This document shows positions 1 to 64,000 of a stretch of 64,000 nt of DNA, one piece after another. This stretch comes from Puniceicoccaceae bacterium (GTDB lineage: Bacteria; Verrucomicrobiota; Verrucomicrobiia; Opitutales; JAFGAQ01), in the NCBI GenBank assembly GCA_028285755.1, contig JANQOQ010000008.1, forward strand, positions 193,399 through 257,398. Direction: 5' to 3'. The notes beneath the pieces are model-generated. The model was given only the letters and a program-made list of their open reading frames with translations. It was not told the DNA's origin and did not search any database. The position numbers and the translations under genes were made by a program. The number at the start of each line of letters is the position of its first letter. The stretch's first letter is position 1.

Positions 1-197
1 GTGTCGAGGCTTTTCAATGAGTGATACAGCCAGGATCGGGTTGCACCGCCGGCTGCCCATGCCCCTTCGGATTCTGGATCCCAGATGTATACAGGTAGAA
101 TCGGATTGCCGACCTTGATGGCTTCGCTGAGTGCGGGATTATCCGTCAGCCGTAAGTCCTGGCGAAACCATACGAGAGTAGTGTTTGTATCAGTCAT
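1..197 (-). CDS. Deoxyribodipyrimidine photolyase/cryptochrome family protein, first 65 codons only (gene runs off the window start)
   Basis: Own minus-strand translation from the ATG at 197 gives MTDTNTTLVWFRQDLRLTDNPALSEAIKVGNPILPVYIWDPESEGAWAAGGATRSWLYHSLKSLD. The LVWFRxDLRLxDNPAL ... W-L..SL pattern is the photolyase N-terminal alpha/beta domain signature. It is absent from the ORF track because it is truncated by the window edge. Confidence 0.6.
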   Translation of the reverse strand, partial: MTDTNTTLVWFRQDLRLTDNPALSEAIKVGNPILPVYIWDPESEGAWAAGGATRSWLYHSLKSLD

Positions 198-255
198 GGG
201 TTATCGAAAGTCTATCCAGATAGAACACATTATCTCCCCGGATACTTACAAAAAA

Positions 256-1101
256 CTAATATCCCATGATGTGGATACCCATCGATTTTGCTTTTTCGAT
301 GACGACCTCTTTGTTGAGCATGATGGTTTTGCCTGCGGCCAATACTGCGGTGTCGATTCCACCGTCTTTCATGGAGTTCAGGGTCGTTTCGCCAAAAACC
401 GGGACGTCGATGCGGTAGTCCTGTGCCGGTTTCACGGTCTTGACAAAAATTTTGCCCTTGGTCTGAAATTTGGAAGCGCGGCGTAGCATGGAGTCTGTAC
501 CATCAAACTCCTCGACGCAAAGCACAGTTCCGCGTTTCACCACGATACCCTGTCCAATATCAAGTCGGGCGATTTCCTCTGCATTGCGAATGCCATGTTC
601 CAGGGTTTCCGGGAGCATTTTGATCTTCGTGGGCTCGGGCGTCATCCAGCCTTTATCCGCGAGCTGATCGTCAATGAAGGCACGCGCATCCACAATTGTG
701 GTGCCAATGGCGTCCATCTCACGAATCAGGGCGCCGTAGATGGTCTCCGCGTTACGTTCCTTAAGGCTTTGCAGGATGCGGAAGGCCTTGAGGTCCGGAT
801 GCAATCCACGAAATAAGCGCCGGGGGCGGATTTGCCCGACCATGATCGCATATTTGCACTGCATTTCCTGCATGGATTTAAGAAGCTTACCGAGCTGCCC
901 GACCTTAATCATACGCCTGCGGTTTTTCTCAACTTTCTCCATGAGCTGTGGCGAAGTTTCCCCTTCAAAACCTGCGATGCACAATGGAAGACCCGCAGCC
1001 TGGATACGCTCAACCATGAGTTCCGGGTAATACCCTCTGCCCGCCAGCACTGCGAAGTTTGCAGTGGAATCAAAGTCGGCAGGCAGAAACTGAGTGGTCA
1101 T
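256..1101 (-). CDS. lpxI: UDP-2,3-diacylglucosamine pyrophosphatase LpxI (DUF1009 family)
   Basis: 281-aa ORF. The C-terminal half has RLDIGQGIVVKRGTVLCVEEFDGTDSMLRRA, matching the LDIGQ..VV..G.VLAVEA.EGTDAMLRR core of LpxI. Confidence 0.75.
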   Translation of the reverse strand: MTTQFLPADFDSTANFAVLAGRGYYPELMVERIQAAGLPLCIAGFEGETSPQLMEKVEKNRRRMIKVGQLGKLLKSMQEMQCKYAIMVGQIRPRRLFRGLHPDLKAFRILQSLKERNAETIYGALIREMDAIGTTIVDARAFIDDQLADKGWMTPEPTKIKMLPETLEHGIRNAEEIARLDIGQGIVVKRGTVLCVEEFDGTDSMLRRASKFQTKGKIFVKTVKPAQDYRIDVPVFGETTLNSMKDGGIDTAVLAAGKTIMLNKEVVIEKAKSMGIHIMGY

Positions 1102-1104
1102 AGA

Positions 1105-3858
1105 TTACTTAGCAGCGATATTGAGGATCTTACCGGGAACAAAGATGACTTTCACGATTGTTTTGCCCTCAAGTGCAGCCTGAACGCGCTCTTCCTGCAT
1201 GGCAGCAGCTTCCACTTCCTCTTTGCCGACGCCACCCGGGAATGTGCCTTCACCTCGCACTTTGCCATTTACCTGGAATACGATCTTATCGATCTTTTCG
1301 GTTTCCTTGATTTCAACCTTTTTAGGCCACGGTGCATAAGTGACTGAGGGTTCTTCGCCGAGTATCTTCCAAAGCTCCTCTGCCAAATGAGGTGCGAAGG
1401 GAGCAAGCATCTGTACAAAAGCCTTTGTAGTGGTGATGGAAACTTCGGGTGCCTTTTGCAGTGTATTTAGCAGGATCATGAGTTGAGAAATGGCCGTATT
1501 AAAACCAAGCGACTCGATGTCATCTGAGACCTTCTCAACGGTCTGGTTATAGACCTTCAATACCTCCTGCGAATCATTGGCTTTCTCGTTGATTTTGCTG
1601 TTCATTGTTCTTTCTTCATTCACAATGAAGCGCCAGACCTTTTTCAGAAAACGGTGCGGACCCTCAATGCCGTTGGCATTCCAGGGTTTCATATCCTCCA
1701 GCGGTCCCATAAACATCTCATACATGCGCAGAGAGTCCGCGCCATAGTTGTCGATGTAATCATCGGGATTCACGACGTTGCCCCGGCTCTTACTCATCTT
1801 ATAAGCACGCGCGTCGACCTGGATGGATTCATCCTCCTTGAGGCAGTAGACGTCTATCTTATCTTTACGGACTTTTACGACTTCATCTTCTTCCAGTGAT
1901 TTTGTTGTACCGTCCCATTCACCCAGGTCATTGATATCCGTCGTGGAAACCGGATTACCCGACTTATCCAGATAGAGCGTATATTCCAGCTCACCGAGAA
2001 TGATTCCCTGATGGAACAACTTCTTAAAGGGTTCATTAGTCGTGACGACTCCGATTTCATTCAGGAAAATGTGCCAGAAGCGTGCATAAAGCAGGTGTAG
2101 AACGGCATGCTCTGCTCCGCCGATATACATATCGGGAACGCCCCAGTATTTCTCCAGCTTCGGATCGATAAGCGCTTCCGCGTTTTTCGGATCGCAATAC
2201 CGCAAATAATACCAGCACGAGCCTGCCCATTGGGGCATGGTATTGGTCTCCCGGGTGCCAACATGCCATTGTTTACTTTCGGGTTTGGGATTAGATTGAG
2301 AAAGGGTTTCACCGGTTTCGACATTTACCCATACGTTCACCCACTCAGGAATATTCGCCAGTGGACTCTGCGCATCTCCGGAAGGTTTGTAATTATCGGT
2401 TTCAGGAAGCTCCAGCGGTAAGTCCCCAAAAATGATCGGTAATGCAAACAACTCTTCGCCTTCATCATTCACATACTTGATGGGAGTCTCGGGCAGTTGT
2501 TCTGAGAGCTTTCCTTTAGCATCGATGGAGGCTAGATAAGTGCTTTCGCTAACCCATGTAATGGGGAACGGCTCGCCCCAATAACGCTGCCGCGAGAATA
2601 ACCAGTCGCGTAGACGATAGTTAATGGTTTCCTTGCCTGCGGAGTTCTTCGCAAGTTTTTCGACGATGGCATTTTTACCGTCTTCGGTGGACATCCCGTC
2701 AAACTCGCCGGAGTTCATCATTTTACCCGGACCGGTATAGGGCAGTGATTCCCCTTCAGGGGATGAAATGACCTGGATGATAGGTATCTCAAATTTCTTC
2801 GCGAACTCGAAGTCCCGCGTATCGTGAGCCGGGACGGCCATGATCGCTCCGGTACCGTAACCCATCAGCACATAATCGGCTACCCAGATGGGGATTTCTT
2901 CTCCATTAACTGGATTGATCGCGTAGCTGCCGGTGAAGATACCGCTTTTGTCCTTAGCCAGATCGGTGCGATCCAGATCGCTTTTATTGGAAGCCGTTTT
3001 CACATAGGCTGCAATCGCCTCTTTTTGTTCGGATGTCGTGAGGGTATCTAACAGCTCGTGCTCAGGAGCGATAACCATATAGGTCGCACCGAAAAGGGTA
3101 TCCGGACGGGTGGTGAAAACTTTCAACTTATCATTGGAGCCCTTGATTTCAAAATCAATTTCCGCGCCCGTGGACTTACCGATCCAGTTGGTTTGCTGGG
3201 TTTTTGTAGAGTTTGGCCAGTCAACCTTATCGAGACCCTCAATCAATTTGTCCGCATAAGCGGTGATCCGCAGCACCCACTGGCGCAGGTTACGTTTCTC
3301 TACCGGAAAGCCGCCCACCTCGGATTTGCCGTCTATGACCTCTTCATTGGCGAGCACCGTACCCAATTGTGGACACCAGTTGACGGGGCGCTCATCCACG
3401 TAGGCGAGCCCGTGCTTAAAGAGCTGCAGGAATATCCACTGCGTCCATTTAAAGTAGTGGGGATCCGTAGTGTTGATCTCCCGATCCCAGTCGATAGCGA
3501 TCCCCAGGCGCTTAATTTGTGCTGTGAACTTTTCTATATTTTTGGCCGTTGTTTCTGCCGGATGGGTGCCGGTCTTGATGGCATATTGCTCTGCTGGTAG
3601 GCCAAACGCATCCCAACCCATCGGATGAAGCACATTAAATCCTTTTGCACGTTTGTAACGGTCAAGAATGTCCGATGCGGTATAATTTTCAGCGTGGCCG
3701 GCGTGAAGTCCCGCCCCGGATGGATAGGGAAACATATCCAGCATGTAATACTTGGGTTTATCACTCTGGTCCTCCGCTTTGTAGGTCTTGTGAGTATCCC
3801 AGTATTCCTGCCAGTAGGGCTCTATGGTTTTGAAATTATAGTCTGAACGCGTGGACAT
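1105..3858 (-). CDS. leuS: Leucyl-tRNA synthetase
   Basis: 932-aa ORF with the class I aaRS motifs [16 protein letters not shown] (HIGH-type) and YKMSKSRGN (KMSKS). The likely true start is Met16 ([20 protein letters not shown]) at 3858. Confidence 0.96.
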
Positions 3859-3931
3859 TGTGCAAAAGGTTAGAGAATCTGCGAAAAAAGGGGGATTAAT
3901 CAATAATGCGCTAGGGGGGTCAAGGGCATTG

Positions 3932-5320
3932 TTAGGAGTGAACTGTATTTTTGTTTGCCAACAATTGCTTCAGGTAAATGAGTCCCTGCTCATAACTCTG
4001 GAATTCTCCATCCAGCTGCGCCTGAAAGACCTTATCGAGGATTTCTGAGAAATGCGACCCGGGTTTTAACCCAAGTTTGATTAGATCCCGCCCCTGAATT
4101 ATGGGTTTGGGGGCCTGATCCATAAGGTTGAGGCGTTCGATGCGTTCATTGAGCCAGTCAAACTCAGGGAACTCAGTAGGACCGTGCTCACCTCTACCTC
4201 GGCGATCCGCCATGCAAACCTGCATCAACAAATCTATTCGACCTGCGCGGTGCGCAAGTCTACGGATTGCGGCATCGCCTGCATTGTTGTTGTAGAGCGC
4301 CATGGGCTGCATGTGCTCTTTGACAAGTATGGGCACCCATTTATGCAGGTAGGTGTCCTGGGTCAGACGGTTTAAAAAATTAACAGCTATTGGAACTCCC
4401 GCAATATCATGCCCGGGTGAACGGATACGACCGTTATCATTGACGGTGGAAGTGTGAGGCTTACCCATGTCGTGGCAGAGTATTGCATAGGCGGCCACCA
4501 AGCTATCCTTACTCTCGTCTTTGCGATGGGCTGCGAATGCGTCCATAGCCAGCAAGGTATGGTTCCATACGTCGCCTTCCGGATGCCACTTGGGGTCTTG
4601 CTCGCAGTTGATGAGATTCTCGAGTTCGGGGAATTCTGAAATCCAGGCGACTTCTCTCAAGAAATTCAACGCTTTGCGGATGTGCGTGCCTTTAAGCAGC
4701 ATTTTATTCCATTCCTCAAAGATGCGCTCCCGCGAGATATTATCGGGTGACATGCTTTTGCATAGCTCGATGGTCGCAGCATCTGCATTCAGATCAAAAC
4801 GCGCTACGAACTGCATGGCACGATAAACCCTCAGAGGATCTTCAGAAAATTTGTCCGAGGTATGCCTTAGGATTTTTTGCTCCAGAGCTGCTTTTCCGCC
4901 ATAAGGATCAATGAGTTCATGATGGGCAAGATCCCAATACATGGAATTGATGGTGAAATCGCGACGCAGGGCAGCTTCTCTGATTTCTAAATCGGGCTTG
5001 AGTGAAATCTCAAAATCGGTGTGCTTGGGTCCTGTTTTTTCCTCCAGACGGGGTATTGAGATATCTGCTTCGATACCGCGTAGCTTAAATACTCCGAACG
5101 ATTTACCCACCTTATGGGTTAGGAATCGGGTTTTTAATGCATTTGCCAGTTCCTCTTCCCTTAGTCCAAATACTTCGATGTCCAGGTCACCCGGGTTGAG
5201 GCCCAAGAGCATATCTCGAACACACCCCCCAGCCAAATAAACTCTTCCTCCTTTAGACTTAATTACATCGCAGAGGTCCTCCAGCTTAGGGTGTTTGGAC
5301 TTGAGAAATTCAATGTTCAT
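3932..5320 (-). CDS. cca: CCA-adding tRNA nucleotidyltransferase / poly(A) polymerase family with HD domain
   Basis: 462-aa ORF. It has an N-terminal [18 protein letters not shown] nucleotidyltransferase motif, RRDFTINSM, and an HD motif (LCHDMGKP). Confidence 0.85.
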
Positions 5321-5356
5321 ACGCTAGTTCTACCGAAATAACGGTATGTGACGAAC

Positions 5357-5388
5357 GAAAAAAAAGAGAGGCTCCTTCGAGCCTCTCT
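5357..5388 (-). terminator. Rho-independent terminator downstream of the ppx-family gene
   Basis: The 10-bp stem AGAGAGGCTC/GAGCCTCTCT has a CTTC loop. On the minus strand it is followed by a run of 8-9 T (an A-run at 5357-5365 on plus). Confidence 0.7.
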
Positions 5389-5550
5389 ACATCTTTCTAG
5401 AATGTTATTCTAAGAAAGCTAACTACCCCAAAACTACTGAAAATGAAAAAACCATTACTACTGTAAAATTGTTTGTTCATATAGATAGACGGATGAGTAA
5501 GCTTCTTGTTCAAAAAAATTAGGAAGATTTCGGCTTTTTTTATATATTCT

Positions 5551-6468
5551 TTAAGAATTAAGCGCATGAAGCGCTAATCCATGGCGTAGGCCATATTCTG
5601 AGTGAACAACTATTTGCTGATCAAAGTATCTAGCTGCGGTTAGTATTAGGGTAAGTGCAGCAGGAATCACATCTGCCCGGTTTTCGGGTAAGGATTTCAC
5701 TTCGAGGCGTTCCTCAAAAGACCGCAAGCTGAGGGTCCTGGATATCGAGTCTAGCAGGTTTTTTGAAATTTGGTGTTCATTAATAAGTTCGCCCGGTAGT
5801 AACTCCTGAATGATTTTGCGGGCGATAGTCATTGAACCACCCGTAAATATGAGGGTGTTGGGGGTATTAGGCTTTATAGAATGCTCTGCAAACAGCTTCT
5901 CGATGTGTGCGCTGAGTTGTTCTATTTGAGATTCCGGGATGGGTAATTTTGGTTCAGGGATAAATTGTTCAGTGATACGCACTGCTCCCAGAGGTATACT
6001 TGTGGAATAGGTCAGCTCGTGATCTTGCACCCGATTGTATTCCAGGCTGCCTCCTCCCAGATCAAAGTGGTGAAAACTTGAATATTGCTGAATATTCGGG
6101 TCAAAGCGTAATCCATATGCGACGAATTGGGCCTCTTCTGTGCCTGAAAGGATACGTAGAGGGTAGCCGGTCACTTCTTCCAGAAGATTTGCAAATTCAA
6201 ATCCATTCCGGGCATCCCTTACAGCACTGGTGCCCACAATCGTAAGGGAGTCCACGTTATGTTCTTGAGCTGCCTCAATGAGCGTTTTTACGGCTTGGGT
6301 GGCTCGTTCAATACTCTCAGGCAGTAATACTGGCTTTTCCTGGCTGATGCCTTTGGAAATGCGGCTTTCTTCGATCTGCTTATGGATTTCCTTAAGTCCG
6401 TCTTTATAGGTAGCGACGAGCAATTTGATTGTATTGCTTCCCAAATCTATAATTCCGACTTTTTTCAC
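5551..6468 (-). CDS. Ppx/GppA-family phosphatase (exopolyphosphatase-like, short form)
   Basis: 305-aa ORF. The N-terminal VGIIDLGSNTIKLLV and the later FDLGGGSLE are the actin-like ATPase phosphate-binding motifs of the Ppx/GppA family. Confidence 0.85.
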   Translation of the reverse strand: MKKVGIIDLGSNTIKLLVATYKDGLKEIHKQIEESRISKGISQEKPVLLPESIERATQAVKTLIEAAQEHNVDSLTIVGTSAVRDARNGFEFANLLEEVTGYPLRILSGTEEAQFVAYGLRFDPNIQQYSSFHHFDLGGGSLEYNRVQDHELTYSTSIPLGAVRITEQFIPEPKLPIPESQIEQLSAHIEKLFAEHSIKPNTPNTLIFTGGSMTIARKIIQELLPGELINEHQISKNLLDSISRTLSLRSFEERLEVKSLPENRADVIPAALTLILTAARYFDQQIVVHSEYGLRHGLALHALNS

Positions 6469-6470
6469 TT

Positions 6471-7190
6471 TCAGAGACTAAATGCTTCGGGTGCTATACA
6501 GACTACAAATTCTCCCTTTTGGGAACGATCTTGAATATGTTTAACCGTTTCGTGCAAGGGTCCGGTAAAGGTATGTTCGTGCAGCTTCGTAAGCTCCTTG
6601 CTGACCGACACCACGCGCTCATCGCCTAGTACTTCCTGCAAATCGAGCAAACATTTTTCGATGCGATGCGGGGATTCATAAATGATGAGTGTGTACGGGA
6701 ATGATTGATACTCAGTAAAAGTTTTGATACGTGCCGATTTTTTGGGAGCCAAAAAGCCGAGGAACAGGAATCCATTGCTGGGAAGTCCGGATACCGCAAG
6801 CGCACAAATTAATGCACTGGGTCCGGGTATGGATAACACCGGGATTTTCTCAAGGTGACAAAGCCGGGTGAGCCGGAAACCCGGGTCACTAATGGTCGGT
6901 GTGCCTGCGTCGGAAACGAGGGCTATCGATTCCCCCGCCTTTAAAACGCCGATCAGGTGTTCGGCTTGTTGCTTTTCGTTTTCGTCCCGATAACTGATCA
7001 AGGGTTTCTCAATTTCGAGATGCTTGAGTAACTTGCCGGTAACACGGGTATCTTCGCACGCAACGCGATCGCATGTGCTTAGTATTTCGCTTACCCGAGG
7101 GCTTATATCGCCCAAATTACCGATTGGTGTGGCTACCAGATGAAGAGTTCCGGTAGCTCCAGATGATCTATGCTTCGCGTGAGTGGTCAA
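6471..7190 (-). CDS. rsmI: 16S rRNA (cytidine1402-2'-O)-methyltransferase
   Basis: 239-aa ORF. It has the tetrapyrrole-methylase-fold motif LHLVATPIGNLGDISPRV ... ACEDTRVTGKLL typical of RsmI. Confidence 0.9.
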   Translation of the reverse strand: MTTHAKHRSSGATGTLHLVATPIGNLGDISPRVSEILSTCDRVACEDTRVTGKLLKHLEIEKPLISYRDENEKQQAEHLIGVLKAGESIALVSDAGTPTISDPGFRLTRLCHLEKIPVLSIPGPSALICALAVSGLPSNGFLFLGFLAPKKSARIKTFTEYQSFPYTLIIYESPHRIEKCLLDLQEVLGDERVVSVSKELTKLHEHTFTGPLHETVKHIQDRSQKGEFVVCIAPEAFSL

Positions 7191-7204
7191 CCACGTGTAA
7201 GTGA

Positions 7205-7363
7205 TTAGAAGCCACGGCCCATGCCAGGAACCTGATTCTCCCAGTCGGCCGGTCGGCTCCAGGGAATTGAGGAATCATCCATATCCTTATTTAAGCAACC
7301 GGTAAGACCGAGAACAAAAGTCGTCAGAAGGAATAGAGCCAATACGCGCGCGAATATTTTCAT
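7205..7363 (-). CDS. Small putative lipoprotein (52 aa), below the ORF-track cutoff
   Basis: Own translation gives MKIFARVLALFLLTTFVLGLTGCLNKDMDDSSIPWSRPADWENQVPGMGRGF*. It has a basic n-region, a hydrophobic core and an L-T-G-C lipobox. It fills the 205-bp gap between rsmI and pgi. Confidence 0.5.
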   Translation of the reverse strand: MKIFARVLALFLLTTFVLGLTGCLNKDMDDSSIPWSRPADWENQVPGMGRGF

Positions 7364-7395
7364 GATGCATTACCTATTACCCATTTTTTGGATTT

Positions 7396-8973
7396 TTAAA
7401 AGCTAAAAGTCGTTTCTGAGGGGCTAGATCCATGGTTCACTTTGCATTGTTCGGGGTAATTGTAAGCGCGTGAGATTAAAATCTTGTAGATCATCTCTTC
7501 TTTACCCGCTTGCTCTATGCCCACCGCAATCTGTTCAGCGGTATGTGCATAGCCCGGATTTCCTGCGAGGTAGTCAAAAATCGTCTGCTTCAGCTCCAGG
7601 ATGCCTGCGGCTGCTTTTTTACCGGCTTCAACTCCAGGCTGGTGATACGCATTTACATTGACGAGGCTCGCATAGAAGCCAACCGCCCGTTCAAAGAGTG
7701 CAATGAGTGCACCGACATTGTGCGCATCCACTTTATCTACGGTGATCGTAACGGACTGACGATCTTTCTCATAAAGTGCATCCCGTGTGCCCAGATAAAA
7801 ACCCTGTAGGAAATCTCCGGAGGTAAATGCATCTTCCACAAGGATGGAATCGCCGCTACGTTCTTCAAGCACTTCGATAAAGACCACAAAGAAATTTAAA
7901 AGCCCTTCACGGAGTTGTTGCACGTAGGCGTGCTGGTCAGTGGAACCCTTATTTCCGTAAACCGCAATCCCTTGGTTCACAACTTTGCCATTGAGGTCGA
8001 GCTCTTTACCCAGCGATTCCATAACGAGCTGCTGCAGGTATTTGGAAAAGAGCTCGAGGCGATCCTTGTAGGGCAGCACAACCATGTCTTTACTGCCTTT
8101 ACCATCCGTCAGGAAATACCACATGAGCGCCAGGAGAGCAGCCGGGTTTTTGCTCACCTCCCACTGACGGGTGAGCGCGTCCATTTCAGCTGCACCGTGT
8201 AGCATGGCATCGATATCGAATCCCTGGAGTGCAGCCGGTAATAGACCGACAGCCGCGAGTTCGCTGGTACGACCTCCTACCCAGTCCCACATGGGCAATC
8301 GGGTAATCCAGCCGCCACTTTCTGCAAAGTGATCCAGCTTGCTGCTTTCGCCCGTGACGGCGACTGCATGCTGTGCAAAATTCAGCCCTTTGGCTTCATA
8401 GGCTGCTTTGGCTTCGAGCATACCGTTGCGGGTTTCCGGGGTGCCACCGGATTTTGAAATGACGACCGAAATGGTTTGGTTTAGCTCATCCCCGATTTCT
8501 TCAAGCGTACGATCGATTCCGTTAGGATCGGTATTATCAAAGAAGTAGGCCTGGAGTCCTTCTGCATTAGCTTCACTAAGTGCCTGGTCCACAAACTGGG
8601 GTCCTAATGCCGAGCCACCGATTCCGATGACCAGCACATTCTTAAATTTTCCTCCGGCTCCCTGGATTTCGCCTGACAATACTTTCGTTGCTAATGTTTT
8701 GATATCTGCGAGGCATTTTTCGATATCGTTCTTGAGCGCCTCATCGGGTGCTAAACCTGCATTGCGCAACCAATAATGCCCCACCATGCGGTTTTCGTCC
8801 GGGTTGGCAATAGCTCCGGCTTCCAGTGCTTCCATATCCTTGAATGCCTTTTCAATTTTGGCCTCCATTTCGGAAAGGAATGAATCCGGGAACTTAACCC
8901 GGCTGATGTCCAGGGTCATTGCGGGTGCTGTGAAGCGATAGAAACGATCGTTGAAGTTTTGCCAATTGCTCAT
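7396..8973 (-). CDS. pgi: Glucose-6-phosphate isomerase
   Basis: 525-aa ORF with PGI family motifs ([29 protein letters not shown]). Confidence 0.95.
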
Positions 8974-9013
8974 ATGCGGATAATAACGGTTAGGATTCTG
9001 AAATGATTCTATA

Positions 9014-10696
9014 TTAGAGGTTTTTGTCGGTTACTGCACCTTCGGAGGCACTGGTAACGAGTTTTGCATACTTCGCAAGCACACCCCGGGTTTCGCTGGC
9101 TCCGGGTTGAGTCCAGCCTGCCTTGCGGCGTTCAAGTTCAGCTTCATCGACGAGTAGGTCGATCGAGTTTTTGACGGCATCGATTTCGATGATATCTCCG
9201 TTCTGGATGAACGCGATGGGTCCTCCCAAAACGGCTTCCGGTGTGATATGGCCGACGTCAAACCCGTGGCTACCTCCGGAGAAACGGCCATCGGTGATGA
9301 GTGCGACTTCTTTGATCAGGCCGCGTCCTGCAACTGCCGAAGTCGGTGAAAGCATCTCGCGCATTCCCGGTCCCCCGACAGGACCCTCATTGCGGATGAC
9401 AACCACGTCGCCCGCGTTCACTTCACCTGCGAGAATACCCTTCAGCGCATCTTCCTCACCTTCGTAAACGACGGCAGTACCTTTGAAATAAAGTCCCTCT
9501 TTACCGGTGATCTTGCCCACCGCACAAGTTGGGGCAAGGCTCCCCTTGAGGATACGTAGATGGCTGGTCGATTTGATGGGTTTATCAAGAGGCATCACAA
9601 TATCCTGATCCAGCGGATACGGTTCCACATTTTCCAGATTCTCAGCGAGCGTTTTACCGCTTACGGTCATGCAGTCCCCGTGAAGCATCCCGGCATCGAG
9701 CAGGGTTTTCATGAGTGGTTGGATACCGCCGACCCGGATCATATGGGACATATTGTATTTCCCGAATGGCTTAACATCACAGACCATGGGGGTGATCTCT
9801 CCCAGTTTATAAAAATCTTCGATGGTTACATCGACTTCCGCTGCGTGGGCGATCGCCAGTAGGTGCAGCACGATATTCGTCGAGCCGCCGAGCGCAATAC
9901 CGGTGCGGATTGCGTTTTCGAAGGCTTTGCGGGTCATAATATCGCGGGGCTTAACGCCCTGCTCGATAAGTCTAAGTACGGCTTCACCCGCATTGATACA
10001 GTCCTGCTTTTTTTGTTCTCCTACTGCGAGCTGGGCGCTGCTGTTTGGCAGGCTCATGCCCATGGCTTCGATAACGCTCGCCATGGAATTCGCGGTATAC
10101 ATGCCACCACAGGAGCCGGGTCCGGGGATCGAGCGCTTCTCGATTTCCTTAAATTCGGCATCATCGATTTTGCCTTTGGCGTGTGCACCGACGGCTTCAA
10201 AAATACTTACGATGTCGAGCGCCTTATCCTTGTAAATACCCGGTAAGATCGTACCGCCATAAACAAATACCGAAGGGCGATTCAGGCGCGCGAGTGCGAT
10301 CATACAGCCCGGCATATTCTTATCGCAGCCGCCGATTGCGACTACTCCGTCAAATCCCTGAGCGCCTGTAACCGTCTCAATCGAGTCCGCAATGACCTCC
10401 CGTGAAACGAGGCTGTAGCGCATCCCTTTGGTGCCCATGGAGATGCCGTCTGTCACTGTAGGAACTCCGAAAGTGATGGGCTTTCCATCTGCGTTTACGA
10501 CCCCTTCTGCGGCTAATTGTGCAAGATCATTGATATGCACATTACAGGGCGTCTGGTTACTCCAGGTGTTGGCGATTCCCACCTGAGGCTTTTTAAAATC
10601 TTCGTCTTCAAAGCCGACCGCACGCAGCATTGAGCGGTTGGGTGCACGGTCATTTCCGTCGACTACAATTGAAGAATACTCTCTCGGATTAGACAT
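9014..10696 (-). CDS. ilvD: Dihydroxy-acid dehydratase
   Basis: 560-aa ORF with IlvD/Edd signatures GGCDKNMPG and [14 protein letters not shown]. Confidence 0.96.
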
Positions 10697-10790
10697 ACGG
10701 CAAATAAAAGAGACTTGAAATTAGGCTGGCAACTGTCAATTTCGAGGTTTTGGGGATCGCATGGTATATTTGCCGGCAATCCGGGTTGCT

Positions 10791-11501
10791 ATGGAGTTTG
10801 AAATTAAATCGTGGCTGAAGTCACTCTTGTTTTCCACATCGGAACCTCTGGATATCAAGAAAATCCAGTGGGTGTATAATCATGTACGCGAACAATACAG
10901 CAGCTCAGATGATTCTGAAGAAAACACCGAGAACCCAGAGCCTACAGCTGAAAGCACCAGCGGGTTGAATTTGAACAAATTTCCGGTGTTGCTCACTTCA
11001 ACTTCGATCCGCGAAGCAATGGCTACCCTGGAGAAAGACTTCGAAGAGCGGGGTGAGGTTTATCGCCTCTTGCATACCAAGGATGGCTACCGGCTTTGCG
11101 TTGCACCTGAGTATTCGGAATGGGTGCGCGCACTGCGAGGCGAACTTCGGCCGTTGAGATTGAGTCAAGCCGCGTTAGAGACCCTCGCAATTGTCGCTTA
11201 TCGTCAGCCCGTAACCCGTGCAGAGATGGAGCGTATCCGTGGAGTATCGGTGGATAGCGCACTGAGTAAGCTCATTGAGCTGGAGCTCGTGATTTCCCGG
11301 GGGCGTGCGGAGTTGCCGGGACGCCCTTTGCAGTATGGCACGACGGATAAATTTCTGGATTTTTGTGGCCTCGAGTCACTTACTGATTTGCCGACATCGG
11401 ATATCGTGACGACCGAGCAGTTGGACGAGTGGGTCAACCGACCCAATATGAATGATGAAGAAACCGGGCAGGAATCGCTCAACCTAAAAGTAGCAGAGTA
11501 A
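10791..11501 (+). CDS. scpB: Segregation and condensation protein B
   Basis: ScpB winged-helix motifs are present: ETLAIVAYRQPVTRAEMERIRGV ... GRPLQYGTTDKFLDFCGLESLTDLP. The start is set at the second Met (MEFEIKSW); the ORF-track start at 10761 is also possible. Confidence 0.85.
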   Translation: MEFEIKSWLKSLLFSTSEPLDIKKIQWVYNHVREQYSSSDDSEENTENPEPTAESTSGLNLNKFPVLLTSTSIREAMATLEKDFEERGEVYRLLHTKDGYRLCVAPEYSEWVRALRGELRPLRLSQAALETLAIVAYRQPVTRAEMERIRGVSVDSALSKLIELELVISRGRAELPGRPLQYGTTDKFLDFCGLESLTDLPTSDIVTTEQLDEWVNRPNMNDEETGQESLNLKVAE

Positions 11502-11505
11502 ATTT

Positions 11506-12591
11506 ATGGAAGAAGATCTCAAAAAGCTGCGAAAGGAAGTGGATGCGTGCGACCAGGCAATCGTAGAATTGTTGAACAAGCGTGCGAATGTGGCATATGA
11601 GATCGGCAAGCTGAAATCCCGTGAGGGGGCGGCTATTTATGATCCTACTCGTGAAGAGATCGTATACCAGACTGTGCAGGCTAAAAATGAGGGTCCTTTG
11701 CCTGAAAAGGCACTCCGAGCAATCTACCGTGAGATTATTTCGGCTGCGAAAGCTTTGGAAGGGAAGACTCGAATTGCTTACCTGGGTCCGGAGGCATCTT
11801 ACACTCACCAGGCATCCATGGCTTGCTTCGGGGCGAGTATGGAGTATGCACCGGCTCACACCATTGCCGATATTTTCAGCATTGTTGAAAGTGGGGAAGC
11901 CGACTATGGTGTAATCCCTATTGAAAACTCTACGGACGGTATCGTCCGGCACTCTCTGGATATGCTGGTGAGCACTGAGTTGTTTATAGTCAATCAGGTA
12001 TACTTAAATATCGAGCATAGCTTGATTTCGCATTCACCACTTGAGGAGATCACAACGGTTTGCTCGAAAGATCAGGCGCTGGGGCAATGTCGTGACTGGC
12101 TGCAAAGACATCTTCCTCAGGCGAACCAGATGGAAGTCGAGAGCACTTCACTGGCGGTAAAGATGGCCAATGAAAAAACGGGTTATGCGGCGATTGCCAG
12201 TGAGCTTGCAGCAGAACTTTATAAGGTGCCGGTGGTTGAAAATCGCATTCAGGATAAAAGCGATAATACGACCCGCTTCCTGGTGATCGGCAAAAATCCG
12301 GCAAAACCACTAAATGAGGGTAAGGATCGCACCAGCATTGTCGTATCGCTCAATGATGAGGTGGGTGCTCTTCAGGCAGCCCTTGAGGTGTTTGCTGCAG
12401 AGAACATTAATCTCGTGAAGATCGAATCCCGTCCCACACGTCGCAAAAACTGGGACTACTTTTTCTTCATCGATTTCGTGGGGCATTACGAGGAGCCTGC
12501 CGTGCAAAAAGTGCTGGAGGCATTGAAAAAGCAATCCCCATTCATTAAGTGGTTGGGAAGTTATCCGAATACCCAAGTGGTGAGTGCCTGA
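11506..12591 (+). CDS. pheA: Bifunctional chorismate mutase / prephenate dehydratase (P-protein)
   Basis: 361-aa ORF. It has an N-terminal chorismate mutase helix (LRKEVDACDQAIVELLNKR), a PDT domain (IAYLGPEASYTHQA) and an ACT domain with KIESRP. Confidence 0.92.
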   Translation: MEEDLKKLRKEVDACDQAIVELLNKRANVAYEIGKLKSREGAAIYDPTREEIVYQTVQAKNEGPLPEKALRAIYREIISAAKALEGKTRIAYLGPEASYTHQASMACFGASMEYAPAHTIADIFSIVESGEADYGVIPIENSTDGIVRHSLDMLVSTELFIVNQVYLNIEHSLISHSPLEEITTVCSKDQALGQCRDWLQRHLPQANQMEVESTSLAVKMANEKTGYAAIASELAAELYKVPVVENRIQDKSDNTTRFLVIGKNPAKPLNEGKDRTSIVVSLNDEVGALQAALEVFAAENINLVKIESRPTRRKNWDYFFFIDFVGHYEEPAVQKVLEALKKQSPFIKWLGSYPNTQVVSA

Positions 12592-12603
12592 TTGGAGAGG
12601 AAA

Positions 12604-13080
12604 ATGAGTATTGTTACACTAAGGCCCATAACCCGAGCAAACTTACTGGAGTGCCTTAATATGCAACTCGGAGAAGAGCAGAAGCGATTGATTGCTCCCA
12701 ATGCCAGCAGTCTTGCCGAGGCGTATGTGGATAAGAATCTGTATCCTTGGGCTATCTATGATCAAAAGGAACGGGGCTGGGAGAAACCTAATAGCAATAT
12801 GGTGGGATTTACGATGTATCAACTGGATTCCGGGGTTGGGTTTGTCCTTAGATTGATGATTGATGAGCGCTACCAGGGAAAAGGTTATGGTGAAGCGGCC
12901 ATGCGTGAAGTCATACGGAAAATGAAGCTTTGCCCGGCGGTTGAGATGATTGGAACCAGCCACCATATGGATAATCAGGTTGCCTCAGCACTTTACAAAA
13001 AAATAGGGTTTGTGCCGTGGGACATTGGGTGGGCAAAAAAATATGAAACTGAAGTCTACCTGAGGCTCAAAGAGGACTGA
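12604..13080 (+). CDS. GNAT-family N-acetyltransferase
   Basis: It carries the acetyl-CoA-binding motif RYQGKGYGEAAMREVI. A GGAGAGG Shine-Dalgarno lies just upstream of the ATG at 12604; the ORF-track start at 12592 is a TTG directly after the pheA stop. Confidence 0.8.
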   Translation: MSIVTLRPITRANLLECLNMQLGEEQKRLIAPNASSLAEAYVDKNLYPWAIYDQKERGWEKPNSNMVGFTMYQLDSGVGFVLRLMIDERYQGKGYGEAAMREVIRKMKLCPAVEMIGTSHHMDNQVASALYKKIGFVPWDIGWAKKYETEVYLRLKED

Positions 13081-13085
13081 AAGCA

Positions 13086-14282
13086 ATGAGTGTAGCCAAA
13101 GCCGAAACCGCTGAGAATTTGATCGCGCGCAGATGCCGCGATGATTTTGTAACGCAGATGCGCCTGCAATATAATCCTTATTACCTGGCTTTTGAGAAGC
13201 AGAAGGGCACGCGGGTATGGCTCGATGGGCAGGAGATGGTCATGATCTCCAGCAATGAGTATCTGGGCCTTGGTGAGCATCCTAAAGTGATCGAAGCAGG
13301 CAAGAAGGCTCTGGAAGAATGGGGTAGCAGCACAACTGGAGCAAGACCCTCCAATGGTTCTCGTGCTTACCATGTGGAACTCGAAGAAATGATCGCCGAT
13401 TTCTTAGGCAAGGATGCCTGCCATGTGTCTGCAGCAGGTTATCTCTCCTGTATGTCATCAGTTGCCAGCTTTGCGCAACGGGGGGATGTAATCTTTGCAG
13501 ATAAAAATGTACATTCCTCCCTGGTCAGTGGGATGAAGCTCTCCGATGCGCGCATCGAGCGATTCAGCCATGGAAACCCAAAAGATTTGGAGGATATCCT
13601 TTCCTACGAAAAACCGGAGACGGCAAAGATGATACTCTTTGATGGGGTTTATTCCATGGAAGGGCATATTGCTCCGGCGCAGGAGTTTGTTCAGATTGGA
13701 AAAGCCAATGGCTGTTTCCTGGTGATGGATGATGCACACGGTTTTGGTGTTTTGGGGGACGGAGGTCGAGGCACTGCTAATTATTTTGGAATCACCGATG
13801 ATATTGATATTATTAGCGGCAGTTTTTCAAAGTCGCTCTCCAGTACAGGGGGGTTCGTTGCGGGAGATCAGGATCTGATTGATTATCTGCGTACTCATTC
13901 CAAACAGACCATTTTTAGCGCCGCCCTAAGTCCCAGCCAGGCTGCCTGTGCCAGGGCCAGCTTTGAGATACTGCAGACAGAACCTGAACATTTGGAAAAG
14001 CTGTGGATCAATACGCGCCGCATGAAGGCAATTTTCGAGGGCCTTGGTTTGGATACCTGGGGTAGTAACACGCCTGCACTTCCGGTAGTTATCGGTAATA
14101 AGGAGCAGGCCTACGTTTTCTGGAAAGCTCTGTTAGAGAAGGGTGTATTTACCGTGATTTCTACCTCTCCGAGTGTGCCGCCGGGTAAAGACCTTATACG
14201 AACCGCCGCCTCCTCCAGACATTCTGAGGAGGACTTCGCCATCATCGAAGAGGCTTTTGCCTACGCTGCGAAGCAGATCTAA
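13086..14282 (+). CDS. Alpha-oxoamine synthase family PLP enzyme (BioF / serine palmitoyltransferase-like acyltransferase)
   Basis: 398-aa ORF with family motifs DDAHGFGVLG and the PLP-lysine motif GSFSKSLSSTGGF. Subfamily (BioF, Kbl or Spt) cannot be resolved by eye. Confidence 0.85.
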   Translation: MSVAKAETAENLIARRCRDDFVTQMRLQYNPYYLAFEKQKGTRVWLDGQEMVMISSNEYLGLGEHPKVIEAGKKALEEWGSSTTGARPSNGSRAYHVELEEMIADFLGKDACHVSAAGYLSCMSSVASFAQRGDVIFADKNVHSSLVSGMKLSDARIERFSHGNPKDLEDILSYEKPETAKMILFDGVYSMEGHIAPAQEFVQIGKANGCFLVMDDAHGFGVLGDGGRGTANYFGITDDIDIISGSFSKSLSSTGGFVAGDQDLIDYLRTHSKQTIFSAALSPSQAACARASFEILQTEPEHLEKLWINTRRMKAIFEGLGLDTWGSNTPALPVVIGNKEQAYVFWKALLEKGVFTVISTSPSVPPGKDLIRTAASSRHSEEDFAIIEEAFAYAAKQI

Positions 14283-15514
14283 TTGCGCGACTCGAAATCG
14301 CGAATCATTATATTGTAGAGCTTCTGCGTATTTTTGCGGGCGTTGAAATTCGTTTCCGTCCAAAGGCGAGCAGCAGCACCCAATGCTTTGCGTCGGGGAT
14401 AGTCGCCGATCAAGTCTTTAATGGTGAGCACCCAGTCTTCGGTTGGTCTTAAGGGCAGTATGGCCAGCTCGTAGTCGGCTTTAAAGGCCTCCATCACGCC
14501 GGTATCGGGTGTACTTAAGACGGGAAGGCCTCGTGCCATCGCCTCAGGGATGACATTTGCCAGACCATTACGATCTCCATCCTTGGCGATTACTCCTGTG
14601 AATACAAAAAGATCCGCCTGGCTATAGTAAAACTGAGTTTCGGCATGCGGTATTGCACCCACCAGGTTAATGTGATCTGAAAGGCCGTAGGCTTCGATTT
14701 CGTGCTCGAGTGTTTTGCGCAGCGGGCCTTCACCCACGATGTCCACCTTAAAGGGGATCGCCCTGCGTCGCAGATCGTTGTAGATTTTCAATTGCTCCTC
14801 ATAGCCCTTCTTTTCTACCAAGCGTCCGATGGTTAATATTCTTAATTCGTGGATGCTTTTCCTGAGCTGGTTGATAGGTGGAAGGCTCGACAACCCTCTG
14901 CGAATCATATGAACGTGCCCGGCATCCGCACCCAATTCGACCAGATAATCCTTTGCAAACTGCGTAGAACTGTGGATGAAATTGGAGTTTTCTGCCTTGG
15001 GTTTAAGCAGACAATCTCCCCCTTTTTGAAAAATATCGTAGGCGTGGGCCCCCATCGAAAAGGGGGTATCGATCAAGCCTTTCAGCAGCAATGCCGCTGT
15101 GCTGGGCATTGTCGCCCATACTGCGTGGATCAAATCCGGCTGCCATTTTTGGATCTGTTTGGCCCGGATGAATGCAAAGGCGATGCCCAGGAGAGTTTCG
15201 AGCCAATTTTTAAAATACTGAGGGCGGCTTTTTGAGATTTTACGAAAAATCGCAAGGGTTGCCTCCTTTCTTTTAACATACCAGTAGGGTAACCAGTAGA
15301 AGAGAGTTAATAGCTCAATAAGTTCGAATTTATGGACACGCAGGTCTTCAAATTTACGCTTTCCCCCCCAAATAGTGTAGAGCCGCAAGTGCTGCACCTT
15401 GCCCTTCATGATCTGCATTTCGCGCTGCAGGAAGGTTTCGCTAACGAGCGGGAAAGTCGTGTAGATATAACAAAGCCTCAAATCGTCGGCATTGCGTGGC
15501 TGCGACTCATTCAT
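14279..15514 (-). CDS. Glycosyltransferase, GT4 (GT-B fold, Glycos_transf_1)
   Basis: 411-aa ORF. The C-terminal domain has GRLVEKKGY ... NGLANVIPEAMARGLPVLST, typical of GT4. Confidence 0.85.
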   Translation of the reverse strand: MNESQPRNADDLRLCYIYTTFPLVSETFLQREMQIMKGKVQHLRLYTIWGGKRKFEDLRVHKFELIELLTLFYWLPYWYVKRKEATLAIFRKISKSRPQYFKNWLETLLGIAFAFIRAKQIQKWQPDLIHAVWATMPSTAALLLKGLIDTPFSMGAHAYDIFQKGGDCLLKPKAENSNFIHSSTQFAKDYLVELGADAGHVHMIRRGLSSLPPINQLRKSIHELRILTIGRLVEKKGYEEQLKIYNDLRRRAIPFKVDIVGEGPLRKTLEHEIEAYGLSDHINLVGAIPHAETQFYYSQADLFVFTGVIAKDGDRNGLANVIPEAMARGLPVLSTPDTGVMEAFKADYELAILPLRPTEDWVLTIKDLIGDYPRRKALGAAARLWTETNFNARKNTQKLYNIMIRDFESRN

Positions 15515-15520
15515 GGTGGA

Positions 15521-16003
15521 TTAATCGCCCTTTATGTAATCAAAGAGCAGCGTGATCTGCTCAACGACGGCAACGCGATCCTCGCCGATACGCGTACACC
15601 CACTGAATGTGAACATCGGGTGGCGAATACGTTTCACGTTGATTTCCATTTCGAGAACGTCTCCCGGTTTGCAGATTCGGTGGCACCTGACCCCATCGCA
15701 GGAGGTGAAGTAGACGCTTTTAGGATCAGGGGTTGTTTCCAGTTTTTCGTGGGGACCTTTTAGCAGGGAAAACACGCCAAGCTGCCCTAGCGCTTCCAAT
15801 AAGATCGATGCGGGAAAAACCGGCTGATGCTTAAAATGTCCTTCCAGAAATGATTCGTCCCCGCGTATTTGGTAAATGCCTGTTGCCTGGGCTCCTTCTA
15901 CATCAGCGGCATCCAGGAACAGGAAGGGATCCTGGTGGGGCATGATGGATTCAATATCCTGCCGTTGGAACTTAAAGTCCCCTAGATTAGGTATTTCCAC
16001 CAC
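15521..16003 (-). CDS. FabA/FabZ-like hotdog-fold (3-hydroxyacyl-ACP) dehydratase
   Basis: DIESIMPHQDPFLFLD matches the DI..LPHR.PFLLVD motif, and FLEGHFKHQPVFPASILLEALGQL carries the catalytic-His motif. The start is uncertain: the ORF-track ATG at 16066 overlaps the ACP gene by 80 nt, whereas GTG at 16003/16000 would give a short coupled overlap. Confidence 0.72.
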   Translation of the reverse strand: MVEIPNLGDFKFQRQDIESIMPHQDPFLFLDAADVEGAQATGIYQIRGDESFLEGHFKHQPVFPASILLEALGQLGVFSLLKGPHEKLETTPDPKSVYFTSCDGVRCHRICKPGDVLEMEINVKRIRHPMFTFSGCTRIGEDRVAVVEQITLLFDYIKGD

Positions 16004-16358
16004 CCAATTTCTCAGCGATGTAGGCGTTGATGTCGTTGATAGTAGCCAAGTCCCTGAGATCTTCATTATCCACGGATACTCCCAGGGTTTCCTCTACCAG
16101 GATCACGATTTCCATCATCGTCAGGGAGTCTACCCCCAAATCGTCAAATAACTTAAGGTCGTCACCCCCATTTTGTAGCAAGGGGCGGTTTTCGGGTTCT
16201 AAAAATCGTTCAATGATGCCTTTTACTATTACCGGAGCAAGTTGCGGGTCCCGATTACTACGATAAGCAATCGCTGCATCAATGGTTTCCGGGGAGCAGC
16301 GTCGCAAGGACTCCTTTAAGCTCTCCAAGGCTTGAGTATCTACGGGTTGATTAGCCAC
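15987..16358 (-). CDS. Acyl carrier protein with an N-terminal extension of about 45 aa
   Basis: The phosphopantetheine attachment motif LGVDSLTMMEIV (DSL) sits in the C-terminal 75 aa of a 123-aa ORF. Confidence 0.8.
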   Translation of the reverse strand: MANQPVDTQALESLKESLRRCSPETIDAAIAYRSNRDPQLAPVIVKGIIERFLEPENRPLLQNGGDDLKLFDDLGVDSLTMMEIVILVEETLGVSVDNEDLRDLATINDINAYIAEKLGGGNT

Positions 16359-16604
16359 AATAAATGGTTTGTTTTCGATGATCCTATCAGGTGATATCTT
16401 TTAGAATGATTAAAATGAACGATTCGTTCGATTAACTCAAATCCAAATTATCTGTCTATGAATATGCTACTTTTGGTTTGTTGGATGTAGTTGCAAGGTA
16501 TTTTATTGGGAACTGCAAAAATGATTTCGGAGTCGCAGAGCAAATTCTTGACCCAATGATTGGCAATTGCTTGTTTTACGCATTCTTAAATGGAAGATAT
16601 CATC

Positions 16605-17678
16605 ATGAGTGATCAGAAACCCGTAATCCTGACATGTGCGCAGCCCACCGGTGAAATGACCCTGGGCAATTACATTGGTGCAGTTAAGAACTGGGCGACC
16701 ATGCAGGATGATAATCAATGCTACTTTGGCATTGTGGATATGCATGCGATTACGGTGCGCCGCACTCCTGCAGAGTTGCGTAAGGCAACCTTATCCTTTC
16801 TGGCGCAATACCTTGCCTGTGGCTTGGATCCTGAGAAATCTGCATTGTTTGTCCAGTCGCACGTGATTGGCCATACAGAGCTGGCATGGGTACTTGGGTG
16901 TATGACACCGCTTGGTGAGCTGCAACGCATGACCCAATTTAAGGAGAAAGCTTCGAAGCTGGGTTTTCAGGTCAGTGAGGATGAGGGCTCGAACAACGAC
17001 CTCAAATTCACCCATGAATCCGCAAAGCCCCAGGCATCTGTAAACTCTGGATTGCTCTATTATCCAGTGCTTATGGCTGCTGATATTCTTCTATATAATG
17101 CAGACTCTGTGCCGGTGGGTGAGGACCAACGCCAGCACCTGGAGCTCGCCCGGGACCTAGCCGAGCGTTTTAACAACGCATATTCCGAAACGTTTATGGT
17201 TCCCGATCCCTACATACCGAAAGTGGGAGCGCGTGTGATGTCTCTGCAGGACCCGACTCGTAAAATGTCCAAGAGTGATGAAAATCAAAACGGGGTGCTT
17301 TACATCCTGGAATCTCCGGATAGTCTGCGCAAAAAGATTAAAAGTGCGGTCACGGACTCCGGGACGGAAATCCGGGTGGCGGATGATAAGCCGGGTATAT
17401 CCAATCTGTTGACGATTTCCAGTGCACTGCAGGATATTCCAGTACAAGAGCTTGAGGAGCGATACGTTGGCAGCAGCTATGCGACGCTTAAGGAAGACGT
17501 TGCAGATGTCGTCATTGAGGCGTTACGCCCCGTGCGTGAGCGCTATGAGGAAATCATCAGTGATAAGGCGGGTCTTGAAAAGATTCTCAAGGATGGTATG
17601 GAACGTGCGCAAGCCCGGGCCTTCAAGGTGCTCAATAAAGTGTATCGCAAGGTTGGATTTTTTGAGCGTGTGCGGTAA
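16605..17678 (+). CDS. trpS: Tryptophanyl-tRNA synthetase
   Basis: Class I motifs are present: [15 protein letters not shown] (HIGH-equivalent) and RKMSKSD (KMSKS). The start is taken at MSDQKPVIL (Met6 of the ORF). Confidence 0.94.
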   Translation: [357 protein letters not shown]

Positions 17679-17700
17679 CTTTAGTATCTAAAGACATACT

Positions 17701-18171
17701 ATGAAAACAATCCTGACTCTTAGTTTGATAATAGCTGCGCTGATCTTTTTCTCAGGATGCGGGGAAGAGGAATCAGAATCTGAAGTGGAAACCACTTTTG
17801 ATACCGTCAAAGAAAATACCAGTGAGGCGCTGGATAAAACAGGCGATTTTGTCGGTGAAAAATGGGATGACTTAAAAGACTACATGGGTCCCAAGATAGA
17901 TTCACTCGGCGATGAGCTCGCTGAGTTGCGGGATGAAGCCCAGGAACTGGGTGGAGAGTCTAAAGATAAGGCCAATGAGTTACTCAAAGATCTTGAAGAG
18001 CAAAAAGAAAAACTGGGAGAACAGCTCAATGGTCTGAAAAATGAGTCTGGTCAGAAGCTGGAATCTGCACAGGAAGACCTCTCGGAAAAATGGGATGAAT
18101 TAAAAACCCGCATACAGAACGCCAAGGAAGGTTTCCAAAAAGAAATCGAAGAGGAATCAGGCAGCGAGTGA
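17701..18171 (+). CDS. Acidic coiled-coil lipoprotein, function unknown
   Basis: Signal peptide with lipobox (IFFSGC), followed by E/K/D-rich heptad-like sequence. Confidence 0.6.
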   Translation: MKTILTLSLIIAALIFFSGCGEEESESEVETTFDTVKENTSEALDKTGDFVGEKWDDLKDYMGPKIDSLGDELAELRDEAQELGGESKDKANELLKDLEEQKEKLGEQLNGLKNESGQKLESAQEDLSEKWDELKTRIQNAKEGFQKEIEEESGSE

Positions 18172-20172
18172 GCTATTGCGCTTATTGCGGATAGAAGCAA
18201 ACGCCAGAGCCGCCTTCATCTTTTCATATTGGATAGGCTTCGCGAGGAAGTTATCCATCCCCGCCTGCTTGCACGAGATCTCATCTTCGGGGCTGGTTGA
18301 AGCCGTCAGCGCGATAATAGTTGGTTGCTTGGTTAGTGCCTCCAGCTGGCGAATGCGGCGGGTCGCCTGAATACCATCCAAATCCGGCATCTTCATATCC
18401 ATCAACACCAGATCAATATCGCCTTCCTCAACTCGGCTCACTGCATCTCTGCCGTTACTCACGATTTCAATTTCAAGCTGCATCTTCTTGAGCAGGAGTG
18501 CGGTCACCTTCTGGTTAACCAGATTATCCTCAGCCAATAGGATTTTCATGCGCGTGTCTACTTCGCTGTCCGCGTAATTCTCAAGCCGGTCAAAGCCTGC
18601 GTCAGGAGTGATGTTTGAGCGCTTACGTACCGGGAAATTGCTGTTTTGTAGGATCTTAAGATGGCTGCTGATGTCCGGGCTTTTTAGCGTAAATGCATCC
18701 GACAGACATTTGTGCAGATCATTGATGAGCAGGGGCTTCGGGCAAAGATAACTCAGCTCATGCTTGTCTGCATCGTCCAGGGCATAGAGGTTGCTGGGTT
18801 CGGTAATGACGATGATCGGGGGAATGAGCGGCAGTGTTTGCTCACGAATCTTGCGAATTTGGCGGGTGATGGTGGCAGTTTTCTCGTTTTTAGAATCGAG
18901 TATGATTACACTGTAGCATTGGTCCGAGCCGATGAATTCATTAATCTCACGGATCGCAGATACCTGTTCGCTCTCGACAGACCAGCTTGCCAGATGCCTT
19001 TCAATCAAGTCGCTGAGTGTCGGTTGTTGCGATACGATCAGCGCCTTGCGGTGCGGGAATTCGGTAAATTCACGATTTAGTCCGGCAGGATGTGCGGCAC
19101 GATTGAGCGGCAATAGTATCTCGATTTGGGTACCCTCTTCCGTATGACTCATAACGTCCATGGAGCCACTCATCGCTTCTGAAAGCAGTTTGCTAACACT
19201 CAATCCCAGTATACTGTGCCCGTGGGCAAGCGGATTATCGAGCTCAACCGCTCCTACCTCACAATTGCCATATCCTGTATCGGTTACAGTGAAATGCGCA
19301 AAGCTCTGGGCATTTTCAGCTCCATCAATTTCGAGTTTGAGCACAATTTCACCCTGATCCGTGTTTTGAAATGCGCGACTGAGCAGATTGATCAGGATTT
19401 GCTGGATACGTGAGGGATCTCCCATATAGAAGGGTAGAGGCTCACTGGGAATATCGCAGATAAAATCGACTGCCGAGTTCTGATACTCCGGTTGGAACAT
19501 TTGGGCGACCTCTTCAGTTAACCTCGAGAGATCCATAACCTCTTCGCTGAGAGCAAACTTACCCTCGTGCAGCTGGGTGAGATCCTGAATGTCATCGATC
19601 AGGGTCAGGGTGGTGCGGCAACTCACATCAGCCATCGCCATACAGTGCTGCTGATACGTATTAAGAGGGCTGTCTTTGAGGAGCTGAATTACCCCAACAA
19701 TACTGTTGAGCGGAGTGCGAAGATCCTGTCCCAGGCTTTTTAAAGTGGTATTTTGATAATCTCGGGCGTCCTTGAGCTTTTTCTTATATTGCTCAAGCTT
19801 TTGCTCAGCACTCGCGAGATTTTCCACACTGATTTTGGCCCGACGCTGATAGATCATTAAATACAATAGCAGCAACAAAGATATAACCGAGAGAGCACAG
19901 CCGAGATAAAAGTAATAATAATCGCCGCGTTGCTCCAGAAGGATTAACGTTTCTGAAAAGGCCACAATATGATTGCGGATACCCTCAGGCATGGGAACGG
20001 AATCGATAAACTCAAAGTAGATGGTTTCGAAGTGCGAACCGTTCGGAGTAGACCTAGATTCGCTATCGGAGATGGAGGTAGCCTGTTCCTGAGCGTGTGC
20101 CAACGGGCACCCTGCCAGGATCATGAAGGTCACCAAGCGTATGATTTTTAATCCAGACATAGAGATAATCAC
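18157..20172 (-). CDS. Hybrid sensor histidine-kinase-like protein with a C-terminal receiver; phospho-acceptor His and ATP-lid Asn are substituted
   Basis: 671-aa ORF with a signal/TM region and a HisKA-like box SLGQDLRTPLNSIVG (Q where SHELRTPL has H). The HATPase_c-like region has INLLSRAFQNT (R where N is expected) and DTGYGN. The C-terminal REC domain looks intact (KILLAEDN ... LVLMDMKMPDLDG ... ALTAS ... LAKP). Confidence 0.85.
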   Translation of the reverse strand: MIISMSGLKIIRLVTFMILAGCPLAHAQEQATSISDSESRSTPNGSHFETIYFEFIDSVPMPEGIRNHIVAFSETLILLEQRGDYYYFYLGCALSVISLLLLLYLMIYQRRAKISVENLASAEQKLEQYKKKLKDARDYQNTTLKSLGQDLRTPLNSIVGVIQLLKDSPLNTYQQHCMAMADVSCRTTLTLIDDIQDLTQLHEGKFALSEEVMDLSRLTEEVAQMFQPEYQNSAVDFICDIPSEPLPFYMGDPSRIQQILINLLSRAFQNTDQGEIVLKLEIDGAENAQSFAHFTVTDTGYGNCEVGAVELDNPLAHGHSILGLSVSKLLSEAMSGSMDVMSHTEEGTQIEILLPLNRAAHPAGLNREFTEFPHRKALIVSQQPTLSDLIERHLASWSVESEQVSAIREINEFIGSDQCYSVIILDSKNEKTATITRQIRKIREQTLPLIPPIIVITEPSNLYALDDADKHELSYLCPKPLLINDLHKCLSDAFTLKSPDISSHLKILQNSNFPVRKRSNITPDAGFDRLENYADSEVDTRMKILLAEDNLVNQKVTALLLKKMQLEIEIVSNGRDAVSRVEEGDIDLVLMDMKMPDLDGIQATRRIRQLEALTKQPTIIALTASTSPEDEISCKQAGMDNFLAKPIQYEKMKAALAFASIRNKRNSSLAA

Positions 20173-20320
20173 TGGGTTGATTATCTAAAATATCGGACGG
20201 CATTCGCATTTATGTTGTAAAAAATGGTCTTTAGCAAAGATTTCACCGCAAAAAAGAGAAAAATCCTGAAAATGCTTGCTATTATGCCCACGTTTTTTTC
20301 TTATTCTCGTTTACCCATGA

Positions 20321-20439
<119 letters not shown>

Positions 20440-20523
20440 GTATTTACGGGATTTTCTTTGATTTCAGAATTTGCTCTTCAAAATGTTGAACATTCTCGAA
20501 CATTCCTGCATTTTCGTGAACTA

Positions 20524-20546
20524 AAACCAAACTTTTCACCAAACCT
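20524..20546 (+). repeat. 23-nt arm repeat AAACCAAACTTTTCACCAAACCT (left arm copy)
   Basis: Perfect direct copy of 38506-38528. It lies 85 bp inside attL, and the other copy lies 46 bp inside attR. It is a candidate arm-type integrase or Xis binding site. Confidence 0.6.
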
Positions 20547-20612
20547 TTTTAACTCAAAACACCCTCAAATCCCTTTAGGTATCAGCCTGAAGGCCATTTA
20601 AGGCAAAACCTT

Positions 20613-21320
20613 CTAAATCTTTTTAATCTTTTGTTCATCAAGGTTTTTTTCCAATATGCTTGTAAAACCTCTCCAAAATTCCTTGCTGTCTTTTTCTATT
20701 ACAGTCTCAAGTGTTAACTGAGCCTGAATTGCGTATGCCACAAATTCCTCAACTCTTGATTCCCTGCTAAGATGTTCTAGGGATTTCTTTAATTTCTGTA
20801 TTGTGAATTTTTGGGGTTTTTGGTCATGCGCAAATGATGCGTTGATATCAGAAACACACTGTTTTACGGCAGTAATTAAGGACTTTTCTCTGGATATTTC
20901 ACTTAAGAAATAGTTAGTTGAATTTACCAAATTCTGCTGTGCAACTAGAACAGCTAAGATAAATGTTGGTATGGAAACTAATAGAGTATCCGAAATATTC
21001 CATTCATTTCTATTTCCTAAATAAAGCAGAACGGGAATAGATATGCCGGCAATAATCACAAGAAAACCTGTGATGTGCACTAAAGCTTTAAAGGACTCTA
21101 ATTTGAGATTCCATGTATTTCCTGATTTTCCTGATCTCCATTTCAATAACTCCAAGATAGAAGAGAATAGCAAGCCTGACAAAAAAACCCAGGCAATCAT
21201 ATGATATACAATATCAAATGCGTTTATAGACCATTCTGGATAATCGAGCTTTTTGGAAAGCAAGAAGTTGATGAAAATTATTATAAATAGTAGTGAAGCT
21301 ATTTTTTTGGTAAGGAACAT
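20613..21320 (-). CDS. Island membrane protein (about 4 TM helices plus a charged helical C-terminal domain), unknown function
   Basis: 235-aa ORF. Hydrophobic segments are IASLLFIIIFINFLL, MIAWVFLSGLLFSSIL, ALVHITGFLVIIAGISIPVLLYL and LLVSIPTFILAVLVA, followed by a soluble tail of about 95 aa. It is co-directional with, and 63 bp downstream of, the HTH gene. Confidence 0.6.
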   Translation of the reverse strand: MFLTKKIASLLFIIIFINFLLSKKLDYPEWSINAFDIVYHMIAWVFLSGLLFSSILELLKWRSGKSGNTWNLKLESFKALVHITGFLVIIAGISIPVLLYLGNRNEWNISDTLLVSIPTFILAVLVAQQNLVNSTNYFLSEISREKSLITAVKQCVSDINASFAHDQKPQKFTIQKLKKSLEHLSRESRVEEFVAYAIQAQLTLETVIEKDSKEFWRGFTSILEKNLDEQKIKKI

Positions 21321-21383
21321 TCTATATAATTTTACTTGAAAGCTGTTGTATGATTTTTACCAAAAGACTACAACTTATATGAC

Positions 21384-21680
21384 TTAGAGATTTTTTTGAG
21401 CTAGAAATTCTATGTCTTCAAGCCTATAACGATAAGTATTGGGTAGTATCTCAACTGAACTAAGAATACCATCTTTTTTCATCTTCCAAAGCGTCCCGCG
21501 ACTTACGCCAAGCATCTTAGCAGCATCCTTTTGAGTCAGTAATAGCACTTCACGACCACCAGATGCCTTCATTGAAATCCTGCCGGCGATCAAATCTTCA
21601 AGCACCGCCTTATCAACAAAAGACAAGCTCTCATCCGTTTCACGGATTGTTCTTAGCAAGCTGATACTGGTCTTATTCAT
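21384..21680 (-). CDS. Excisionase/AlpA/MerR-type helix-turn-helix DNA-binding protein
   Basis: 98-aa ORF. LLTQKDAAKMLGVSRGTLWKMKKDGIL ... YRYRLEDIEFL is the HTH_17/excisionase-family pattern. Confidence 0.7.
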   Translation of the reverse strand: MNKTSISLLRTIRETDESLSFVDKAVLEDLIAGRISMKASGGREVLLLTQKDAAKMLGVSRGTLWKMKKDGILSSVEILPNTYRYRLEDIEFLAQKNL

Positions 21681-21901
21681 TGTTCCTCACACAGTATATG
21701 CGCGAGAAACCATCAAATATCCCAAGATTTTTTTGCAAAAAATCCATACAAGCTACCATGGCCATTAAGTATAGACTCTAATTTGTATCTTTGTTTTCTG
21801 GCGAGTGAGTCTTGTTAGAAACATTTCTTATCGATTGCGTCGATATAGCGTAATATTTCATGATATGTCTTAAAGATTTCAGTAAGTAATTAGAGTTTAC
21901 G

Positions 21902-24900
21902 ATGAAACGTCCTTTTTTTAATAAATCCATTACAGATCTGGAAGGTGCTTACAAAGACGGCTATAAAAATCCTGATCTTTTGAAGATACTTTTGGATGAG
22001 TTAAACCATCGTTCTACAAAACGATCTGACAAGCTCAAGCAGCAGATAAAAAATGCAATAAGCGAGAATAATCTACATAAGAGAGTAGACATAAAGGACG
22101 ATGTTACTTTAAAGCCCATACAAAAAGTAGAGCCAGCATCACCTGCTATACCAAGACAAGAAATCCCAAAAATTGAGAATAAGCCCGAAGATATTTTGTC
22201 GGCTTGGTCTGCTTTGGAGGTTTTGTCACCACCGACCTTTGATAAGCCAGAAAAACTGGCGGGTGGAGATAAGCTCGCTGTTGCTGATATACGCCATAAA
22301 GTCATGCCTTGGGAGAATGGAGTAGAGAGAGGCCGCAAAAATCAAAAACTCTACTATCATATTATCCTGGGCAGCATAAAAATGGATGAATCAGTTGCTG
22401 ATTTAATGAAAATCTATGCGGACAAGCGTGCTGAAAAGCCACTGGCTAAAGGTCGTGCTATTTTAGCCTCTGTCACTGTTAATAAAGAAGGCCAACCAGT
22501 TGGTGAATCTATGGTTACCATTGCTAGTTTCGGTTGGGGTGTTTCCAGGGCGTTAAAAGGTCACTTGAAGGATTTGGGAAACTGGTCTGCAACCGAGAAG
22601 GAACTCATCGAGGGTTTAGAGCCTATTCTGAACAAAACGGACGAAAATGGCGAAATAGCTCAGCTTAATTATGAAGTAATTCAAAATGCATATAATTGGC
22701 TTATCAAATCGCTTGAACTTCCTTCTCATTTAGTTTGCCCGCCCGAATTTGTACTCCGAACCTATCAGTATTATAAAAATGCTGAACCGCCAGAAGCATT
22801 GATATTGAACAGTTTTTTCCTTAATGATTTGGAAAAGGCAAAGCTTTCATTTCAAGGTAATAAGGCTACAGCGAACCTCAGGCGGTATCTAGGAGTTATT
22901 CAACCTCAATACCGACATAATTTATTGGTTGATAGTGAAGCTCTTGAGGAAACGATAGCACCCAGTTTGTTCCCAATTTCTTGTTGGTCAGGTCAAGGTC
23001 ATCATCCACTGGTTTTACTCCAGCAATCGGGTGTCAATTTAGCAGGGCAAGTCTTAGAGGATGAGGGTATCCTTGCGGTTAATGGGCCTCCTGGCACAGG
23101 CAAGACTACTTTATTACGGGATGTCGTTGCTGAGATTATAACTAAGCGCGCAAAGGCTATGAGTGCATTTGAAAACCCTTCTGAAGCATTCAAACATACA
23201 GGCAAAAAAATAAAGGCAGGAAATGGTTGGTTACATCTTTATGAGCTTCATCAATCTATACGTGGTCATGAAATACTAATTGCGTCTTCCAATAATAAAG
23301 CAGTGGAGAATGTAAGTGCTGAATTACCTGGCATTGATTCAATCGCTGATGATGTTGATTTGAGGTATTTCAAAACGATTTCCGACATACTTACGGGTAA
23401 GGATAGTTGGGGTCTCATTGCTGGAGTGCTTGGAAATTCACAGAACCGTTACGATTTTAAACAATCGTTTTGGTGGGATAAGGATTTCGGATTAGCAACC
23501 TATCTAGCGGAAGCATCAGGAACACCCCAATTTATTGAAGAGAAAGATAAAACAACACGTAAGCCTCATGTGATAAAAAATGAGAACCCACCAAAGAATG
23601 CAAATGACGCATTGCTCAGATGGAAAGCTGCCCAGCAAAAATTTAATAGCGCCTTAGATCAGGCCGAAGATGCCATCAATAAATTTGAGGTTATTAGGGT
23701 CAAAGTTAAGATCCTTTCCGCCCTAAAGGATCAAAAAAATGCAATTGCGGATTTACGATATTGGAAGTCTAAATGGCCAGGATTTTGGGCATGGCTATTT
23801 CAGCTATCACACTACCGCGAATGGAAGTCAGAATATACCAGCAGGCAAATCAAACTAAGAAAAATTGAACATCATCTTAGAAAACTTCAGAAAGATATAA
23901 ATCTTCCTACACTCAACATGGAAGCCATATCTGTTGAAATAGAACAATGCAAAAAGCGCCTTGGACTGACCATAGTTGATGAAGAATTTCATTCACTCGA
24001 CCATGATGTGAAACAAGGATTGTCGCCATGGCTTGATAATGAAACTCATAAGTTGCGTGAAAAAGTGTTTATTGAAGCAATGAAACTCCACAAGACGTTT
24101 ATTGATAGCGCAGCAAAGCCAATACGGCATAATTTGGGCGTGCTTATGAATGTTTGGGATGGAAAGTCATTACGAGAAAACAATGATCTTTTGCCGGATT
24201 TATGGGCATCCCTTTTTTTGATCGTTCCGGCTCTTTCAACAACGTTTGCTTCTGTAGATCGTATGATTGGCAAATTGCCAGCTGACTCTCTAGGGTGGCT
24301 TTTAATTGATGAAGCTGGACAGGCATTGCCTCAGGCTTCTGTGGGTGCGATAATGCGAACAAAACGCGCTTTCATCGTTGGTGATCCAATTCAAATTGAG
24401 CCTATAGTTGCATTGCCCGACACTCTTACAGAGTCAATTTGTCGTCAGTTTGGTATTGATTCAGATGATTATAATGCACCAACAGCCTCAACTCAAACAC
24501 TTGCCGATACTGCCACGCCCTACATGGCTGAATTTGCAAGCCAAGGTAGCAGCCGGACAGTGGGCATACCGCTTCTTGTCCATCGACGCTGTAGAGAGCC
24601 CATGTTTGGTATATCTAATTCGATTGCCTATGAAAATTTGATGATAAACAAAAAGGTCGCTAAGACATCTGATATTGAGAATTGTCTAGGACCTTCACAA
24701 TGGTTCCATATAGAGGGGGCTGCGAGGGATAAATGGAGCAAGGAAGAAGGACAAATGGTTTTGTCATTATTAAGCCAACTCAAAGATGCGGATGTTTATC
24801 CAGATCTTTACATTGTTACCCCATTTGTTGTTGTGCAAGATAACCTACGAAGAATTATCCGGGATAAAGGCATTCTTAAAGGCTGGGTAGATAATCCGAA

Positions 24901-25138
24901 ATGGGTTTATGAAAGAATTGGCACCGTTCATACTGTTCAAGGTCGTGAAGCTGAAGCTGTTATTTTCGTTTTAGGTGCTCCAGAATTAAAACAACAGGGT
25001 GCGCGAGGCTGGGCTGGAGGCAGGCCAAATTTACTTAATGTGGCGGTCACACGTGCTAAAGAGGTTTTATACGTAATCGGCAATAGAGAACTCTGGAAAA
25101 ACTCAGGAACTTTTAAGCAAGTCGATAGTCGCCTTTAG
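21902..25138 (+). CDS. Superfamily-1 helicase of the Upf1/DNA2-like (AAA_11/AAA_12) type with an unassigned N-terminal region
   Basis: 1078-aa ORF. Motifs seen: Walker A VNGPPGTGKTT (aa 393-403), Ia ILIASSNNKAVENV, II LLIDEAGQ (aa 800-807), III FIVGDPIQIEPI, V/VI GTVHTVQGREAEAVIFVLG and NVAVTRAKEVLYVIGN. There is an insertion of about 330 aa between Ia and II, and the first 380 aa or so have no motif I recognise. Confidence 0.9.
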   Translation: MKRPFFNKSITDLEGAYKDGYKNPDLLKILLDELNHRSTKRSDKLKQQIKNAISENNLHKRVDIKDDVTLKPIQKVEPASPAIPRQEIPKIENKPEDILSAWSALEVLSPPTFDKPEKLAGGDKLAVADIRHKVMPWENGVERGRKNQKLYYHIILGSIKMDESVADLMKIYADKRAEKPLAKGRAILASVTVNKEGQPVGESMVTIASFGWGVSRALKGHLKDLGNWSATEKELIEGLEPILNKTDENGEIAQLNYEVIQNAYNWLIKSLELPSHLVCPPEFVLRTYQYYKNAEPPEALILNSFFLNDLEKAKLSFQGNKATANLRRYLGVIQPQYRHNLLVDSEALEETIAPSLFPISCWSGQGHHPLVLLQQSGVNLAGQVLEDEGILAVNGPPGTGKTTLLRDVVAEIITKRAKAMSAFENPSEAFKHTGKKIKAGNGWLHLYELHQSIRGHEILIASSNNKAVENVSAELPGIDSIADDVDLRYFKTISDILTGKDSWGLIAGVLGNSQNRYDFKQSFWWDKDFGLATYLAEASGTPQFIEEKDKTTRKPHVIKNENPPKNANDALLRWKAAQQKFNSALDQAEDAINKFEVIRVKVKILSALKDQKNAIADLRYWKSKWPGFWAWLFQLSHYREWKSEYTSRQIKLRKIEHHLRKLQKDINLPTLNMEAISVEIEQCKKRLGLTIVDEEFHSLDHDVKQGLSPWLDNETHKLREKVFIEAMKLHKTFIDSAAKPIRHNLGVLMNVWDGKSLRENNDLLPDLWASLFLIVPALSTTFASVDRMIGKLPADSLGWLLIDEAGQALPQASVGAIMRTKRAFIVGDPIQIEPIVALPDTLTESICRQFGIDSDDYNAPTASTQTLADTATPYMAEFASQGSSRTVGIPLLVHRRCREPMFGISNSIAYENLMINKKVAKTSDIENCLGPSQWFHIEGAARDKWSKEEGQMVLSLLSQLKDADVYPDLYIVTPFVVVQDNLRRIIRDKGILKGWVDNPKWVYERIGTVHTVQGREAEAVIFVLGAPELKQQGARGWAGGRPNLLNVAVTRAKEVLYVIGNRELWKNSGTFKQVDSRL

Positions 25139-25148
25139 TAAGTATTGA

Positions 25149-25199
25149 CCACAAGTTCGTTCGGCTTGGCTGTTTGGGGGCCGCCAACCGAACTTGTGG
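25149..25199. other. Long imperfect GC-rich hairpin directly after the helicase stop
   Basis: CCACAAGTTCG ... CGAACTTGTGG forms an 11-bp outer stem, with an inner TTGGC/GCCAA helix. There is no T-run, so this is not a canonical intrinsic terminator. Confidence 0.45.
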
Positions 25200-25399
25200 A
25201 CAATACAAATAGGCATAATCTTATGGTAAAAGTGCGAGACACAATACCCTAAGGCCTCGCGGCCTTAGGAAAACAAGAAGTCTTCCAAGGGTGCTCCAAG
25301 CGCATGACAAGTAGCTGACAACCCCTTGGCAACGTCCTTCCAAGTTAAAAAACAAGGGGAAAACAAGGGGTTTTGTGCGAATGCTACGCATATACTTGT

Positions 25400-25759
25400 A
25401 TGGACACATTTTTTGAAAAGCACAAACGCCCTCACACGAGCATCCTTGAAGAGTGGTGGGACGAGATCGAAGCCATGCGCACCCAGGAGTGGCCTTATCG
25501 TAGGATTGCCGACTGGCTTAGGAACAATAAGGAAATTACAATCAGTGCCGAGGCCGTCCGGCAATTTTGCAAGGTTCGTGACATTTCCAAAGGCAATTCT
25601 GAAAGACAACCTAAAGCAAGACCTTCAAGAACACCGACTAAGCCGCTGAAACAAAACCGTTATCCTAAACCCAAAACTCCCGTTAAACGAATTTTTGAAT
25701 ACGATGATACCGAGCCCATCGATATTCATAATAAGAAATCTGCGAAATCAGGCTTTTAA
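25400..25759 (+). CDS. Small HTH-like protein with a basic low-complexity tail (transposase-N-terminal/regulator-like)
   Basis: Read from Met10 of the ORF: MDTFFEKHKRPHTSILEEWWDEIEAMRTQEWPYRRIADWLRNNKEITISAEAVRQFCKVR. YRRIADWL..N..ITIS..AV..F resembles a helix-turn-helix. The assignment is weak. Confidence 0.4.
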   Translation: MDTFFEKHKRPHTSILEEWWDEIEAMRTQEWPYRRIADWLRNNKEITISAEAVRQFCKVRDISKGNSERQPKARPSRTPTKPLKQNRYPKPKTPVKRIFEYDDTEPIDIHNKKSAKSGF

Positions 25760-25791
25760 ACCGTTTCGCAAGAGATGTAGACGATCTATAA

Positions 25792-26190
25792 CTATTTTGT
25801 GATGAGTATTTCGGCCAGCTGGGTAAGGCTTACAATTGTAACGCCCTGGACAGTTCTTCGATACAAATGACCAAAATCGCGCTTGTCTCCGGTAACCAGG
25901 TAATCGCATTTTCCGGCAATTGCTGAACATAGGATTGGAGCATCTTTTTCAACCAATTCTACCTTTAGCTCAAAACTGCTGGTTCCTACCCATTCTACGT
26001 TTTCACAGAGTTTATCAAACCCTTTTTGCCATTGAGGACGTTTAGCAACAATATTGCGGCTCGCTTCTTCCCGTGCGTAATCGCTGGAAACGGCGGTAGC
26101 TTTCTCCAATATCAGTGCAACAAGCCTTTCAACCTGGCTGTTGGAATTTGCACCCGCAAACAGGACATTGGCATCAAGAAAAATCCTCAT
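25792..26190 (-). CDS. PIN-domain toxin (VapC-like)
   Basis: 132-aa ORF with MRIFLDANVLFAG (N-terminal acidic D), ..VTGDKRDF (C-terminal acidic motif) and PIN-size length. The start overlaps the antitoxin stop (ATGA). Confidence 0.85.
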   Translation of the reverse strand: MRIFLDANVLFAGANSNSQVERLVALILEKATAVSSDYAREEASRNIVAKRPQWQKGFDKLCENVEWVGTSSFELKVELVEKDAPILCSAIAGKCDYLVTGDKRDFGHLYRRTVQGVTIVSLTQLAEILITK

Positions 26191-26423
26191 CAGGGATTCT
26201 TCTGATTCAGGATTGCCTCAAGAGATTCTTCTTCACTTAAGAATTCCGCAATTCTCTCTTCTGAGTAGGTCTCAACCGGCAAGCTTATAGAGGGGCGTAA
26301 TAATATCCCCTCATCCGTGGTCTCCATGATGAGCTGGTCATTTTGCTTCATACCAAAGCTTTTTCTGACCTTTGAAGGGATCGTAATAGCGCCCCGGCGG
26401 CCTATGGTGATTTTTTCAAACAT
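26190..26423 (-). CDS. AbrB/MazE/SpoVT-type antitoxin
   Basis: 77-aa ORF. ITIGRRGAITIPSKVRKSFGMKQNDQLIMETTDEGILLRP is the swapped-hairpin AbrB-like motif. It is translationally coupled to the PIN gene. Confidence 0.85.
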   Translation of the reverse strand: MFEKITIGRRGAITIPSKVRKSFGMKQNDQLIMETTDEGILLRPSISLPVETYSEERIAEFLSEEESLEAILNQKNP

Positions 26424-26442
26424 AATTACAGTATAGCCGAAT

Positions 26443-26458
26443 TTCCGTCATTCCGTCA
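26443..26458. promoter_or_regulatory. Tandem TTCCGTCA x2 just upstream of the antitoxin start (candidate operator)
   Basis: TTCCGTCATTCCGTCA lies 20-35 nt upstream of the antitoxin ATG (26423, minus strand). It is flanked by GCCGAA / TTCGGC inverted half-sites. Confidence 0.35.
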
Positions 26459-26736
26459 ACATTTTCGGCAATTTTAAAAAACAAGCCAAAGATATGACGC
26501 TTTCCCTAAGCTTGAGCTGACTCAATACAAATAAAATTTCCCTTTTCATATCAGGTTGGGCTATACTCGCTCTTGCCAGGTGCAAATTCACCTGGACGGG
26601 CTTAACAACTCAAGCACACATTCGGTCTTATGGGCCGGATGGCGAAGAAATAAGGCCAATCCGGCTGAATACTTCGCGCAGTGCGTGTGCGCTGTTGTTA
26701 ACGTCCGGTCTACCAATCGACCAAGGAGTAAGACCG

Positions 26737-26877
26737 ATGCAAAATACCGTATTCAAAAGTGACATTTTAAAAGACCTGGCCTTTTACAAAGCCATAAAAT
26801 TCTTTGCCGTTTCTAACGACAATTTCAGTGAATCAGTATCCCCCGCAGAGATCGAAAGCGATAACAAACAAGTTTGA
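26737..26877 (+). CDS. Small ORF (46 aa) with a strong Shine-Dalgarno, unknown function
   Basis: AAGGAG lies 8 nt upstream of the ATG at 26737. The product is MQNTVFKSDILKDLAFYKAIKFFAVSNDNFSESVSPAEIESDNKQV. It is preceded by a GC-richer hairpin-rich leader of about 180 nt. Confidence 0.35.
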   Translation: MQNTVFKSDILKDLAFYKAIKFFAVSNDNFSESVSPAEIESDNKQV

Positions 26878-27174
26878 TTATCCCCTTCGATACTCGACCT
26901 ATAAACTCTGGCAGACCTTGAGCAATCAAGGACTGCCTTCTTTTTAGGAGCTGCGCCCCTCGCCCAGTAAAGCCGTGTCCCCAATCTTCATTCGTGCCTC
27001 ATTGTAGATTGGGTGATCCCCCTCGGCGTTGACTGCGCACACCCGCTGTATGGGTCGGCTGGTCATGGGTTGCTTGAGCAACCCTTTTTCCATGAAAGCA
27101 TAAAGGAAGCGGCAGGGCATTTTGCGATTAACGCGCTTAAGAAAAGCAGGGAATACGCCGATTATTGATAGCGA

Positions 27175-27201
27175 TGAAACAGATTCGGGGATTCTGTTTC
27201 A
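27175..27201. repeat. Lox-like recombination-site candidate A (TGAAACAGATTCGGGGATTCTGTTTCA)
   Basis: 10-nt inverted arms TGAAACAGA(T)/(A)TCTGTTTCA flank an asymmetric G-rich centre. It is 26/27 identical to the reverse complement of 30939-30965 and lies 8 nt beyond the SIR2 stop codon. Confidence 0.6.
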
Positions 27202-27209
27202 TGTCAACT

Positions 27210-30200
27210 TTATTGAGACATAACCTTTGGATTCACTGCAAGAGCACCTTCCGAATTAAACTGAAGCTCACATTTCACATCCGATTGCTCCTTCAAGATA
27301 GTGTCACCCCATTTAGAGCCTGGGCATATAACATTCATTGGTATACCATCAGTTTGTATCCAAGCTGCTCCTCGTGCGAGATGAACAATCTTTCCTCGCA
27401 CATAAAGAGGTTTGGATGGATCTGTTTTATCTGCTGGAACAAAATGCACTTCTCTTCTTTCACCAATTGAAAAACTTTGTTTTTTACTTTCTCCAACTGT
27501 ATCACGATATTTTGAGAAGTTTTTCTCAATAAAATACAAGCCAGCGAGTATCGAAATAAATCGTGGATCCTTTGTCCCTTGGTATGCGGCAAGATTCAAC
27601 ACTGCAATTGCCTCCGAATTGGTAAGATTTAACCCCAAAATTGATTTTGCATACTCCAGCGCTAGTCGAAAATCATCAGGTGTATCTGTAATAGCTGGCT
27701 CAACTACCTTCTTTGCCTGAGCGTATTCACCATTCTTATTGTAAACTCTCGCAAGAAGATACCTAGACAGATGTGTACTATGCGAAGATTCAACGGCCCT
27801 AAGTAGAGAATCAATCTGCTTTGGGTTGTCCCCAATGTAGTGAGAAATGTCAGAAGAAAGAATCCAAAGCGCTTCTTTGTTCCTTGCAGAATTTATACCT
27901 TCTGTGATTTCTCTTTCAGCCTTAGCAAGATACTCTGCTGACTCAGATACATCGTGGTCCTCTATGAATTTCGCCCACCTGAAAAAGATGTTTGCAAGTC
28001 CATGTATACAATACTCGTCATTGGCTTTTATTTTCAATCCATTCCTAAAAGAAACCTCACTTTGTATTAAGTGTTTTCTTGCGATATCTATACTTTCACT
28101 ATTAAAAGCAAGATCAGATAGAATTTCACCTTTTGTATGGTGAAGTATCCTTTTCGGATTTATTTCGAGCGCCTTATCAATCTGTCCTAATGCAAGCGAA
28201 AACCTTTTCTCCCGAGAGAACATTCGAGCATAATGCTGGAACACATACATATTTTTAGGATCTTTTCTGCATGCTGTTTCAAAAAACTTAGTTTTCCCCT
28301 CCAAACTACTTATACTATCTACGAGAGAGTCTGTGCGAATGAAGCTCTCAAAAGCATCCCTATCAGATTTGTGAGTCAAATTTAGAAAACCTAGAGCTTT
28401 TTGTAATATACTTTCTTGTAATAAAGACTCTCCACAACGTTCCCATACGATCTGAGCAATCTTTTTGTGCCTAGGCCTAACACCATAGATTCCACGACTT
28501 ACATTGATATCTTCGTCTACGATAACTCCATCCAAATACTGATTCAAGATTGGATGCAGCTCAGTCTCCTTGAGATTTAACAGTTGAGCCAATAAACTAG
28601 TTCTGAGAATATTCCCATTTTGATAGAAGCAACACACAGACAGGTAAATCTCTTGAGCACAGGCATCGCTTATTCCACGATACTCATCTTCTAAAATAGC
28701 ATCAAAAGATCTGCCTTCAGTCGTTTCTCGCATTGTTACCAGAAGTTCTTGCCCTAAATTATTTTTAACCGCAGCACGTTGCAATTCAGGAGAAAGATCA
28801 TTTAACACACCTAAGCTAGAGTGTTTTTTCAAAAAACCTAGCAGCAACCCGATCTCTCGATCAGAAAGAATCTCAATTTCAAATTCCTTGCCACCGGGAC
28901 TTGTAGCAAGAAATTGATTCCATTCATTTTTTCTGCTGCCAAGAACAAAAAGAACCTGTCTTTTGTTCTCTCTAAATTTATGGAGTATATTCGCAATTCG
29001 AGTTTTAAATCTCGCAGCATTGTCTACAATAAATACAGCAGTTCCGTTGGTAGCGCTAAGAGCAAACTCAATATCCCCATCCAAGAAGTTTCCCACTTCT
29101 TTCAGATAGAAAATGGGGGCGGCATTTTCTTTTATTAGACGAACAGATAAAGCCATCAATAATGACGTCATGCCATACCCAGCAGGTGCTAGAACTGTTA
29201 GCACACTCGGACGACCCATTGGTGAGGTAATATAATCCAAGCATTCATTATACAAATCTTCCTCTAAATCACGTTCAAAATAGTCGCCTGTTCCTATCAA
29301 TGACCAACTGGGCTTATCTCCCTTTAAAAAGTTATCCAAGTTTCTTTTTTCTTCAAAAGGGGCCTGATTTACATAAACCCAAGAGGTGAAAAGTCTTAAA
29401 AATGGAGCAATGTTTTCATTTGCTAATGAGTGAAAATCTGGTGGAATTTCGGCTTTAAGTTTTTCCAGGTCAAAATCACTGATAGAATCTGAGAGTTGGC
29501 TTTTAAGTGATGAAACAAAATCAGTCAGGTTTTGAGGAATAGTTTCAATTCCATCAGACTTTAGAAGCATTTCTTCCAAGGTGTTTGTTGATGGAGAAAC
29601 CCTGAATGCACGTGGAAGTTCGGCGGGGTGATACTGATCTTTCAGATCTCTCAAAAGTGTTTCCCAGTTAGGATCACTGTTGGAATACCCAACATACAAG
29701 ACAGTGGAAACGGTAGAATCCATTTTCAACAAATCGAAGAGCATTTCTCTTTGTGATTTGAAGAGGTGGTAATCGTTTTTTGTGATGACAATGTTTGTTA
29801 GCCTCTCTCCATAGAGAATACCATGAAGATAAATTACTGGCATCTCCACATTACGATGGTAGTCTTTTACTTCTCTTGATAGCGTAAAAAAAACTGGCTT
29901 CTTTTTGATATCACGAATCTGCTCATAAGCGCGTTTGATAGATTCATCGTAATTGGTTGTGTATACAGATCTCCACTGTAACGACAACAACCATTTCAAA
30001 TCATCATCGGGCTCTGCATCACGAAATCTAGTTGCTAAATAACTCTCTAAAGAATCTCGATCTGTTTGCATTTCAACAACACTCGAAACGAGAATAAGAT
30101 CATCATTTCGTTCTATTGAAAATCTATCACAAAGCTCGTGCGCCAACTCTTTTCCAGTCGGGAGTCTTTTTCCGCCAGAAGTTACATTAAATCCAATTCC

Positions 30201-30269
30201 GGCTCCTAAAAATAAAACACATTTTCCGCTTTCAATTGAGCTTACTAGGCTAAGAGGTATTTCTGGCAT
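27210..30269 (-). CDS. SIR2-domain (SIR2_2-type, predicted NADase) protein fused to a degenerate P-loop NTPase-like module, TPR-like repeats and a C-terminal cold-shock-like beta-barrel
   Basis: 1019-aa ORF. SIR2_2 motifs: KCVLFLGAGIG (aa 16-25), VYTTNYD (N106), VIYLHG (H149), LYVGYSNSDPNW. A Walker-A-like LAPAGYGMTS (aa 360-369) has Met367 where Lys is expected, and a Walker-B-like AVFIVDNA follows. Helical repeats cover aa 655-925 (e.g. LALGQIDKALEINPKR, YLLARVYNKNGEYAQAKKVVEPAI). The tail GKIVHLARGAAWIQTDGIPMNVICPGSKWGDTILKEQSDVKCELQFNSEGALAVN resembles a CSD/OB fold. Confidence 0.85.
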   Translation of the reverse strand: MPEIPLSLVSSIESGKCVLFLGAGIGFNVTSGGKRLPTGKELAHELCDRFSIERNDDLILVSSVVEMQTDRDSLESYLATRFRDAEPDDDLKWLLSLQWRSVYTTNYDESIKRAYEQIRDIKKKPVFFTLSREVKDYHRNVEMPVIYLHGILYGERLTNIVITKNDYHLFKSQREMLFDLLKMDSTVSTVLYVGYSNSDPNWETLLRDLKDQYHPAELPRAFRVSPSTNTLEEMLLKSDGIETIPQNLTDFVSSLKSQLSDSISDFDLEKLKAEIPPDFHSLANENIAPFLRLFTSWVYVNQAPFEEKRNLDNFLKGDKPSWSLIGTGDYFERDLEEDLYNECLDYITSPMGRPSVLTVLAPAGYGMTSLLMALSVRLIKENAAPIFYLKEVGNFLDGDIEFALSATNGTAVFIVDNAARFKTRIANILHKFRENKRQVLFVLGSRKNEWNQFLATSPGGKEFEIEILSDREIGLLLGFLKKHSSLGVLNDLSPELQRAAVKNNLGQELLVTMRETTEGRSFDAILEDEYRGISDACAQEIYLSVCCFYQNGNILRTSLLAQLLNLKETELHPILNQYLDGVIVDEDINVSRGIYGVRPRHKKIAQIVWERCGESLLQESILQKALGFLNLTHKSDRDAFESFIRTDSLVDSISSLEGKTKFFETACRKDPKNMYVFQHYARMFSREKRFSLALGQIDKALEINPKRILHHTKGEILSDLAFNSESIDIARKHLIQSEVSFRNGLKIKANDEYCIHGLANIFFRWAKFIEDHDVSESAEYLAKAEREITEGINSARNKEALWILSSDISHYIGDNPKQIDSLLRAVESSHSTHLSRYLLARVYNKNGEYAQAKKVVEPAITDTPDDFRLALEYAKSILGLNLTNSEAIAVLNLAAYQGTKDPRFISILAGLYFIEKNFSKYRDTVGESKKQSFSIGERREVHFVPADKTDPSKPLYVRGKIVHLARGAAWIQTDGIPMNVICPGSKWGDTILKEQSDVKCELQFNSEGALAVNPKVMSQ

Positions 30270-30364
30270 AATTGCTACAAGAGCAATCTATTCCCTTTAA
30301 CCAGATTTAATCAAGAACACATTAGCTATAAGTTCCCAAGGATTATTCCCGGTCAGAAGGTGTT

Positions 30365-30913
30365 TTAATTGGAAAGCCAGCTTCTCTTTGCGAGTTCTTT
30401 TTCTTCAGGGCCAACAACATCCAAATATAACGATGTGGTTTCCAGTCTTTTATGACCCAACCACCTTTGCACCGTTGTAATTGGAACCTCATTCTTGATA
30501 TATGAAACTGCGTATGAGTGTCGTAGACCTTTAGGGCATGCTTTTATACCCGTAAGCTTCTCAGATACCATTATTCTTTTTATTGTCCTCCATCCCGTAG
30601 TCCTTGAGAAGCTCCACAAATATTGAGCATTGCGATTTAATTTAGCGTAAGCCCCCAATAATTTACTTGGCACGGGAATAGGACGAAAAATACCTTTTTC
30701 TCGTTGTTTGAGTGTCTCAAAAACAATCAATTTTTCAGAGAAATCGACTCTATCCCAGGTCAGGTTTAAAGCTTCGGAGATGCGACACCCTGTGTAAAAC
30801 AGTGTCAGGCAAAAGGCTCTTTTCGATAGGTCAGGCTCTTGCATGACGGCTTTGTAGAAGGCCTGTCTTTCGGCTTCGTTTAGGTATTTTCGCTGACCGT
30901 TTCTATCATACAT
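30365..30913 (-). CDS. Small catalytic-domain-only tyrosine recombinase (FimB/FimE-like size and layout)
   Basis: Catalytic residues are readable: YTGCRISEAL (R), GLRHSYAV (H-x-x-R), WLGHKRLETT (H) and SLYLD (Y). Starting at Met32 (MYDRNGQRKYLNEAERQAFY) gives 182 aa, collinear with 200-aa invertases. The ORF-track start at 31006 would read through the palindromic site B. Confidence 0.85.
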   Translation of the reverse strand: MYDRNGQRKYLNEAERQAFYKAVMQEPDLSKRAFCLTLFYTGCRISEALNLTWDRVDFSEKLIVFETLKQREKGIFRPIPVPSKLLGAYAKLNRNAQYLWSFSRTTGWRTIKRIMVSEKLTGIKACPKGLRHSYAVSYIKNEVPITTVQRWLGHKRLETTSLYLDVVGPEEKELAKRSWLSN

Positions 30914-30938
30914 TTGATTATTTTCATTTCGATAATAC

Positions 30939-30965
30939 TGAAACAGAATCCCCGATTCTGTTTCA
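30939..30965. repeat. Lox-like recombination-site candidate B (TGAAACAGAATCCCCGATTCTGTTTCA)
   Basis: Perfect 11-nt inverted arms TGAAACAGAAT/ATTCTGTTTCA flank a CCCCG centre. It is an inverted copy of site A and lies 25 nt upstream of the Met32 start of the small recombinase. Confidence 0.6.
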
Positions 30966-30968
30966 GCT

Positions 30969-30997
30969 ATGATAACATCCATAATTGGAGCAGTAAA
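30969..30997 (-). promoter_or_regulatory. Sigma70-like promoter candidate firing into site B and the recombinase-SIR2 unit
   Basis: The minus strand reads TTTACT (30997-30992), a 17-nt spacer, then TATCAT (30974-30969), ending 2 nt before site B. This is pattern match only, and the host promoter consensus is unknown. Confidence 0.25.
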
Positions 30998-31409
30998 TCG
31001 GGTCACTTGTGTATGCCTTGTTGCAGTTCTAAGCGTGGATGGCCTGGCGAAAAATTCGCATAAGAGCGCTTATGAGCTTGCCAATGAATATTCAAAGACG
31101 GGCGAAGGTGTAGGCATCATAATTCGTATTGGTAAAGTTGATATGGCACTTTTCAAGGAGCGCGGAATTTTGCCAGATTTAGTAGGTCAAAAACTTGAGG
31201 AGGTTTTAACCGAGTATAGTGTTATCAGTAAATCTTTCTGGGAGCTTGGAAACGGAGACTATACAGGAGTTGCTTTTGATCTAGGCCCGTTAACCTATAA
31301 AGATGATATTTCGGGAAAGTCCGTGTTTTCTATTAGTGGAGCAATTGCAGCTTCACCAAGGGTCGCTCAAAAGTTCAAGAACTTGCAGAAGTTCAATAAC
31401 AAATACTAG
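30969..31409 (+). CDS. Hypothetical protein (true start uncertain, probably internal)
   Basis: 146-aa ORF. The C-terminal 110 aa or so have ordinary globular composition (..SAYELANEYSKTGEGVGIIIRIGKVDMALFKERGILPDLVGQKLEEVL..). The first 40 aa or so overlap the recombinase upstream region and look non-native. Confidence 0.35.
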   Translation: MITSIIGAVNRVTCVCLVAVLSVDGLAKNSHKSAYELANEYSKTGEGVGIIIRIGKVDMALFKERGILPDLVGQKLEEVLTEYSVISKSFWELGNGDYTGVAFDLGPLTYKDDISGKSVFSISGAIAASPRVAQKFKNLQKFNNKY

Positions 31410-31422
31410 CGATACGCTACGC

Positions 31423-32190
31423 CTAGAAATTCATTCCTAATGCATCCAAAGCATTTTTTGTAGATACTGTGTCTAGCTGATTGTTTTTTTGATCCTTGCT
31501 GACTTCTTCGGTAATGCCAGATTCATTAAGTAAAGCAAAGTCAAATACCTCCAATTCTTGTTTGGCTTCTGCCAGGTCTATTACACCTTTTTGGTATCTT
31601 GCCTCAATGTCCTTTATTCTGTTTCGCTGATCTTGGGTGTCCTCGAGTTCTTTTTGAAGGATTTCATAGCGATCAGACTTATCTATAACGTTTTCCTTGG
31701 CTGCAATTATTTCTTCGCCCAGCAGCTTAGATAAGGCCACATCTGTCAAATTTTCATCAATTTGCATACCTTGCTTTTCGAGTAATGTGATAGCAGCTTC
31801 ACGATCTAATGTCCCATTGCCATCGTCATAGGATTTCAGAAGTTTTTCTGCATCGTCCACAAATTCATTTAGCTGGTTTAGCTCGGTTTCGACTGCTTCC
31901 ATTTGCGTTAATAAATTACTGATGCGATCATCAAGAACTGCTAGTTGGTCTTCAATTTGGCTTAATAGGTGATCGAGCAGTGAGCTTTTTTTGTTCTTAC
32001 CGTCCTTTTTATCATCTAGGTCTGGATTTCTTATGGTGGCACTAATAGTGCTTGAAAAGATGCTTTGGTCGGGATCAATCGCGCCACTCAAAACCTTAAC
32101 ATAGTCCTGCTTTTCCTCTTTATCGGAAATGCCTAAATAGTCTGTCGGTTTTGACTCTTTCATGTTTAATCCCTGTCTTGGTTTTCCCAT
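31423..32190 (-). CDS. Acidic coiled-coil protein, unknown function
   Basis: 255-aa ORF with long heptad-like stretches (LLDHLLSQIEDQLAVLDDRISNLLTQMEAVETELNQLNEFVDDAEKLL; EILQKELEDTQDQRNRIKDIEARYQKG). An alternative start is Met10 at 32163. Confidence 0.55.
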   Translation of the reverse strand: MGKPRQGLNMKESKPTDYLGISDKEEKQDYVKVLSGAIDPDQSIFSSTISATIRNPDLDDKKDGKNKKSSLLDHLLSQIEDQLAVLDDRISNLLTQMEAVETELNQLNEFVDDAEKLLKSYDDGNGTLDREAAITLLEKQGMQIDENLTDVALSKLLGEEIIAAKENVIDKSDRYEILQKELEDTQDQRNRIKDIEARYQKGVIDLAEAKQELEVFDFALLNESGITEEVSKDQKNNQLDTVSTKNALDALGMNF

Positions 32191-32313
32191 TATATTTCCA
32201 TATCATTAAAATGACGTTAATGCCTTTAGCATATTGGGGTATGCAGTTTAAGCTTTCGTTAAGGCTGTTCGTGTTGAACTAGCAGGAGATAAGAAACTAT
32301 TGGGGACGTAGCT

Positions 32314-32628
32314 ATGACTACAGAGAAACATTTTACAATCAAGAGCTTGGCTGAATATTGGGACTGTTCAGAGGGCTTTATTCGTGCGCGGATTGCGGAC
32401 GGGAGTTTACAGCATTTGAAAATGGGTGGTATGTATCGTATAAAGAAGGAATCCGTCCAAAGATATGAGGAGCACTGTTCATGCCGAGAGCAACCCGATG
32501 CGTTCCAGAATTCCGAATTCGCAATCTCCCAGGTAAGCCCAATCTTTACCTTTGCTGGTCAGAGAACCGCCGTTCAAAACGGATTTCAACGGGCACAGAT
32601 GATCCAGTCGCAGCGCAGCAATTCCTAG
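32314..32628 (+). CDS. Excisionase-type HTH protein (Xis-like)
   Basis: FTIKSLAEYWDCSEGFIRARIADGSLQHLKMGGMYRIKKESVQRYEE follows the HTH_17/excisionase pattern in the first 55 aa or so. The 3' 148 nt overlap the integrase gene in another frame. Confidence 0.7.
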   Translation: MTTEKHFTIKSLAEYWDCSEGFIRARIADGSLQHLKMGGMYRIKKESVQRYEEHCSCREQPDAFQNSEFAISQVSPIFTFAGQRTAVQNGFQRAQMIQSQRSNS

Positions 32629-33527
32629 CTGACTTTATCAATGGTTGGAATGCTCCACCTCCCAAAGATGTTATTACCTGTAATGAAATTATAGATCGGT
32701 ATCTTGAGCACAAGAGAAGTCACTATGAGAAAGACATTCGGTCTCAGCAAACATACGCGGGTTTGGTTTTTTGCCTAAAACCGATTAGAGAGTATTTTGG
32801 TAATCTTACAGCTAGTAGTCTAAACCGACAGCACTCCCGAAACTTCATTGAGCTTCAACGAAACAAAAATCTATCAGACGCGAGCATTCGCAAACAGCTA
32901 TCGATTTTTACGGCAGCACTTAATTTTGCAAAAGTGGAGCTTTGGATTGACGATTTTGCACCTCTCGAAAAGCCCAAGCCCCCCAGACCAAGGGATAAAT
33001 GGCTAAAACCTGATGAAGTAAAGCGATTCCTAGATGAATGTCATACATACCATATAAAGCTATTTACCCTATTGGCTTTGCATACGCTATCGAGGAAAGC
33101 TGCGATTCTCGACTTAAAATGGGAGCAGGTAGATTTTGAAAGTCGACTCATTGATTTTAACCCACCTGAAAGGGTAGATACAATCAAAAGGCGGGTGCCT
33201 GTAAGGATGAATGATACACTTTGTGGTGCATTGCTAGAGGCCAAAGATTTTTCTCAAACCGAATACGTTATCGAGTATAACGCTAAGCCTGTTTTGGATA
33301 ATAAGAAGGCTTTTGCTCGTGTGGGGGTAAGGGCTAAACTTAAATGGGTCACCCCTCACGTTTTAAGGCATACTGGAGCGACTTTACTTGCTAAGCAAGG
33401 GGTGCCTATGTGGGAAATTGCAGGCATCATGGGTGACCGTCTGGCGACTGTAGAGAAGCATTATGCGAAGCACCATCCCGACTATCTGAAAAACGCAGTC
33501 AATGCGTTGGATAATCTCTATGGATAA
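32481..33527 (+). CDS. Tyrosine-type integrase (second integration module)
   Basis: 348-aa ORF. It has an N-terminal arm-binding-like LYLCWSENRRSKRISTGTDD and a SAM-like core-binding region. Catalytic residues: TLSRKAAILDL (R), HVLRHTGATLL (H-x-x-R), GDRLATVEKHYAK (Y). Confidence 0.9.
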   Translation: MPRATRCVPEFRIRNLPGKPNLYLCWSENRRSKRISTGTDDPVAAQQFLADFINGWNAPPPKDVITCNEIIDRYLEHKRSHYEKDIRSQQTYAGLVFCLKPIREYFGNLTASSLNRQHSRNFIELQRNKNLSDASIRKQLSIFTAALNFAKVELWIDDFAPLEKPKPPRPRDKWLKPDEVKRFLDECHTYHIKLFTLLALHTLSRKAAILDLKWEQVDFESRLIDFNPPERVDTIKRRVPVRMNDTLCGALLEAKDFSQTEYVIEYNAKPVLDNKKAFARVGVRAKLKWVTPHVLRHTGATLLAKQGVPMWEIAGIMGDRLATVEKHYAKHHPDYLKNAVNALDNLYG

Positions 33528-33584
33528 GTGCGCACCAGTGAGCACATATATAATTTGGTTAAACTTCTAAGTATTTGAAAAGAT

Positions 33585-33629
33585 TGGTGGACCCTAGCGG
33601 GATCGAACCGCTGACCTCTTCGCTGCCAG
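33585..33629 (-). other. Orphan tRNA-Ala(GGC)-like 3' fragment (anticodon loop to CCA), an att-type sequence next to the second integrase
   Basis: The minus strand reads CTGGCAG CGAAG AGGTC AGCGG TTCGATC CCGCT AGGGTCC A CCA. It is near-identical in the variable and T arms to E. coli tRNA-Ala(GGC) as I remember it (GAGGTCAGCGGTTCGATCCCGCT). No complementary 5' half lies upstream, so it is not a functional tRNA. Confidence 0.8.
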
Positions 33630-33720
33630 TTTTCAGGTTAGTAGCGCACGCATTGGATTTCTGCGATTCAAAGTATTTGTGACAGTCAAGAATTAGCACC
33701 CATTCATACGTCTTTCAGTG

Positions 33721-33749
33721 ATAAGTGCGCACGTGTGCGCACATCTTAT
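33721..33749. promoter_or_regulatory. Imperfect palindrome ATAAGTGCGCAC-GT-GTGCGCACATCTTAT (operator or oriT/nic-region candidate)
   Basis: It contains two copies of the self-complementary GTGCGCAC. The 13-mer GATAAGTGCGCAC (33720-33732) also occurs at 33523-33535, overlapping the integrase stop codon, so the two copies flank the tRNA-Ala fragment. Confidence 0.4.
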
Positions 33750-33880
33750 GGAATATCCAAGTCTGTTATTTTATATTCATTTCAATAACTTATATGAATA
33801 CATGCGCAACCATTGGTCATAATTTGTTAAGAATATAGCCTTATGGTTGTAATCGTAAGTGTGTAGCATTTGCGGGGTAG

Positions 33881-33913
33881 CAAGATGTGTTTTTGTAAAC
33901 AAAAACCATCTTG
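33881..33913. promoter_or_regulatory. Inverted repeat about 105 nt upstream of mobC (oriT candidate)
   Basis: CAAGATG(T)GTTTTTG-TAAA-CAAAAACCATCTTG has 14 paired positions with a 1-nt bulge. It is followed by further short hairpins (GGGG-TGAGTAT-CCCC, GGTGC-TTT-GCACC). Confidence 0.4.
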
Positions 33914-34018
33914 GCAAGGGGTGAGTATCCCCCCGTTGCATCCCCTTTGGGCGGTGCTTTGCACCTTTTAATCACGCCGCCGGACAAAATCCCAGTGGCA
34001 AACGTAAAGGAATCTGCC

Positions 34019-34366
34019 ATGGCAAGACCCCGTTTACCGGAGAATAGCCAAAAAAGGACAAAGCAGGTGATATTCCGTTTAACAGAGGCTGAATATCACC
34101 AGTTGTCCGTTATGGCGGCGCGTGCTGGCTTTAGTGTAAACACTTTCGCCAGGTATGTAGCGTTGGCGCGAGCCAAGCGCATTATTGTGAAGACCCATGC
34201 CCGGAGCGATCCAGCCCTTATCAAGAGACTGGAACGCATCGGGCATAATTTGAATCAGCTAACGCGCTACTCGCATTGTTCGGGGCAAGTCCCTTCACAA
34301 ATCCATGAACTGTGCGCACACATTCATGACATTGTTCATCGTGACATTGAGGAGATAAACCTATAA
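34019..34366 (+). CDS. mobC: MobC-family relaxosome accessory protein (ribbon-helix-helix)
   Basis: KQVIFRLTEAEYHQLSVMAARAGFSVNTFARYVAL ... RIGHNLNQLTR matches the MobC pattern. The start is set at the internal ATG with AAGGA upstream (34019); the ORF-track start at 33911 is a TTG with non-native-looking sequence. Confidence 0.8.
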   Translation: MARPRLPENSQKRTKQVIFRLTEAEYHQLSVMAARAGFSVNTFARYVALARAKRIIVKTHARSDPALIKRLERIGHNLNQLTRYSHCSGQVPSQIHELCAHIHDIVHRDIEEINL

Positions 34367-35529
34367 TGAATCCGCATATCACCAGTGGAGGCAGTAGCTT
34401 TAGGGGTGCCTATCTTTACTATATGCACGACAAGGGAGCAAATACGCGAAATCGCATTGCCTGGACGCATACCGAGAATATGATGACGAATGACCCTGAT
34501 CTTGCTTGGAAAGTGATGAGCTATACGGCTATGGGTCAGGATCGTTTGAAGGAAGCGTCCGGCCAGAAACGAACAGGCCGCAAAACGGAAAAGCCAGTTT
34601 TGGCATATTCGCTTTCATGGCACCCTGAACAAAATCCCAATAAAGACCACATGCTTGAAGTCGCGCAGAGGTCTATCAAGATGCTTGGGTTGTCAGACCA
34701 TGAGGCGATTATTATCGCTCATCAGGACACCCCACACAAACACGTGCATGTGATTGTTAATCGGGTGCATCCGATAACGGGTTTGGTCGCAAACGGCTCA
34801 AATTCCAAACGCAAGCTTTCAGGGTTCGCTTTGGAATATGCACACGAGCATGGGTTGAACTATGCGCCGCAGCGTCAGCAGAACGCGCGTGAAAGAGAAA
34901 ACTCTTCGCACAATCGTAAAATCCAAGATGAATGGGATTCATCGCATGACGGTGAAAGCCTGATTTTCGCTTTAGAGCAAAACGGCTTTCGTTTAGCCCA
35001 TGGTAACAAGCGTCTGGTTGTGGTTGATGCATCGGGTAAAGTTCATAATCCCGTTCGCCACATCAGAGGGATTAATGCGAAAGACTTTCGTGAACGCTTA
35101 GGGTCAGAGATTTACAATGCCTTGCCTCAAATTGATGAGGTCGTTGCTGAAATTAAAGAAAAGCCGTCCAATTCTCACGAGCAATTGGAAGCCAGTTATC
35201 GTAAATACATTGAGGAGCTTAAACGCTTACATCAGATCAAAGAACGCCAGGCTGAAATCAAAGAGCTACAGAAAAAAATAAAAAATGCCCGCTGGTGGCA
35301 TAAGCTTCTGGGGATCACCCGCCGACACACGAATGATTTAAACAAAGCAAGACAGGATTACTGCAACGTCAATGAGCGTATCAAAACCCAAGTGCGTATC
35401 TGGAAAAAGGCTAAGCTTGATGCCCTTGGCAAATCAAATAACCCAACCAAGAGACCAGCAAAGCGACATATCACCAATCAAGGCAAAAGCATTGGCATGG
35501 ATACGAGTAATTCGGGTCTTAGCCTGTGA
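34366..35529 (+). CDS. Relaxase / mobilization nuclease (MobA/VirD2 family)
   Basis: 387-aa ORF. It has N-terminal SFRGAYLYYMHDKG (candidate catalytic Tyr) and the histidine triad IIIAHQDTPHKHVHVIVNRVHP. The start overlaps the mobC stop (ATAATG). Confidence 0.9.
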   Translation: MNPHITSGGSSFRGAYLYYMHDKGANTRNRIAWTHTENMMTNDPDLAWKVMSYTAMGQDRLKEASGQKRTGRKTEKPVLAYSLSWHPEQNPNKDHMLEVAQRSIKMLGLSDHEAIIIAHQDTPHKHVHVIVNRVHPITGLVANGSNSKRKLSGFALEYAHEHGLNYAPQRQQNARERENSSHNRKIQDEWDSSHDGESLIFALEQNGFRLAHGNKRLVVVDASGKVHNPVRHIRGINAKDFRERLGSEIYNALPQIDEVVAEIKEKPSNSHEQLEASYRKYIEELKRLHQIKERQAEIKELQKKIKNARWWHKLLGITRRHTNDLNKARQDYCNVNERIKTQVRIWKKAKLDALGKSNNPTKRPAKRHITNQGKSIGMDTSNSGLSL

Positions 35530-35658
35530 TTTTTATGCTAAACCATAAAGCATAAAGTGACACTTAACGGTTTATGGTTTTACACAAAAAGTATGTAATA
35601 TCAAACTTTGACTTTCAAACAACATACTTTTTGCGCAATTTTCTTGTAATTTGAAAGT

Positions 35659-36867
35659 ATGCAAGGCATAATCATGATTATGTTGGATCGTGTTTTAACA
35701 AGTGAATTAATCAGTGCTTTGCAGAATATGCCTGCCGTAGCCCTATTGGGGCCACGTCAGGTAGGTAAGACTACATTAGCACTTGAAATCGCAAAATCCA
35801 ATATTGAAAAACCCGTTTCTTACTTGGACTTGGAGTTAGATACAGATTTGGCGAAGCTGGATGATCCCGAAGCCTATTTAAGAACTTTTGAGGATAAGCT
35901 CCTAATCATCGATGAGGTTCAGTTAAAGCCCGATTTATTCAAAATATTGCGTAGTTTGATTGATCTCCGTAAAAGAGCAGGTGAAAAAGCAGCTCAGTTT
36001 TTATTATTGGGTTCCGCTTCCCGTGATTTGCTACAGCAAAGTTCTGAGACATTGGCAGGCCGGATCCGTTATTTGGAGCTTAAGCCATTTTCAATCTCAG
36101 AAATCGCACAGCAAGACCCGCTCGAATTTTCACCTGATAAGCTTTGGTTTAGGGGTGGTTTCCCTGACAGCTATTTAGCTTCCAGTGAAGATGAAAGTTG
36201 GAATTGGCGTTCCGATTTTATCGCATCGTATGTGGAGCGAGATATACCACAGCTTGGAGTGAATATTTCGGCTACAAGAATGCGTAGGTTCTGGACAATG
36301 CTTGCACACTTTCAAGGGCAGCAAATCAATATGTCCGCCATAGGAAAAAGCTTGGTTGTTTCCCCCACGACCATTCGAAATTATTTGGATATACTCACCG
36401 ACCTTTATATGGTGCGTCAATTACAGCCATGGTCAGGTAATACAAAGAAGCGTTTGTCAAAATTACCTAAGGTTTACATTCGTGATAGTGGATTGCTGCA
36501 CAGGCTGCTATCAATTTCTGAGTTTGATGGTTTGCTCGGCCATCCAATTTTAGGGCATTCCTGGGAAGGTTTTATTGTCGAGAATATCCTTGGTAGCGTC
36601 TCTGACAAATGTAGAACTAGCTATTATCGAACATCTAATCAGACAGAGATTGATTTAATTTTGGAAAAATCTTCAAAGGAGGTATGGGCGATTGAAATTA
36701 AACGCACATCCGCACCTAAAGTGAATGCAAGCTTCCACCGTTCGTGTGAGGAGGTCGGAGCAACGAAGAAATTCGTCGTTTATTCCGGCAAAGAACGTTT
36801 CCCTATGGCTGAAAATACAGAAGCTATCGGGATTCAAGAGTTGCTCAGTGAATTATCTGGTCTGTAA
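35659..36867 (+). CDS. AAA+ ATPase with a DUF4143-type C-terminal domain
   Basis: 402-aa ORF with Walker A LLGPRQVGKTTLA and Walker B LLIIDEVQ. The layout is typical of the widespread AAA_14 + DUF4143 family. Confidence 0.85.
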   Translation: MQGIIMIMLDRVLTSELISALQNMPAVALLGPRQVGKTTLALEIAKSNIEKPVSYLDLELDTDLAKLDDPEAYLRTFEDKLLIIDEVQLKPDLFKILRSLIDLRKRAGEKAAQFLLLGSASRDLLQQSSETLAGRIRYLELKPFSISEIAQQDPLEFSPDKLWFRGGFPDSYLASSEDESWNWRSDFIASYVERDIPQLGVNISATRMRRFWTMLAHFQGQQINMSAIGKSLVVSPTTIRNYLDILTDLYMVRQLQPWSGNTKKRLSKLPKVYIRDSGLLHRLLSISEFDGLLGHPILGHSWEGFIVENILGSVSDKCRTSYYRTSNQTEIDLILEKSSKEVWAIEIKRTSAPKVNASFHRSCEEVGATKKFVVYSGKERFPMAENTEAIGIQELLSELSGL

Positions 36868-36935
36868 TTCCATCCAGCATTAATTCGCTAAATACCTTGT
36901 TTAACGGTAAATATTCTCAACAAAGTTTACAGTTG

Positions 36936-36975
36936 GTGGTGAAATTTGGAGTAGGAACGTGGTGAATTTTGGAGT
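36936..36975 (+). repeat. Two 17-nt direct repeats GTGGTGAA(A/T)TTTGGAGT, 23-nt period
   Basis: The copies lie at 36936-36952 and 36959-36975 and differ at one position. The core TGGTGAAAtTTTGG resembles the reverse complement of the 23-nt arm repeat (TTGGTGAAAAGTTTGG). Confidence 0.5.
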
Positions 36976-37000
36976 CAAAAATTGCCTGTTTGTTGCCTTT

Positions 37001-37076
37001 AATCTGTACAAATTGTAAATTGAATTGCCAATCTGTACGAATTACGATCTTACGGTCTGTTACGTTTTAATCTGTA
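37001..37076 (+). repeat. Three copies of AATCTGTA in the ATPase-integrase intergenic region
   Basis: AATCTGTA occurs at 37001-37008, 37030-37037 and 37069-37076 (spacings 29 and 39 nt). Confidence 0.4.
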
Positions 37077-37137
37077 AGTTGCTCATGGATAACGGTTTGG
37101 GCGATTGGGTAGTGAAAAGCCGTATTTCAAGCAATAC

Positions 37138-38445
37138 TCAAATTGCTGATAAAATTTCGTCTCGAATGTTCTGCCAATTCTCAGGGGTCATGGCTGTCAA
37201 TTTGTCCTTTATTGCCTCATGAGACATCTTTGTCGTGTTTAATGATCCAACCATTGATGAGGGTAGGTTTGTTGAGAGAGCCTTTCTGAAATCTTCGGCG
37301 CCAGGCTGAAAATAGTGCTTCTGGACAATTTGTGTTGTTCGGTGTCCGGTAACTCTCTGAACCAGCTCTATAGGAACCCCTGATGATAGGGCGATAGTGA
37401 CCCAAGTAACGCGGAAGGAATGAAAGTCTCTTACAGAAGCTCTTCTTAAGCCTTGCTCGCGTTCTTTGCTTAGCTCGCTACCTTTTTCTGCATCTGAAAA
37501 ACCCGCTTGCTCCAGAACCTTCTTAACGCGGTAGGTAATGCCGTCAGGATTAATCTCATACATGCGTGCTTGTTCAGGAAAGACGTATTTGGACTCGCGG
37601 CTTGAATGTTGAGCCAGAACCTCTTCAAGCATCGGGAAAATCGGTATCTGAACGCTTTCACCCGTTTTGGAGGTTTTCACTTGGATGAAACCCTTATCCA
37701 AATCAACCGATTTCCATTCAAGGAGGCAGCAATCGCCACGGCGCATAGCGGTGCAGATACCTGCTTTTATGATCGGCTCAATAAAAGGATCTGTCTGGCT
37801 TGCTTCAACGATGATTGAAATTTCTTCCGAGTTGAAGGGTTTGCGGAACTCCGTTTCTTCAATCTTCGTAGGTATACCTTCAAATGGGTTCTCAACAAGC
37901 CCCGCTTCCTTCCTAAGAGCTTCAAAGCATGATCTCAGGAATATGAGCTTGTTGTTGTAAGTCTTCGGTGAAATACCTCTGGCTTCTTCATTTTCAAGAA
38001 ATGCTCTCACCATGCCCGGCTGAATATCGGAAGCAAGTTTGACCTTGGGATAGGCCTTGCGGATAAACTCTAAAAAGCGATCAAAGTTAGATTTACTGAT
38101 AACTGTGTATCGTTCTGAGAGCTTTCGTTTGCGTGGAAGCCTTACCCATGCATCAAACATCTTCTTCAATGCGAGTGTCCGAATGCGCTCGCCCGTTCTG
38201 ATCTCATGGACAGTTTGAACCAATTCCTCAGCGGTGGTTCGGGATTTAATATCCTTCTGCAGTTTTTCGAGTGCAACCTGAGCGCGTGTGCGTGAACGCT
38301 CAAATAAAGGGTCGCCCAAATCTCTCAATGACTTGGGTGGTGTCCCCTGAATTTTTACACCTAGATTCTTGCAGATAGAGCGATCATCAAAATTGACGCG
38401 GCCATACCACCATTGACTTTTGGGAAGACGTAATTCGAGTGCCAT
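37138..38445 (-). CDS. Tyrosine-type integrase adjacent to attR (probable island integrase for tRNA-Met)
   Basis: 435-aa ORF with catalytic residues ICTAMRRGDCCLLEW (R), FHSFRVTWVT (H-x-x-R), VTGHRTTQIVQKHYF (H ... Y). It lies 130 nt from the right att repeat. Confidence 0.9.
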   Translation of the reverse strand: MALELRLPKSQWWYGRVNFDDRSICKNLGVKIQGTPPKSLRDLGDPLFERSRTRAQVALEKLQKDIKSRTTAEELVQTVHEIRTGERIRTLALKKMFDAWVRLPRKRKLSERYTVISKSNFDRFLEFIRKAYPKVKLASDIQPGMVRAFLENEEARGISPKTYNNKLIFLRSCFEALRKEAGLVENPFEGIPTKIEETEFRKPFNSEEISIIVEASQTDPFIEPIIKAGICTAMRRGDCCLLEWKSVDLDKGFIQVKTSKTGESVQIPIFPMLEEVLAQHSSRESKYVFPEQARMYEINPDGITYRVKKVLEQAGFSDAEKGSELSKEREQGLRRASVRDFHSFRVTWVTIALSSGVPIELVQRVTGHRTTQIVQKHYFQPGAEDFRKALSTNLPSSMVGSLNTTKMSHEAIKDKLTAMTPENWQNIRDEILSAI

Positions 38446-38505
38446 AGATGTGAGGGTTGAACTTCAGTGAACATCTATAAACATGCAAAATATGATAAAA
38501 ACGTC

Positions 38506-38528
38506 AAACCAAACTTTTCACCAAACCT
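38506..38528 (+). repeat. 23-nt arm repeat AAACCAAACTTTTCACCAAACCT (right arm copy, between int and attR)
   Basis: Perfect direct copy of 20524-20546. Confidence 0.6.
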
Positions 38529-38574
38529 AATAAAATTAGCACTTAAGTCGTTGATTATAAACACTTGGTCTTTG

Positions 38575-38663
38575 GGCTCATAACCTGAAGGTCCTCGGTT
38601 CAAATCCGAGCCCTGCACCCAATTTCCCAAGGCCTTAGCACCCGCTAAGGCCTTTTTTATTAA
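38575..38663 (+). repeat. attR-type direct repeat containing a displaced tRNA-Met 3' fragment (38575-38621)
   Basis: GGCTCATAACCTGAAGGTCCTCGGTTCAAATCCGAGCCCTGCACCCA plus a terminator copy. There is no 5' half of the tRNA upstream of it. Confidence 0.95.
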
Positions 38664-38717
38664 TTTACAAAGTTCTAGAGCGAGACCAAAGCCCATGCGT
38701 GCAGTTCCCTTTACAAC

Positions 38718-39986
38718 TTAGTAAACCATATCTATCTGCAGAATAATTTTCCTGCGACTGGTGGGTGAGCCTGCATCGCCGGTGTTATAGTCCGCATACT
38801 TGAGTGTGGCATTGAGGTACTCTGCCAATGGGTAAGTGAGTAACATGTTTAATTCGTTGCCAAGGTCGACACTGTCTCTGTCGGATTCGAATTGATGATA
38901 AATCAGGCTCGCATTCAGTCCTTTACCGATTGGAAATTTTTCTGAGATATAGAAGTAACGATCGTGTAGTCCGATAGTTGGAGTGCTGAGAAAAGCATCC
39001 GCCCAACCATTAAACTTGTGGAGGGTAGCCAACGGTGCACTGATTGCTACGCGTCCGCCATCTGAGCCCAGGATTTCATAACCAAAACCTATTTGTGTCG
39101 AGCTTGACTGGTATGAAAGGTCGAGCGCAATGTAATCCGCAGTGTAAGCATTTACGTTGTCTGCGTAATCCGATTGGCGTGCAAAGGAGGCCTGGTAATT
39201 TACATTGGCATCAAATTTTTCAATGGCTTTACTGCCTTTAAGCAGAATGCCAAAAGTTTGTGATGAGAGCGTAGCAGCATTCTCCAGATCCAGTAGATAG
39301 CCAAATGCCGTAAGTTTACCGAATTGAAAATCCTTGCTGATGTTAAGCAAATGGCTTCGTGAATCAAAGTGTCCTACAGGACCTGCCCGATCGGGCCAGT
39401 CGCGGCCAAAAATGCGGTTCACCTGATCAATATAGGCGTAGGTTACTTTTAAGCCGTGCCTAAGTTCACTGGATGCCAAAATTGCATCCATAGTTTGAAT
39501 GTTTTGCCGCCAGCCTACATGTCCGATCCAACGATGATCATCCAGCGCTAGGATCTGCCGACCGATTTTTGCTAAGAAGCCATCCTGTTCGTATAGTAAC
39601 AGCAGTTGGTTAAGTTCCTCAATTTCAGGGTCCGCTACTATGGGTCGATTGCGGGTTGCAGGATTACGCCCTGCAGCATTGTAGCTATCGTTAATAGCAT
39701 AGATAAATTCGCCTTCAGCCAAAAATGACAGGCCGTTAATCGGATGAGTTTTATATCCCAGGCGTGTTCTGATCGTTAACGCTTCGGCATCCTCCATAAA
39801 TCCATCCTGTTCGACTCCTTCGTGCCTCAAACGTGTGTTGAAGAGAAATTTTCCGTGTTCTCCCGATAGTTGGGTGAAGAGCTGATCTAAAGGGCTATCC
39901 TGAGCTGAGGAAGCAAACAATGGTAAATGAATGAGAGATATGAGAACGTATATTATGTTTAAGAGGGGGGATAGGCTAGTTTTCAT
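38718..39986 (-). CDS. Outer-membrane beta-barrel protein (alginate-export/porin-like)
   Basis: Signal peptide MKTSLSPLLNIIYVLISLIHLPLFASSAQ (start at Met11), alternating amphipathic beta-strand pattern, and a C-terminal ..ILQIDMVY aromatic terminus. Confidence 0.65.
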   Translation of the reverse strand: MKTSLSPLLNIIYVLISLIHLPLFASSAQDSPLDQLFTQLSGEHGKFLFNTRLRHEGVEQDGFMEDAEALTIRTRLGYKTHPINGLSFLAEGEFIYAINDSYNAAGRNPATRNRPIVADPEIEELNQLLLLYEQDGFLAKIGRQILALDDHRWIGHVGWRQNIQTMDAILASSELRHGLKVTYAYIDQVNRIFGRDWPDRAGPVGHFDSRSHLLNISKDFQFGKLTAFGYLLDLENAATLSSQTFGILLKGSKAIEKFDANVNYQASFARQSDYADNVNAYTADYIALDLSYQSSSTQIGFGYEILGSDGGRVAISAPLATLHKFNGWADAFLSTPTIGLHDRYFYISEKFPIGKGLNASLIYHQFESDRDSVDLGNELNMLLTYPLAEYLNATLKYADYNTGDAGSPTSRRKIILQIDMVY

Positions 39987-40313
39987 CACAGTATGGGTTG
40001 AACCCGGGCTATTCATTTAACTCATCGAATTTACTCCTTCGCTGAGTAATGGCATCAAGGGTCGTATTGTAGGGGAATTGCAGCATTGGTTCCTTAAAGG
40101 TCATCATTTCATCATGCAGTGGGCATACGGCAGTCTTGCGGTTTCAATTAACCTAAGAAAATCAGTAACACTCTTTACAGACGCTAGGTTTGGTTGGCCC
40201 GGTGAAGTGCTTAATTGGAGATACTTTTGGCCATATGCTATAATATAAACCACTTTAAATTAAAGGTTAACAATTTAATGCAGTAAATAAAGAACAAAAT
40301 GCCTATTTGCTTA

Positions 40314-41825
40314 TTAGAGCTCGCCCTTTTTGGATTGTTTTAGGCGCTTGCTGAGGTATTCGCCCTTTTCGGGGTATTTGAAATACAGGTTCGTCGTTTC
40401 ACTGGGATCTTCTTCGAGGTTGTAGAGTTGGGCAGTGGCCTCACCCATGCGCACATCAAAGCTTACGGGTGATGAAAACCCACCGGAGCCTCGTTTCTCG
40501 ATAAACTTCCACGGGCCTTCACGCCAGGCAAAGTGTGCGCGGGAGGAGTGCATCATGATCCCGGGTTGGCCTGCAACTTCATCTGACTTACCGTGCAGGA
40601 CTTCCCAGATGCTGTAGCTGTCTTCTCCATGAGCATTTGGATCAGCTTCACCCACGATATCTGCGACGGTTGAAATAAGGTGCGTCAATGAGGTGAGCGC
40701 ATTACTGATGCTACCCATCGGGATTTTGCCGGGCCAGCTCGCGATGTAAGGCACGCGATGTCCGCCTTCCCAAATGTCTCCCTTCATACCGCGCAGATGG
40801 GCAGCGGCCTGGTGGCCATATTTATGGGTGAGTGAGGGCACCCAATAGGGTCCATTGTCACTGGTAAATATGATGAGGGTTTCCCGTTCGATACCGGCAT
40901 CCTTGACTGCCTGCATGATCCTGCCGACTTCAGCATCCGTTTGCTGGGTGAAGTCCCCATACATGCCAGCTTCAGAGCTGCCATCATGCTCCATAGTGGG
41001 AACCCATGGGGTGTGGGGTGCCGGTAGTGGAATATATAGGAAAAAAGGTTTCTCGTCCTGTGCATGGTTTGCGATATAATCCACGGATCGACGGATAAAA
41101 TTGGGCATCACGTCATAAAAATCGAAGCCGGGTGACATTTTACCTGCACGCCAAAAAGCATCCATGAAGCCTTTATCGAGATCATTACCCTCTGTGTAGT
41201 CGGTGGGCTCGCTGACGATTTCGTGGTTTTCCAAATAAACGTATGGGGGAATATCGAGTGAGGCGGGTAAGATGTAGGAGTATTCAAATCCAAATTCCTT
41301 GGGGCCTCGGGTAACCGGTTTAGTGAAGTCTATATGCTTCACCTCCATGTTCATAACGACCCCATATTCATTCACGCGCTTTTCCGCATTTTCCAGAGTA
41401 TTGGCTTCGCCGGATTTAAGTGCCCAGTCCAGTCCCAGATGCCACTTGCCAATCACGGCTGTATTGTAACCTTGTTCTTGAAGCAGAGTAGCCACCGTTT
41501 CCCGTCCTTCTTCAATAAAGGTGCGCCCATAGCTCCAGGTTACGCCCTGTTTCAGAGGGGTACGCCAGCAATAGTGCCCGGTCAATACCCCGTAACGTGT
41601 GGGAGTGCAAACGGAAGAGGGTGTATGTGCATCGGTAAAGCGCATGCCCATGGATGCCAGTCGATCCAAATTCGGTGTTTGGATTTTAGAGTCCGGATTA
41701 TAAACTGAAACATCCCCGTATCCGAGATCATCGGCGAGTATGTAAATGATATTAGGGGTGGAGCGGCCCGTAAGATTAAGCCCAGCGAAAATGATAAGTG
41801 AGAGGTATAGAATAAGTGATTTCAT
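40314..41825 (-). CDS. Arylsulfatase (formylglycine-dependent sulfatase family)
   Basis: Signal peptide followed by PSSVCTPTRYGVLTGHY (C-x-P-x-R FGly motif) and GKWHLG. Confidence 0.92.
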   Translation of the reverse strand: MKSLILYLSLIIFAGLNLTGRSTPNIIYILADDLGYGDVSVYNPDSKIQTPNLDRLASMGMRFTDAHTPSSVCTPTRYGVLTGHYCWRTPLKQGVTWSYGRTFIEEGRETVATLLQEQGYNTAVIGKWHLGLDWALKSGEANTLENAEKRVNEYGVVMNMEVKHIDFTKPVTRGPKEFGFEYSYILPASLDIPPYVYLENHEIVSEPTDYTEGNDLDKGFMDAFWRAGKMSPGFDFYDVMPNFIRRSVDYIANHAQDEKPFFLYIPLPAPHTPWVPTMEHDGSSEAGMYGDFTQQTDAEVGRIMQAVKDAGIERETLIIFTSDNGPYWVPSLTHKYGHQAAAHLRGMKGDIWEGGHRVPYIASWPGKIPMGSISNALTSLTHLISTVADIVGEADPNAHGEDSYSIWEVLHGKSDEVAGQPGIMMHSSRAHFAWREGPWKFIEKRGSGGFSSPVSFDVRMGEATAQLYNLEEDPSETTNLYFKYPEKGEYLSKRLKQSKKGEL

Positions 41826-41952
41826 AAGTTTGTTTTTAAGAGGGTATAAATCTCAGAATTTATGAAAACACTAGTAATATTAAAAACCATTTAGCAAGTG
41901 AAAGGCTTTACTAAATGGTTATCATTCCAGCGCCAGTTCTCTGATTCCCGGC

Positions 41953-42390
41953 TTACTCCTCTTCGACAAATATGAGCGATTCAGGCGTCCATGCTGGGGT
42001 GCATACAACAAGGAGTTCCAGCGGTTCCTCAGTATCGTTATAGATATTGTGGTGCTCACCGGCCAGTACAACGATCGCATCTCCGGTATTGACGCGCTTA
42101 GTTTTGCCATCGAGGTACATAATGGCGGAGCCTTTTTTTACAAAATAGATCTCCTCCATCACCTCATGATAATGCGTGCGCACTTTGACTCCCGCGGGGA
42201 TGACGATGTCGGCAATGCTGAGTTTTTCGGCGCGGGAATTTCGAGGGCTCGCGATTTCACGGGCAACGGCTTTATCATCCGCCTCATACCAGGTCTGTTC
42301 TTCCAGATTTACGACCTCAATATCATGTGCGTTTGTCGTGTAACCGAATGCTATGAATAATGTAAGGAATAAATATTTCGATGCTTTCAT
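41953..42390 (-). CDS. Secreted cupin-domain protein
   Basis: Signal peptide, then cupin motifs GVKVRTHYHEVMEEIYFVKKG and GEHHNIYN. Confidence 0.7.
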   Translation of the reverse strand: MKASKYLFLTLFIAFGYTTNAHDIEVVNLEEQTWYEADDKAVAREIASPRNSRAEKLSIADIVIPAGVKVRTHYHEVMEEIYFVKKGSAIMYLDGKTKRVNTGDAIVVLAGEHHNIYNDTEEPLELLVVCTPAWTPESLIFVEEE

Positions 42391-42455
42391 GCTCTGAATA
42401 GAGCAGGCTGTGCGCCGATATGGGCTGAAAGCTCATTTCTTGCATAAAATGAGTA

Positions 42456-43751
42456 GTGTTTTTAGCATTGGTATTTACAGTGCTGAGCATGGGTATGAAT
42501 TTTAAGACCTTTGTTTTACTAATTAGCTTCTCATTTGGAATATTGCCGCACGTGACGATGTCCAAGTATGCGGTCGATCCGGAGCGGTTGAATACTATTG
42601 ATGTATTAATCGCGCAGGCCATCGACGAGGGGTTGATACCCGGAGCGAGTGTGCTCATAGCTCAGGGGGAATCGATTGAGAAATTTACCCAATACGGTAC
42701 CATGGATCTTGCGCAGAAGCCTGTTAAAGAGGATACCATTTTCCGGCTCTACTCAATGACTAAGCCGATTACAAATGTGGCAACCCTCATCCTTTATGAG
42801 CGCAGTGCATTTTTCCTGAATGACCGTATAGATACGCTCTGGCCCGCGATGAAGGATCTGCAGATCTACGAAAGTGGCAGTGGGGACGAAATGGTTACAC
42901 GACCTGTCGAAAAAGCACCCACCGTTATGGATCTCATGATGCACACTGCCGGTTTCTACTATCCATGGGATGGTAGCTCTCCCAACCAGGAGCTTGGTGC
43001 AGAAGGGTTGCCTTCCCATGGGCAGAGTATTGTGGAAGTATCTGAACGGATTGCAAAGTACCCAATATTATTTGAGCCAAGTGAAAGGTGGAATTATGGC
43101 TATTCGCATGACATCCTGGCCGGGCTGGTGGAATACGTTTCAGGGGTGCCCTTTGATGAATTTATCTCACAGGAGATACTTGAACCGCTGGGTATGGCAG
43201 ATACCGCTTATCAGGTATCCTCAGGCGATGTGGATAGGCTCATGAATCTCTATGAGCTCGACGATAATGGAAGGCTTAGCTTAATGGAAACCGGAGCCGA
43301 AAGTGAATATTTGAAACCCGATCCTGTGTCCTATGGGGGCTCGGGCCTTACAGGCACCGCTTTGGATTATTTTCAGTTTTGCCGAATGCTTTTGAGTGGA
43401 GGTAAACATAATGGAGCGCGAATACTCTCGACTCCGAGTGTAGACTACATGTTACAGAATCATCTGCGAGAGGATCAGCTGCCCTTTAATGATCCTGAGA
43501 GCCCTTATGGCCGTTTCACGATGGGTAACGGCTTTGGGTTAGGTGTGAAGGTGATCATGGATGCCTCAGAGCAGGGCAATATTGGTTCGCCTGGAGAGGC
43601 TGCATGGTCCGGTGCTGCAAGCACCTATTTTTGGGTGGTGCCTGAGCATGACATAACGATTCTGTTCTTTACGCAGAATCGCAGTTATCTGGCGGTGCAG
43701 CCACTTGCAGAAAAGATCCGCCTAGCAGCCTATCACGCGCTCTCAAAATAA
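42456..43751 (+). CDS. Serine hydrolase of the beta-lactamase/transpeptidase-like (class C/esterase) family
   Basis: S-x-x-K motif in LYSMTKPITN, with family-typical length. The true start may be the internal MNFKTFVLLISF signal peptide (42495). Confidence 0.8.
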   Translation: MFLALVFTVLSMGMNFKTFVLLISFSFGILPHVTMSKYAVDPERLNTIDVLIAQAIDEGLIPGASVLIAQGESIEKFTQYGTMDLAQKPVKEDTIFRLYSMTKPITNVATLILYERSAFFLNDRIDTLWPAMKDLQIYESGSGDEMVTRPVEKAPTVMDLMMHTAGFYYPWDGSSPNQELGAEGLPSHGQSIVEVSERIAKYPILFEPSERWNYGYSHDILAGLVEYVSGVPFDEFISQEILEPLGMADTAYQVSSGDVDRLMNLYELDDNGRLSLMETGAESEYLKPDPVSYGGSGLTGTALDYFQFCRMLLSGGKHNGARILSTPSVDYMLQNHLREDQLPFNDPESPYGRFTMGNGFGLGVKVIMDASEQGNIGSPGEAAWSGAASTYFWVVPEHDITILFFTQNRSYLAVQPLAEKIRLAAYHALSK

Positions 43752-43754
43752 GGA

Positions 43755-44570
43755 TCAGTTGCCCAGGCGATAAGAAATGGCGAACCCGATGCCCAGCTGG
43801 GTTTCATCGCCCAAATCTGCAACAATAGGTGAGTCCGCTGCATCTCCCGCGATTTGGTCGTAACCAGCAAAGATCACGTAAGAGAGTTTTCGGTTAATCG
43901 GCTGGATTAAGGTCAGGCCGATTCCGTAAGAAGTGATCCCGCCACCTGCTTCATAGACGGGTAAGCCCGATGCTGCTGATTGGGTGGGATTAATCCCAAA
44001 GTAGGTCTCCACATAATCATCTCCTCCGTATTTAACGCGAGGCCCGAAACTATAGATTAAAGGCCCCGCACGATCAGAATACATCAGGCTCAACTCGCCT
44101 ACAATGCCATCGTGTGCACCAAATCCCTGAAGAATTTCACCGGCAATTCGAAGTTTCTCAATACTATATTCGAAAAACGCTCCCACTTCTCCGCCGGTAT
44201 CAATATCGCCCAATCCCAGTAAATCATCGGTGTCCCCACTGATGGTGAATGGGCCTTGTCCACCATCTTCATCCCGTCCGAAACGGGGTTTTGCCAGCGG
44301 CCCGAATTTGAAATTGTCTTCATTGATCAAATTGTATCGTGCTCCACGACCGACAGAAGCGCTGAAAACATCACTGTAACTCACTTCGATGTTTGGAAAA
44401 ATGGAGAACCCATACTCATCTGCGCCTTCGTAAGTGGGAGAATAGAAAGCAGCTACACCTGTGGTAAAGCTCCATCCTTCAGGTGTGGGAGGAGGGCCGG
44501 ATGGACGCTGAGCGTGACTGATAGTTACGATAGCGAATGACAATAAGGTAATAATTGAGATGGTTTTCAT
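43755..44570 (-). CDS. MipA/OmpV-family outer-membrane protein
   Basis: Signal peptide, then GVAAFYSPTYEGADEY (MipA-type ..P.YEGSD.Y motif) and a beta-barrel pattern ending in ..ISYRLGN. Confidence 0.75.
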   Translation of the reverse strand: MKTISIITLLSFAIVTISHAQRPSGPPPTPEGWSFTTGVAAFYSPTYEGADEYGFSIFPNIEVSYSDVFSASVGRGARYNLINEDNFKFGPLAKPRFGRDEDGGQGPFTISGDTDDLLGLGDIDTGGEVGAFFEYSIEKLRIAGEILQGFGAHDGIVGELSLMYSDRAGPLIYSFGPRVKYGGDDYVETYFGINPTQSAASGLPVYEAGGGITSYGIGLTLIQPINRKLSYVIFAGYDQIAGDAADSPIVADLGDETQLGIGFAISYRLGN

Positions 44571-44811
44571 AAAAGTGATATCATTTGTTTACCATTACAC
44601 GTGAGGAGTAAATTATTATTACACTAAATTTTTTCTCCACCCGGTTTGGTTCTATTTTTTACTATAAATGCGAATACCCTAATGTTGGATTTAATCGTAA
44701 CTAATAAGGCAGGTTTTCGGGGGTAATTTTTTGAATGTTACTGAGGTAATATTAATCTAATGGTTAAATTCATTTCGGTTTTTCTCAAACAACAATTACA
44801 GGGGATTCTCA

Positions 44812-45705
44812 ATGGGGGCTTTAACGAGTATAGATGTAGAAGCATTCTATCCACATAATCTGGTCAAACGCTATGGCGGCATATTACCCGCCCATGAACG
44901 TATTTTGCAATTATTGCAAAAAGGAGACATGCAATATGAGGCGGGATTAATGGAATTTAAGGCATATATGGATGCGCTGAAGGGCATTCCTTACGATCAA
45001 GTCGATGATATGAACCCATTCTTGAACAACGGTTTTTTCCCGCTCTTGGATGTGGTTGTATTGTATGGGCTATTGGCAAGTCGGAGGCCTAATCGCTACA
45101 TTGAAGTGGGCTCGGGCAATTCGACAAAAATCGCAAACTATGCCCGCCGGAATGAGGCACTAGACACAGAGTTTGTTTCAATAGATCCCCACCCGAGGGC
45201 CGAAATCGATGGCCTTTGCGACCAGGTCATCCGAGCTCCACTGGAGGACTGTGACCTCTCCATTTTTCAGGAGCTTGAGGCGGGTGATATTTGCTTTTTT
45301 GATGGGTCGCATCGGGTCTTGCAGAACTCCGACAATTTGGTCTTCTTTTATGAAGTGATGCCTTATCTGAAACCGGGCGTGTTGGTTCATATTCACGATA
45401 TCTTCTGGCCGCATGATTACCCGACTGAGTGGGCAAACCGCTTCTATACAGAACAATATGTATTGGGTGCCATGATGCTATATGGTGAAGTGCATTTTAA
45501 TATACTCTTTCCGAATGCCCATATTTCCATGTATACACGCCACTGGGAGTTGTTTTCGGAGATTTGGGAGCGACCCGGTTACGAATCTATAGAAAAACAT
45601 GGATGTTCTATGTGGTTGGAAATTAAGTCTTTACCCGGGGTTCAGCCGGAGCCGCCCAAGAAATCGTTAATTACCCGATTCAGCGGGCGGTTTTTTGGCC
45701 GATAA
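44812..45705 (+). CDS. Putative class I SAM-dependent methyltransferase-fold protein
   Basis: It has YIEVGSGNSTKIA (glycine-rich motif I-like) and ICFFDGSH (motif-II-like acidic residue). The assignment is tentative. Confidence 0.45.
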   Translation: MGALTSIDVEAFYPHNLVKRYGGILPAHERILQLLQKGDMQYEAGLMEFKAYMDALKGIPYDQVDDMNPFLNNGFFPLLDVVVLYGLLASRRPNRYIEVGSGNSTKIANYARRNEALDTEFVSIDPHPRAEIDGLCDQVIRAPLEDCDLSIFQELEAGDICFFDGSHRVLQNSDNLVFFYEVMPYLKPGVLVHIHDIFWPHDYPTEWANRFYTEQYVLGAMMLYGEVHFNILFPNAHISMYTRHWELFSEIWERPGYESIEKHGCSMWLEIKSLPGVQPEPPKKSLITRFSGRFFGR

Positions 45706-45714
45706 TCGGGTTGA

Positions 45715-46587
45715 ATGTCAACTCTGTCAGAAGAATCTATCGATATTGAAGAGGCTAAGAAGGTATTAGCTAAAGTCAGTATCAAGTCCCAACCCAAAAT
45801 CCTCATTGAGCTCAATCGCCTGGCTCGCTCGGAGGATGTCAGTTTTGATGTCGTATCTGATCTGGTATCCCAGGATGTGGGGCTATCGGCCAAATTACTA
45901 AAACTGGCAAGCTCACCTCACTACTCGAAGGGGAATACCTTTGACTCCGTGCATGCAGCGCTGATGGCGATCGGGTTTGAAGATTTTCGTACCTGCTTTA
46001 CTTCGGTGTCACTGCAAGACTTTCTTACTGGTATGGGCTACGCCTATAAGGGCTTTTGGGATCATTCGCGGCAAATCGCCTATTTCTGCCAGGAGTTGGC
46101 GGGGACTTATTGCCGGCGATTAGAAAACCAAGCGTATACTCTGGGCCTGTTCCATGATGTGGGCGCAGTACTGATTCCGCTGCACAATCGCAGTTACGTT
46201 CAATACATCGATCGTACCCTTCCGCTCTATGTGGGTATTACGGAAAGTGAGTTTAAGTGGGTAAAAACCAATCACTGCGTTGTGGGAGAAATCTTTGGTA
46301 AAACCTGGTCCCTGGATGAAGCGATTCTGGATGCTTTGCGCTATCACCATCGTGCAGACTGGGATACTTCTGAAAAAAGGGATACTGAAATTCTACGGGC
46401 GATCCTGCAGCTAGCTGAAATTATAAATGATCGCATGCAATCCGGAGCAGATGATTACCTGAAACTGGATATTATACGCGAAGTATTTTCCACTATTCAG
46501 GATGTGCTCGATGTGGAGGAAGCGGAGTTGCCTAAATTGGAGCAAATGTTGACTGCTGGTATGGGCGTTAAGCTAAAAGCGCTTTAA
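45715..46587 (+). CDS. HDOD-domain signalling protein
   Basis: The HDOD pattern VSDLVSQDVGLSAKLLKLASSPHY ... LGLFHDVGAVLIP spans 290 aa. Confidence 0.8.
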   Translation: MSTLSEESIDIEEAKKVLAKVSIKSQPKILIELNRLARSEDVSFDVVSDLVSQDVGLSAKLLKLASSPHYSKGNTFDSVHAALMAIGFEDFRTCFTSVSLQDFLTGMGYAYKGFWDHSRQIAYFCQELAGTYCRRLENQAYTLGLFHDVGAVLIPLHNRSYVQYIDRTLPLYVGITESEFKWVKTNHCVVGEIFGKTWSLDEAILDALRYHHRADWDTSEKRDTEILRAILQLAEIINDRMQSGADDYLKLDIIREVFSTIQDVLDVEEAELPKLEQMLTAGMGVKLKAL

Positions 46588-46730
46588 ATCTATTTTTTTA
46601 AAATCAGAGCTTGATTTATATCAAGTAGACGCTACTTGTGGTGTTTTGCCCATAAAACAGGCACTTCAATTTAACTATATATAACCATAAGAAAGTCATT
46701 TCTCTCCCTTAGTTGGGAGCTTTGAACATC

Positions 46731-48032
46731 ATGAATATCACTACGAGAGATTTGCTCGATGCCGGTGTGCATTTTGGGCACCAGCTGCGCCGTTGGAATC
46801 CGCGCTCAAAACCGTTCATCCATGACCATCGTCATGGTATCTCCATTATCGACCTGGAGAAGACCTATGATCAGCTCGAAAAGGCGACTGCTTTTGTTAC
46901 ACAGCTGGTAGCAGACGGAAAAGACATCCTGTTTGTGGGAACCAAGAAGCAGGCTCAGGACATTGTGCGCGAGGCAGCAACAAACGTAAATATGCCTTTT
47001 TGTGCCAACCGTTGGATGGGTGGAGGTCTCACCAATTTTGTTACCATCAAATCCAGCCTTCAGAAGTATCGTAAATTTTTGGATATGGAGGCAGACGGCC
47101 GTCTGGCGAAACTTCCTAAAAAAGAAGCTGCGGCTATTCGCCGACAAATGGCACGTATGTTCCGGAATTTTGAAGGACTTAAGGATATCAGTAAGGTCCC
47201 CTCAGCAATCTTCATTATAGATATTAACCATGAGGATATCGCCGTTCAGGAAGCGCGTAAGCTCTCTATCCCCATAATTGCATTGGTAGACACTAATTCG
47301 GACCCTGCATTGGCGGATTATCCAATTCCGGGGAATGACGATGCGGTAAAATCCATCCGCCTGATCGTAGATGTGATCTGCGAGGCGATCCAGGAAGGCC
47401 TGGCCCAGCGCGCTGTTTCTTACGAGAGTTCCGGATTTGTAGCGCAGACTCGCAATGAGGTCTATCAGGATGACCACCAGTCTGGCGTGACTTTGCCGGA
47501 GGGATATGAAGAATTTGGTGATGAAGTGAGCTTGGTAGATGCTCAGCAGGCGGCAGCACCTGTTGCGGAAGAGGCCGTTGAGCCTGAGGCAGTAGCACCT
47601 GTCGAAGAACCAGTCGCTGAAGAAACTACGCCCGTTGAACAACCCGCGCCTGAGGCTCCGGTAGAAGAGGCCAAGGCTGAGGAACCCGCAGAAGACGTTG
47701 AAACTGAGGAATCTGAGCCCGCAGCCGAGGCAAAAGCAGAAGAACCGGCTGCTGAAGAAGTAAAGGCTGAGGAACCTGAAGCGCCTGCTGCAGAGGAGAA
47801 ACCAAAACCGGCTGCTAAAAAGCCCGCCGCCAAGAAAACACCTGCTAAAAAGCCGGCGGCCAAAAAGGCTCCGGCTAAGAAACCGGCAGCGAAGAAGGCA
47901 CCGGCCAAGAAAGCAGAAACCACGGAAGCCGCTGAGGAAAAGCCGGCGGCCAAGAAAGCGCCTGCCAAGAAGCCGACCGCTAAAAAAACAACCGCTACTA
48001 AAGCGAAAAAAGAAGAAACCGAAGAAGCCTAA
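46731..48032 (+). CDS. rpsB: 30S ribosomal protein S2 with a low-complexity C-terminal extension of about 180 aa
   Basis: The core runs MNITTRDLLDAGVHFGHQLRRWNP ... IIALVDTNSDP. The tail from about aa 250 is E/A/P-rich, then carries repeated PAAKKAPAKK units. The start is taken at the second ATG. Confidence 0.93.
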   Translation: MNITTRDLLDAGVHFGHQLRRWNPRSKPFIHDHRHGISIIDLEKTYDQLEKATAFVTQLVADGKDILFVGTKKQAQDIVREAATNVNMPFCANRWMGGGLTNFVTIKSSLQKYRKFLDMEADGRLAKLPKKEAAAIRRQMARMFRNFEGLKDISKVPSAIFIIDINHEDIAVQEARKLSIPIIALVDTNSDPALADYPIPGNDDAVKSIRLIVDVICEAIQEGLAQRAVSYESSGFVAQTRNEVYQDDHQSGVTLPEGYEEFGDEVSLVDAQQAAAPVAEEAVEPEAVAPVEEPVAEETTPVEQPAPEAPVEEAKAEEPAEDVETEESEPAAEAKAEEPAAEEVKAEEPEAPAAEEKPKPAAKKPAAKKTPAKKPAAKKAPAKKPAAKKAPAKKAETTEAAEEKPAAKKAPAKKPTAKKTTATKAKKEETEEA

Positions 48033-48077
48033 AAACGTTCTCGGCAATTACAAAATTTTCATCTAACAAAATCCATT

Positions 48078-48674
48078 ATGAGTGCTACTATTAACGCGAA
48101 ACAAGTGGGAGAATTAAGAGCCAAAACAGGGGCTGGGCTGATGGACTGCAAAAAGGCATTAGTCGAAGCAAATGGCGATTTCGAAAAGGCGATTACTCTC
48201 TTGCGAAAAATGGGCGTGGCTGACGCTGCGAAACGATCCGGGCGAAGTGCTTCAGAAGGCATTATCGAGTCATATATTCACCTCGGAGGTAAAGTAGGCG
48301 TACTGCTTGAGCTCAATTGCGAATCTGACTTTGTCGCTAAGAACGACGACTTCAAACTGTTTGCAAGAGATATCGCCATGCACATCGCTGCAGCGAATCC
48401 CGCATACGTGAGCCGTGAGGAAGTTCCTGAGTCTATTATTGAATCAGAACGTGAAATCGCAAATGAGCAGGCGAAGGGCAAACCTCCCCAGGCAATCCAA
48501 AAGATTGTTGAAGGTAAGCTAAACAAATACTTTGCGGAAACTTGCCTCTTGGAACAGTCTTTCGTAAAAAATCCGGATCAAACGATCCAGGAATTGCTAA
48601 CTGAAAAGATTTCCAAGCTTGGCGAAAATATGGTTATCAAGCGCTTTGCCCGTTTCCAGGTCGGAGACGAGTAA
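48078..48674 (+). CDS. tsf: Elongation factor Ts (short form)
   Basis: It has the UBA-like N-terminus VGELRAKTGAGLMDCKKALVEANGDFEKAITLLR. It lies immediately downstream of rpsB, the conserved operon order. Confidence 0.93.
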   Translation: MSATINAKQVGELRAKTGAGLMDCKKALVEANGDFEKAITLLRKMGVADAAKRSGRSASEGIIESYIHLGGKVGVLLELNCESDFVAKNDDFKLFARDIAMHIAAANPAYVSREEVPESIIESEREIANEQAKGKPPQAIQKIVEGKLNKYFAETCLLEQSFVKNPDQTIQELLTEKISKLGENMVIKRFARFQVGDE

Positions 48675-48692
48675 TAAACTGTAGTATTTTAA

Positions 48693-48977
48693 CTATCCGC
48701 GATCACTGTGCCCGAGATCACGCTCCGGTGCTACGGTATCGCGGATTTTTTGTTTAATTTCCTTGGGTTCCGGAAAGCGCCCTTCCGCTTTGCGATCAAA
48801 CAACGCCTTGTCATCGAGAACGATCTTAAAGATACCGGGTTCTGCGGGAACCAGGGCAATTTCATCCAGCTCATCCTCAAAGGTGGTGAGTAGCTCCTGG
48901 GCCATCCAGCATGCACGGGGTAGCCAGCGGCATTTTGGGCAGTAGTGAATCTCGAGACGATATTTTAAATCTTTCAT
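48693..48977 (-). CDS. SelW/SelT/Rdx-family thioredoxin-like protein (Cys form)
   Basis: LEIHYCPKCRWLPRACWMAQELLTTF is the Rdx CxxC motif. It is followed by ..FPEPKEIKQKIRD. Confidence 0.75.
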   Translation of the reverse strand: MKDLKYRLEIHYCPKCRWLPRACWMAQELLTTFEDELDEIALVPAEPGIFKIVLDDKALFDRKAEGRFPEPKEIKQKIRDTVAPERDLGHSDRG

Positions 48978-49068
48978 AAAAGTGCAATTGATATCCTAGA
49001 CCGTTCGTTCTAATATTTTAGATTGGCATGATTGCCAATTTCATGTTAACCGACTTATTTTTAATTTA

Positions 49069-49788
49069 ATGGCAACTTTAGCACAGGAAATCGAAAGTGA
49101 TAATGAAAAACTCTGGGCGTTGAGCGCTGAGGAGCGTATGGCATGGTCCATCGAACACTTCGATAAGAGTATTTTTCTATCAACCAGTTTCGGAATCCAA
49201 TCAGCAGTGATGTTGCACATGGCAACACAGGCATGGCCGGAAATTCCGGTAGTGTTTGTGGATACAGGCTACCTATTTCCAGAGACCTATCAGTTTGCTG
49301 AGGAGATGACAGAGAGGCTGAATCTGAATTTGAAAACCTATTCAGCATTGATGACACCCGCTCGTCAGGAGGCTCTTTACGGAAAGCGATGGGAAGACGG
49401 CAAAGACGGCATTGAGGCCTATAATCTCATGAACAAGGTGGAGCCGATGAATCGTGCCGTTAAAGAGATGGGCACGGAAGCCTGGCTCACCGGTTTACGG
49501 CGCTCACAGTCCTCCTCCCGTGAGAATCTGGATATTCTGGTAAAGCAAAATCAGGTGATAAAAGTACACCCAATCATCGACTGGACAGATAAAGATATTT
49601 ACGAGTATCTCACCAGGCATGATCTACCCTACAACCCTCTATGGGATGAGGGCTATGTATCCGTGGGAGACTGGCACAGCACATCCAAGCTTGCGGATGT
49701 CGGCAGTGAAGAGCTTACCCGTTTTGGTGGAGTTAAGCGCGAATGCGGCTTGCACGAGTTATCCGGACAGCCGGATTTCCAGATTTAA
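49069..49788 (+). CDS. cysH: Phosphoadenosine phosphosulfate (PAPS) reductase
   Basis: 239-aa ORF with the PP-loop-like [13 protein letters not shown] and a C-terminal KRECGLH motif. It has no CC...CxxC Fe-S cysteines, so it is the PAPS type rather than the APS type. Confidence 0.88.
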
Positions 49789-51515
49789 TTCAGGTAGCTC
49801 TTGTATTTGATGTCCTCGTGGAATCCGGGGCCCTGGTCAGCAGCGTTCACATAACCTGCGCGAATCGTAAAGTCACCAAAGTGCTCACCTTTCAGGCGGT
49901 TGTTCGCATAGTCTGTGATGATCGGTTTGAGCAGGGGCACAATATTATCACCGGGAACAGACTCCCGGTAGAGCTTGTTTAAGCGTGTGCCGTTAAACGC
50001 GGCTCCCAGATAAACATTATACGAGTTGGGCCCTTTACCGACGAAGCCGATTTCACCCAGGTAGGGGCGACCGCAGCCATTCGGGCAGCCGGTCATGCGA
50101 ATGGTGATCGCATCATCCCGTAGTGAATTCGCTTTCATTACCTCTTCGAGCTCAGTGATGAGGTCTGGTAGGTAGCGCTCACTTTCTGCCAGTGCGAGTC
50201 CACAGGTGGGTAATGCCACACAGGAAATGGAGTTCAGCCGAAGGCCCGTATGGTGCAGGCTTTTAAAGAGCTGATATTCATTGACCAGCTTTTCGATGGC
50301 CGGCTTATTTTCGTCGCTGATCTCGGCAATGATCAGGTTCTGATTGGCGGTCATGATGAATGTGCCGTCGTGGATCTTCGCAATTTCCTGAAGGGCTGTT
50401 TTTAGCTTGTATTTCCCGGTGTCCTTTACGCGACCACTTTGTATGTAGAGCGTGAGGTGGTGCTTGCCATCGGTGCCTTTGACCCAGCCGTATTCATCCC
50501 CCATGGTCGTGAATTCGTAGGGCTTTTCTTCACCAAGTTTGAACTTCAGGAGTTTTTGTACCTCGCTGCGGAACCATTCGATGCCACCATTGTGTTCGAT
50601 GGTGTATTTGAGGCGTGCCTGGGCACGATCACTGCGGTTGCCAAATTCCTTCTGCACGAGCACGACCTTCTCAGCGACCTCGACTGCCTGGTTCGGCTTA
50701 CAAAAACCCAGGATATCTGCAGTGCGCGGATAAGTATCCTCACGCCCATGGGTCATCCCCATACCGCCGCCTACAGTTACATTGTAGCCGGTGATTTTTT
50801 CGGTCTTCTCATCGACAATCGCAATGAAGCCCAGATCATGTGCAAAGATATCCACATCGTTACTGGGTGGCACTGCGATCACAGTCTTGAATTTACGCGG
50901 CAGGTAAGTTTTCCCGTAAATGGGTTCTTCCTCCTGTTTGCTGTCAGCTACAAGTTCATCCTCAAGCCAGATTTCGTGCCAGGCACCGGTTTTTGGCAGT
51001 AGGTGCTCACTGATATCCTTTGCTAGTTTTTCGACCTCGGCATGTACTTCCGATGCGTGTGGATTTGCGTAACACATAACATTACGGTTCACATCTCCAC
51101 AAGCAGCGATGGTATCCAGCAGGGTTTCATTGATGGCCTGCATCGTAGGCTTCATCACGCTTTTGATGATCCCATGAAACTGGAAAGTCTGCCGCGTGGT
51201 GATGCGAAGTGTCCCATTAGCATAGGTGTCTGCGATTTTGTCCAGATCGAGCCATTGCTTGGCAGTTACTTTGCCCCCGGGAATACGCAGTCGCAGCATG
51301 AATGAAAAGGCCTTCTCGAGCTTCTTCTTGCGGCGTTCAGAACGTACATCGCGATCATCCTGAAGATACGAACCATGGAATTTGATGAGCTGGATACTGT
51401 CATCGGAGATACCACCAGTGAGCGGATCATCGATTTCAGCTTCCAGATTGCCTCGCAGGAAATTCGATTCGGTCTTAATCGACTCGTTTTTGTGTAATTT
51501 TTTATCAGTAGACAT
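49785..51515 (-). CDS. cysI: Sulfite reductase (NADPH) hemoprotein beta subunit
   Basis: 576-aa ORF with a nitrite/sulfite reductase 4Fe-4S/siroheme cysteine cluster ([21 protein letters not shown]). It sits downstream of, and overlaps, cysJ. Confidence 0.93.
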
Positions 51516-53388
51516 CGCGTTGATAGCGTTTTTCTTTCTTAAGCTTGGTCAGGTATTCGTCCGCGTCTGCTTCGCTGAGTTTACCTTCCTTCATGATAAT
51601 TTCTTTTAGTGCACTGTGGACATCATGCGCCATCTTGGATGCATCTCCACACACATAGAAGTGCGCACCGTCTTCGAGCCACGCAAAAAGCTCAGCACTC
51701 TTCTCGAGCATCTTGTGCTGCACATACACTTTTTGTGGAGTGTCGCGGGAGAATGCCAGATCGATCTTACTTAAAACCCCATCCTTAAAATGGTCCTGCC
51801 ATTCCAGCTGGTAGAGAAAATCGGTGCTGTAGTGCTGATCCCCGAAGAACAGCCAGTTTTTACCACTGGCTCCGGTTTCCTTGCGCTCTTCGATAAACGC
51901 ACGGAAGGGCGCAATGCCCGTTCCGGGGCCTACCATAATGATCGGAGTATCCCCATCTTCAGGAAGCGCAAAATGCTTATTCGGCTGAATGTAGACGAGC
52001 ACTTGCTCGCCTTTGTCCACACGGTCTGCCAGGTAGGTGGAGCATACTCCCTTGCGCTCGCGTTCATGGCTAAAGTAACGCACTGCTGCCACCGTGAGAT
52101 GTACCTCATCCGGATGGGCCTGCAGGCTGGAAGCGATGGAGTAAAGACGCGGGGGCAGTTTGCGGAACATGCCGGCAAGATCCTGCGCCTTAAGATCCTT
52201 AATGGGGTAATCAACGAGCAGGTCAACTATTTCGCGCCCATAGATAAACTCCTGCAGTTTTTCCTTATTCTCAGGTTTTAGCAGTTCCTTGAGTTCCTCA
52301 TTACTGCCCAGTTCAGCATACTTCTGGATGAACGTTTTGCTGAGGCCTGTGATATCAGATTCGCGAAGAAGATAGTCAAACAACTTAAAGCTGTCTCCCT
52401 GTTTATTGGTCACCGCTTCATCTTTGGATAAGCCGGTGACTGCCAGGATGCTTTCAACAACATCGGGGCAGTTCGTGGGTACAACAGCGAGGGAGTCTCC
52501 GGGTTTGTAGCTAAGGCCGGATTCTTCGAGCGAGAGCTCAACATGTAAGGTCTCCTTCGCCGATCCGGTGCCGTTGAGCACGACCTTATCGATGATGGTT
52601 GCCGGGAATGGATTTTTCTTATCGTAGACGACGGATGTGGCCGCAGGCATAGCCGTTTCGACGGTAACATCAGTGCCCGTTGAGGCAACCGCTCCAACAT
52701 CATTTAAATCCAACAAAGCATCCAGAGAAGTGCCGAGCCAGGAATTAGCCGCACTCTCGTAGTCAACATCACAGTCTATGCGGTCGTGAATGCGCTTTGC
52801 ACCGAGGGTTTCCAGGCGTGCATCAAAATCTTTTCCCATTTTGCAGAATTGCTCATAGCTGGTGTCTCCCAGGCCTAGTACGCTATAGTTAAGGCCGTCC
52901 AGGTTCGGTGCAGCGTCCGACATGAATTGCTTGTAGAATTCTACTGCACGTTCGGGAGGGTCCCCTTCGCCCCAGGTTGAGACGATTACCATCAAGTTTT
53001 CGAGGCCAGCCAGTTTGGTGACTTCCAGGTCCGCCATATCGATGATGTTGGCCTTGATTCCCTTCTTTTGAGCAAGTTTCTTGGCATCTGCCGCCAAAGC
53101 TTCCGAGTTGCCTGATTCGGTACCGTATAGGATCGTCAGATTAGGTTTCTTCGCAGGGGGTGTCGCTGGAGCCGCTGAGGCATCCGGGGCAGAATAAGTC
53201 GCCGATTGCTCCAATGTAGGCGAAGCTGGTGTCGAACCTGTGATCTGTAGTGCCTGATACCCAGTGACAAAGCCGCTCAGCCAGTTGGCCTGTTCGGGAG
53301 TCATTTGTGTGAAGAAATGATTCAGCCATTCATTTTCCTCGGGAGAAAATGGCGCATTATCTGGAATTATCTTCCGATTATTGGGCAT
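51505..53388 (-). CDS. cysJ: Sulfite reductase (NADPH) flavoprotein alpha subunit
   Basis: 627-aa ORF with a flavodoxin domain (ILYGTESGNSEALA), an FAD-binding RLYSIASS motif and an NADPH-binding GPGTGIAPFR motif. Confidence 0.92.
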   Translation of the reverse strand: MPNNRKIIPDNAPFSPEENEWLNHFFTQMTPEQANWLSGFVTGYQALQITGSTPASPTLEQSATYSAPDASAAPATPPAKKPNLTILYGTESGNSEALAADAKKLAQKKGIKANIIDMADLEVTKLAGLENLMVIVSTWGEGDPPERAVEFYKQFMSDAAPNLDGLNYSVLGLGDTSYEQFCKMGKDFDARLETLGAKRIHDRIDCDVDYESAANSWLGTSLDALLDLNDVGAVASTGTDVTVETAMPAATSVVYDKKNPFPATIIDKVVLNGTGSAKETLHVELSLEESGLSYKPGDSLAVVPTNCPDVVESILAVTGLSKDEAVTNKQGDSFKLFDYLLRESDITGLSKTFIQKYAELGSNEELKELLKPENKEKLQEFIYGREIVDLLVDYPIKDLKAQDLAGMFRKLPPRLYSIASSLQAHPDEVHLTVAAVRYFSHERERKGVCSTYLADRVDKGEQVLVYIQPNKHFALPEDGDTPIIMVGPGTGIAPFRAFIEERKETGASGKNWLFFGDQHYSTDFLYQLEWQDHFKDGVLSKIDLAFSRDTPQKVYVQHKMLEKSAELFAWLEDGAHFYVCGDASKMAHDVHSALKEIIMKEGKLSEADADEYLTKLKKEKRYQRDVY

Positions 53389-53514
53389 AAGATTCGGTGG
53401 TTCGAACTAATTGAGTAAAGGAACTGAATTACGCAACGCTCCTTATGAAGTAAAGTTTATAATCGCTTTACGATTGCTAATTATGCAGTGCGTTGGGATT
53501 TTTATCAAACGCAG

Positions 53515-54282
53515 ATGAAAAAAAGTGAAGACATCGATCAATCGGTTAAAGGAATGGTTTCGATAGTGGGTGCCGGCCCTGGTGATCCTGAGTTGATCAC
53601 CGTGAAAGGGCAAAAGCGCATCGCGACCGCTCAAGTGATTCTTTATGACTATCTGTTGGATGAACAACTACTTGCGGGTGCGCCTTCGACTTGTGAAATC
53701 ATCTGTGTGGGCAAGCGCTCCGGGCTACACTCGCAGGAGCAAAGCGTAATCAATGCACTGCTCGTGAGGTATGCAAAACAGGGGAAGCGCGTGGTGCGGT
53801 TGAAAGGGGGCGATCCTTTCATTTTCGGTCGGGGTGGCGAAGAGGTGAAAACATTACGGACTCAGGATATACCCTTTGAGGTCGTCCCTGCGGTCACATC
53901 TGCACTCGGGGCGGCAGCGAGCCTTCAAAATTCGCTGACTCACCGGGAGCGTGCATCCAGCCTTATCTTTGCAACAGGGCATGAAGATCCGGAAAAAGGA
54001 GCCCCCACGATCGACTGGAAGCATCTGCATATACCCAATTCCACCCTGGTGCTCTACATGGCCATGAAGCATCTCCCCACGATCGTAGAACAACTCCTCA
54101 AGGCAGGAAAATCGAAAGATACACCGGTGGCCATCGTTCAATGGGCGACGATGCCCCAAGAACAAAAGCTGATTTCAACTTTGGACCGGGTGGTGGATGC
54201 CATTGAGCAATCGGAAATCAGCTCACCGGCGATCGTTATTATCGGTCGAGTACTGGACCTTGTGCATCATGATGCTTCTTGA
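53515..54282 (+). CDS. cobA: Uroporphyrinogen-III C-methyltransferase (SUMT)
   Basis: It has VSIVGAGPGDPELITVKG ... GGDPFIFGRGGEE motifs. The start is taken at MKKSEDID. Confidence 0.9.
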   Translation: MKKSEDIDQSVKGMVSIVGAGPGDPELITVKGQKRIATAQVILYDYLLDEQLLAGAPSTCEIICVGKRSGLHSQEQSVINALLVRYAKQGKRVVRLKGGDPFIFGRGGEEVKTLRTQDIPFEVVPAVTSALGAAASLQNSLTHRERASSLIFATGHEDPEKGAPTIDWKHLHIPNSTLVLYMAMKHLPTIVEQLLKAGKSKDTPVAIVQWATMPQEQKLISTLDRVVDAIEQSEISSPAIVIIGRVLDLVHHDAS

Positions 54283-54312
54283 CTTTATTCTTTTGCGCAT
54301 CATGATGCTAAT

Positions 54313-54561
54313 ATGAGAACTACACTTACCATTAATGACTCCATCGCACACCGACTGAAAGAAAAGGCGGCTATGAGTCGCTGTAGCTTTAAGGATACTG
54401 TTAATGAAGTGCTTTTGCGAGGTCTGAGTGCCGAAGATAACCTATCACAAAAGCCCATTAAGCTGAAGACATTCGATCGTTCTTATCAACCTGGTATTGA
54501 TGAAGTGAAACTGAGCGAATACCTAGATGATTCAGAGAGCTTGAGAAAGATCCTTCAATGA
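54313..54561 (+). CDS. vapB: VapB-type antitoxin (MRTTL-type ribbon-helix-helix-like)
   Basis: MRTTLTINDSIAHRLKEKAAMSRCSFKDTVNEVLLRGL is a typical antitoxin N-terminus. The stop overlaps the PIN gene start (ATGA). Confidence 0.75.
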   Translation: MRTTLTINDSIAHRLKEKAAMSRCSFKDTVNEVLLRGLSAEDNLSQKPIKLKTFDRSYQPGIDEVKLSEYLDDSESLRKILQ

Positions 54562-54992
54562 TTCTTCCAGACGTTAATTTGCTCATTTATGCGCATAACG
54601 AATCTTCAAAGTTTCACACAATCGCGCATCCTTGGTGGGAGCATATCCTGAATTCTACGCATAGAGTGCTATTACCTCATTTTTGTATCAATTCCTTTGT
54701 TAGAATAACCACACAGACAAATATTCTGACGAAACCATTACACATCGAAGAAGCCTTGGAGATTGTTGACCAATGGTTAAGTGCGCATCATTTGTTTTTG
54801 ATCAGTCCAGCAGGAAAACACTACAGCGTCTACCGGGGCCTATTACTGCATACTGGGGTCGGCGGTAAGCTGACAAATGATGCTTATCTGGCCGCTTTGG
54901 CAATTGAAAACAATGCTACGCTTTGTAGTAATGATTCTGATTTTGGGCGTTTCAAGGGCTTACGTTGGAATAATCCTCTAAATAGACTCTGA
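54558..54992 (+). CDS. vapC: PIN-domain toxin VapC
   Basis: MILPDVNLLIYA (N-terminal D) ... TNDAYLAALAIENNATLCSNDSDF (C-terminal acidic residues). Confidence 0.85.
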   Translation: MILPDVNLLIYAHNESSKFHTIAHPWWEHILNSTHRVLLPHFCINSFVRITTQTNILTKPLHIEEALEIVDQWLSAHHLFLISPAGKHYSVYRGLLLHTGVGGKLTNDAYLAALAIENNATLCSNDSDFGRFKGLRWNNPLNRL

Positions 54993-55015
54993 AACTTAGG
55001 GAGTGTTAAATCTCC

Positions 55016-55330
55016 CTAGTCTAATGCTTCCCAGTCCAACGCTAACAGACCCTTGGTATTACCACGTGAGAGCTGTAGCCAGAGCATGATCTGATCATCG
55101 CGACTCAGAGATTTGAGAATGAGGATCTTCTCCTGGCCGGATTGTTCCAGAGTGGCGTTCCCATTAGGGTAAAGGCAGATGCTATACCCGCTATCATGGC
55201 TCATGATGACCTCATTAAAGGGCTCATCTTCGTCGTTGTCACTATACATACTATCGATAACTTCCACCATCTGGGAATGATCGGGCAGAAGTTGGGTAAC
55301 TCCTTGATGATCAGTTGTCTGATAGCTCAT
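55016..55330 (-). CDS. Hypothetical acidic protein (104 aa)
   Basis: The ORF has plausible globular composition but no recognisable motif. Confidence 0.4.
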   Translation of the reverse strand: MSYQTTDHQGVTQLLPDHSQMVEVIDSMYSDNDEDEPFNEVIMSHDSGYSICLYPNGNATLEQSGQEKILILKSLSRDDQIMLWLQLSRGNTKGLLALDWEALD

Positions 55331-55409
55331 ATTTTGTCAGCTAATACTTCTTCTAAAAGGTTGTGTTGGGCACTTGATGTGTTTAAGATTTGAGTTCTGT
55401 TACCCAATC

Positions 55410-56276
55410 ATGAAATCACAAAATAAAGTCGCTTTAAAAGAAGCAATTATTTTAGTGGATAATGGTTCATTGAGGCCTGAATCGATCCATACTTTGCGAG
55501 CAGTGGCCGAAAAGCTCGAGAAAAAAACCGGCACCCCCGTATACCCTGCCTCCTACGCTCATAGCCATCGTATAAACCCTGAATTTTTAGATGGTAAATC
55601 AGCGAGTCTGTTTCAAATTAGCGCCGAGACGCTGATTGAAGAGGGTTACGAGTCCCTTCAGGTGATCCCGTTCGTGTTTGCAACCTATGGTGCAATTTTT
55701 AATAACATATTGGAAATCGCAGAAAATCTCAAAAGACTCTACCCCAGTATCCATATCTCAGTTGCAGATGCTTTGCATAGTGAAAATGACCCATTGGCTA
55801 TTTCAATTTCTGCTGTGCTTGCTGATCTATCTTTTGAAGCGATCATCAAGCACAGTTTAAAGGAGCCTGTGGTGCTTACGGTGGATCATGGGAGCCCTCA
55901 TGAGGCAGCGGCTATTGTCCGTAATCAGATCACTGAAAACGTTGGCAGGTTGCTCGGGGAGCAGGCTAAAGCGATCCACCCGTCATCCATGGAAAGCCGA
56001 GATGGTATTCAATATGCCTTTAATCAACCGCTGCTCGAGAACGCATTGGAGGATGCCTATTTAAAGTATGGGGCACCGATAGTACTTGCGCGGATCTTTT
56101 TGCAACCCGGTCGTCATGCAGGTGCGGGGGGAGATGTTGATACGATCGTCGAGCGAGTCAGGACGAAGTATACTGGCCTTAAAGTTTATCCTACAGAATT
56201 AATGGCAAGTCACCCGGGTATCGTATTTTTGCTGGAGCGGCGATACCGTCAGTTGGAAAGTCTCTCGAAAATTTAG
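55410..56276 (+). CDS. Sirohydrochlorin chelatase, CbiX/SirB family (two-lobed form)
   Basis: Repeated class II chelatase halves are present (IILVDNGSLRPES ... and VLTVDHGSPHEAAA). The context is cobA and sulfite reductase genes. The start is taken at MKSQNKVAL. Confidence 0.65.
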   Translation: MKSQNKVALKEAIILVDNGSLRPESIHTLRAVAEKLEKKTGTPVYPASYAHSHRINPEFLDGKSASLFQISAETLIEEGYESLQVIPFVFATYGAIFNNILEIAENLKRLYPSIHISVADALHSENDPLAISISAVLADLSFEAIIKHSLKEPVVLTVDHGSPHEAAAIVRNQITENVGRLLGEQAKAIHPSSMESRDGIQYAFNQPLLENALEDAYLKYGAPIVLARIFLQPGRHAGAGGDVDTIVERVRTKYTGLKVYPTELMASHPGIVFLLERRYRQLESLSKI

Positions 56277-56331
56277 ATTTCAAATCGCTTTTCAATCGAC
56301 ATAGAGCATGGGGATAGTTAATCCATGCACT

Positions 56332-57516
56332 ATGAATATCCACGAGTATCAAGCCAAAGCATTATTCAGGCAGTTTGGCGTCGCTACTGAAACTGGAGTT
56401 GCCATACAAGACCTCGCTGAAATCGATCAGGCGATCAAAAATTTACCCGAAGGAATTGTGGTTGTTAAATCACAGATTCACGCGGGTGGGCGAGGAAAAG
56501 GCACTTTTACGGACGGTTATCAGGGCGGTGTAAAACTGGCAAAATCATCCGATGAGGTGAAAGAAATCGCATCGAAGATGCTCGGGAATACGCTTGTCAC
56601 GAAACAAACCGGTGCTGCGGGCAGAGAGGTGAAAACCCTGTATCTTACTGAGGGCTGCGAGATCGAAAAAGAGTATTACCTCGCGATCCTGATGGAGCGA
56701 AAGTTCTCGGCTCCGGTTTTCATCGCTTCGCAAGAGGGTGGTATGGATATTGAGGAAGTTGCAGAGGCTACTCCCGAGAAGATTACACAGGTGGTGGTAG
56801 ATCCTGCACTTGGGCTTCAAGCCTATCATAAGCGCCTGGTTGGGTTTGCACTAGGGTTGGAGGGACATCTTTTCAAACAACTCATGAAGATGCTCGATGG
56901 TCTCTATAATATGTTCATGGAGAAGGACTGTTCGATGGTAGAGATTAATCCTCTGGTGACTACTAAAAACGGACAACTCCTCGCATTAGATGCCAAAGTG
57001 AATTTTGAGGATAATGCGCTCTTCCGCCATGAAGATATCTTAGCTCTTCGTGATTTGGGAGAGGAGGATCCTAAAGAGATCGAAGCTTCCAAATACGGCC
57101 TCAGCTACATTGCGCTGGATGGTAATATCGCCTGCCTCGTAAATGGCGCGGGCCTCGCAATGGCTACCATGGATATCATCAAGCATTTTGGCGGTGAACC
57201 GGCAAACTTCCTCGATGTGGGGGGAGGTGCGAATACCGAGCAGGTAACGGAGGCATTCCGCATTATCCTGACGGACCCCAAAGTCGAAGGTATCTTGGTA
57301 AATATTTTTGGAGGCATTATGAGCTGTAAGACAATTGCTGAAGGCATTGTAGAGGCAGCCAAACAGGTAGAGATCAAGGTGCCGTTGGTTGTAAGACTTG
57401 AGGGTAATGAGGTTGCCGAAGGTAAGGCTTACCTTGAACAAAGCGGTATCGCGCTTACACCGGCAGACAGCCTGAGTGATGCGGCTGAGAAAATCGTTAA
57501 AATCGTGCAAGGCTAA
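56332..57516 (+). CDS. sucC: Succinyl-CoA synthetase beta subunit
   Basis: [17 protein letters not shown] ... ATP-grasp domain, with GGIMSC/ NIFGGI motifs. Confidence 0.95.
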
Positions 57517-57532
57517 AACGGGAGAATTTTTT

Positions 57533-58408
57533 ATGAGCATTTTAGTAAATAAAGAAACGCGCGTTGTTGGACAGGGCATTACCGGTCGTGCCGGTTCCAA
57601 GCATGCACTTAATAATATTGCTTACGGTTCTAACTATGTAGCCGCAGTCACTCCCGGCAAAGGCGGGCAGACATTTGACGACAAGCTACCAGTATTTAAC
57701 TCCGTAAGGGAAGCCGTAGAGAAAGAAGGTGCGAATACATCAGTCGTATTTGTCCCGCCCCCGTTTGCTGCAGATGGTATATTAGAAGCTATCGATGCAG
57801 GCATTGAGCTGATCGTATGTATCACGGAGGGAATCCCCATCAAGGATATGGCAATGGTGCGCACCGCCCTGGATAAGAGCAACAGCCGCCTCATCGGCCC
57901 GAATTGTCCGGGTGTGATGACTCCCGGTGAGTGTAATATCGGCATCATGCCCGGTTACATTGCTCAACCGGGTAAAGTGGGTGTGGTGAGCCGTTCAGGC
58001 ACTCTGACTTACGAAGCGGTTTACCAGCTTACCGTCCTGGGTCATGGCCAGTCGACTTGTGTAGGTATCGGGGGCGACCCGATCAATGGAACCAGCCACA
58101 CCGACGTACTGAAACTCTTTAATGAAGATCCGGAAACCGAGGCGATTATCATGATCGGCGAAATTGGAGGGGATGCTGAAGAAACGGCGGCTGCTTATGT
58201 GAAAGAGTACGTGAACAAACCGGTTGCTGCATTCATCGCGGGGACAACTGCACCTCCGGGTCGCCGCATGGGGCATGCCGGTGCAATCGTATCTGGAAAT
58301 TCCGGAAGTGCGGAGACTAAGATTGCTGCACTCAAGGATGCGGGCATCGCGGTTGCACCCACTCCTTCGGATATAGCGACAACCCTCCTTTCGGTTTATC
58401 AGCCGTAG
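57533..58408 (+). CDS. sucD: Succinyl-CoA synthetase alpha subunit
   Basis: [18 protein letters not shown] ... SRSGTLTYE ... the catalytic His is in [16 protein letters not shown] Shine-Dalgarno lies upstream of the ATG at 57533. Confidence 0.95.
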
Positions 58409-58411
58409 GAT

Positions 58412-58531
58412 ATGGCAGACGAGCAAAAGCCCAAGGACGAGGAAAAGCCGATTCCCATGAAGTGGATTCTGTTTGCGATCCTTGGGTTTGCACTGGCTTT
58501 CAATATCTACTTTTTCGCAAAAAATCTTTAA
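58412..58531 (+). CDS. Small single-TM protein (39 aa), below the ORF-track cutoff
   Basis: AGGA lies 5 nt upstream of the ATG, 3 nt after the sucD stop. The product is MADEQKPKDEEKPIPMKWILFAILGFALAFNIYFFAKNL*: a charged N-terminus plus one hydrophobic helix. Confidence 0.35.
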   Translation: MADEQKPKDEEKPIPMKWILFAILGFALAFNIYFFAKNL

Positions 58532-59730
58532 TCAGCGAGATTCAGGATTTCAGCTGCGATGGCATCTGCCTTAAGTCGCCCTTCGAGGGTCAGGCAAGCT
58601 TGTTGATTTTCGAGCGTAAGCAAATTCTCAGTGGCACATTGATTGAGAAAATGCGTGATGCTATCCCAGTAGGGCGCGGATTTTAGTGCGGCTAATTCAT
58701 CAATAGATACCCCCTGATTCATACGTAAGCCAAATATCAGACGATCTACTGCGATCATTTCAGGAGTAAGCTCAATATGTTCCTCATAGGATTCCTTAGG
58801 ATTATCCAAGTGTTTAATCCAATGATCCGTATCGTAGCTATTCGTGTAACGGTAGCCTTGGTATTGGGAAGATGCGGAGGGCCCGATCCCGATCCATTCC
58901 TGCATTTGCCAGGTGTTTTGATTGTGGATGCAGGCGAGTCCTGTTTTTGCGAAATTGGATATCTCGTATTGCCGGTAGCCCTTTGATTCCAGATAGTCCC
59001 AGGCAAATCGGTAGAGCTCGGATTCCGCTTCGAGATCGATCTTGTAGATGCGCTGCATTAACTTGGAATAAAGTGCGGTATCTTCCTCAAAAGTAAGGCA
59101 ATAGGTAGAGATGTGTTCTGGGTCTAAAGCAATAGTCTTCTCTAAATCGTCTTCGAGCTCCTGAATTGTCTGGCCGGGATAGGCGATGATGAGATCCAGA
59201 TTTACGTTCTTAAATTCCGCATCCCGTATCCAGTCGTAGGCCCTAAAAACTTGATCGACGTTAAAATCGCGACCGATGATCTCGAGTGCGCGGGGATTAA
59301 AGGTTTGCACGCCCATTGAAATCCGGTTTACCCCCGCATTTTTCAGCACCTTCAGTTTTTCAGGGGTGACTGAGCCGGGGGCCATTTCGATGCTCCACTC
59401 CTGAAGGTTATCTCGATTCAGCCCATTACCGATGGTTTTGCAAAGTTCGTTCAGTTCTATGCTGCTTAGCAGCCCGGGCGTGCCTCCCCCAATGAAAACG
59501 GTAGATATATGTTGCTTATCCCCCGAATCGATGAAACTCCACTCTTTTGCAATTGCCTCGAGGTAGGCTGCTTTCTTAGCTACGGTCGGTTTGCTTTGTA
59601 CAAAGGCGCAAAAATCGCAGGTAGTCGCACAGAATGGCACATGAGCATAGAGCCCCAGCTTTAAATTCGTACTGGTATTTTCATGTAAAAATAGAGGCTT
59701 TCGCATCTCTGTGTGAATCTCAGGCATCAA
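58528..59730 (-). CDS. hemW: Radical SAM heme chaperone HemW (HemN-like, oxygen-independent coproporphyrinogen oxidase family)
   Basis: YAHVPFCATTCDFCAF (CxxxCxxC) followed by a HemN_C-like tail, in 400 aa. Confidence 0.85.
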   Translation of the reverse strand: MMPEIHTEMRKPLFLHENTSTNLKLGLYAHVPFCATTCDFCAFVQSKPTVAKKAAYLEAIAKEWSFIDSGDKQHISTVFIGGGTPGLLSSIELNELCKTIGNGLNRDNLQEWSIEMAPGSVTPEKLKVLKNAGVNRISMGVQTFNPRALEIIGRDFNVDQVFRAYDWIRDAEFKNVNLDLIIAYPGQTIQELEDDLEKTIALDPEHISTYCLTFEEDTALYSKLMQRIYKIDLEAESELYRFAWDYLESKGYRQYEISNFAKTGLACIHNQNTWQMQEWIGIGPSASSQYQGYRYTNSYDTDHWIKHLDNPKESYEEHIELTPEMIAVDRLIFGLRMNQGVSIDELAALKSAPYWDSITHFLNQCATENLLTLENQQACLTLEGRLKADAIAAEILNLAD

Positions 59731-59783
59731 TTGAATTGAAATCTACTGCATAAAGTGTTCAAGATGAATGCACCATCAAAATT

Positions 59784-60695
59784 ATGAAGTGTTTTTGGGC
59801 GAATATTTGCCTTTTAGGCTATCTACTCTTTTTTACTACATCCTGCACAACCGTCCCCACGCTCACCAACTTTACCCCTCAGGTGATCCCGGAAAATCAA
59901 TCGCGCATTTATAGTGTATCTATGGTTTTGGAAGAGGGCCAAACGCTTCGTGCGGATCAAAAAGCGCAAGTGGTAATAGGCGGCGAAGTGTATGACATGG
60001 TTCCCATACCGGCTCTGGAGGGTCATTATGTCTTTGATTATGCAATGCCCGCAGGGCAAAACCTCGCCCGCTATTACTTCCAGGTAGCCAATGAATCGGG
60101 TGACTCCCTGAGTAAATCCGAAATCCATGAATTTAGATTAACCAACCGCTATATCCTAGAGCTCAGTAGTCAGCGCGGGCGACCCGGCCAGCAAATCAGT
60201 GTGTTGGGCAAGGGTTTTACAGATACGGATACCATTCTGTTTTCGGGTATTGAGGTGCCCACACGTTATACCTCTGAAAGCCAGTTGGTATTTGATGTGC
60301 CGGCTATGGCCGCAGGTTCGGATTATGAGCTTACCTTGCGCACCCCGGGAGGTTTGCTGGAGGCGGGCATATTCCGCATTGATTTTAGCCAGCTGCGCGT
60401 GGTTCCGTTTCGCCTTCAATTAGTGCAGGGGCAATCCGCTGTCGTGGTATTTTCTATTGACCACGATGCACCTACAGGAGGAGTGCCTTTGAGCTTAAGC
60501 AGCACCGTTTGGGATGTAGTGCGTTTCGGAGAGGCTATAATTCCAGAAAACAGTCGTTCAACGAATATTGAAATCGAAGGAAACACTCCTGGCATTACAA
60601 CCATCATCGCCCAAGCTGAAGGGCACAACGAAGTTGAAATCGATGTAGAGGTGATTGATCGTTTAGTTGACGATTCCGGTTCCGGACTTCAGTAG
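59784..60695 (+). CDS. Secreted or lipoprotein with IPT/TIG-like Ig-fold repeats
   Basis: Signal peptide ending TTSC. It has GRPGQQISVLGKGFTDTDTILFSGIEVPTRYTSESQLVFDVPAMAAGSDYELTLRTPGG, which follows the IPT/TIG pattern. Confidence 0.65.
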   Translation: MKCFWANICLLGYLLFFTTSCTTVPTLTNFTPQVIPENQSRIYSVSMVLEEGQTLRADQKAQVVIGGEVYDMVPIPALEGHYVFDYAMPAGQNLARYYFQVANESGDSLSKSEIHEFRLTNRYILELSSQRGRPGQQISVLGKGFTDTDTILFSGIEVPTRYTSESQLVFDVPAMAAGSDYELTLRTPGGLLEAGIFRIDFSQLRVVPFRLQLVQGQSAVVVFSIDHDAPTGGVPLSLSSTVWDVVRFGEAIIPENSRSTNIEIEGNTPGITTIIAQAEGHNEVEIDVEVIDRLVDDSGSGLQ

Positions 60696-60696
60696 T

Positions 60697-62199
60697 TTAA
60701 GTAGCTGTTTCGCAGTAGCGCGTTTCGCGGATAACCGTTATCTTAATGGTCGAAGGATAATTCATCGAGCTCTCAATTTCGCGGCTGAGATTCAGCGCCA
60801 GTTTTTGTGCCTCCGAATCATCGATCGTATCCGGTTCCACAATGACGCGAATCTCCCTGCCAGCTTGCAGAGCAAACGCATCTTTCACGCCGTTGAAGCT
60901 TTTAGCAGTATTTTCGAGGGTTTTCACACGTTCCACATAGCTATCCAATGAATCCGTGCGTGCACCCGGTCGCATTGCTGATATACGATCCGCCACGATG
61001 ACTAAGGGTGCATAAGGACTCTCCGCGTGAACTTCTTCATGGCTTGCAGCGACTGCATTTACGACCCGGCCATCTTCGTTATGCCTCTCCAAGATTTTGG
61101 AAGCCGCCTGGGCATGGCTGCCCTCAAACTCATGATCGATCGCCTTGCCCAGGTCATGAAAAAGGGCAGCGCGTTTGGCGATATTCGGATCCAGTCCAAG
61201 CTCGCTGGCGAGCATTGAGCTGATATAGGCTACCTCGATCGAGTGTTCGAGAGAATTTTGATTGAGAGACAAACGAAAATGTAGCTTTCCCAGGAGTGTT
61301 AAGATCTCCTTAGGAGCAGGTTTGAGTTTCAGTCGATTCATGGCCTGCTCGCCCAGCTGGTTTACATTTTCCTGAACCCCTTTGTTGGCTGTTTCAACGG
61401 CTTCTTCGATAGTTGAGGGATGGATGCGCCCATCCTTGAGCAGTTTTTCCAGGGCGATTCGGGCCACTTCGCGCTTTACCGGATCAAACGCTGAAATAAG
61501 CACGGAGTCCGGGGTTTCATCAATCATCAAAGTAGTGCCTGTAGCGGCTTCAAAACTGCGAATATTTCTACCTTCGCGCCCAATAATCCGCCCTTTCATG
61601 TCTTCACTGGGCAAATCTACAATTGTAGCTGTTGCTTCAGTTGCGGGCTCGGTAGTTACACGCTGCATTGCAGTGATCAGTAGTTCCGATGCTTCCTGGT
61701 GGATCTCGCTTTCCGTTTTTTCGCTCAGCTGATGTTTGAGCCGACTTAACTCTTCCTTATTTTGCTCGTAAATTTGTGCTTCCAGTGCCTCTTTCATTTT
61801 TTCCGGGGAGAGTTTCAGAATATCGGAATATTCCTTGGTGATCGCCTGCCTTTGTTTATCGAGTTCGGTTTTCTGCTCATCGAGCTCTTCCAGCTTTGCA
61901 TTGAGTTTGCTGCGCAGTGTCTGCTGGTCTGATTTTTCCTGGGCGAGTTCGCTTATTTTTTCTTCGAGGGATTCTGTTTTAAGCCTGAGTGCAATCTCTT
62001 GCTCTCTGATTTCCAGAAGCTTTGCTTCTGCCTTCTTTTTATGTTCAGATTCGAGTTCAACACGCTTGGCTTCTATATCGCGATTTGCATTCTCTGCCAG
62101 CTTCTTGAGTTGCTTACCGAAAATCAATCGATAGGTGACGATACCGATTGTGAAAGACAGGGCAATGATACCCCCGATTTGGAACGCATTTAATTCCAT
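60697..62199 (-). CDS. rny: Ribonuclease Y
   Basis: N-terminal TM helix, coiled coil, KH domain (MKGRIIGREGRNIRSFE) and HD domain (AALFHDLGKA), in 500 aa. Confidence 0.93.
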   Translation of the reverse strand: MELNAFQIGGIIALSFTIGIVTYRLIFGKQLKKLAENANRDIEAKRVELESEHKKKAEAKLLEIREQEIALRLKTESLEEKISELAQEKSDQQTLRSKLNAKLEELDEQKTELDKQRQAITKEYSDILKLSPEKMKEALEAQIYEQNKEELSRLKHQLSEKTESEIHQEASELLITAMQRVTTEPATEATATIVDLPSEDMKGRIIGREGRNIRSFEAATGTTLMIDETPDSVLISAFDPVKREVARIALEKLLKDGRIHPSTIEEAVETANKGVQENVNQLGEQAMNRLKLKPAPKEILTLLGKLHFRLSLNQNSLEHSIEVAYISSMLASELGLDPNIAKRAALFHDLGKAIDHEFEGSHAQAASKILERHNEDGRVVNAVAASHEEVHAESPYAPLVIVADRISAMRPGARTDSLDSYVERVKTLENTAKSFNGVKDAFALQAGREIRVIVEPDTIDDSEAQKLALNLSREIESSMNYPSTIKITVIRETRYCETAT

Positions 62200-62278
62200 A
62201 ACAAGAGCCTTGATTGAGCTTTGAAAAGCTCAGCCTCTCCGTTTTTAATTCGATACATATTCCCCACTATTTAAGACA

Positions 62279-62374
<96 letters not shown>

Positions 62375-62636
62375 TGAATTACTACGGTATTTAGGCTATA
62401 TTACTTAATCAAGTCGAAAATTTTTGTTTGATCATCTCTAATATTCTACCTAATAGAAACGTTTTAACTTATATAAATACATCTGCTTTGTTTCATAATT
62501 GTTACTTAAACTAATCTTGCCAACGGAATATCCCTGTATTTTTTGTTGCATTCCCTAGTTATGAAATCTGAGCTCCGCAGTCGTTACGCTTCAAAATTTC
62601 CCTTATATTTTTAACAGTATAATCAAACAAGAACCT

Positions 62637-63404
62637 ATGATTCGAAAAATTACTCCCGTTACTGCTCTCCTGTTGATTGCCTATGGCGCAATTGCACAGA
62701 GTAATGAGCAAGTTGAAATGGCACGAGAAAAACTCCAACAGTGGGTGGAAACCCGTCAGATCATCTCTAAGGAGCGTGCTGACTGGAAAGTGCAGGAAGA
62801 GTCGCTGCGAGCTACCAAAGAGCTATTGGAGTTCGAGCTCGAAGATGTGAATGCAAGCCTTAGCAGTTTAACTGAGGATGCATCTGCGGCGGATACTCAA
62901 CGCGCTGAACTCACTGATCAACGCAATCAGCTGGATCAAGCCACTGATTCTGTAAAGCTCGCTGTTGCAAATCTTGAAGTGCAGATCAAAGAGATGTTAC
63001 CGCGCTTCCCTGACTTTTTCCGCACCAAGATCGACCCTCTGGTGCAAAGAATGCCTAAGGACCCTTACAATCCGGGAAAACTTTCTATCGGCCAGCGCCT
63101 TCCCAATGTGGTGGGTATCATCAGCCAGGCGAATAAAGACAACTCTCAGCCCCACTTTGTAAATGAGGACGTAACACTTGACGATGGTACTCAGCTCCAG
63201 GTGGATGTGCTCTATTGGGGCCTCGGAATCGCTTACTTCGTGGATAAGGCGAATGCCTATGCCGGTTATAAGTATCCTAGTTCTGATGGATGGGTTGCTG
63301 AAATTCAAAGTGAAGCTGCATTGAGCATCCGTGCTTTGATGGATATCTATCAGCGTCGTAATACTGAAGTTGAATTTATCGAAGTTCCTGCAGTAATCCG
63401 CTAA
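62637..63404 (+). CDS. DUF3450-family periplasmic coiled-coil protein (TonB-system associated)
   Basis: Signal peptide, then the coiled coil KLQQWVETRQIISKERADWKVQEESL and a C-terminal FIEVPAVI. The position upstream of an ExbB-like gene is the usual context. Confidence 0.7.
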   Translation: MIRKITPVTALLLIAYGAIAQSNEQVEMAREKLQQWVETRQIISKERADWKVQEESLRATKELLEFELEDVNASLSSLTEDASAADTQRAELTDQRNQLDQATDSVKLAVANLEVQIKEMLPRFPDFFRTKIDPLVQRMPKDPYNPGKLSIGQRLPNVVGIISQANKDNSQPHFVNEDVTLDDGTQLQVDVLYWGLGIAYFVDKANAYAGYKYPSSDGWVAEIQSEAALSIRALMDIYQRRNTEVEFIEVPAVIR

Positions 63405-63430
63405 TCTCCAAACTATAAATTTTTAGAATA

Positions 63431-64000
63431 ATGAAACTATTATTGAAATCTATTTTTATTCTCAGTCTTGTAGCGCTGGCATCGAGTCTGCAGGCTCAGA
63501 GCCTGCGTCAGGCGATCACCTCGGTTGATGCGGATTTGGAATCAGCGCTTCAGGAACTTGCCCAATTGCGTGAGGAAATTGCAGCCGAACGTATTCCTTT
63601 GGCAACCGAAGTAGAAGAACTTGAGCGTGAAGTATTATCCTTGAATGCGGATCTTAACCGTGAGCAACGCCTTCGTGATAATCGTGATATCGGTTTGCAG
63701 GCACTTGAAGATGAAGTGGAAAGCAAGCAGGAGGAAATTGAATACATCCGTGGCTTACTCCGCGATTTTGTAAATACCTTCAATGCACAGTTAACTGTAT
63801 CTGAGCGTCAGATCTACATCGATATGATTCGTGATGTAGACAGTGCTGCCAATGACCCTGAAATGTCTCAAAAAGAGCTTTTTGACATGCAGATGGAGAT
63901 CGTTAACGAATCTGCAGACCGTATGGGATCTCTTATTGGAGGTTATACCTTTGACGGAGTAGCGGTTTCAACCGGTGGTGAGATCATCGACGGTAAATTT
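63431..64000 (+). CDS. Secreted coiled-coil N-terminal region, probably a long MotA/TolQ/ExbB-family protein (partial, runs off the window end)
   Basis: The frame is open from the ATG at 63431 to the window end (190 codons): MKLLLKSIFILSLVALASSLQAQSL..., with a signal peptide. It follows a DUF3450 gene. The channel domain is not visible, so the identity is inferred from context. Confidence 0.45.
   Translation, partial: MKLLLKSIFILSLVALASSLQAQSLRQAITSVDADLESALQELAQLREEIAAERIPLATEVEELEREVLSLNADLNREQRLRDNRDIGLQALEDEVESKQEEIEYIRGLLRDFVNTFNAQLTVSERQIYIDMIRDVDSAANDPEMSQKELFDMQMEIVNESADRMGSLIGGYTFDGVAVSTGGEIIDGKF

Follow-up and report, generated by a model that had tools for sequence, protein, structure and literature searches.

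Introduction

In each of the surveyed nuclease-NTPase defence systems the NTPase is paired with a nuclease, and defence by Mokosh requires the PLD active site; there is thus little precedent for a nuclease-free mechanism. The described proteins with which the gene reported here can best be compared are the helicases of Mokosh types I and II, CnuH of the CoCoNuT cnuHE operons (Bell et al., eLife 2024, PMC11090510), Nhi and Dna2, and the eukaryotic helicases Upf1, Sen1/SETX, IGHMBP2 and Aquarius. The gene encodes a helicase of 1078 aa (21902-25138, forward strand), is the sole conserved unit of its locus and lies in the window, which denotes the whole stretch of DNA analysed (64 kb).

Comparison with described systems

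The best-scoring profile of all was that of the Mokosh type II protein MkoC (PADLOC PDLC03924, E 2.4e-62), which, like the window helicase, is a single large polypeptide (a monomer of 132 kDa) with a Upf1-like SF1 helicase, encoded by a single gene in defence islands. The match is, however, confined to profile positions 263-326 and 438-950 of 1136, i.e. the helicase core; the first 262 positions of the profile find no counterpart in the N-terminal domain of the window helicase, and the C-terminal PLD nuclease of MkoC, with its HxK(x)4D motif, is absent. Mokosh type I (MkoA and MkoB) shares the Upf1-like helicase core (MkoA profile, E 1.2e-23), but the window helicase has no serine-threonine kinase domain, and no adjacent PLD gene (MkoB) was found in the window or at 82 related loci. 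CnuH resembles the window helicase as a Upf1-like SF1 enzyme with a large helical insertion, in part coiled-coil, after Walker A and in its defence context, whereas the helicase loci studied here have no downstream wHTH-effector gene (CnuE) and no McrBC-like CnuBC; compared by description only, CnuH also differs in that no SmpB-like OB, RelE-like or wHTH domain was detected in the window helicase. Nhi and Dna2 likewise combine an SF1B helicase with an accessory domain ahead of it in the same chain, and Dna2 is a structural match to the core, but the similarity to the Nhi profile is limited to the surroundings of Walker A (E 0.003), and the N-terminal domain of the family conserves neither a PD-(D/E)xK motif nor Fe-S cysteines. 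The eukaryotic helicases share the RecA core fold and all motifs; their sequence identity to the window helicase is, however, only 11-16%, and they have no counterpart of its N-terminal domain or of the length of its insertion.

The preliminary description had seen no nuclease partner at this locus, and the searches agree. The HxK(x)4D motif is missing from the helicase and from the 660 bp that follow its stop codon; the rest of the window has just two occurrences, in ORFs that lie outside the island described below and lack the PLD GSxN continuation. No PLD-type ORF was found in the 64-kb window, and no Pfam nuclease domain in the helicase.

Helicase core and motifs

The ORF at 21902-25138 encodes a complete, intact stand-alone SF1B (Upf1-like) helicase. 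A Pfam search found only AAA_11 (aa 382-475) and AAA_12 (aa 896-1062), each above the gathering score, and left aa 1-380 without assignment. Profile matches among PDB sequences were restricted to IGHMBP2, Upf1, SETX and Sen1, and Foldseek, run with the full-length AlphaFold2 model (pLDDT 80), retrieved SETX/Sen1, Aquarius, Upf1, IGHMBP2 and Dna2 at a probability of 1.0, all in line with the stand-alone Upf1/DNA2-class helicase proposed earlier. The set of SF1 motifs reported at that time was recovered in full by translation and is invariant in 30 homologues (alignment A1): Walker A GPPGTGKT (aa 395-402, nt 23084-23107, lysine K401), motif Ia ASSNNKAVENVS (approximately aa 461-472), motif II LLIDEAGQ (aa 800-807, with DEAGQ at nt 24308-24322), motif III GDPIQIEP (aa 827-834), motif V TVHTVQGREAE (aa 1008-1018) and motif VI VAVTRAK (aa 1047-1053). 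In its polarity, its oligomeric state and its substrate (DNA or RNA) the enzyme presumably follows the helicase class, from which these properties are taken.

All parts of the gene are given on the forward strand. The first part of RecA-like domain 1A (aa 366-475, 22997-23326), recognised by AAA_11, MkoC profile positions 263-326 and the A1 invariants, contains a Q-motif-like LLQQxxVN, Walker A and motif Ia; the second part (aa 776-884, 24227-24553), recognised by A1 invariants and the MkoC profile match, contains motifs II and III. RecA-like domain 2A (aa 885-1078, 24554-25138; AAA_12 and MkoC profile match) carries motifs V and VI. The protein ends approximately 25 residues past motif VI with no effector domain thereafter, and the C-termini of the homologues in A1 coincide with this end.

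The two parts of domain 1A are separated by a helical insertion of approximately 300 aa (aa 476-775, 23327-24226), which forms part of the gap of about 330 aa between motifs Ia and II. A partly coiled-coil insertion of that size had been noted before; the gap is indeed of this size, and the AlphaFold2 model predicts an almost wholly helical structure, with helices at aa 567-622 (56 residues), 636-666 (31 residues), 673-690, 713-752 and 761-774 and a long helical hairpin. The insertion occupies what we take to be the position of the domain 1C 'prong' in Upf1 and Sen1 structures. Its length differs across the family, the window protein being about 75 aa shorter there than most homologues in A1, and when compared alone with the PADLOC models it yielded no match other than a weak coiled-coil one to LmuB.

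N-terminal region

The protein begins with a helical segment (aa 1-57, 21902-22072; RPFF..I.ELE....D..FL..L..EL..R.T.RA), conserved in A1 and predicted as three helices (pLDDT approximately 88). This segment is optional, being missing in a distant clade and in some close homologues, whose matches start near aa 90. It is followed by a variable linker (aa 58-94, 22073-22183), predicted to be disordered (pLDDT below 50 for aa 58-81), variable in length and unalignable in A1, and then by a family-specific alpha/beta domain of approximately 270 aa (aa 95-365, 22184-22996; AlphaFold2 pLDDT 89, pTM 0.82).

The hallmarks of this domain are W102, E106, P136-W137, G197, W212, W228, N303-S304-F305, D309 and W362, most of its invariants being Trp, Pro or Gly. 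It is present in 636 cluster representatives, its conservation reaches down to 21% identity, and in all homologues examined it is coupled to this helicase core; among the best 150 matches listed it always lies near the N-terminus, the full-length ones having approximately 1,000-1,300 aa. When 55 diverse N-terminal domains were compared, the polar residues that proved invariant or nearly so were E106, N303, S304 and D309, together with Q374, Q375 and N379 of the Q-like motif, and neither a conserved D...(D/E)xK nor a His/Cys cluster was found. D174 and E178 are invariant in close homologues but lost in distant ones, and no (D/E)xK, HxK, His-Me or GIY-YIG motif of the domain is conserved family-wide. 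No match was obtained in Pfam, NCBIfam, PADLOC, PDB sequences or by Foldseek against PDB and BFVD; the statement that the first 380 aa or so hold no recognisable motif therefore stands after profile and structure searches. Since the domain is conserved and defines the family, it may be a new sensor or effector, as had been suggested.

Genomic context of the window helicase

An integrative mobilisable element of 18.2 kb, inserted at tRNA-Met, has the window helicase among its cargo. The element is bounded by an 89-nt direct repeat (repeat search, family D1), of which attL (20351-20439, forward strand) covers the 3' half of the tRNA-Met gene (20321-20397) and the terminator, and attR (38575-38663, forward strand) is 99% identical to it. 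The GC content is 0.35-0.45 inside and approximately 0.49 outside this low-GC island. An integrase gene (37138-38445) adjoins attR, and a NikA-like protein and a MobA/VirD2 relaxase are also encoded; the cargo next to the helicase comprises a SIR2-STAND-TPR gene and a PIN/MazE toxin-antitoxin pair.

The layout upstream of the helicase is as first described. A divergent gene of 98 aa (21384-21680, reverse strand), 221 bp away, is of the HTH_17 (excisionase/AlpA) type (Pfam HTH_17, 34.6 bits at a cutoff of 27, E 2.4e-8; for the excisionase model TIGR01764 its score falls short of the cutoff), and 63 bp beyond it lies a membrane protein gene of 235 aa (20613-21320, reverse strand). The four transmembrane helices and charged tail originally assigned to the latter correspond to Kyte-Doolittle segments at aa 1-26, 34-60, 76-104 and 108-132 and a tail of about 100 aa, but the public gene call starts 19 codons later (216 aa) and would drop the first segment, so that the number of helices is three or four depending on the true start. 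The membrane protein had no family match in profile searches, and among 5.8 billion proteins its only homologue was itself. Both adjacent genes are specific to this island. The island has two genes for excisionase-type HTH_17 proteins, the second of which (32314-32628) adjoins an integrase, and the HTH protein is better accounted for as the product of the other, probably serving the island as regulator or excision factor; neither it nor the membrane protein belongs to the helicase unit.

Distribution and neighbourhood of the family

The search yielded 4,045 homologues at E <= 1e-5, of approximately 1,150 aa and from many phyla; with more than 4,000 homologues at this threshold the helicase gene is far beyond chance. 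The top 120 homologues match over nearly their full length, with a full-length identity of 47-57%. At least 453 relatives occur in GTDB species genomes of Proteobacteria, Bacteroidota, Firmicutes, Actinobacteria, Acidobacteria, Verrucomicrobia and Nitrospirae, 25 full-length copies are located on plasmids, and two of the 5,426 complete E. coli genomes contain a member. The family is thus large and phylogenetically patchy, with one fixed architecture: the optional helical segment, the alpha/beta domain of approximately 270 aa, an insertion-split RecA 1A and a RecA 2A ending after motif VI. In the rare fusions the extra parts are DNA-binding or zinc-ribbon modules, DUF5710 and a Cys-rich domain; effectors are not among them.

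Members of the family occur as solitary genes. Neighbour clustering at 82 loci revealed no conserved neighbour at any position (the most recurrent cluster occurred at no more than eight loci, none at a fixed position), and no conserved small ORFs flank the helicase homologues. The conserved non-defence context of a housekeeping helicase family, which the preliminary description had considered, was not found. Known defence systems are often among the neighbours (Shango, Wadjet, Gabija, Druantia, Dpd, Zorya, R-M and Avs), this association being a raw count of strong PADLOC matches within four genes on either side, without a matched genomic control. The matches were to JetC, SngABC, PDC-S06/S28/S41 and BrxH (21 loci), to SngC, DpdE/F, PsyrT, HerA with SIR2, ZorD, LmuB and PD-Lambda-3 (27 loci), and to GajA/B, DruE, Avs3a, ZorB, SngB/C and type I/II methyltransferases (22 loci). 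The homologue of E. coli H6 (WP_073464713.1) lies in an integrase-bounded island beside a Shango-like TerB/ATPase/helicase trio and a DUF4238 gene, and that of a Klebsiella IncF plasmid among IS elements, an HNH and ATPase pair and DUF4145. Ordinary housekeeping genes also make up many of the neighbours.

Proposed role

The best explanation, to which we give about an even chance, is that this solitary mobile helicase is a candidate anti-phage or anti-plasmid system that consists of one gene and works without a nuclease, the defence role being the part that we infer. The combination of helicase, divergent HTH gene and membrane protein gene put forward in the preliminary description as a three-gene system is highly improbable: it has only local adjacency in its favour (the 221-bp divergent intergenic region and the tandem arrangement of the two genes), but tblastn of the HTH protein, the membrane protein and the downstream 128-aa ORF against 80 related helicase loci gave nothing below E 0.1, the closest homologue (57% identity) is flanked by other genes, the membrane protein is an ORFan, and HTH_17 genes are standard in integrative elements, as the second copy beside an integrase in the same island illustrates. 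The proposal is therefore rejected. It is also very unlikely that the helicase is half of a split system, with an effector (e.g. a PLD or HEPN nuclease of the kind of MkoB or CnuE) that the host provides or that another part of the genome encodes. In favour of this, MkoC and MkoA are the proteins closest to the core, and the CoCoNuT study (PMC11090510) describes helicases of the related CnuH group, in which a coiled-coil insertion follows Walker A, as usually having a wHTH-nuclease encoded downstream as their partner, and models the insertion as the docking site; against it, no such effector gene is linked to the helicase in 82 loci, the 64-kb window has no PLD-type ORF, and a partner that is not linked would be left behind whenever such single genes move on plasmids and islands.

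An unlikely reading makes the N-terminal domain a cryptic nuclease or other enzymatic effector; as in Nhi, Dna2 or Mokosh II, effector and helicase would then be fused, and the protein would destroy the nucleic acid threaded through it. The Dna2/Nhi-like layout, with an alpha/beta domain of about 270 aa ahead of an SF1B helicase, the presence of Dna2 among the structural matches of the core, the obligatory coupling of the domain to the motor, the invariant Glu in its first helix (E106), the nearly invariant D309 and the nuclease active site needed for Mokosh defence all favour it, whereas searches of profiles and folds matched the domain to no nuclease, D174/E178 are lost in distant homologues, and the family-wide invariants are mostly Trp, Pro and Gly rather than one of the nuclease motifs searched for. 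A function other than immunity, in the service of the mobile element (replication, transfer, establishment or anti-defence) or in niche housekeeping, is distinctly unlikely; location inside a mobilisable island with a relaxase, copies on conjugative plasmids and the housekeeping genes near some homologues are consistent with it, but other loci show no linkage to relaxase, replication or transfer genes, insertion sites vary and are often amid defence genes, and the extremely sparse distribution in E. coli argues against housekeeping.

If the nuclease-free defence reading is correct, one mechanism, a speculative one, suggests itself as the likeliest. The N-terminal domain, rich in invariant Trp and without a nuclease-type catalytic constellation, could be a sensor, or a clamp that gates the motor. 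The ATP-driven 5'-to-3' translocase would itself be the effector once on the single-stranded DNA or RNA of an invader, and the enlarged prong-like insertion might act as a wedge, so that proteins would be stripped from, or strands unwound in, replication or transcription intermediates with no cleavage. A literature search found no paper describing the family, which is large yet uncharacterised and travels alone via mobile elements and defence islands.

Helicase gene and motor core

The helicase gene (21902-25138, forward strand) encodes a protein of 1078 aa. Upstream of it by 221 bp and divergent from it lies a 98-aa ORF on the reverse strand (21384-21680), which is assigned to the HTH_17 family by Pfam, and 63 bp beyond this ORF follows a 235-aa ORF for a membrane protein (20613-21320, reverse strand); the gene layout given in the preliminary description is thus correct. 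The SF1 motifs quoted there are likewise all present in the translation. Translation and alignment place GPPGTGKT (Walker A, with the lysine K401) at aa 395-402, motif Ia at aa ~461-472, LLIDEAGQ (motif II) at aa 800-807, GDPIQIEP (motif III) at aa 827-834, TVHTVQGREAE (motif V) at aa 1008-1018 and VAVTRAK (motif VI) at aa 1047-1053. Motifs I, Ia, II, III, V and VI are intact in the translation and invariant across 30 aligned homologues. Pfam matches were obtained for AAA_11 (aa 382-475) and AAA_12 (aa 896-1062), with 47.3 and 43.4 bits against a gathering cutoff of 27. Because the matches of the family profile to PDB sequences were limited to the cores of IGHMBP2, Upf1, SETX and Sen1, and because a full-length AlphaFold2 model (pLDDT 80, pTM 0.72) matched SETX/Sen1, Aquarius, Upf1, IGHMBP2 and Dna2 in Foldseek with a probability of 1.0 (8ftm, 8rd3, 4b3g, 2xzl, 5mzn), the helicase core is, as judged from profiles and predicted structure, Upf1-like SF1B.

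Motifs Ia and II are separated by ~330 aa, which confirms the length of the partly coiled-coil insertion noticed earlier; AlphaFold2 predicts nearly all of it as helix. The insertion proper comprises ~300 aa (aa 476-775; 23327-24226), with predicted helices of 56 and 31 residues. Its position is presumably that of the 1C 'prong' domain in Upf1 and Sen1 structures. In the alignment of homologues the insertion differs in length, and the helicase of the window is ~75 residues short in the coiled-coil insertion relative to most homologues (1078 vs ~1,150 aa). A shortening at the same place is also seen in a few other members.

N-terminal domain

The region ahead of the motor consists of a conserved three-helix segment that is optional in the family (aa 1-57), a variable, disordered linker (aa 58-94) and a family-specific alpha/beta domain (aa ~95-365). 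When aa 91-385 were modelled alone, pLDDT was 89 and pTM 0.82. That this region lacks a recognisable motif, as was first noted from the sequence, is borne out by profile and structure searches: no match to the N-terminal domain was found in Pfam for 55 diverse family members, in Pfam or NCBIfam for aa 1-380, in PADLOC, among PDB sequences searched with a profile of the domain, or with Foldseek in the PDB (best E 0.07, TM ~0.1) or BFVD. A Pfam match to DUF7382 in five of the 55 members (best E 0.004) was taken as noise.

Residues that are invariant or nearly so down to 21% identity are W102, E106, P110, P136-W137, G197, W212, W228, L302-N303-S304-F305, D309-L310 and W362. D174 and E178 are invariant in close homologues and lost in distant ones. 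Among members down to 21% identity the domain contains no conserved (D/E)xK or HxK motif and no conserved His/Cys cluster. Such residue conservation is more in keeping with a module for binding or regulation than with a classical nuclease, but the domain may be an unusual enzyme.

A domain swap in the actinobacterial members was ruled out, as these keep the hallmarks W..E..SP, PW and LNSF..DL and carry a Gly/Ala-rich insert in addition. The hydrophobic insert lies within the N-terminal domain at aa ~190-250 of six actinobacterial homologues (L064, L066, L067, L071, L076 and L080), e.g. AILGSVLGPVLGGIAAAVAAKF, and may be amphipathic or touch the membrane.

Comparison with known systems

The best profile match of the helicase was the Mokosh type II protein MkoC (PADLOC, E 2.4e-62), with which it shares the Upf1-like helicase domain (aa 553-1068 aligned to profile positions 438-950, aa 385-480 to positions 263-326). 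Mokosh type II is a 132-kDa monomer with a C-terminal PLD nuclease, whose HxK(x)4D active site is needed for defence; the protection it gave extended only to an ssDNA phage. The helicase, in contrast, stops where the alignment reaches profile position 950 of 1136, and in the PADLOC profile the N-terminus of MkoC does not match its N-terminal domain. Pfam found no PLD domain in the helicase, and HxK(x)4D occurs neither in the protein nor in any frame of the 660 bp that follow it (25139-25800). A truncated Mokosh type II gene with a PLD remnant was rejected given the lack of a downstream HxK(x)4D and the fact that the homologues all end at the same residue. A PLD partner elsewhere in the 64-kb window was also rejected, the only two HxK(x)4D matches being chance occurrences in unrelated ORFs without GSxN. 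Mokosh type I (MkoA plus MkoB) has an adjoining PLD-nuclease gene, whereas the helicase has no conserved neighbour in 82 loci and no PLD-type ORF in the window, in agreement with the observation made at the outset that no nuclease partner is visible. With no PLD domain or HxK(x)4D, an early end, no PLD ORF and an unmatched N-terminus, the helicase is, on sequence grounds, neither Mokosh type I nor type II.

In CoCoNuT systems Walker A of the Upf1-like CnuH helicases precedes a large coiled-coil insertion, and the gene downstream of the helicase typically encodes a wHTH-nuclease (Bell et al., eLife 2024, PMC11090510). The large, partly coiled-coil insertion of the helicase is analogous to that of CnuH, but CnuE (wHTH plus nuclease), often accompanied by McrBC-like CnuBC, is absent, and the downstream genes vary by locus and form no cluster. 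Nhi and Dna2 share the order of an N-terminal domain followed by an SF1B helicase; theirs is a recognisable nuclease domain, whereas the helicase has none. Among the defence-associated Upf1-like helicases, the family represents a stand-alone variant that lacks a nuclease. A description of it was not found in the Mokosh, DefensePredictor, domain-centric discovery, metagenomic selection or CoCoNuT papers, and a literature search yielded no report that a member protects against phages or plasmids.

Family size and distribution

A search with the full-length protein yielded 4,045 proteins; the best 120 of these are nearly all 1,040-1,200 aa long and 46-57% identical, with the whole query covered. 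With the N-terminal domain as sole query, 636 representatives of 50%-identity clusters were obtained, and in all of the best 150 the domain lies near the N-terminus, the full-length ones measuring ~1,000-1,300 aa. When one genome per GTDB species was scanned, at least 453 relatives were recovered, distributed over Alpha-, Beta-, Gamma- and Deltaproteobacteria, Bacteroidota, Firmicutes, Actinobacteria, Acidobacteria, Verrucomicrobia and Nitrospirae. Full-length copies occur on 25 plasmids. The helicase is found in only two of 5,426 complete E. coli genomes. A phage origin was discarded, the sole full-length match being an unverified, unannotated Klebsiella 'phage' record.

Fusions are rare and include no effector domain. 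They consist of DUF5710 and a Cys-rich, zinc-ribbon-like module, located N-terminally in a Legionella member and C-terminally in P0016, another family member. The Cys-rich module (CxxC ... CxC/CxxC ... GDFY[LM]HxEPG) lies within aa 1-178, after DUF5710, in the Legionella protein (L074) and at aa ~1150-1313 in P0016; in neither was it matched by Pfam.

Gene neighbours

The preliminary description had proposed that the helicase might work with the divergent HTH gene and the membrane-protein gene. ORFs were called in 82 loci, of which 79 came from GTDB genomes and one from the closest metagenomic homologue; the locus of the window was included twice, as the window and as the public contig. All 1,302 flanking proteins were clustered. 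Apart from the helicase, each cluster was present in at most eight of the 82 loci, and none had a fixed position or strand. Conserved small ORFs flanking the helicase gene were not found, and tblastn searches of the 80 other loci with the HTH protein, the membrane protein and a 128-aa ORF downstream of the helicase returned noise only (E > 0.1). This 128-aa ORF has only a weak Pfam match to HTH_32. The closest homologue (57% identity) has unrelated neighbours. The membrane protein is an ORFan, with itself as sole match among 5.8 billion proteins. It does show the four hydrophobic segments and the charged tail ascribed to it, but its start is uncertain (235 or 216 aa): the public gene call begins 19 codons later, under which the first segment is lost. 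As the neighbours are not conserved with the helicase, the three-gene hypothesis is refuted, and a system of this composition is considered extremely improbable. This removes a false lead: the adjacent HTH and membrane genes are incidental genes of the island, not partners.

Mobile island

The helicase is carried by a low-GC island of 18.2 kb (20440-38574), which is bounded by 89-nt direct repeats (20351-20439 and 38575-38663; 99% identical) that include the 3' half of a tRNA-Met. An integrase gene (37138-38445) adjoins attR. The island further encodes a second integrase (32481-33527), a NikA-like protein (33911-34366), a MobA/VirD2 relaxase (34366-35529) and an AAA_14-DUF4143 ATPase (35659-36867). 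In addition to the two full-length integrases there is a third, short tyrosine recombinase, and the HTH_17 genes number two, the second being located at 32314-32628. The island is an integrative mobilisable element with defence-type cargo. The HTH_17 gene beside the helicase is most simply explained as one of the excisionase-type regulators that belong to the element itself.

Between the helicase and a gene for a 1019-aa SIR2-nSTAND5-TPR protein (27210-30269, reverse strand) lies a PIN/MazE pair (25792-26423, reverse strand). The pair is VapBC-like: the genes for the PIN-domain toxin and the MazE/AbrB-type antitoxin have one base of coding sequence in common. The 1019-aa protein consists of an N-terminal SIR2_2 domain, nSTAND_NTPase5 and C-terminal TPR repeats. 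PADLOC recognised only its SIR2 part (ThsA, Dsr2); the whole protein resembles Avs-like STAND defence proteins, but of a type for which PADLOC has no separate model. A 27-nt inverted repeat (27175-27201 and 30939-30965; 96% complementary) surrounds a 3.7-kb segment that contains this gene and the short tyrosine recombinase, which is weakly similar to DNA invertases; nested within the island, this segment may form a defence module that is either invertible (phase-variable) or cassette-like. Just within each island end lies one copy of a 23-nt exact direct repeat (20524-20546 and 38506-38528), and these copies may be arm-type binding sites of the integrase. Rfam and promoter/terminator scans of the helicase locus gave nothing relevant. 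Elsewhere in the window a bacterial small SRP RNA was found (62276-62374, reverse strand; Rfam RF00169, 68 bits).

Defence genes near homologues

Neighbours within four gene positions on either side of homologues were scanned with PADLOC in three batches comprising 70 loci in total. Strong matches were JetC, SngABC, PDC-S06/S28/S41 and BrxH in the batch of 21 loci; SngC, DpdE/F, PsyrT, HerA plus SIR2, ZorD, LmuB and PD-Lambda-3 in that of 27; and GajA/B, DruE, Avs3a, ZorB, SngB/C and type I and II methyltransferases in that of 22. Other neighbours are housekeeping genes, and a gene able to insert at many sites would be expected to have such mixed surroundings. The PADLOC matches are raw occurrences, by which an enrichment near defence genes is suggested but not quantified.

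The most recurrent neighbour system of the helicase is a set of Shango-like genes (TerB protein, ATPase and helicase), found nearby in five of the 82 loci (L022, L032, L052, L049 and L013). Their position and orientation vary, with no fixed operon; in L022 they lie on the same strand as the helicase, with a gap of only 52 nt. In E. coli H6 (RG48_RS15330, WP_073464713.1) the helicase is located in an integrase-bounded island beside a Shango-like TerB/ATPase/helicase trio and a DUF4238 gene; Shango-like genes near the helicase are contained in the region sampled from this strain (2931372-2938494; L084). A conjugative IncFIB/IncFII plasmid of Klebsiella pneumoniae (CP067827.1, 221252-242797; locus L082) carries a 38%-identical homologue, around which are found IS elements, a pair of genes for an HNH endonuclease and an ATPase, DUF4145, DUF1778 and an hxsABCD radical-SAM cluster.

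Possible function

The family combines an intact SF1B motor with an obligatorily coupled, family-specific N-terminal domain, is inherited as a solitary gene, is carried on mobile elements and frequently has defence neighbours. An anti-phage or anti-plasmid function is rather probable for this candidate. Speculatively, and with less than even probability, the motor may itself be the effector. Moving 5' to 3' along ssDNA or RNA of the invader in an ATP-dependent manner, it would strip proteins or unwind intermediates; the N-terminal domain would serve as sensor or gate of the motor, and the enlarged prong would provide a wedge or a surface for docking. The family might accordingly represent a widespread, nuclease-free immune helicase in a single polypeptide, in which an N-terminal domain of unseen fold senses or gates and the translocase disables the replication or transcription of phages or plasmids; this, too, is possible rather than probable.

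In each of the helicase-based defences compared, Mokosh, Nhi, Hachiman, Gabija and CoCoNuT, the motor is coupled to a nuclease. That the N-terminal domain conceals a nuclease is unlikely in view of the missing (D/E)xK, HxK and His/Cys signatures. An effector encoded at an unlinked site is distinctly improbable. Only marginally less improbable is a function for the mobile element or in housekeeping.

The immune-helicase reading, if true, would provide a bacterial counterpart of the eukaryotic nuclease-free antiviral helicases and would stand as a new class alongside the nuclease-NTPase systems. The native copy in E. coli strain H6 makes the family experimentally tractable, so the question of protection is directly testable. 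The helicase family holds more interest than the local gene trio: its thousands of members possess a motor without a recognisable effector and are often situated amid defence genes. If the helicase is not protective alone, effectors acting in trans would be indicated; if it is, interference by translocation would be a bacterial immune mechanism, and a conserved domain without relatives would gain a function.

Follow-up and report, generated by a model that had tools for sequence, protein, structure and literature searches.

In a 64-kb stretch of DNA from a Puniceicoccaceae bacterium (hereafter the window, meaning the whole stretch analysed), two near-identical palindromes bracket a small tyrosine recombinase gene and a gene for a large SIR2-domain protein. 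Recombinases beside defence genes are usually dismissed as mobile-element remnants, and this locus raises the question of whether the palindromes are the sites on which the enclosed enzyme acts. Our preferred reading, to which comparative sequence analysis leads us to give a probability of about 0.6, is that sites A and B (Table 1) are core sites of the enclosed Xer-like recombinase and that recombinase and SIR2-STAND gene form a self-inverting cassette. The segment is predicted to be self-flipping because dozens of unrelated bacteria show this arrangement too.

Sites and genes of the cassette

Table 1. Features of the cassette and its left-hand border in the window
Feature	Coordinates	Strand	Remarks
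Site A	27175-27201	.	TGAAACAGATTCGGGGATTCTGTTTCA; far (right-hand) site in the reading direction of the recombinase
SIR2 cargo gene	27210..30269	-	1019 aa; SIR2_2, nSTAND NTPase 5 and TPR (Pfam)
Spacer	30270..30364	-	95 nt, recombinase stop to SIR2 start
Small tyrosine recombinase	30365..30913	-	182 aa; PF00589, 70.2 bits; catalytic domain only, Xer-like
Leader	30914..30938	-	25 nt, site B to recombinase ATG
Site B	30939-30965	.	TGAAACAGAATCCCCGATTCTGTTTCA; near (left-hand) site
Orphan ORF	30969..31409	+	146 aa, divergent; starts 3 nt outside site B

The locus had been singled out by a reading of the sequence alone, and the sequences and positions given there for both sites were exact. A gap of 8 nt does separate site A from the SIR2 stop codon (27210-27212), site B does lie 25 nt upstream of the recombinase ATG at 30913, and exactly two genes, which are co-directional, are enclosed. 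Site A matches the reverse complement of site B at 26/27 positions (1 mismatch) and site B directly at 23/27 (85%), which bears out the inverted orientation claimed for the pair. The proposed arm-spacer-arm layout holds as two arms round an asymmetric centre, but its best symmetric reading is 11-5-11: site A has two 11-nt arms and the 5-nt centre CGGGG (+ strand), and site B is a perfect palindrome except for its centre, CCCCG (+ strand), with a single nucleotide in one arm distinguishing the sites. An alternative symmetric reading gives a 12-nt stem and a 3-nt loop. The arms in the window fit the family consensus TGAAMCAGAAT-N5-ATTCTGKTTCA. The pentamer ATAGC, said to adjoin both sites on the outside, is present at both but offset, abutting site B and 2 nt away from site A.

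Palindromic, intergenic sequences of this kind could be dispersed repeats of the REP type, or hairpins that arose by chance and have no connection with the recombinase, a reading to which we give scarcely any weight. When up to three mismatches were allowed, no further copy was found in the 64-kb window, leaving two copies where shuffled sequences give 0.00; the exact-arm pattern had no match across 185,579 species genomes and the family site pattern none in viral contigs. On the two copies in 64 kb and the absence of exact-arm matches from species genomes, a REP/BIME dispersed palindrome was ruled out. Within the window, the copy search proposed in the sequence-only reading returned only these two, and elsewhere homologous sites accompany homologous recombinases, the two co-occurring across phyla at about 21-25 nt from each other in most loci.

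The recombinase is a member of the tyrosine recombinase superfamily, its PF00589 score exceeding the curated cut-off of 27.1 bits over residues 41-197 of a 213-aa ORF. R44, R131, H154 and Y163 are invariant in a 37-sequence family alignment, and the first catalytic His (HxxR) is replaced by Lys (K128, in PKGLRH), which aligns opposite the H of XerD "PHVLRH"; with this replacement, the catalytic pattern R...HxxR...H/W...Y of tyrosine recombinases appears to be retained. Since about 1950 homologues of about 185 aa align from Met32, a start at 31006, reading through site B, was rejected, and the Met32 start first proposed agrees with both homologue lengths and alignment. The suggested likeness to FimB/FimE is true of size and of the missing N-terminal core-binding domain, but the sequence is nearer to Xer catalytic domains: NCBIfam models give 76.5 bits for XerA against 33.3 and 26.1 for the FimB/E type, all far below cut-offs. 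Neither family can be assigned, since the FimB/FimE models NF007370/NF007371 score 26.1 and 33.3 bits (cut-offs 221 and 222) and the XerA, XerC and XerD equivalogs 76.5, 56 and 58 bits (cut-offs 220, 335 and 330), and the core-binding domain is absent. In XerD and in the XerA-like 4a8e (residues 113-275 of 292 aa), the C-terminal domain is the only part to which the protein aligns. An integron integrase was likewise rejected (TIGR02249, 40.5 bits; cut-off 265), as was an attC array, there being two near-perfect inverted palindromes and no array. A profile search for the family (E <= 1e-30) yields 413 clusters at 50% identity, and more than 450 loci are found in species-representative genomes.

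In the cargo protein, Pfam detects SIR2_2 (64.8 bits; residues 101-244), nSTAND_NTPase5 (94.3 bits; 313-452) and TPR_14 (TPR from about 660 to 918), in this order. Its architecture is that of an NLR-like SIR2-STAND protein, with the SIR2 effector domain at the N-terminus, the STAND NTPase in the middle and repeats of the sensor type at the C-terminus. PADLOC matches (ThsA, Dsr2, LmuA) are restricted to the SIR2 domain, and the domains point to a putative role in defence. The orphan ORF, which lies outside the site-bounded segment, occupies the place where Verrucomicrobial relatives hold a conserved 74-89-aa gene; it has no homologue beyond itself among 5.8 billion proteins and no match in Pfam, PADLOC or NCBIfam. 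A promoter for it, if there is one, could only be on the other side of site B.

Recurrence of the layout in relatives

Homologues carrying such sites occur in Verrucomicrobia, Acidobacteria, Proteobacteria and other groups, and in most close or class I relatives the same site stands about 21-25 nt upstream of the recombinase start codon. A Verrucomicrobiales MAG with a 58% identical recombinase (L002) has its element bracketed by TGAAACAAAATCATTTCGTTTTGTTTCA and the exact reverse complement. Of the relatives with cargo, the closest (L216, 60% identity) shares the arms of sites A and B exactly; inside its segment lie the recombinase, DUF3010 and a PD-T4-6/mad6-like kinase. Among site pairs with matching centres, 61/63 are in inverted orientation. 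The recombinase is inside in 43 pairs, with or without cargo; 13 pairs, belonging to more distant members (42-47% identity), delimit a segment of about 157 bp (154-197 bp) upstream of a recombinase just outside it; and no recombinase was seen with 5 pairs. A single dif-type site per replicon was therefore rejected, as inverted pairs around or beside the gene are found. Most of the cargo in the family resembles defence or toxin genes (TIR, kinase, DndB/DpdB-like with methylase, VapBC, RES and, in the window, SIR2-STAND).

Across 38 unique elements with the recombinase inside, the two sites of a pair disagree at 44/836 arm positions and at 1/189 centre positions (Fisher p = 0.0014). Centres of partner sites are exact reverse complements in 37/38 elements, and 25 distinct centres are found across elements. 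Since centres are matched within pairs and varied between elements, they bear the signature expected of a crossover region. The claim that the palindromes are core sites of the enclosed recombinase is thus favoured by sequence comparison, with a recurring architecture, conserved arms, and centres that are element-specific but pair-matched; that the sites delimit a recombinase-plus-cargo unit is likewise supported by the same architecture with homologous recombinases.

At each site a dimer of the recombinase would bind the two 11-nt arms, and strands would be exchanged within the 5-nt centre, which is asymmetric. As the two centres are reverse complements of each other, a crossover of A with B should invert the 3.79-kb recombinase-plus-SIR2-STAND segment, not excise it. 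The unit in the window is most likely a member of a family of compact invertible modules that is widespread but so far undescribed. The invertase of such a module would lie within its own segment, alone or together with defence-type cargo, or beside a segment of about 157 bp. A broader proposal, to which we give slightly less than even odds, is a widespread, undescribed class of autonomous "recombinase-in-inverton" cassettes, in which a 185-aa Xer-derived invertase with Lys for the catalytic His would flip its own coding segment. This segment would have acquired complete genes for immunity or toxins time and again (SIR2-STAND, TIR, kinase, DndB/DpdB-like, VapBC, RES) and in many lineages would also switch an outward promoter between a terminator on one side and a conserved small gene on the other.

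Orientation, transcription and competing readings

No flipped allele was found among 39 informative loci, which were taken from assemblies and include 10 samples of one population; in all 39 the conserved left-hand gene is present and the recombinase adjoins it. Alignable short-segment relatives likewise show a single orientation and no flipped copy, and the gene order of the window's copy recurs in L001, a Logan contig from an independent run.

Outside site B, the promoter-like TTTACT-17-TATCAT noted earlier does exist (30997->30969, minus strand), but such matches are at chance level in the region, with 10 found and 10.0 expected in shuffles. A second one, TTGATT-18-TAGATT before SIR2, is located within the 95-nt spacer but is absent among the promoter-like sites listed by the scan. 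With promoter calls at chance level, the proposed uncoupling of SIR2 from an outside promoter by inversion found no support. In relatives, an outward-facing TTGNNN-N16-18-TANNNT stops 3-14 nt short of the far site in 25/38 elements (0.48 in shuffles and 0 at the near end), a T-run follows the far site in 24/42 elements and the near site in 1/42, and the conserved divergent gene begins about 30 nt outside the near site. The window element has neither the outward promoter motif nor the T-run found in many relatives.

In many relatives, a flip would redirect the far-end outward promoter from the hairpin and U-tract to the conserved divergent small gene. For the window's copy, it would at most part the recombinase-SIR2 unit from whatever transcribes across site B. 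Since the leader is only 25 nt long, there is no space for a promoter inside the segment ahead of the recombinase; a flip would also deprive the recombinase of its own transcription, and this counts against our reading, as a return flip would be hard to explain.

Regulation through protein binding or an RNA hairpin, with no recombination, would make site B an autorepression operator and give site A the role of a terminator hairpin or 3' stabiliser. Any promoter further upstream has site B between itself and the recombinase ATG, both sites form stable hairpins (-13.2 kcal/mol for A and -19.2 kcal/mol for B; z-scores of the two, -4.6 and -4.8), the far site and T-run of relatives resemble an intrinsic terminator, and every assembled locus has a single orientation. 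We nevertheless regard this reading as improbable, since unpaired centres need no reverse-complement match, yet nearly all elements have one, and the invariance of the four catalytic residues is unexpected for a mere repressor. An intrinsic terminator was ruled out for the window sites, as neither is called terminator-like and no U-tract is present.

It is somewhat less improbable, though still unlikely, that the unit is a mobile or exchangeable cassette of recombinase and cargo, which two crossovers would carry from one replicon to another with inversion a mere side reaction, as might be modelled on engineered recombinase-mediated cassette exchange or on the proposal for Acinetobacter pdif modules. 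The centre CACGC is common to elements of different content, namely recombinase only (L084, L104, L120), a TIR gene (L010), a D12 methylase with a DndB/DpdB-like gene (L009) and another insert (L164). In a Bryobacterales pair, homology extends from exactly the outer site to just past the recombinase stop; modules are found in mobilisable islands beside variable defence genes, and GC in the cassette (0.37-0.39) is slightly under that of the flanks (0.40-0.45). A freely hopping unit is, however, ill-fitting because the flanks in Verrucomicrobia are co-adapted to the element and keep a constant relation to it; they consist of the conserved left-hand gene together with an A-rich leader and a T-run on opposite sides. 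Moreover, neither an empty docking pair nor an identical element in two contexts was found, all 14 contigs of P0085 have one context, paralogues in one MAG have diverged and mostly differ in their centres, and simple excision or integration is impossible with inverted sites.

If the self-inverting cassette does flip, it would provide compact, self-contained phase variation of a complete, potentially toxic NAD-consuming immune gene, and its recombinase would represent a new, common family of minimal tyrosine invertases. The broader "recombinase-in-inverton" proposal, if true, would imply phase variation of whole defence effectors within mobilisable islands. The 25 natural 5-nt centres in 27-bp sites could serve as a small recombinase tool kit, if the centres are orthogonal.

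Comparison with known systems

The Hin/hix system of Salmonella, like Gin, Cin and Pin, has short palindromic inverted sites and an invertase gene inside the segment, and its outward promoter by the far site is paralleled in many relatives of the window element, though not in the window's copy. Hin is a serine recombinase and requires an enhancer and Fis, whereas the present enzyme belongs to the tyrosine recombinases (PF00589) and its segment contains a 3-kb cargo gene. FimB and FimE, the tyrosine invertases of fimS, are likewise of about 185-200 aa and without the N-terminal core-binding domain, and distant members of the present family match the short fimS-like inverton layout, with sites 154-197 bp apart upstream of the recombinase. 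Sequence similarity to FimB/FimE is marginal, however; the window sites are full 11-5-11 palindromes, not 9-bp repeats, and the segment contains the recombinase together with a complete effector gene.

The best relatives of the catalytic domain in sequence and structure are XerA, XerC/D and XerH, and the 11-nt arms round a short centre resemble dif (11-6-11). The window protein differs in its half length, in having no core-binding domain and in Lys for the HxxR His, and the sites differ from dif in their palindromic arms, 5-nt centre and arrangement as inverted pairs around the enzyme's own gene. Acinetobacter pdif modules also hold cargo between oppositely oriented Xer sites but, unlike the present cassette, carry no recombinase. 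FLP/FRT and Cre/loxP are likewise simple tyrosine recombinases with arm-spacer-arm sites, in which orientation comes from the asymmetric spacer alone, and in the yeast 2-micron plasmid inverted target sites flank the unique region with the recombinase gene, which is itself inverted. Their sites are 13-8-13 and sequence kinship is only at superfamily level; the context of FLP/FRT is plasmid copy-number amplification, whereas that of the present element is a chromosomal island cassette with immune cargo.

Paired sites of a recombinase family

The sequence-only reading had placed two 27-nt sites, A and B, around a small tyrosine recombinase gene and a SIR2 gene, and both their positions (listed in the table) and their inverted pairing were confirmed: B differs from the reverse complement of A by one mismatch and agrees with A read directly at 23/27 positions. 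Its account of the enclosed segment also held, namely two co-directional minus-strand genes, the recombinase gene and the 1019-aa SIR2 gene, with site B 25 nt upstream of the internal Met of the recombinase and the stop codon of the 1019-aa gene 8 nt from site A. The start proposed at this Met (Met32), with a product of 182 aa, is backed by about 1950 database relatives, because nearly all are 180-190 aa long and the alignment begins at Met 30913; a GTG start at 31006, which would read through site B, was dropped on the same alignment.

The recombinase matches PF00589 with 70 bits, and R44, R131, H154 and Y163 are invariant in a 37-sequence family alignment. In at least 90% of these members the His of HxxR is replaced by Lys (PKGLRH; K128 in the window), which stands opposite the H of PHVLRH in XerD; poxvirus type IB topoisomerases likewise carry Lys at the catalytic-His position. 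Alignment with XerA-like, XerD and XerH structures is limited to the C-terminal catalytic domain. Since no curated NCBIfam cut-off was reached (XerA, 76.5 vs 220; FimB/E-type models, 33 and 26 vs about 220), membership of the FimB/E, Xer and integron families was rejected. A profile search (E <= 1e-30) gave 413 family clusters at 50% identity, and no description of the family or its layout was found in the literature, including a site-sequence search and the 2021 tyrosine-recombinase classification.

The sites accompany this family. In a Verrucomicrobiales MAG, TGAAACAAAATCATTTCGTTTTGTTTCA precedes the start of a 58%-identical recombinase by 21 nt and recurs 1.3 kb downstream as its exact reverse complement; between the two sites lie the recombinase gene and one ORF. 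From 80 species-genome loci, 120 metagenome stretches found by the site pattern (TGAAMCAGAAT-N5-ATTCTGKTTCA) and contigs of the closest relatives, the consensus TGAAcCAGAAT-N5-ATTCTGgTTCA was obtained, that is, two arms around a 5-nt centre; in most recombinase-inside elements a ribosome-binding site and the start codon come about 21-25 nt after the site. Cultured relatives include Luteolibacter sp. Populi (L015) and Haloferula luteola (L014). In the census of pairs with matching centres, 61 of 63 were inverted, and the two "direct" pairs, whose centres are mismatched, are probably unrelated neighbours. Class I (recombinase inside) has 43 pairs, most with segments of 657-701 bp without other content and about twelve with cargo (1.3-6.4 kb), and class II has 13 pairs, in which a segment of 154-197 bp lies just upstream of the recombinase. 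No recombinase was seen in 5 further inverted pairs; a site pair without a recombinase, in locus L178, was dropped because it had no convincing genes. The double site of L194 could mark the junction of two neighbouring elements that abut, or else a switch with more than two sites.

The caveat that the sites might be REP-like hairpins was not borne out when extra copies were sought: a third copy is absent from the 64-kb window at <=3 mismatches, where shuffles also give none, and the exact-arm pattern had 0 matches in 185,579 species represented by one genome each, which excludes a dispersed repeat. The family site pattern also had 0 matches in 2.9 million viral contigs. A terminator reading was rejected, neither site A nor site B being terminator-like.

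Features of the window and related loci (window coordinates unless a locus is named)
Feature	Position	Content
Site A (far site)	27175-27201	TGAAACAGATTCGGGGATTCTGTTTCA
Site B (near site)	30939-30965	TGAAACAGAATCCCCGATTCTGTTTCA
TTGACA	27202-27207; L216:2567-2572	abuts inner side of far site
Hairpin	25142-25206	24-nt arms, 17-nt loop, 88% complementary; directly after helicase stop codon; probably a terminator
Integrative mobilisable island	20321-25138 and 32314-35529	
tRNA-Met	20321-20397	island
SF1 helicase		island; MkoC-like, 1078 aa
MazE/PIN pair		island
Integrase		island
HTH_17 protein		island; excisionase-like
NikA/MobC protein		island
Relaxase		island
Left convergent gene pair	L002:9169-9927; L005:9218-9918; L006:2822-3542; L084:5144-5970	155-191-aa protein with putative hydrophobic N-terminal stretch; 74-89-aa Cys-containing protein (MKIDKIIGENG...)
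Double site	L194:65-125 (= L124:1805-1865)	two family-type sites 11 nt apart, centres TGCCA and ACGGT
Long inverted repeat, Verrucomicrobiia MAG	L070:8276-8437 and 9833-9994	162 nt, 98% identity; site plus 130 nt outer flank, duplicated inverted at both ends; recombinase frameshifted
Integrase 3' end	L005:10724-10972 vs L009:8234-8486	second copy of large island integrase 3' end beyond far site in L005
Other palindrome	L222:25817-25844	upstream of operon; 12-4-12, TCTTCATAAGCC-TTCC-GGCTTATGAAGA
Cargo, window		SIR2-STAND
Cargo, L216		DUF3010 + PD-T4-6/mad6-like Ser/Thr kinase
Cargo, L010		TIR_2 protein
Cargo, L009		D12 methylase + DndB/DpdB-like protein
Cargo, L012		putative AbrB-like ORF (by translation alone) + PIN protein
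Cargo, L013		DUF2971
Cargo, L070		MEDS
Cargo, L015		RES + AAA ATPase + S8 peptidase; site pairing less certain
Cargo, L066		transporter
Cargo, further elements		several unknown proteins

Matched centres and probable inversion of the segment

Among 38 unique class I elements, 25 distinct centres occur, and partner sites differ at 44/836 positions in the arms and at 1/189 in the centres (Fisher p = 0.0014). Strand exchange by a tyrosine recombinase requires such a combination of arms conserved across phyla and centres that vary but are the same in both partners, and these matched centres are the main argument that partner sites probably recombine with each other. Neither plain binding of a protein nor the folding of a hairpin would need them, and a purely regulatory role of the sites, without recombination, leaves them unexplained. 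Since the sites are inverted, the product of recombination would be an inversion. Thus, the window locus is most likely a self-inverting recombinase-plus-defence cassette of an undescribed invertase family, a reading to which we give a probability of roughly 0.6; flipping of its segment would form the junctions J1 = TTGATAGCGA-TGAAACAGATTCGGGGATTCTGTTTCA-GTATTATCGAAATGAAAATAATCAAATGTATGATAG and J2 = GGTTATGTCTCAATAAAGTTGACA-TGAAACAGAATCCCCGATTCTGTTTCA-GCTATGATAACATCC.

The inversion that the sequence-only reading had proposed is supported by the site pairing and the matched centres, but no flipped allele was found in any assembled locus; its observation is confirmed and its interpretation supported in part. 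The recombinase lies beside the conserved left-hand gene in 39/39 loci carrying that gene, ten samples of one population all have the same arrangement, and the alignable class II (short-segment) loci have a single orientation. An independent Logan contig shows the gene order of the window, and the run SRR20820731 contains the window's locus. Because consensus assemblies can mask a minority orientation, this absence bounds the frequency of the flipped form and is compatible with inversion.

Possibly the segment is instead a mobile or exchangeable recombinase-plus-cargo cassette, as identical centres enclosing different contents and homology starting exactly at a site would suggest; the flanks, however, are co-adapted to the element, excision is impossible from inverted sites, and neither an empty docking site nor a recent second copy was found. 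When plasmids were searched by Megablast with 25100-33600 for an unoccupied site or a similar island, 0 matches were obtained, and the 146-aa ORF beginning 3 nt outside site B is an orphan. In the search for a flipped allele, comparison of the flanks of same-centre sites gave only cases with one flank conserved and the other not, and the centre GAGGC group, the one examined closely, proved to consist of near and far element ends.

Cargo and switch-like features

The window cargo protein consists of SIR2_2, nSTAND NTPase 5 and TPR, with PADLOC matches limited to the SIR2 domain, and because of this domain architecture we infer a defence role. Cargo genes across the family are mostly co-directional with the recombinase. 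The closest cargo-bearing relative, L216, has identical arms and the centres AGGGG/CCCGT.

An outward-facing motif, TTGNNN-N16-18-TANNNT, stops 3-14 nt short of the far site in 25/38 class I elements (shuffles, 0.48; near end, 0), and keeps its place beside the site when cargo is present. A T-run follows the far site in 24/42 elements, and the sequence outward of the near site is A-rich. In the assembled orientation, a hairpin and U-tract at the far site would stop the outward transcript, and inversion would turn the promoter towards the conserved divergent 74-89-aa gene, which in relatives begins outward of the near site, at a distance of about 30 nt. Judged from sequence, this layout would be a coherent design for a switch. 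Since gene directions in the right flank are mixed (14 + vs 18 -), the outward promoter is no general driver of right-hand genes. The convergent gene pair in the table is conserved and always left of Verrucomicrobial elements; one 74-aa member scanned had no Pfam match.

Both the window element and L216 are without the outward motif and the T-run. The TTGACA at their far sites could be a -35 element or a site extension, and no usable -10 hexamer was seen with it in either element. The promoter-like match that the earlier reading had reported outside site B is present but has no promoter support: a motif scan found 10 such matches vs 10.0 expected in shuffled sequence and supported no promoter in the window flanks. 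Because 25 nt separate site B from the ATG, the recombinase would have to be transcribed from outside, across site B, and a flip would cut both genes off from this transcription; a promoter for SIR2 alone might lie in the 95-nt spacer between them. ON/OFF switching of SIR2 by inversion is plausible but unsupported.

Island context and known systems

The surroundings of the window element form an integrative mobilisable defence island, probably inserted at the tRNA-Met gene. In another locus, L005, the duplicated integrase 3' end hints at tandem island insertion into an integrase gene. Homologues of 41-47% identity are found on small Acetobacteraceae plasmids (L220, L221 and L222; Acetobacter, Komagataeibacter), adjoining parA-like, CopG-family and repA genes and placed like a multimer-resolution gene; since no family-type site was found near them, they give little information on the window element.

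Closest in logic is Hin/hix, with an invertase and an outward promoter within the segment, although the enzyme class differs. FimB/E-type invertons resemble the class II relatives in layout, and Xer proteins are nearest in sequence to the window recombinase. The pdif modules have the idea of cargo between inverted sites in common with this family but are without a recombinase, and FLP of the 2-micron plasmid likewise lies between inverted targets.

Follow-up and report, generated by a model that had tools for sequence, protein, structure and literature searches.

A probable Avs5-like, SAMD9-shaped antiviral protein with a lysine-less P-loop, encoded on a mobilizable island of a Puniceicoccaceae bacterium

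A single gene in the 64,000-nucleotide stretch of DNA analysed here (the window) encodes a 1019-residue protein that is probably an Avs5-like, SAMD9-shaped, bacterial NLR-like stand-alone antiviral protein of the SIR2-STAND (Avs5) kind. It combines an N-terminal SIR2 domain, a STAND NOD, a TPR region and a cold-shock-domain (CSD)-like tail, and its P-loop is without the Walker A lysine. Both SIR2-STAND (Avs5) immunity and the structural relationship of Avs5 to human SAMD9 and SAMD9L (SAMD9/9L) are already established; what looks new from the alignments sits at the level of the clade, namely the loss of this lysine throughout a clade whose sister clade almost always keeps it.

The gene, its island and the SIR2 domain

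The open reading frame (27210-30269, minus strand) is intact, with 1019 codons plus a stop, and about 87 full-length-type homologs share 36-56% identity with its product. The AF2 model of the full-length protein is confident (pLDDT 88.3, pTM 0.80). An 18-kb mobilizable island, inserted at tRNA-Met, carries the gene as cargo, together with att repeats, integrases and a relaxase; its GC content is 0.415, versus 0.49 and 0.475 in its flanks. An integrase fragment lies immediately upstream of the gene. The main landmarks are as follows.

20321-20397, plus strand: tRNA-Met (ARAGORN, Rfam)
20351..20402, plus strand: left island boundary, a 52-bp direct repeat over the 3' part of tRNA-Met (ARAGORN, Rfam; exact repeat)
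27210..30269, minus strand: complete gene for the SIR2, STAND NOD, TPR and CSD protein, Avs5-like and SAMD9-shaped (ORF and translation, homologs, AF2 model)
37138-38445, minus strand: integrase (Pfam match)
38575..38626, plus strand: right island boundary, second copy of the 52-bp repeat, adjoining the integrase (exact repeat)

The N-terminal part of the protein consists of the effector domain and the segment that links it to the NOD.

29490..30269, minus strand: SIR2 NADase effector domain, aa 1-260 (Pfam SIR2_2, PADLOC ThsA and PDB matches)
29952-29954, minus strand: SIR2 catalytic Asn106, within TTNYD (aa 104-108)
29823-29825, minus strand: SIR2 catalytic His149, within YLHG
29235..29489, minus strand: linker and pre-NBD helical element, aa 261-345, with invariant W297, N310, G317, W322 and R333 (conservation, model DSSP)

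Pfam SIR2_2 matches this domain at E=1.2e-17, PADLOC ThsA at 1.1e-21 (aa 8-214 of the 1019-aa protein), and profile matches in the PDB are to the ThsA, KomC and DSR2 NADases. In the alignment columns of both clades, Asn106 and His149 are invariant (152/152 relatives), and Arg333 of the linker is kept in 151 of the 152. The sequence motifs named in a preliminary description of this DNA are all real and lie where it placed them, among them LFLGAG (aa 19-24), YLHG (aa 147-150) and GYSNSDP (aa 194-200). Its proposal of a single-gene SIR2 NADase immunity candidate agrees with the SIR2_2 match and with the neighbourhoods, as no neighbour gene is conserved across 45 loci of the family. In Thoeris ThsA, SIR2 is joined to a SLOG/STALD domain, and a partner gene encodes the TIR-domain protein ThsB. 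Assignment to Thoeris ThsA was rejected: the ThsA models match the SIR2 part only (profile positions 13-213 of 478), no neighbour is conserved, and the scanned island ORFs yielded no TIR gene.

The family is patchily distributed over more than 10 phyla. Genes next to the homologs include integrases, type I RM, DRT, Lamassu, TIR, AbiE and HepT/MNT genes; many neighbourhoods consist of housekeeping genes, and the association with defence islands is qualitative. Those housekeeping genes, the naming of some relatives as "SIR2 family NAD-dependent protein deacylase" and the hint of RNA biology in the CSD would fit a regulatory sirtuin with no part in immunity, one that modifies host targets as a protein deacylase or ADP-ribosyltransferase, for example in stress or RNA metabolism. 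This is very improbable, however, since the SIR2 domain belongs to the defence type represented by SIR2_2, ThsA and DSR2, the NOD shares homology with the EfAvs5 NOD, the family occurs patchily across taxa and the gene is found on mobile islands, adjoining TA, RM, TIR and Mrr genes; the deacylase names are automatic database annotation.

The lysine-less P-loop and its clade

The middle of the protein is a STAND NOD with the following features.

28890..29234, minus strand: nucleotide-binding domain (NBD) of the STAND NOD, aa 346-460 (Pfam nSTAND_NTPase5, column statistics)
29157-29192, minus strand: lysine-less Walker A AGYG-M367-TS, aa 360-371, LAPAGYGMTSLL; Met367 is the ATG at 29169-29171
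29016-29039, minus strand: Walker B VDNA within AVFIVDNA, aa 411-418, with D-N and not D-D/E
28932-28934, minus strand: sensor-1 Arg446 (column statistics)
28320..28889, minus strand: helical and winged-helix part of the NOD, aa 461-650 (model secondary structure)
28467-28472, minus strand: invariant Arg600-His601, the presumed WHD histidine (invariant in both clades)

Pfam nSTAND_NTPase5 (PF25199) matches aa 313-452 at E=8.1e-27 (94.3 bits versus a gathering cut-off of 34), and the profile alignment sets the P-loop against the ABC-transporter sequence GPSGTGKTTLL, with its K opposite position 367. The STAND-type NTPase without a Walker A lysine that had been suggested earlier is thus borne out, and the feature is not a private mutation, as the lysine is missing in 112/112 close relatives. 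A NOD profile built from both clades finds residues 368-541 of EfAvs5 (9jap_A) at E=1e-11, with the next match at 2.7e-5; a profile from the inner, lysine-less clade alone did not reach the EfAvs5 NOD in the PDB sequence search.

The lysine-less proteins group in one cluster, here called the window's clade. In it the lysine is replaced by Met, Val, Thr or Ile, Walker B is mostly D-N, and the P-loop follows the motif [AG]-P-A-G-Y-G-[TVIM]-[TS]-T. In the sister clade, GK[ST] is kept in 81 of 83 proteins. The sister clade also keeps the basic residues 372 and 373 of the P-loop helix, which in the window's clade were lost along with the lysine. The SIR2 Asn and His, the sensor-1 Arg and the WHD Arg-His are invariant across both. 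One of the proteins that keep GK[ST] is UNC84816.1, from Klebsiella pneumoniae plasmid pKPC2_090249, which at about 1030 aa has the same four-domain order, the same Pfam set and a CSD-like tail. BLASTP aligns it with the present protein at 6e-55 (24% identity over 926 aa), and it is possibly the published "KpAvs5" or "Desulfobacula Avs5" type that has been compared with SAMD9 in the literature.

No stretch of the protein is more conserved than the P-loop (0.774 versus 0.565 overall), and G366, T/S368, D416, R446 and R600-H601 are conserved as well. Because the lysine-less pocket is so conserved, it appears to be a remodelled, probably non-hydrolysing nucleotide site and not a product of decay. 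That the gene is a decaying, non-functional Avs5 relic whose ATPase was killed by mutation might be read from the two missing catalytic NTPase residues and from the upstream integrase fragment, but this is effectively refuted by conservation across the family: the ORF runs uninterrupted over 1019 aa; all 112 relatives, which come from many phyla and are conserved over their full length at 36-56% identity, are lysine-less too; and strong constraint acts on the pocket and on the catalytic residues of the SIR2 domain.

From its sequence, the NOD of the window's clade probably cannot hydrolyse ATP in the normal way. Its pocket is strongly conserved, so a nucleotide is most likely still bound there in the role of a structural cofactor, as in ATP-bound SAMD9/9L. 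The domain might instead be a nucleotide-free pseudo-NTPase that serves only as an oligomerisation scaffold, with activation by ligand binding alone. Consistent with this are the exchange of the lysine for a hydrophobic residue or Thr, the mostly D-N Walker B, the joint loss of the basic residues 372/373 and the absence of a SAMD9-like compensating upstream His, position 361 being Ala or Gly in the clade alignment. KpAvs8, which belongs to a different Avs family and is compared here by description, is a precedent for a hydrolysis-independent Avs, in that its Walker A and B motifs are reported to be degenerate, suggesting no ATPase activity. However, the glycine-rich loop, T/S368-T369, Asp416, Arg446 and Arg600-His601 are almost invariant, the status of the P-loop as the most conserved segment is hard to explain without a ligand, and the lysine-less P-loop of SAMD9/9L is able to hold ATP tightly. 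An empty scaffold is accordingly a possible but doubtful reading.

The TPR region and the cold-shock-like tail

The C-terminal third consists of two parts.

27465..28319, minus strand: TPR-like helical repeat region, presumed sensor arm, aa 651-935 (Pfam TPR_14, TPR_17 and TPR_19; model; PDB TPR matches)
27222..27407, minus strand: C-terminal cold-shock-domain-like OB barrel of five strands, aa 955-1016 (family profile, Pfam CSD, AF2, Foldseek)

The helical TPR-like repeats proposed earlier are recovered by the Pfam TPR families over aa 660-920, and the region is all-helical in the model. Its variability is not above that of the rest of the protein, whereas fast-evolving sensors usually differ in this respect.

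For the tail, too, profile matches and the predicted fold agree with the cold-shock-like barrel that had been proposed. Searched against the PDB, the family profile of the tail matched cold-shock proteins and nothing else (best E=8.8e-8), and Pfam CSD matches 13 of 65 tails. The AF2 model of the isolated tail has a pLDDT of 92.4, and its top Foldseek matches are CspB/CspA, with TM 0.77-0.81 and rmsd 2.0-2.4 Å. The tail quoted in the preliminary description is aa 959-1013, that is 27231-27395; only the upper bound given for it, 27407, was off, by a trivial offset. The CSD tail is general in the family, being present also in the lysine-containing sister clade, where Pfam CSD is above threshold in P0156. 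Both clades keep the RNP1-equivalent aromatics ([YF]-x-[FWL]-I). The RNP2-like motif [VI][FY]x[HR] is canonical in the sister clade, whereas the window's clade has C-P-G-S-K-[FY] there, together with its G-Y-G-[TVIM]-T P-loop. In the present protein RNP1 reads G-A-A-W-I, with one aromatic residue lost.

A tail that is a genuine CSD by sequence and fold might bind phage RNA or ssDNA directly and be the primary sensor, so that the trigger would be a nucleic acid and not a phage protein. The RNP1-equivalent aromatics in both clades and the RNP2-like motif of the sister clade point this way, as does the binding of double-stranded nucleic acid by full-length SAMD9, which depends on its OB fold to oligomerise. 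However, RNP2 is exchanged in the window's clade and RNP1 here is short of one aromatic; the structures of SAMD9 show the OB anchored to TPR2 and touching both the NBD and the SIR2 domain, and show no nucleic acid at that site, and the known Avs5 triggers, T7 gp1.7 and JADA, are proteins. Direct nucleic-acid sensing by the barrel is thus improbable. In SAMD9 the OB serves mainly for intramolecular latching and oligomerisation.

Relation to Avs5 and SAMD9 and a possible mode of action

With the full-length model, the best Foldseek matches in the PDB are human SAMD9 (1.9e-21, about 1150 aligned columns), EfAvs5 (3.6e-21) and PaAvs5 (about 1e-16); the TM-scores are low (0.29-0.38) because the domain orientations differ. 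The EfAvs5 match, together with the NOD profile match at 1e-11, supports the kinship with Avs5/SIR2-STAND proposed earlier. These same end-to-end matches to described families leave no novelty in the domain order itself. The lysine-less P-loop and the CSD tail, thought at first to be without parallel in related types, have both been described in the SAMD9 family. Its core, as defined by Mekhedov et al. (2017, PMC5445408), runs from a SIR2-like domain through a STAND P-loop in which the lysine is replaced and TPR to an OB fold of the cold-shock-like kind. The structural link between Avs5 and SAMD9 has likewise been made (Legrand et al. 2025; Lee et al. 2026; PMC12680541 and PMC13581612).

The present protein shares with Avs5 (EfAvs5, PDB 9JAP; PaAvs5, PDB 9NC9) an N-terminal SIR2 domain, a central STAND NOD, a C-terminal helical-repeat sensor and encoding by a single gene. 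Once they have formed filaments, EfAvs5 and PaAvs5 deplete NAD+ (PMC11897194 and PMC12931631), and by analogy NAD+ depletion following oligomerisation is the expected output here. The two have a canonical GK[ST], in contrast to the window's clade with its lysine replaced throughout, and K379A in EfAvs5 and K363A in PaAvs5 abolish defence. In addition, EfAvs5 is shorter (869 aa), with a C-terminal sensor that its paper calls unusually short, and PaAvs5 belongs to Pfam nSTAND3, whereas this protein is nSTAND5.

SAMD9/SAMD9L (PDB 9ZJR, 9ZJV and others) has the same core order of SIR2, STAND NOD, TPR and cold-shock-like OB, with the lysine replaced, and binds ATP without detectable hydrolysis; this and its OB latch provide a working model for the present protein. 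There are also differences. The present protein lacks the SAM and AlbA_2 tRNase effector domains of SAMD9. The SIR2 of SAMD9 is without an NAD lid and thought to be non-catalytic, whereas the catalytic residues are intact here. The SAMD9 P-loop is 742-GGT-744 with a compensating upstream His737, and neither a GG[TS] signature nor the His is found in the present protein. SAMD9 chains were not among the matches listed in the PDB sequence profile searches, although the Foldseek PDB library contains SAMD9 entries. The bacterial STAND proteins Avs9 and Avs6 (Legrand et al. 2025), compared by description, show the SAMD9-like organisation of SIR2, P-loop, TPR and OB. However, Avs9 has an N-terminal AlbA_2 nuclease as its toxic effector and Avs6 a PNP domain, whereas this protein opens with SIR2, which starts at residue 1, and gave no match to an AlbA_2 (Schlafen-like) nuclease.

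In the resting state, the TPR arm and the CSD would be folded back on the NOD and keep the SIR2 domain inactive. The C-terminal TPR/CSD module would then recognise a phage-derived cue, most likely a protein by analogy with Avs proteins, whereupon release of the latch would allow oligomers or filaments to form via SIR2 and NOD contacts, and the paired SIR2 domains would hydrolyse NAD+ and abort the infection. The need of EfAvs5 and PaAvs5 for their Walker A lysine counts against this scheme, since a clade without it could follow a different logic of activation.

Because it arose within a lysine-containing bacterial family, the loss is independent of that in SAMD9 and would have evolved at least twice in the SIR2-NOD-TPR-CSD architecture. 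A bolder and rather unlikely proposal is that the clade, independently of animal SAMD9/9L, rebuilt its NOD as a hydrolysis-independent switch that holds ATP permanently or takes another ligand at the invariant Gly-Tyr-Gly-x-Thr, and that the remodelled C-P-G-S-K tail reads phage nucleic acid or is a releasable latch. If so, the auto-inhibition and firing of SAMD9-type receptors could be studied in this clade as a tractable model in bacteria, with NADase activity as an easy read-out. Every Avs5 tested to date requires the Walker A lysine, yet a large, widespread clade dispenses with it and keeps the NADase, sensor arm and pocket. The lysine-less and lysine-containing clades provide a natural paired comparison of whether the nucleotide acts through a hydrolysis cycle or as a structural cofactor in NLR-like receptors, a question also raised by SAMD9/9L disease mutations.

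DSR2 is of similar length, opens with a SIR2 NADase and has a long helical sensor at its C terminus, with fold matches at about 1e-10; it is not known to have an NTPase module or a CSD. Membership of DSR2 was rejected, as the NCBIfam Dsr2 score, 25.7 bits, lies far below the cut-off of 1400, PADLOC Dsr2 covers aa 20-201 only, and a STAND NOD is present. For this protein and the sister clades, PADLOC 2.0.0, whose Avs5 content is uncertain, gave only SIR2-domain matches and no Avs model. The practical gain is modest: a family missed as a system by PADLOC 2.0.0 belongs in defence catalogues.

Domain architecture, kinship with Avs5, and resemblance to SAMD9

The gene (27210-30269, minus strand) is a real and uninterrupted open reading frame of 1019 aa, and each motif listed in the preliminary description was found at its quoted residue, including Asn106, His149, and Met367 (ATG at 29169-29171), the last of which occupies the Walker A lysine position. 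Pfam matched SIR2_2 (E=1.2e-17), nSTAND_NTPase5 (E=8.1e-27; 94 bits vs. a cut-off of 34), and several TPR families at aa 660-920, and the SIR2 domain is intact and of the defense type. The protein's own tail had no Pfam match, and 13 of 65 individual homologous tails matched the Pfam CSD. The cold-shock-like fold proposed for this tail is backed both by a profile of the 65 tails, for which all 37 matches among PDB sequences were cold-shock proteins (best, CspB, E=8.8e-8), and by an AF2 model of the isolated tail, a five-stranded barrel (pLDDT 92.4) whose best PDB matches are CspB/CspA (TM 0.77-0.81, rmsd 2.0-2.4 Å).

The full-length AF2 model (65 homologs in the alignment; pLDDT 88.3, pTM 0.80) has as its best solved-structure match the cryo-EM structure of human SAMD9 (9ZJV, 9ZJR; E=1.9e-21, ~1150 aligned columns). 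It also matched EfAvs5 (9JAP; E=3.6e-21), PaAvs5 filaments (9NC9; E ~1e-16), DSR2 (E ~1e-10), and ThsA (E ~1e-8), all with low full-length TM-scores (0.29-0.38), which are expected because these are multi-domain proteins with differently oriented domains. Membership of the DSR2 or ThsA groups was rejected, as the sequence models of either group reach no further than the SIR2 domain.

When the NTPase profile was limited to the lysine-less clade, namely the window protein and its close relatives without the Walker A lysine, it matched nothing significant among PDB sequences. Sequences from the lysine-containing sister clade of the same architecture had to be added before EfAvs5 was reached; the combined profile matched the EfAvs5 NOD, its nucleotide-binding STAND module, at E=1e-11 (chain residues 368-541), the next match being at 2.7e-5. 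No SAMD9 chain was among the matches listed in any profile search of PDB sequences. Because the profile reaches the EfAvs5 NOD, while SAMD9 is matched by structure and not by sequence, the window protein is related to Avs5 (SIR2-STAND) as judged by profile similarity, and is analogous to the SAMD9 core in structure and domain layout.

The window protein shares with Avs5 the defining architecture and NOD homology but lacks the canonical Walker A lysine. None of the PADLOC Avs models picks it up. We class it as Avs5-like (nSTAND5 branch) rather than as an ordinary Avs5 member; a literature search for "nSTAND5" retrieved only unrelated papers, and the term is not described in the available portions of Kaur et al. 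(2020, 2021). The SAMD9 family and the window protein have the core layout in common and, by analogy, probably also the working principle of a NOD that lacks the lysine but holds a nucleotide. However, membership of the SAMD9 family or Avs9 was rejected, since the protein has neither the AlbA_2 domain nor the GGT/His signature, shows no significant sequence similarity, and carries a SIR2 domain that appears catalytic.

The kind of system is already known. It had been suggested that a lysine-less P-loop and a CSD tail were without parallel in related types and that the architecture might be categorically new, but both features, like the architecture as a whole with its OB/CSD tail, have previously been described through the SAMD9 family core and the structural kinship of Avs5 with SAMD9. 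That core, which also has bacterial members, was defined by Mekhedov, Makarova and Koonin (2017; PMC5445408) as a SIR2-like domain, a STAND P-loop with its lysine replaced, TPR, and a cold-shock-like OB fold. Furthermore, Legrand et al. (2025; PMC12680541) report Avs5, Avs6, and Avs9 as structural counterparts of SAMD9/9L in bacteria, and a 2026 STAND census (PMC13581612) places the Avs5 sensor in a cluster with SAMD9 and sets KpAvs5 against human SAMD9 for comparison. KpAvs8, with its degenerate Walker motifs, provides a bacterial precedent.

The lysine-less clade and its sister

A word-index search returned ~87 full-length-type homologs (36-56% identity) whose Pfam set is that of the window protein. 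The NTPase profile, searched exhaustively with HMMER, returned 1914 cluster representatives at E<=1e-3, 426 of which fell at E<=1e-30. Among sequences with an identifiable P-loop, to which the lysine counts are restricted, the Walker A lysine position is T, V, I, M, L, or A in all 112 members of the close tier; in the next tier, which has the same ~1030-aa architecture, lysine is present in 81 of 83. One of the two exceptions is a fragment of the lysine-less clade. The other is P0146, a homolog within the lysine-containing sister clade that has GSGIST instead of GSGKST (aa 380-390), apparently a second, independent loss of the lysine in the same architecture.

When 152 full-length proteins were aligned jointly, the 89 lysine-less sequences formed one cluster by NTPase identity, apart from the lysine-containing ones. 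The lysine loss is accompanied by a near-invariant Tyr365 in the P-loop (85/89), disappearance of basic residues 372 and 373 from the P-loop helix, and a move toward Asn at the second Walker B position, and in the CSD the RNP2-like [VI][FY]x[HR] of the sister clade is replaced by C-P-G-S-K-[FY] (27300-27341 in the window, aa 977-990). These NOD changes (lysine loss, Tyr365) and the RNP2 change co-occur across the clade. Several clade-specific basic residues, which were sought as substitutes for the lysine, have been gained, for example, R223, R292, R/K377, and R/H602.

The P-loop is the best-conserved stretch in the lysine-less clade (mean top-residue frequency 0.774 vs. 0.565 overall), and A363, G364, G366, T/S368, T369, Walker B D416, sensor-1 R446, the N-E-W motif, and winged-helix R600-H601 are near-invariant. 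Judging by this conservation, the nucleotide pocket has not decayed, and decay or a pseudogene was rejected. In addition, all 152 proteins have the SIR2 residues Asn106 and His149. Nested as it is next to a sister clade that retains the lysine, the clade is read as having lost it independently of the SAMD9 case. We found no description in the literature of a large bacterial SIR2-NOD-TPR-CSD clade that is devoid of the Walker A lysine yet conserves the rest of the pocket, and this clade would make a useful natural experiment on the role of the nucleotide in NLR-like receptors.

The sister clade includes UNC84816.1, a 1044-aa protein encoded on a Klebsiella pneumoniae plasmid and annotated as "SIR2 family protein", which matches the window protein by BLASTP at 6e-55 over 926 aa. 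With its nSTAND5, SIR2, and TPR matches, GSGKS P-loop, and CSD-like tail, it may represent the published KpAvs5 type.

Probable nucleotide binding, the cold-shock barrel, and a possible mechanism

Sequence comparison presents the NOD of the window protein as EfAvs5-related, devoid of the catalytic lysine, and strongly constrained, in a protein that also shows a TPR arm, a cold-shock barrel, a stand-alone organization, and a mobile context. Cryo-EM of SAMD9 and SAMD9L has revealed a closed, auto-inhibited NOD that holds ATP and Mg with undetectable hydrolysis, in which the place of the lysine is taken by an upstream His; TPR2 anchors the OB barrel, which is in contact with the NBD, and partially open dimers exhibit OB/SIR2 and SIR2/SIR2 contacts (PMC13600222; bioRxiv SAMD9L paper). 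Oligomerization of SAMD9 needs the OB fold (PMC12015307).

For the lysine-less clade, we favor a NOD that would bind nucleotide without hydrolyzing it, because it has lost none of the phosphate-binding glycines, Mg-binding Thr, Walker B Asp, sensor-1 Arg, and WHD His. The same retained residues argue against a NOD serving as a nucleotide-free scaffold, which we consider unlikely, albeit not negligibly so. The CSD may, by analogy with SAMD9, be a latch and oligomerization element; that it reads nucleic acid is less likely, because RNP2 is remodeled in this clade and the Avs5 triggers known so far are proteins.

A sequence of events can be proposed from EfAvs5 and PaAvs5 (PMC11897194, PMC12931631) and SAMD9. 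The resting protein would be closed and latched through TPR/CSD contacts until the C-terminal module recognizes a phage cue; oligomerization or filamentation via SIR2 and NOD would follow, whereupon SIR2 would hydrolyze NAD+ and the infection would abort.

The mobile island and the genomic context of relatives

The gene lies inside an 18.2-kb low-GC island at 20351-38626 (0.415 vs. 0.49 and 0.475 in the flanks; 0.386 for the gene alone), which has an exact 52-bp direct repeat at its ends.

Features of the island carrying the SIR2-STAND gene
20351-20402, left 52-bp repeat, covering the 3' part of tRNA-Met
21384-21680 (-), HTH_17 excisionase-like gene
21902-25138 (+), 1078-aa Upf1-like SF1 helicase (AAA_11/AAA_12; PDB SMUBP-2 and NAM7)
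25792-26423 (-), PIN_3 toxin and MazE/AbrB-type antitoxin, ~800 bp downstream of the gene
30365-31006 (-), integrase-family ORF, 213 aa, GTG start, directly upstream of the gene; looks truncated
32314-32628 (+), second HTH_17 excisionase-like gene
32481-33527 (+), second integrase
33911-35529 (+), NikA-like protein and MobA/VirD2 relaxase
35659-36867 (+), AAA_14/DUF4143 ATPase, between relaxase and terminal integrase
37138-38445 (-), integrase adjoining the right repeat
38575-38626, right 52-bp repeat

The island is an integrative mobilizable element with defense-type cargo and is probably composite or tandem; the integrase fragment at 30365-31006 suggests an older insertion junction within it. 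The SF1 helicase, a possible second defense gene, matches the PADLOC Mokosh MkoC model (2.4e-62, aa 553-1068); its ~380 N-terminal residues had no assignment, and the protein has no detected PLD nuclease domain. Neither Pfam nor PADLOC matched ORFs 20613-21320 (-) and 31423-32190 (-), of 235 and 255 aa. On the chromosomal side of the insertion site, which it marks, a hybrid histidine kinase with a receiver domain (18157-20172, minus strand) directly precedes tRNA-Met, and a bacterial small SRP RNA (62276-62374, minus strand; Rfam RF00169, 68 bits) lies in the chromosomal flank.

Relatives of the window protein are patchily distributed over at least 10 phyla, and none was found in the phage collection. 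Within 4 kb of the gene, at 45 loci with full-length homologs, no family recurs in more than three loci; therefore, the gene acts alone, and a multi-gene system was rejected. Neighbors at other loci include HepT/MNT arrays, AbiE, MazE-PIN, a TIR protein, Mrr, recombinases, and T4SS coupling proteins. Among 150 neighbors sampled at random, the commonest families are integrases, type I methylases, and resolvases; the sample also contains DRT, Lamassu, and Dpd components and many housekeeping genes. The link of the relatives to mobile and defense DNA is recurrent, in a qualitative sense taken from these neighbor listings. At L004, a homolog locus from a Chloroflexia MAG, a MazE and PIN_3 pair (5829-6549) lies near the homolog in an arrangement unlike that in the window, and the presence of such pairs by both genes probably reflects island co-occurrence and not functional linkage.
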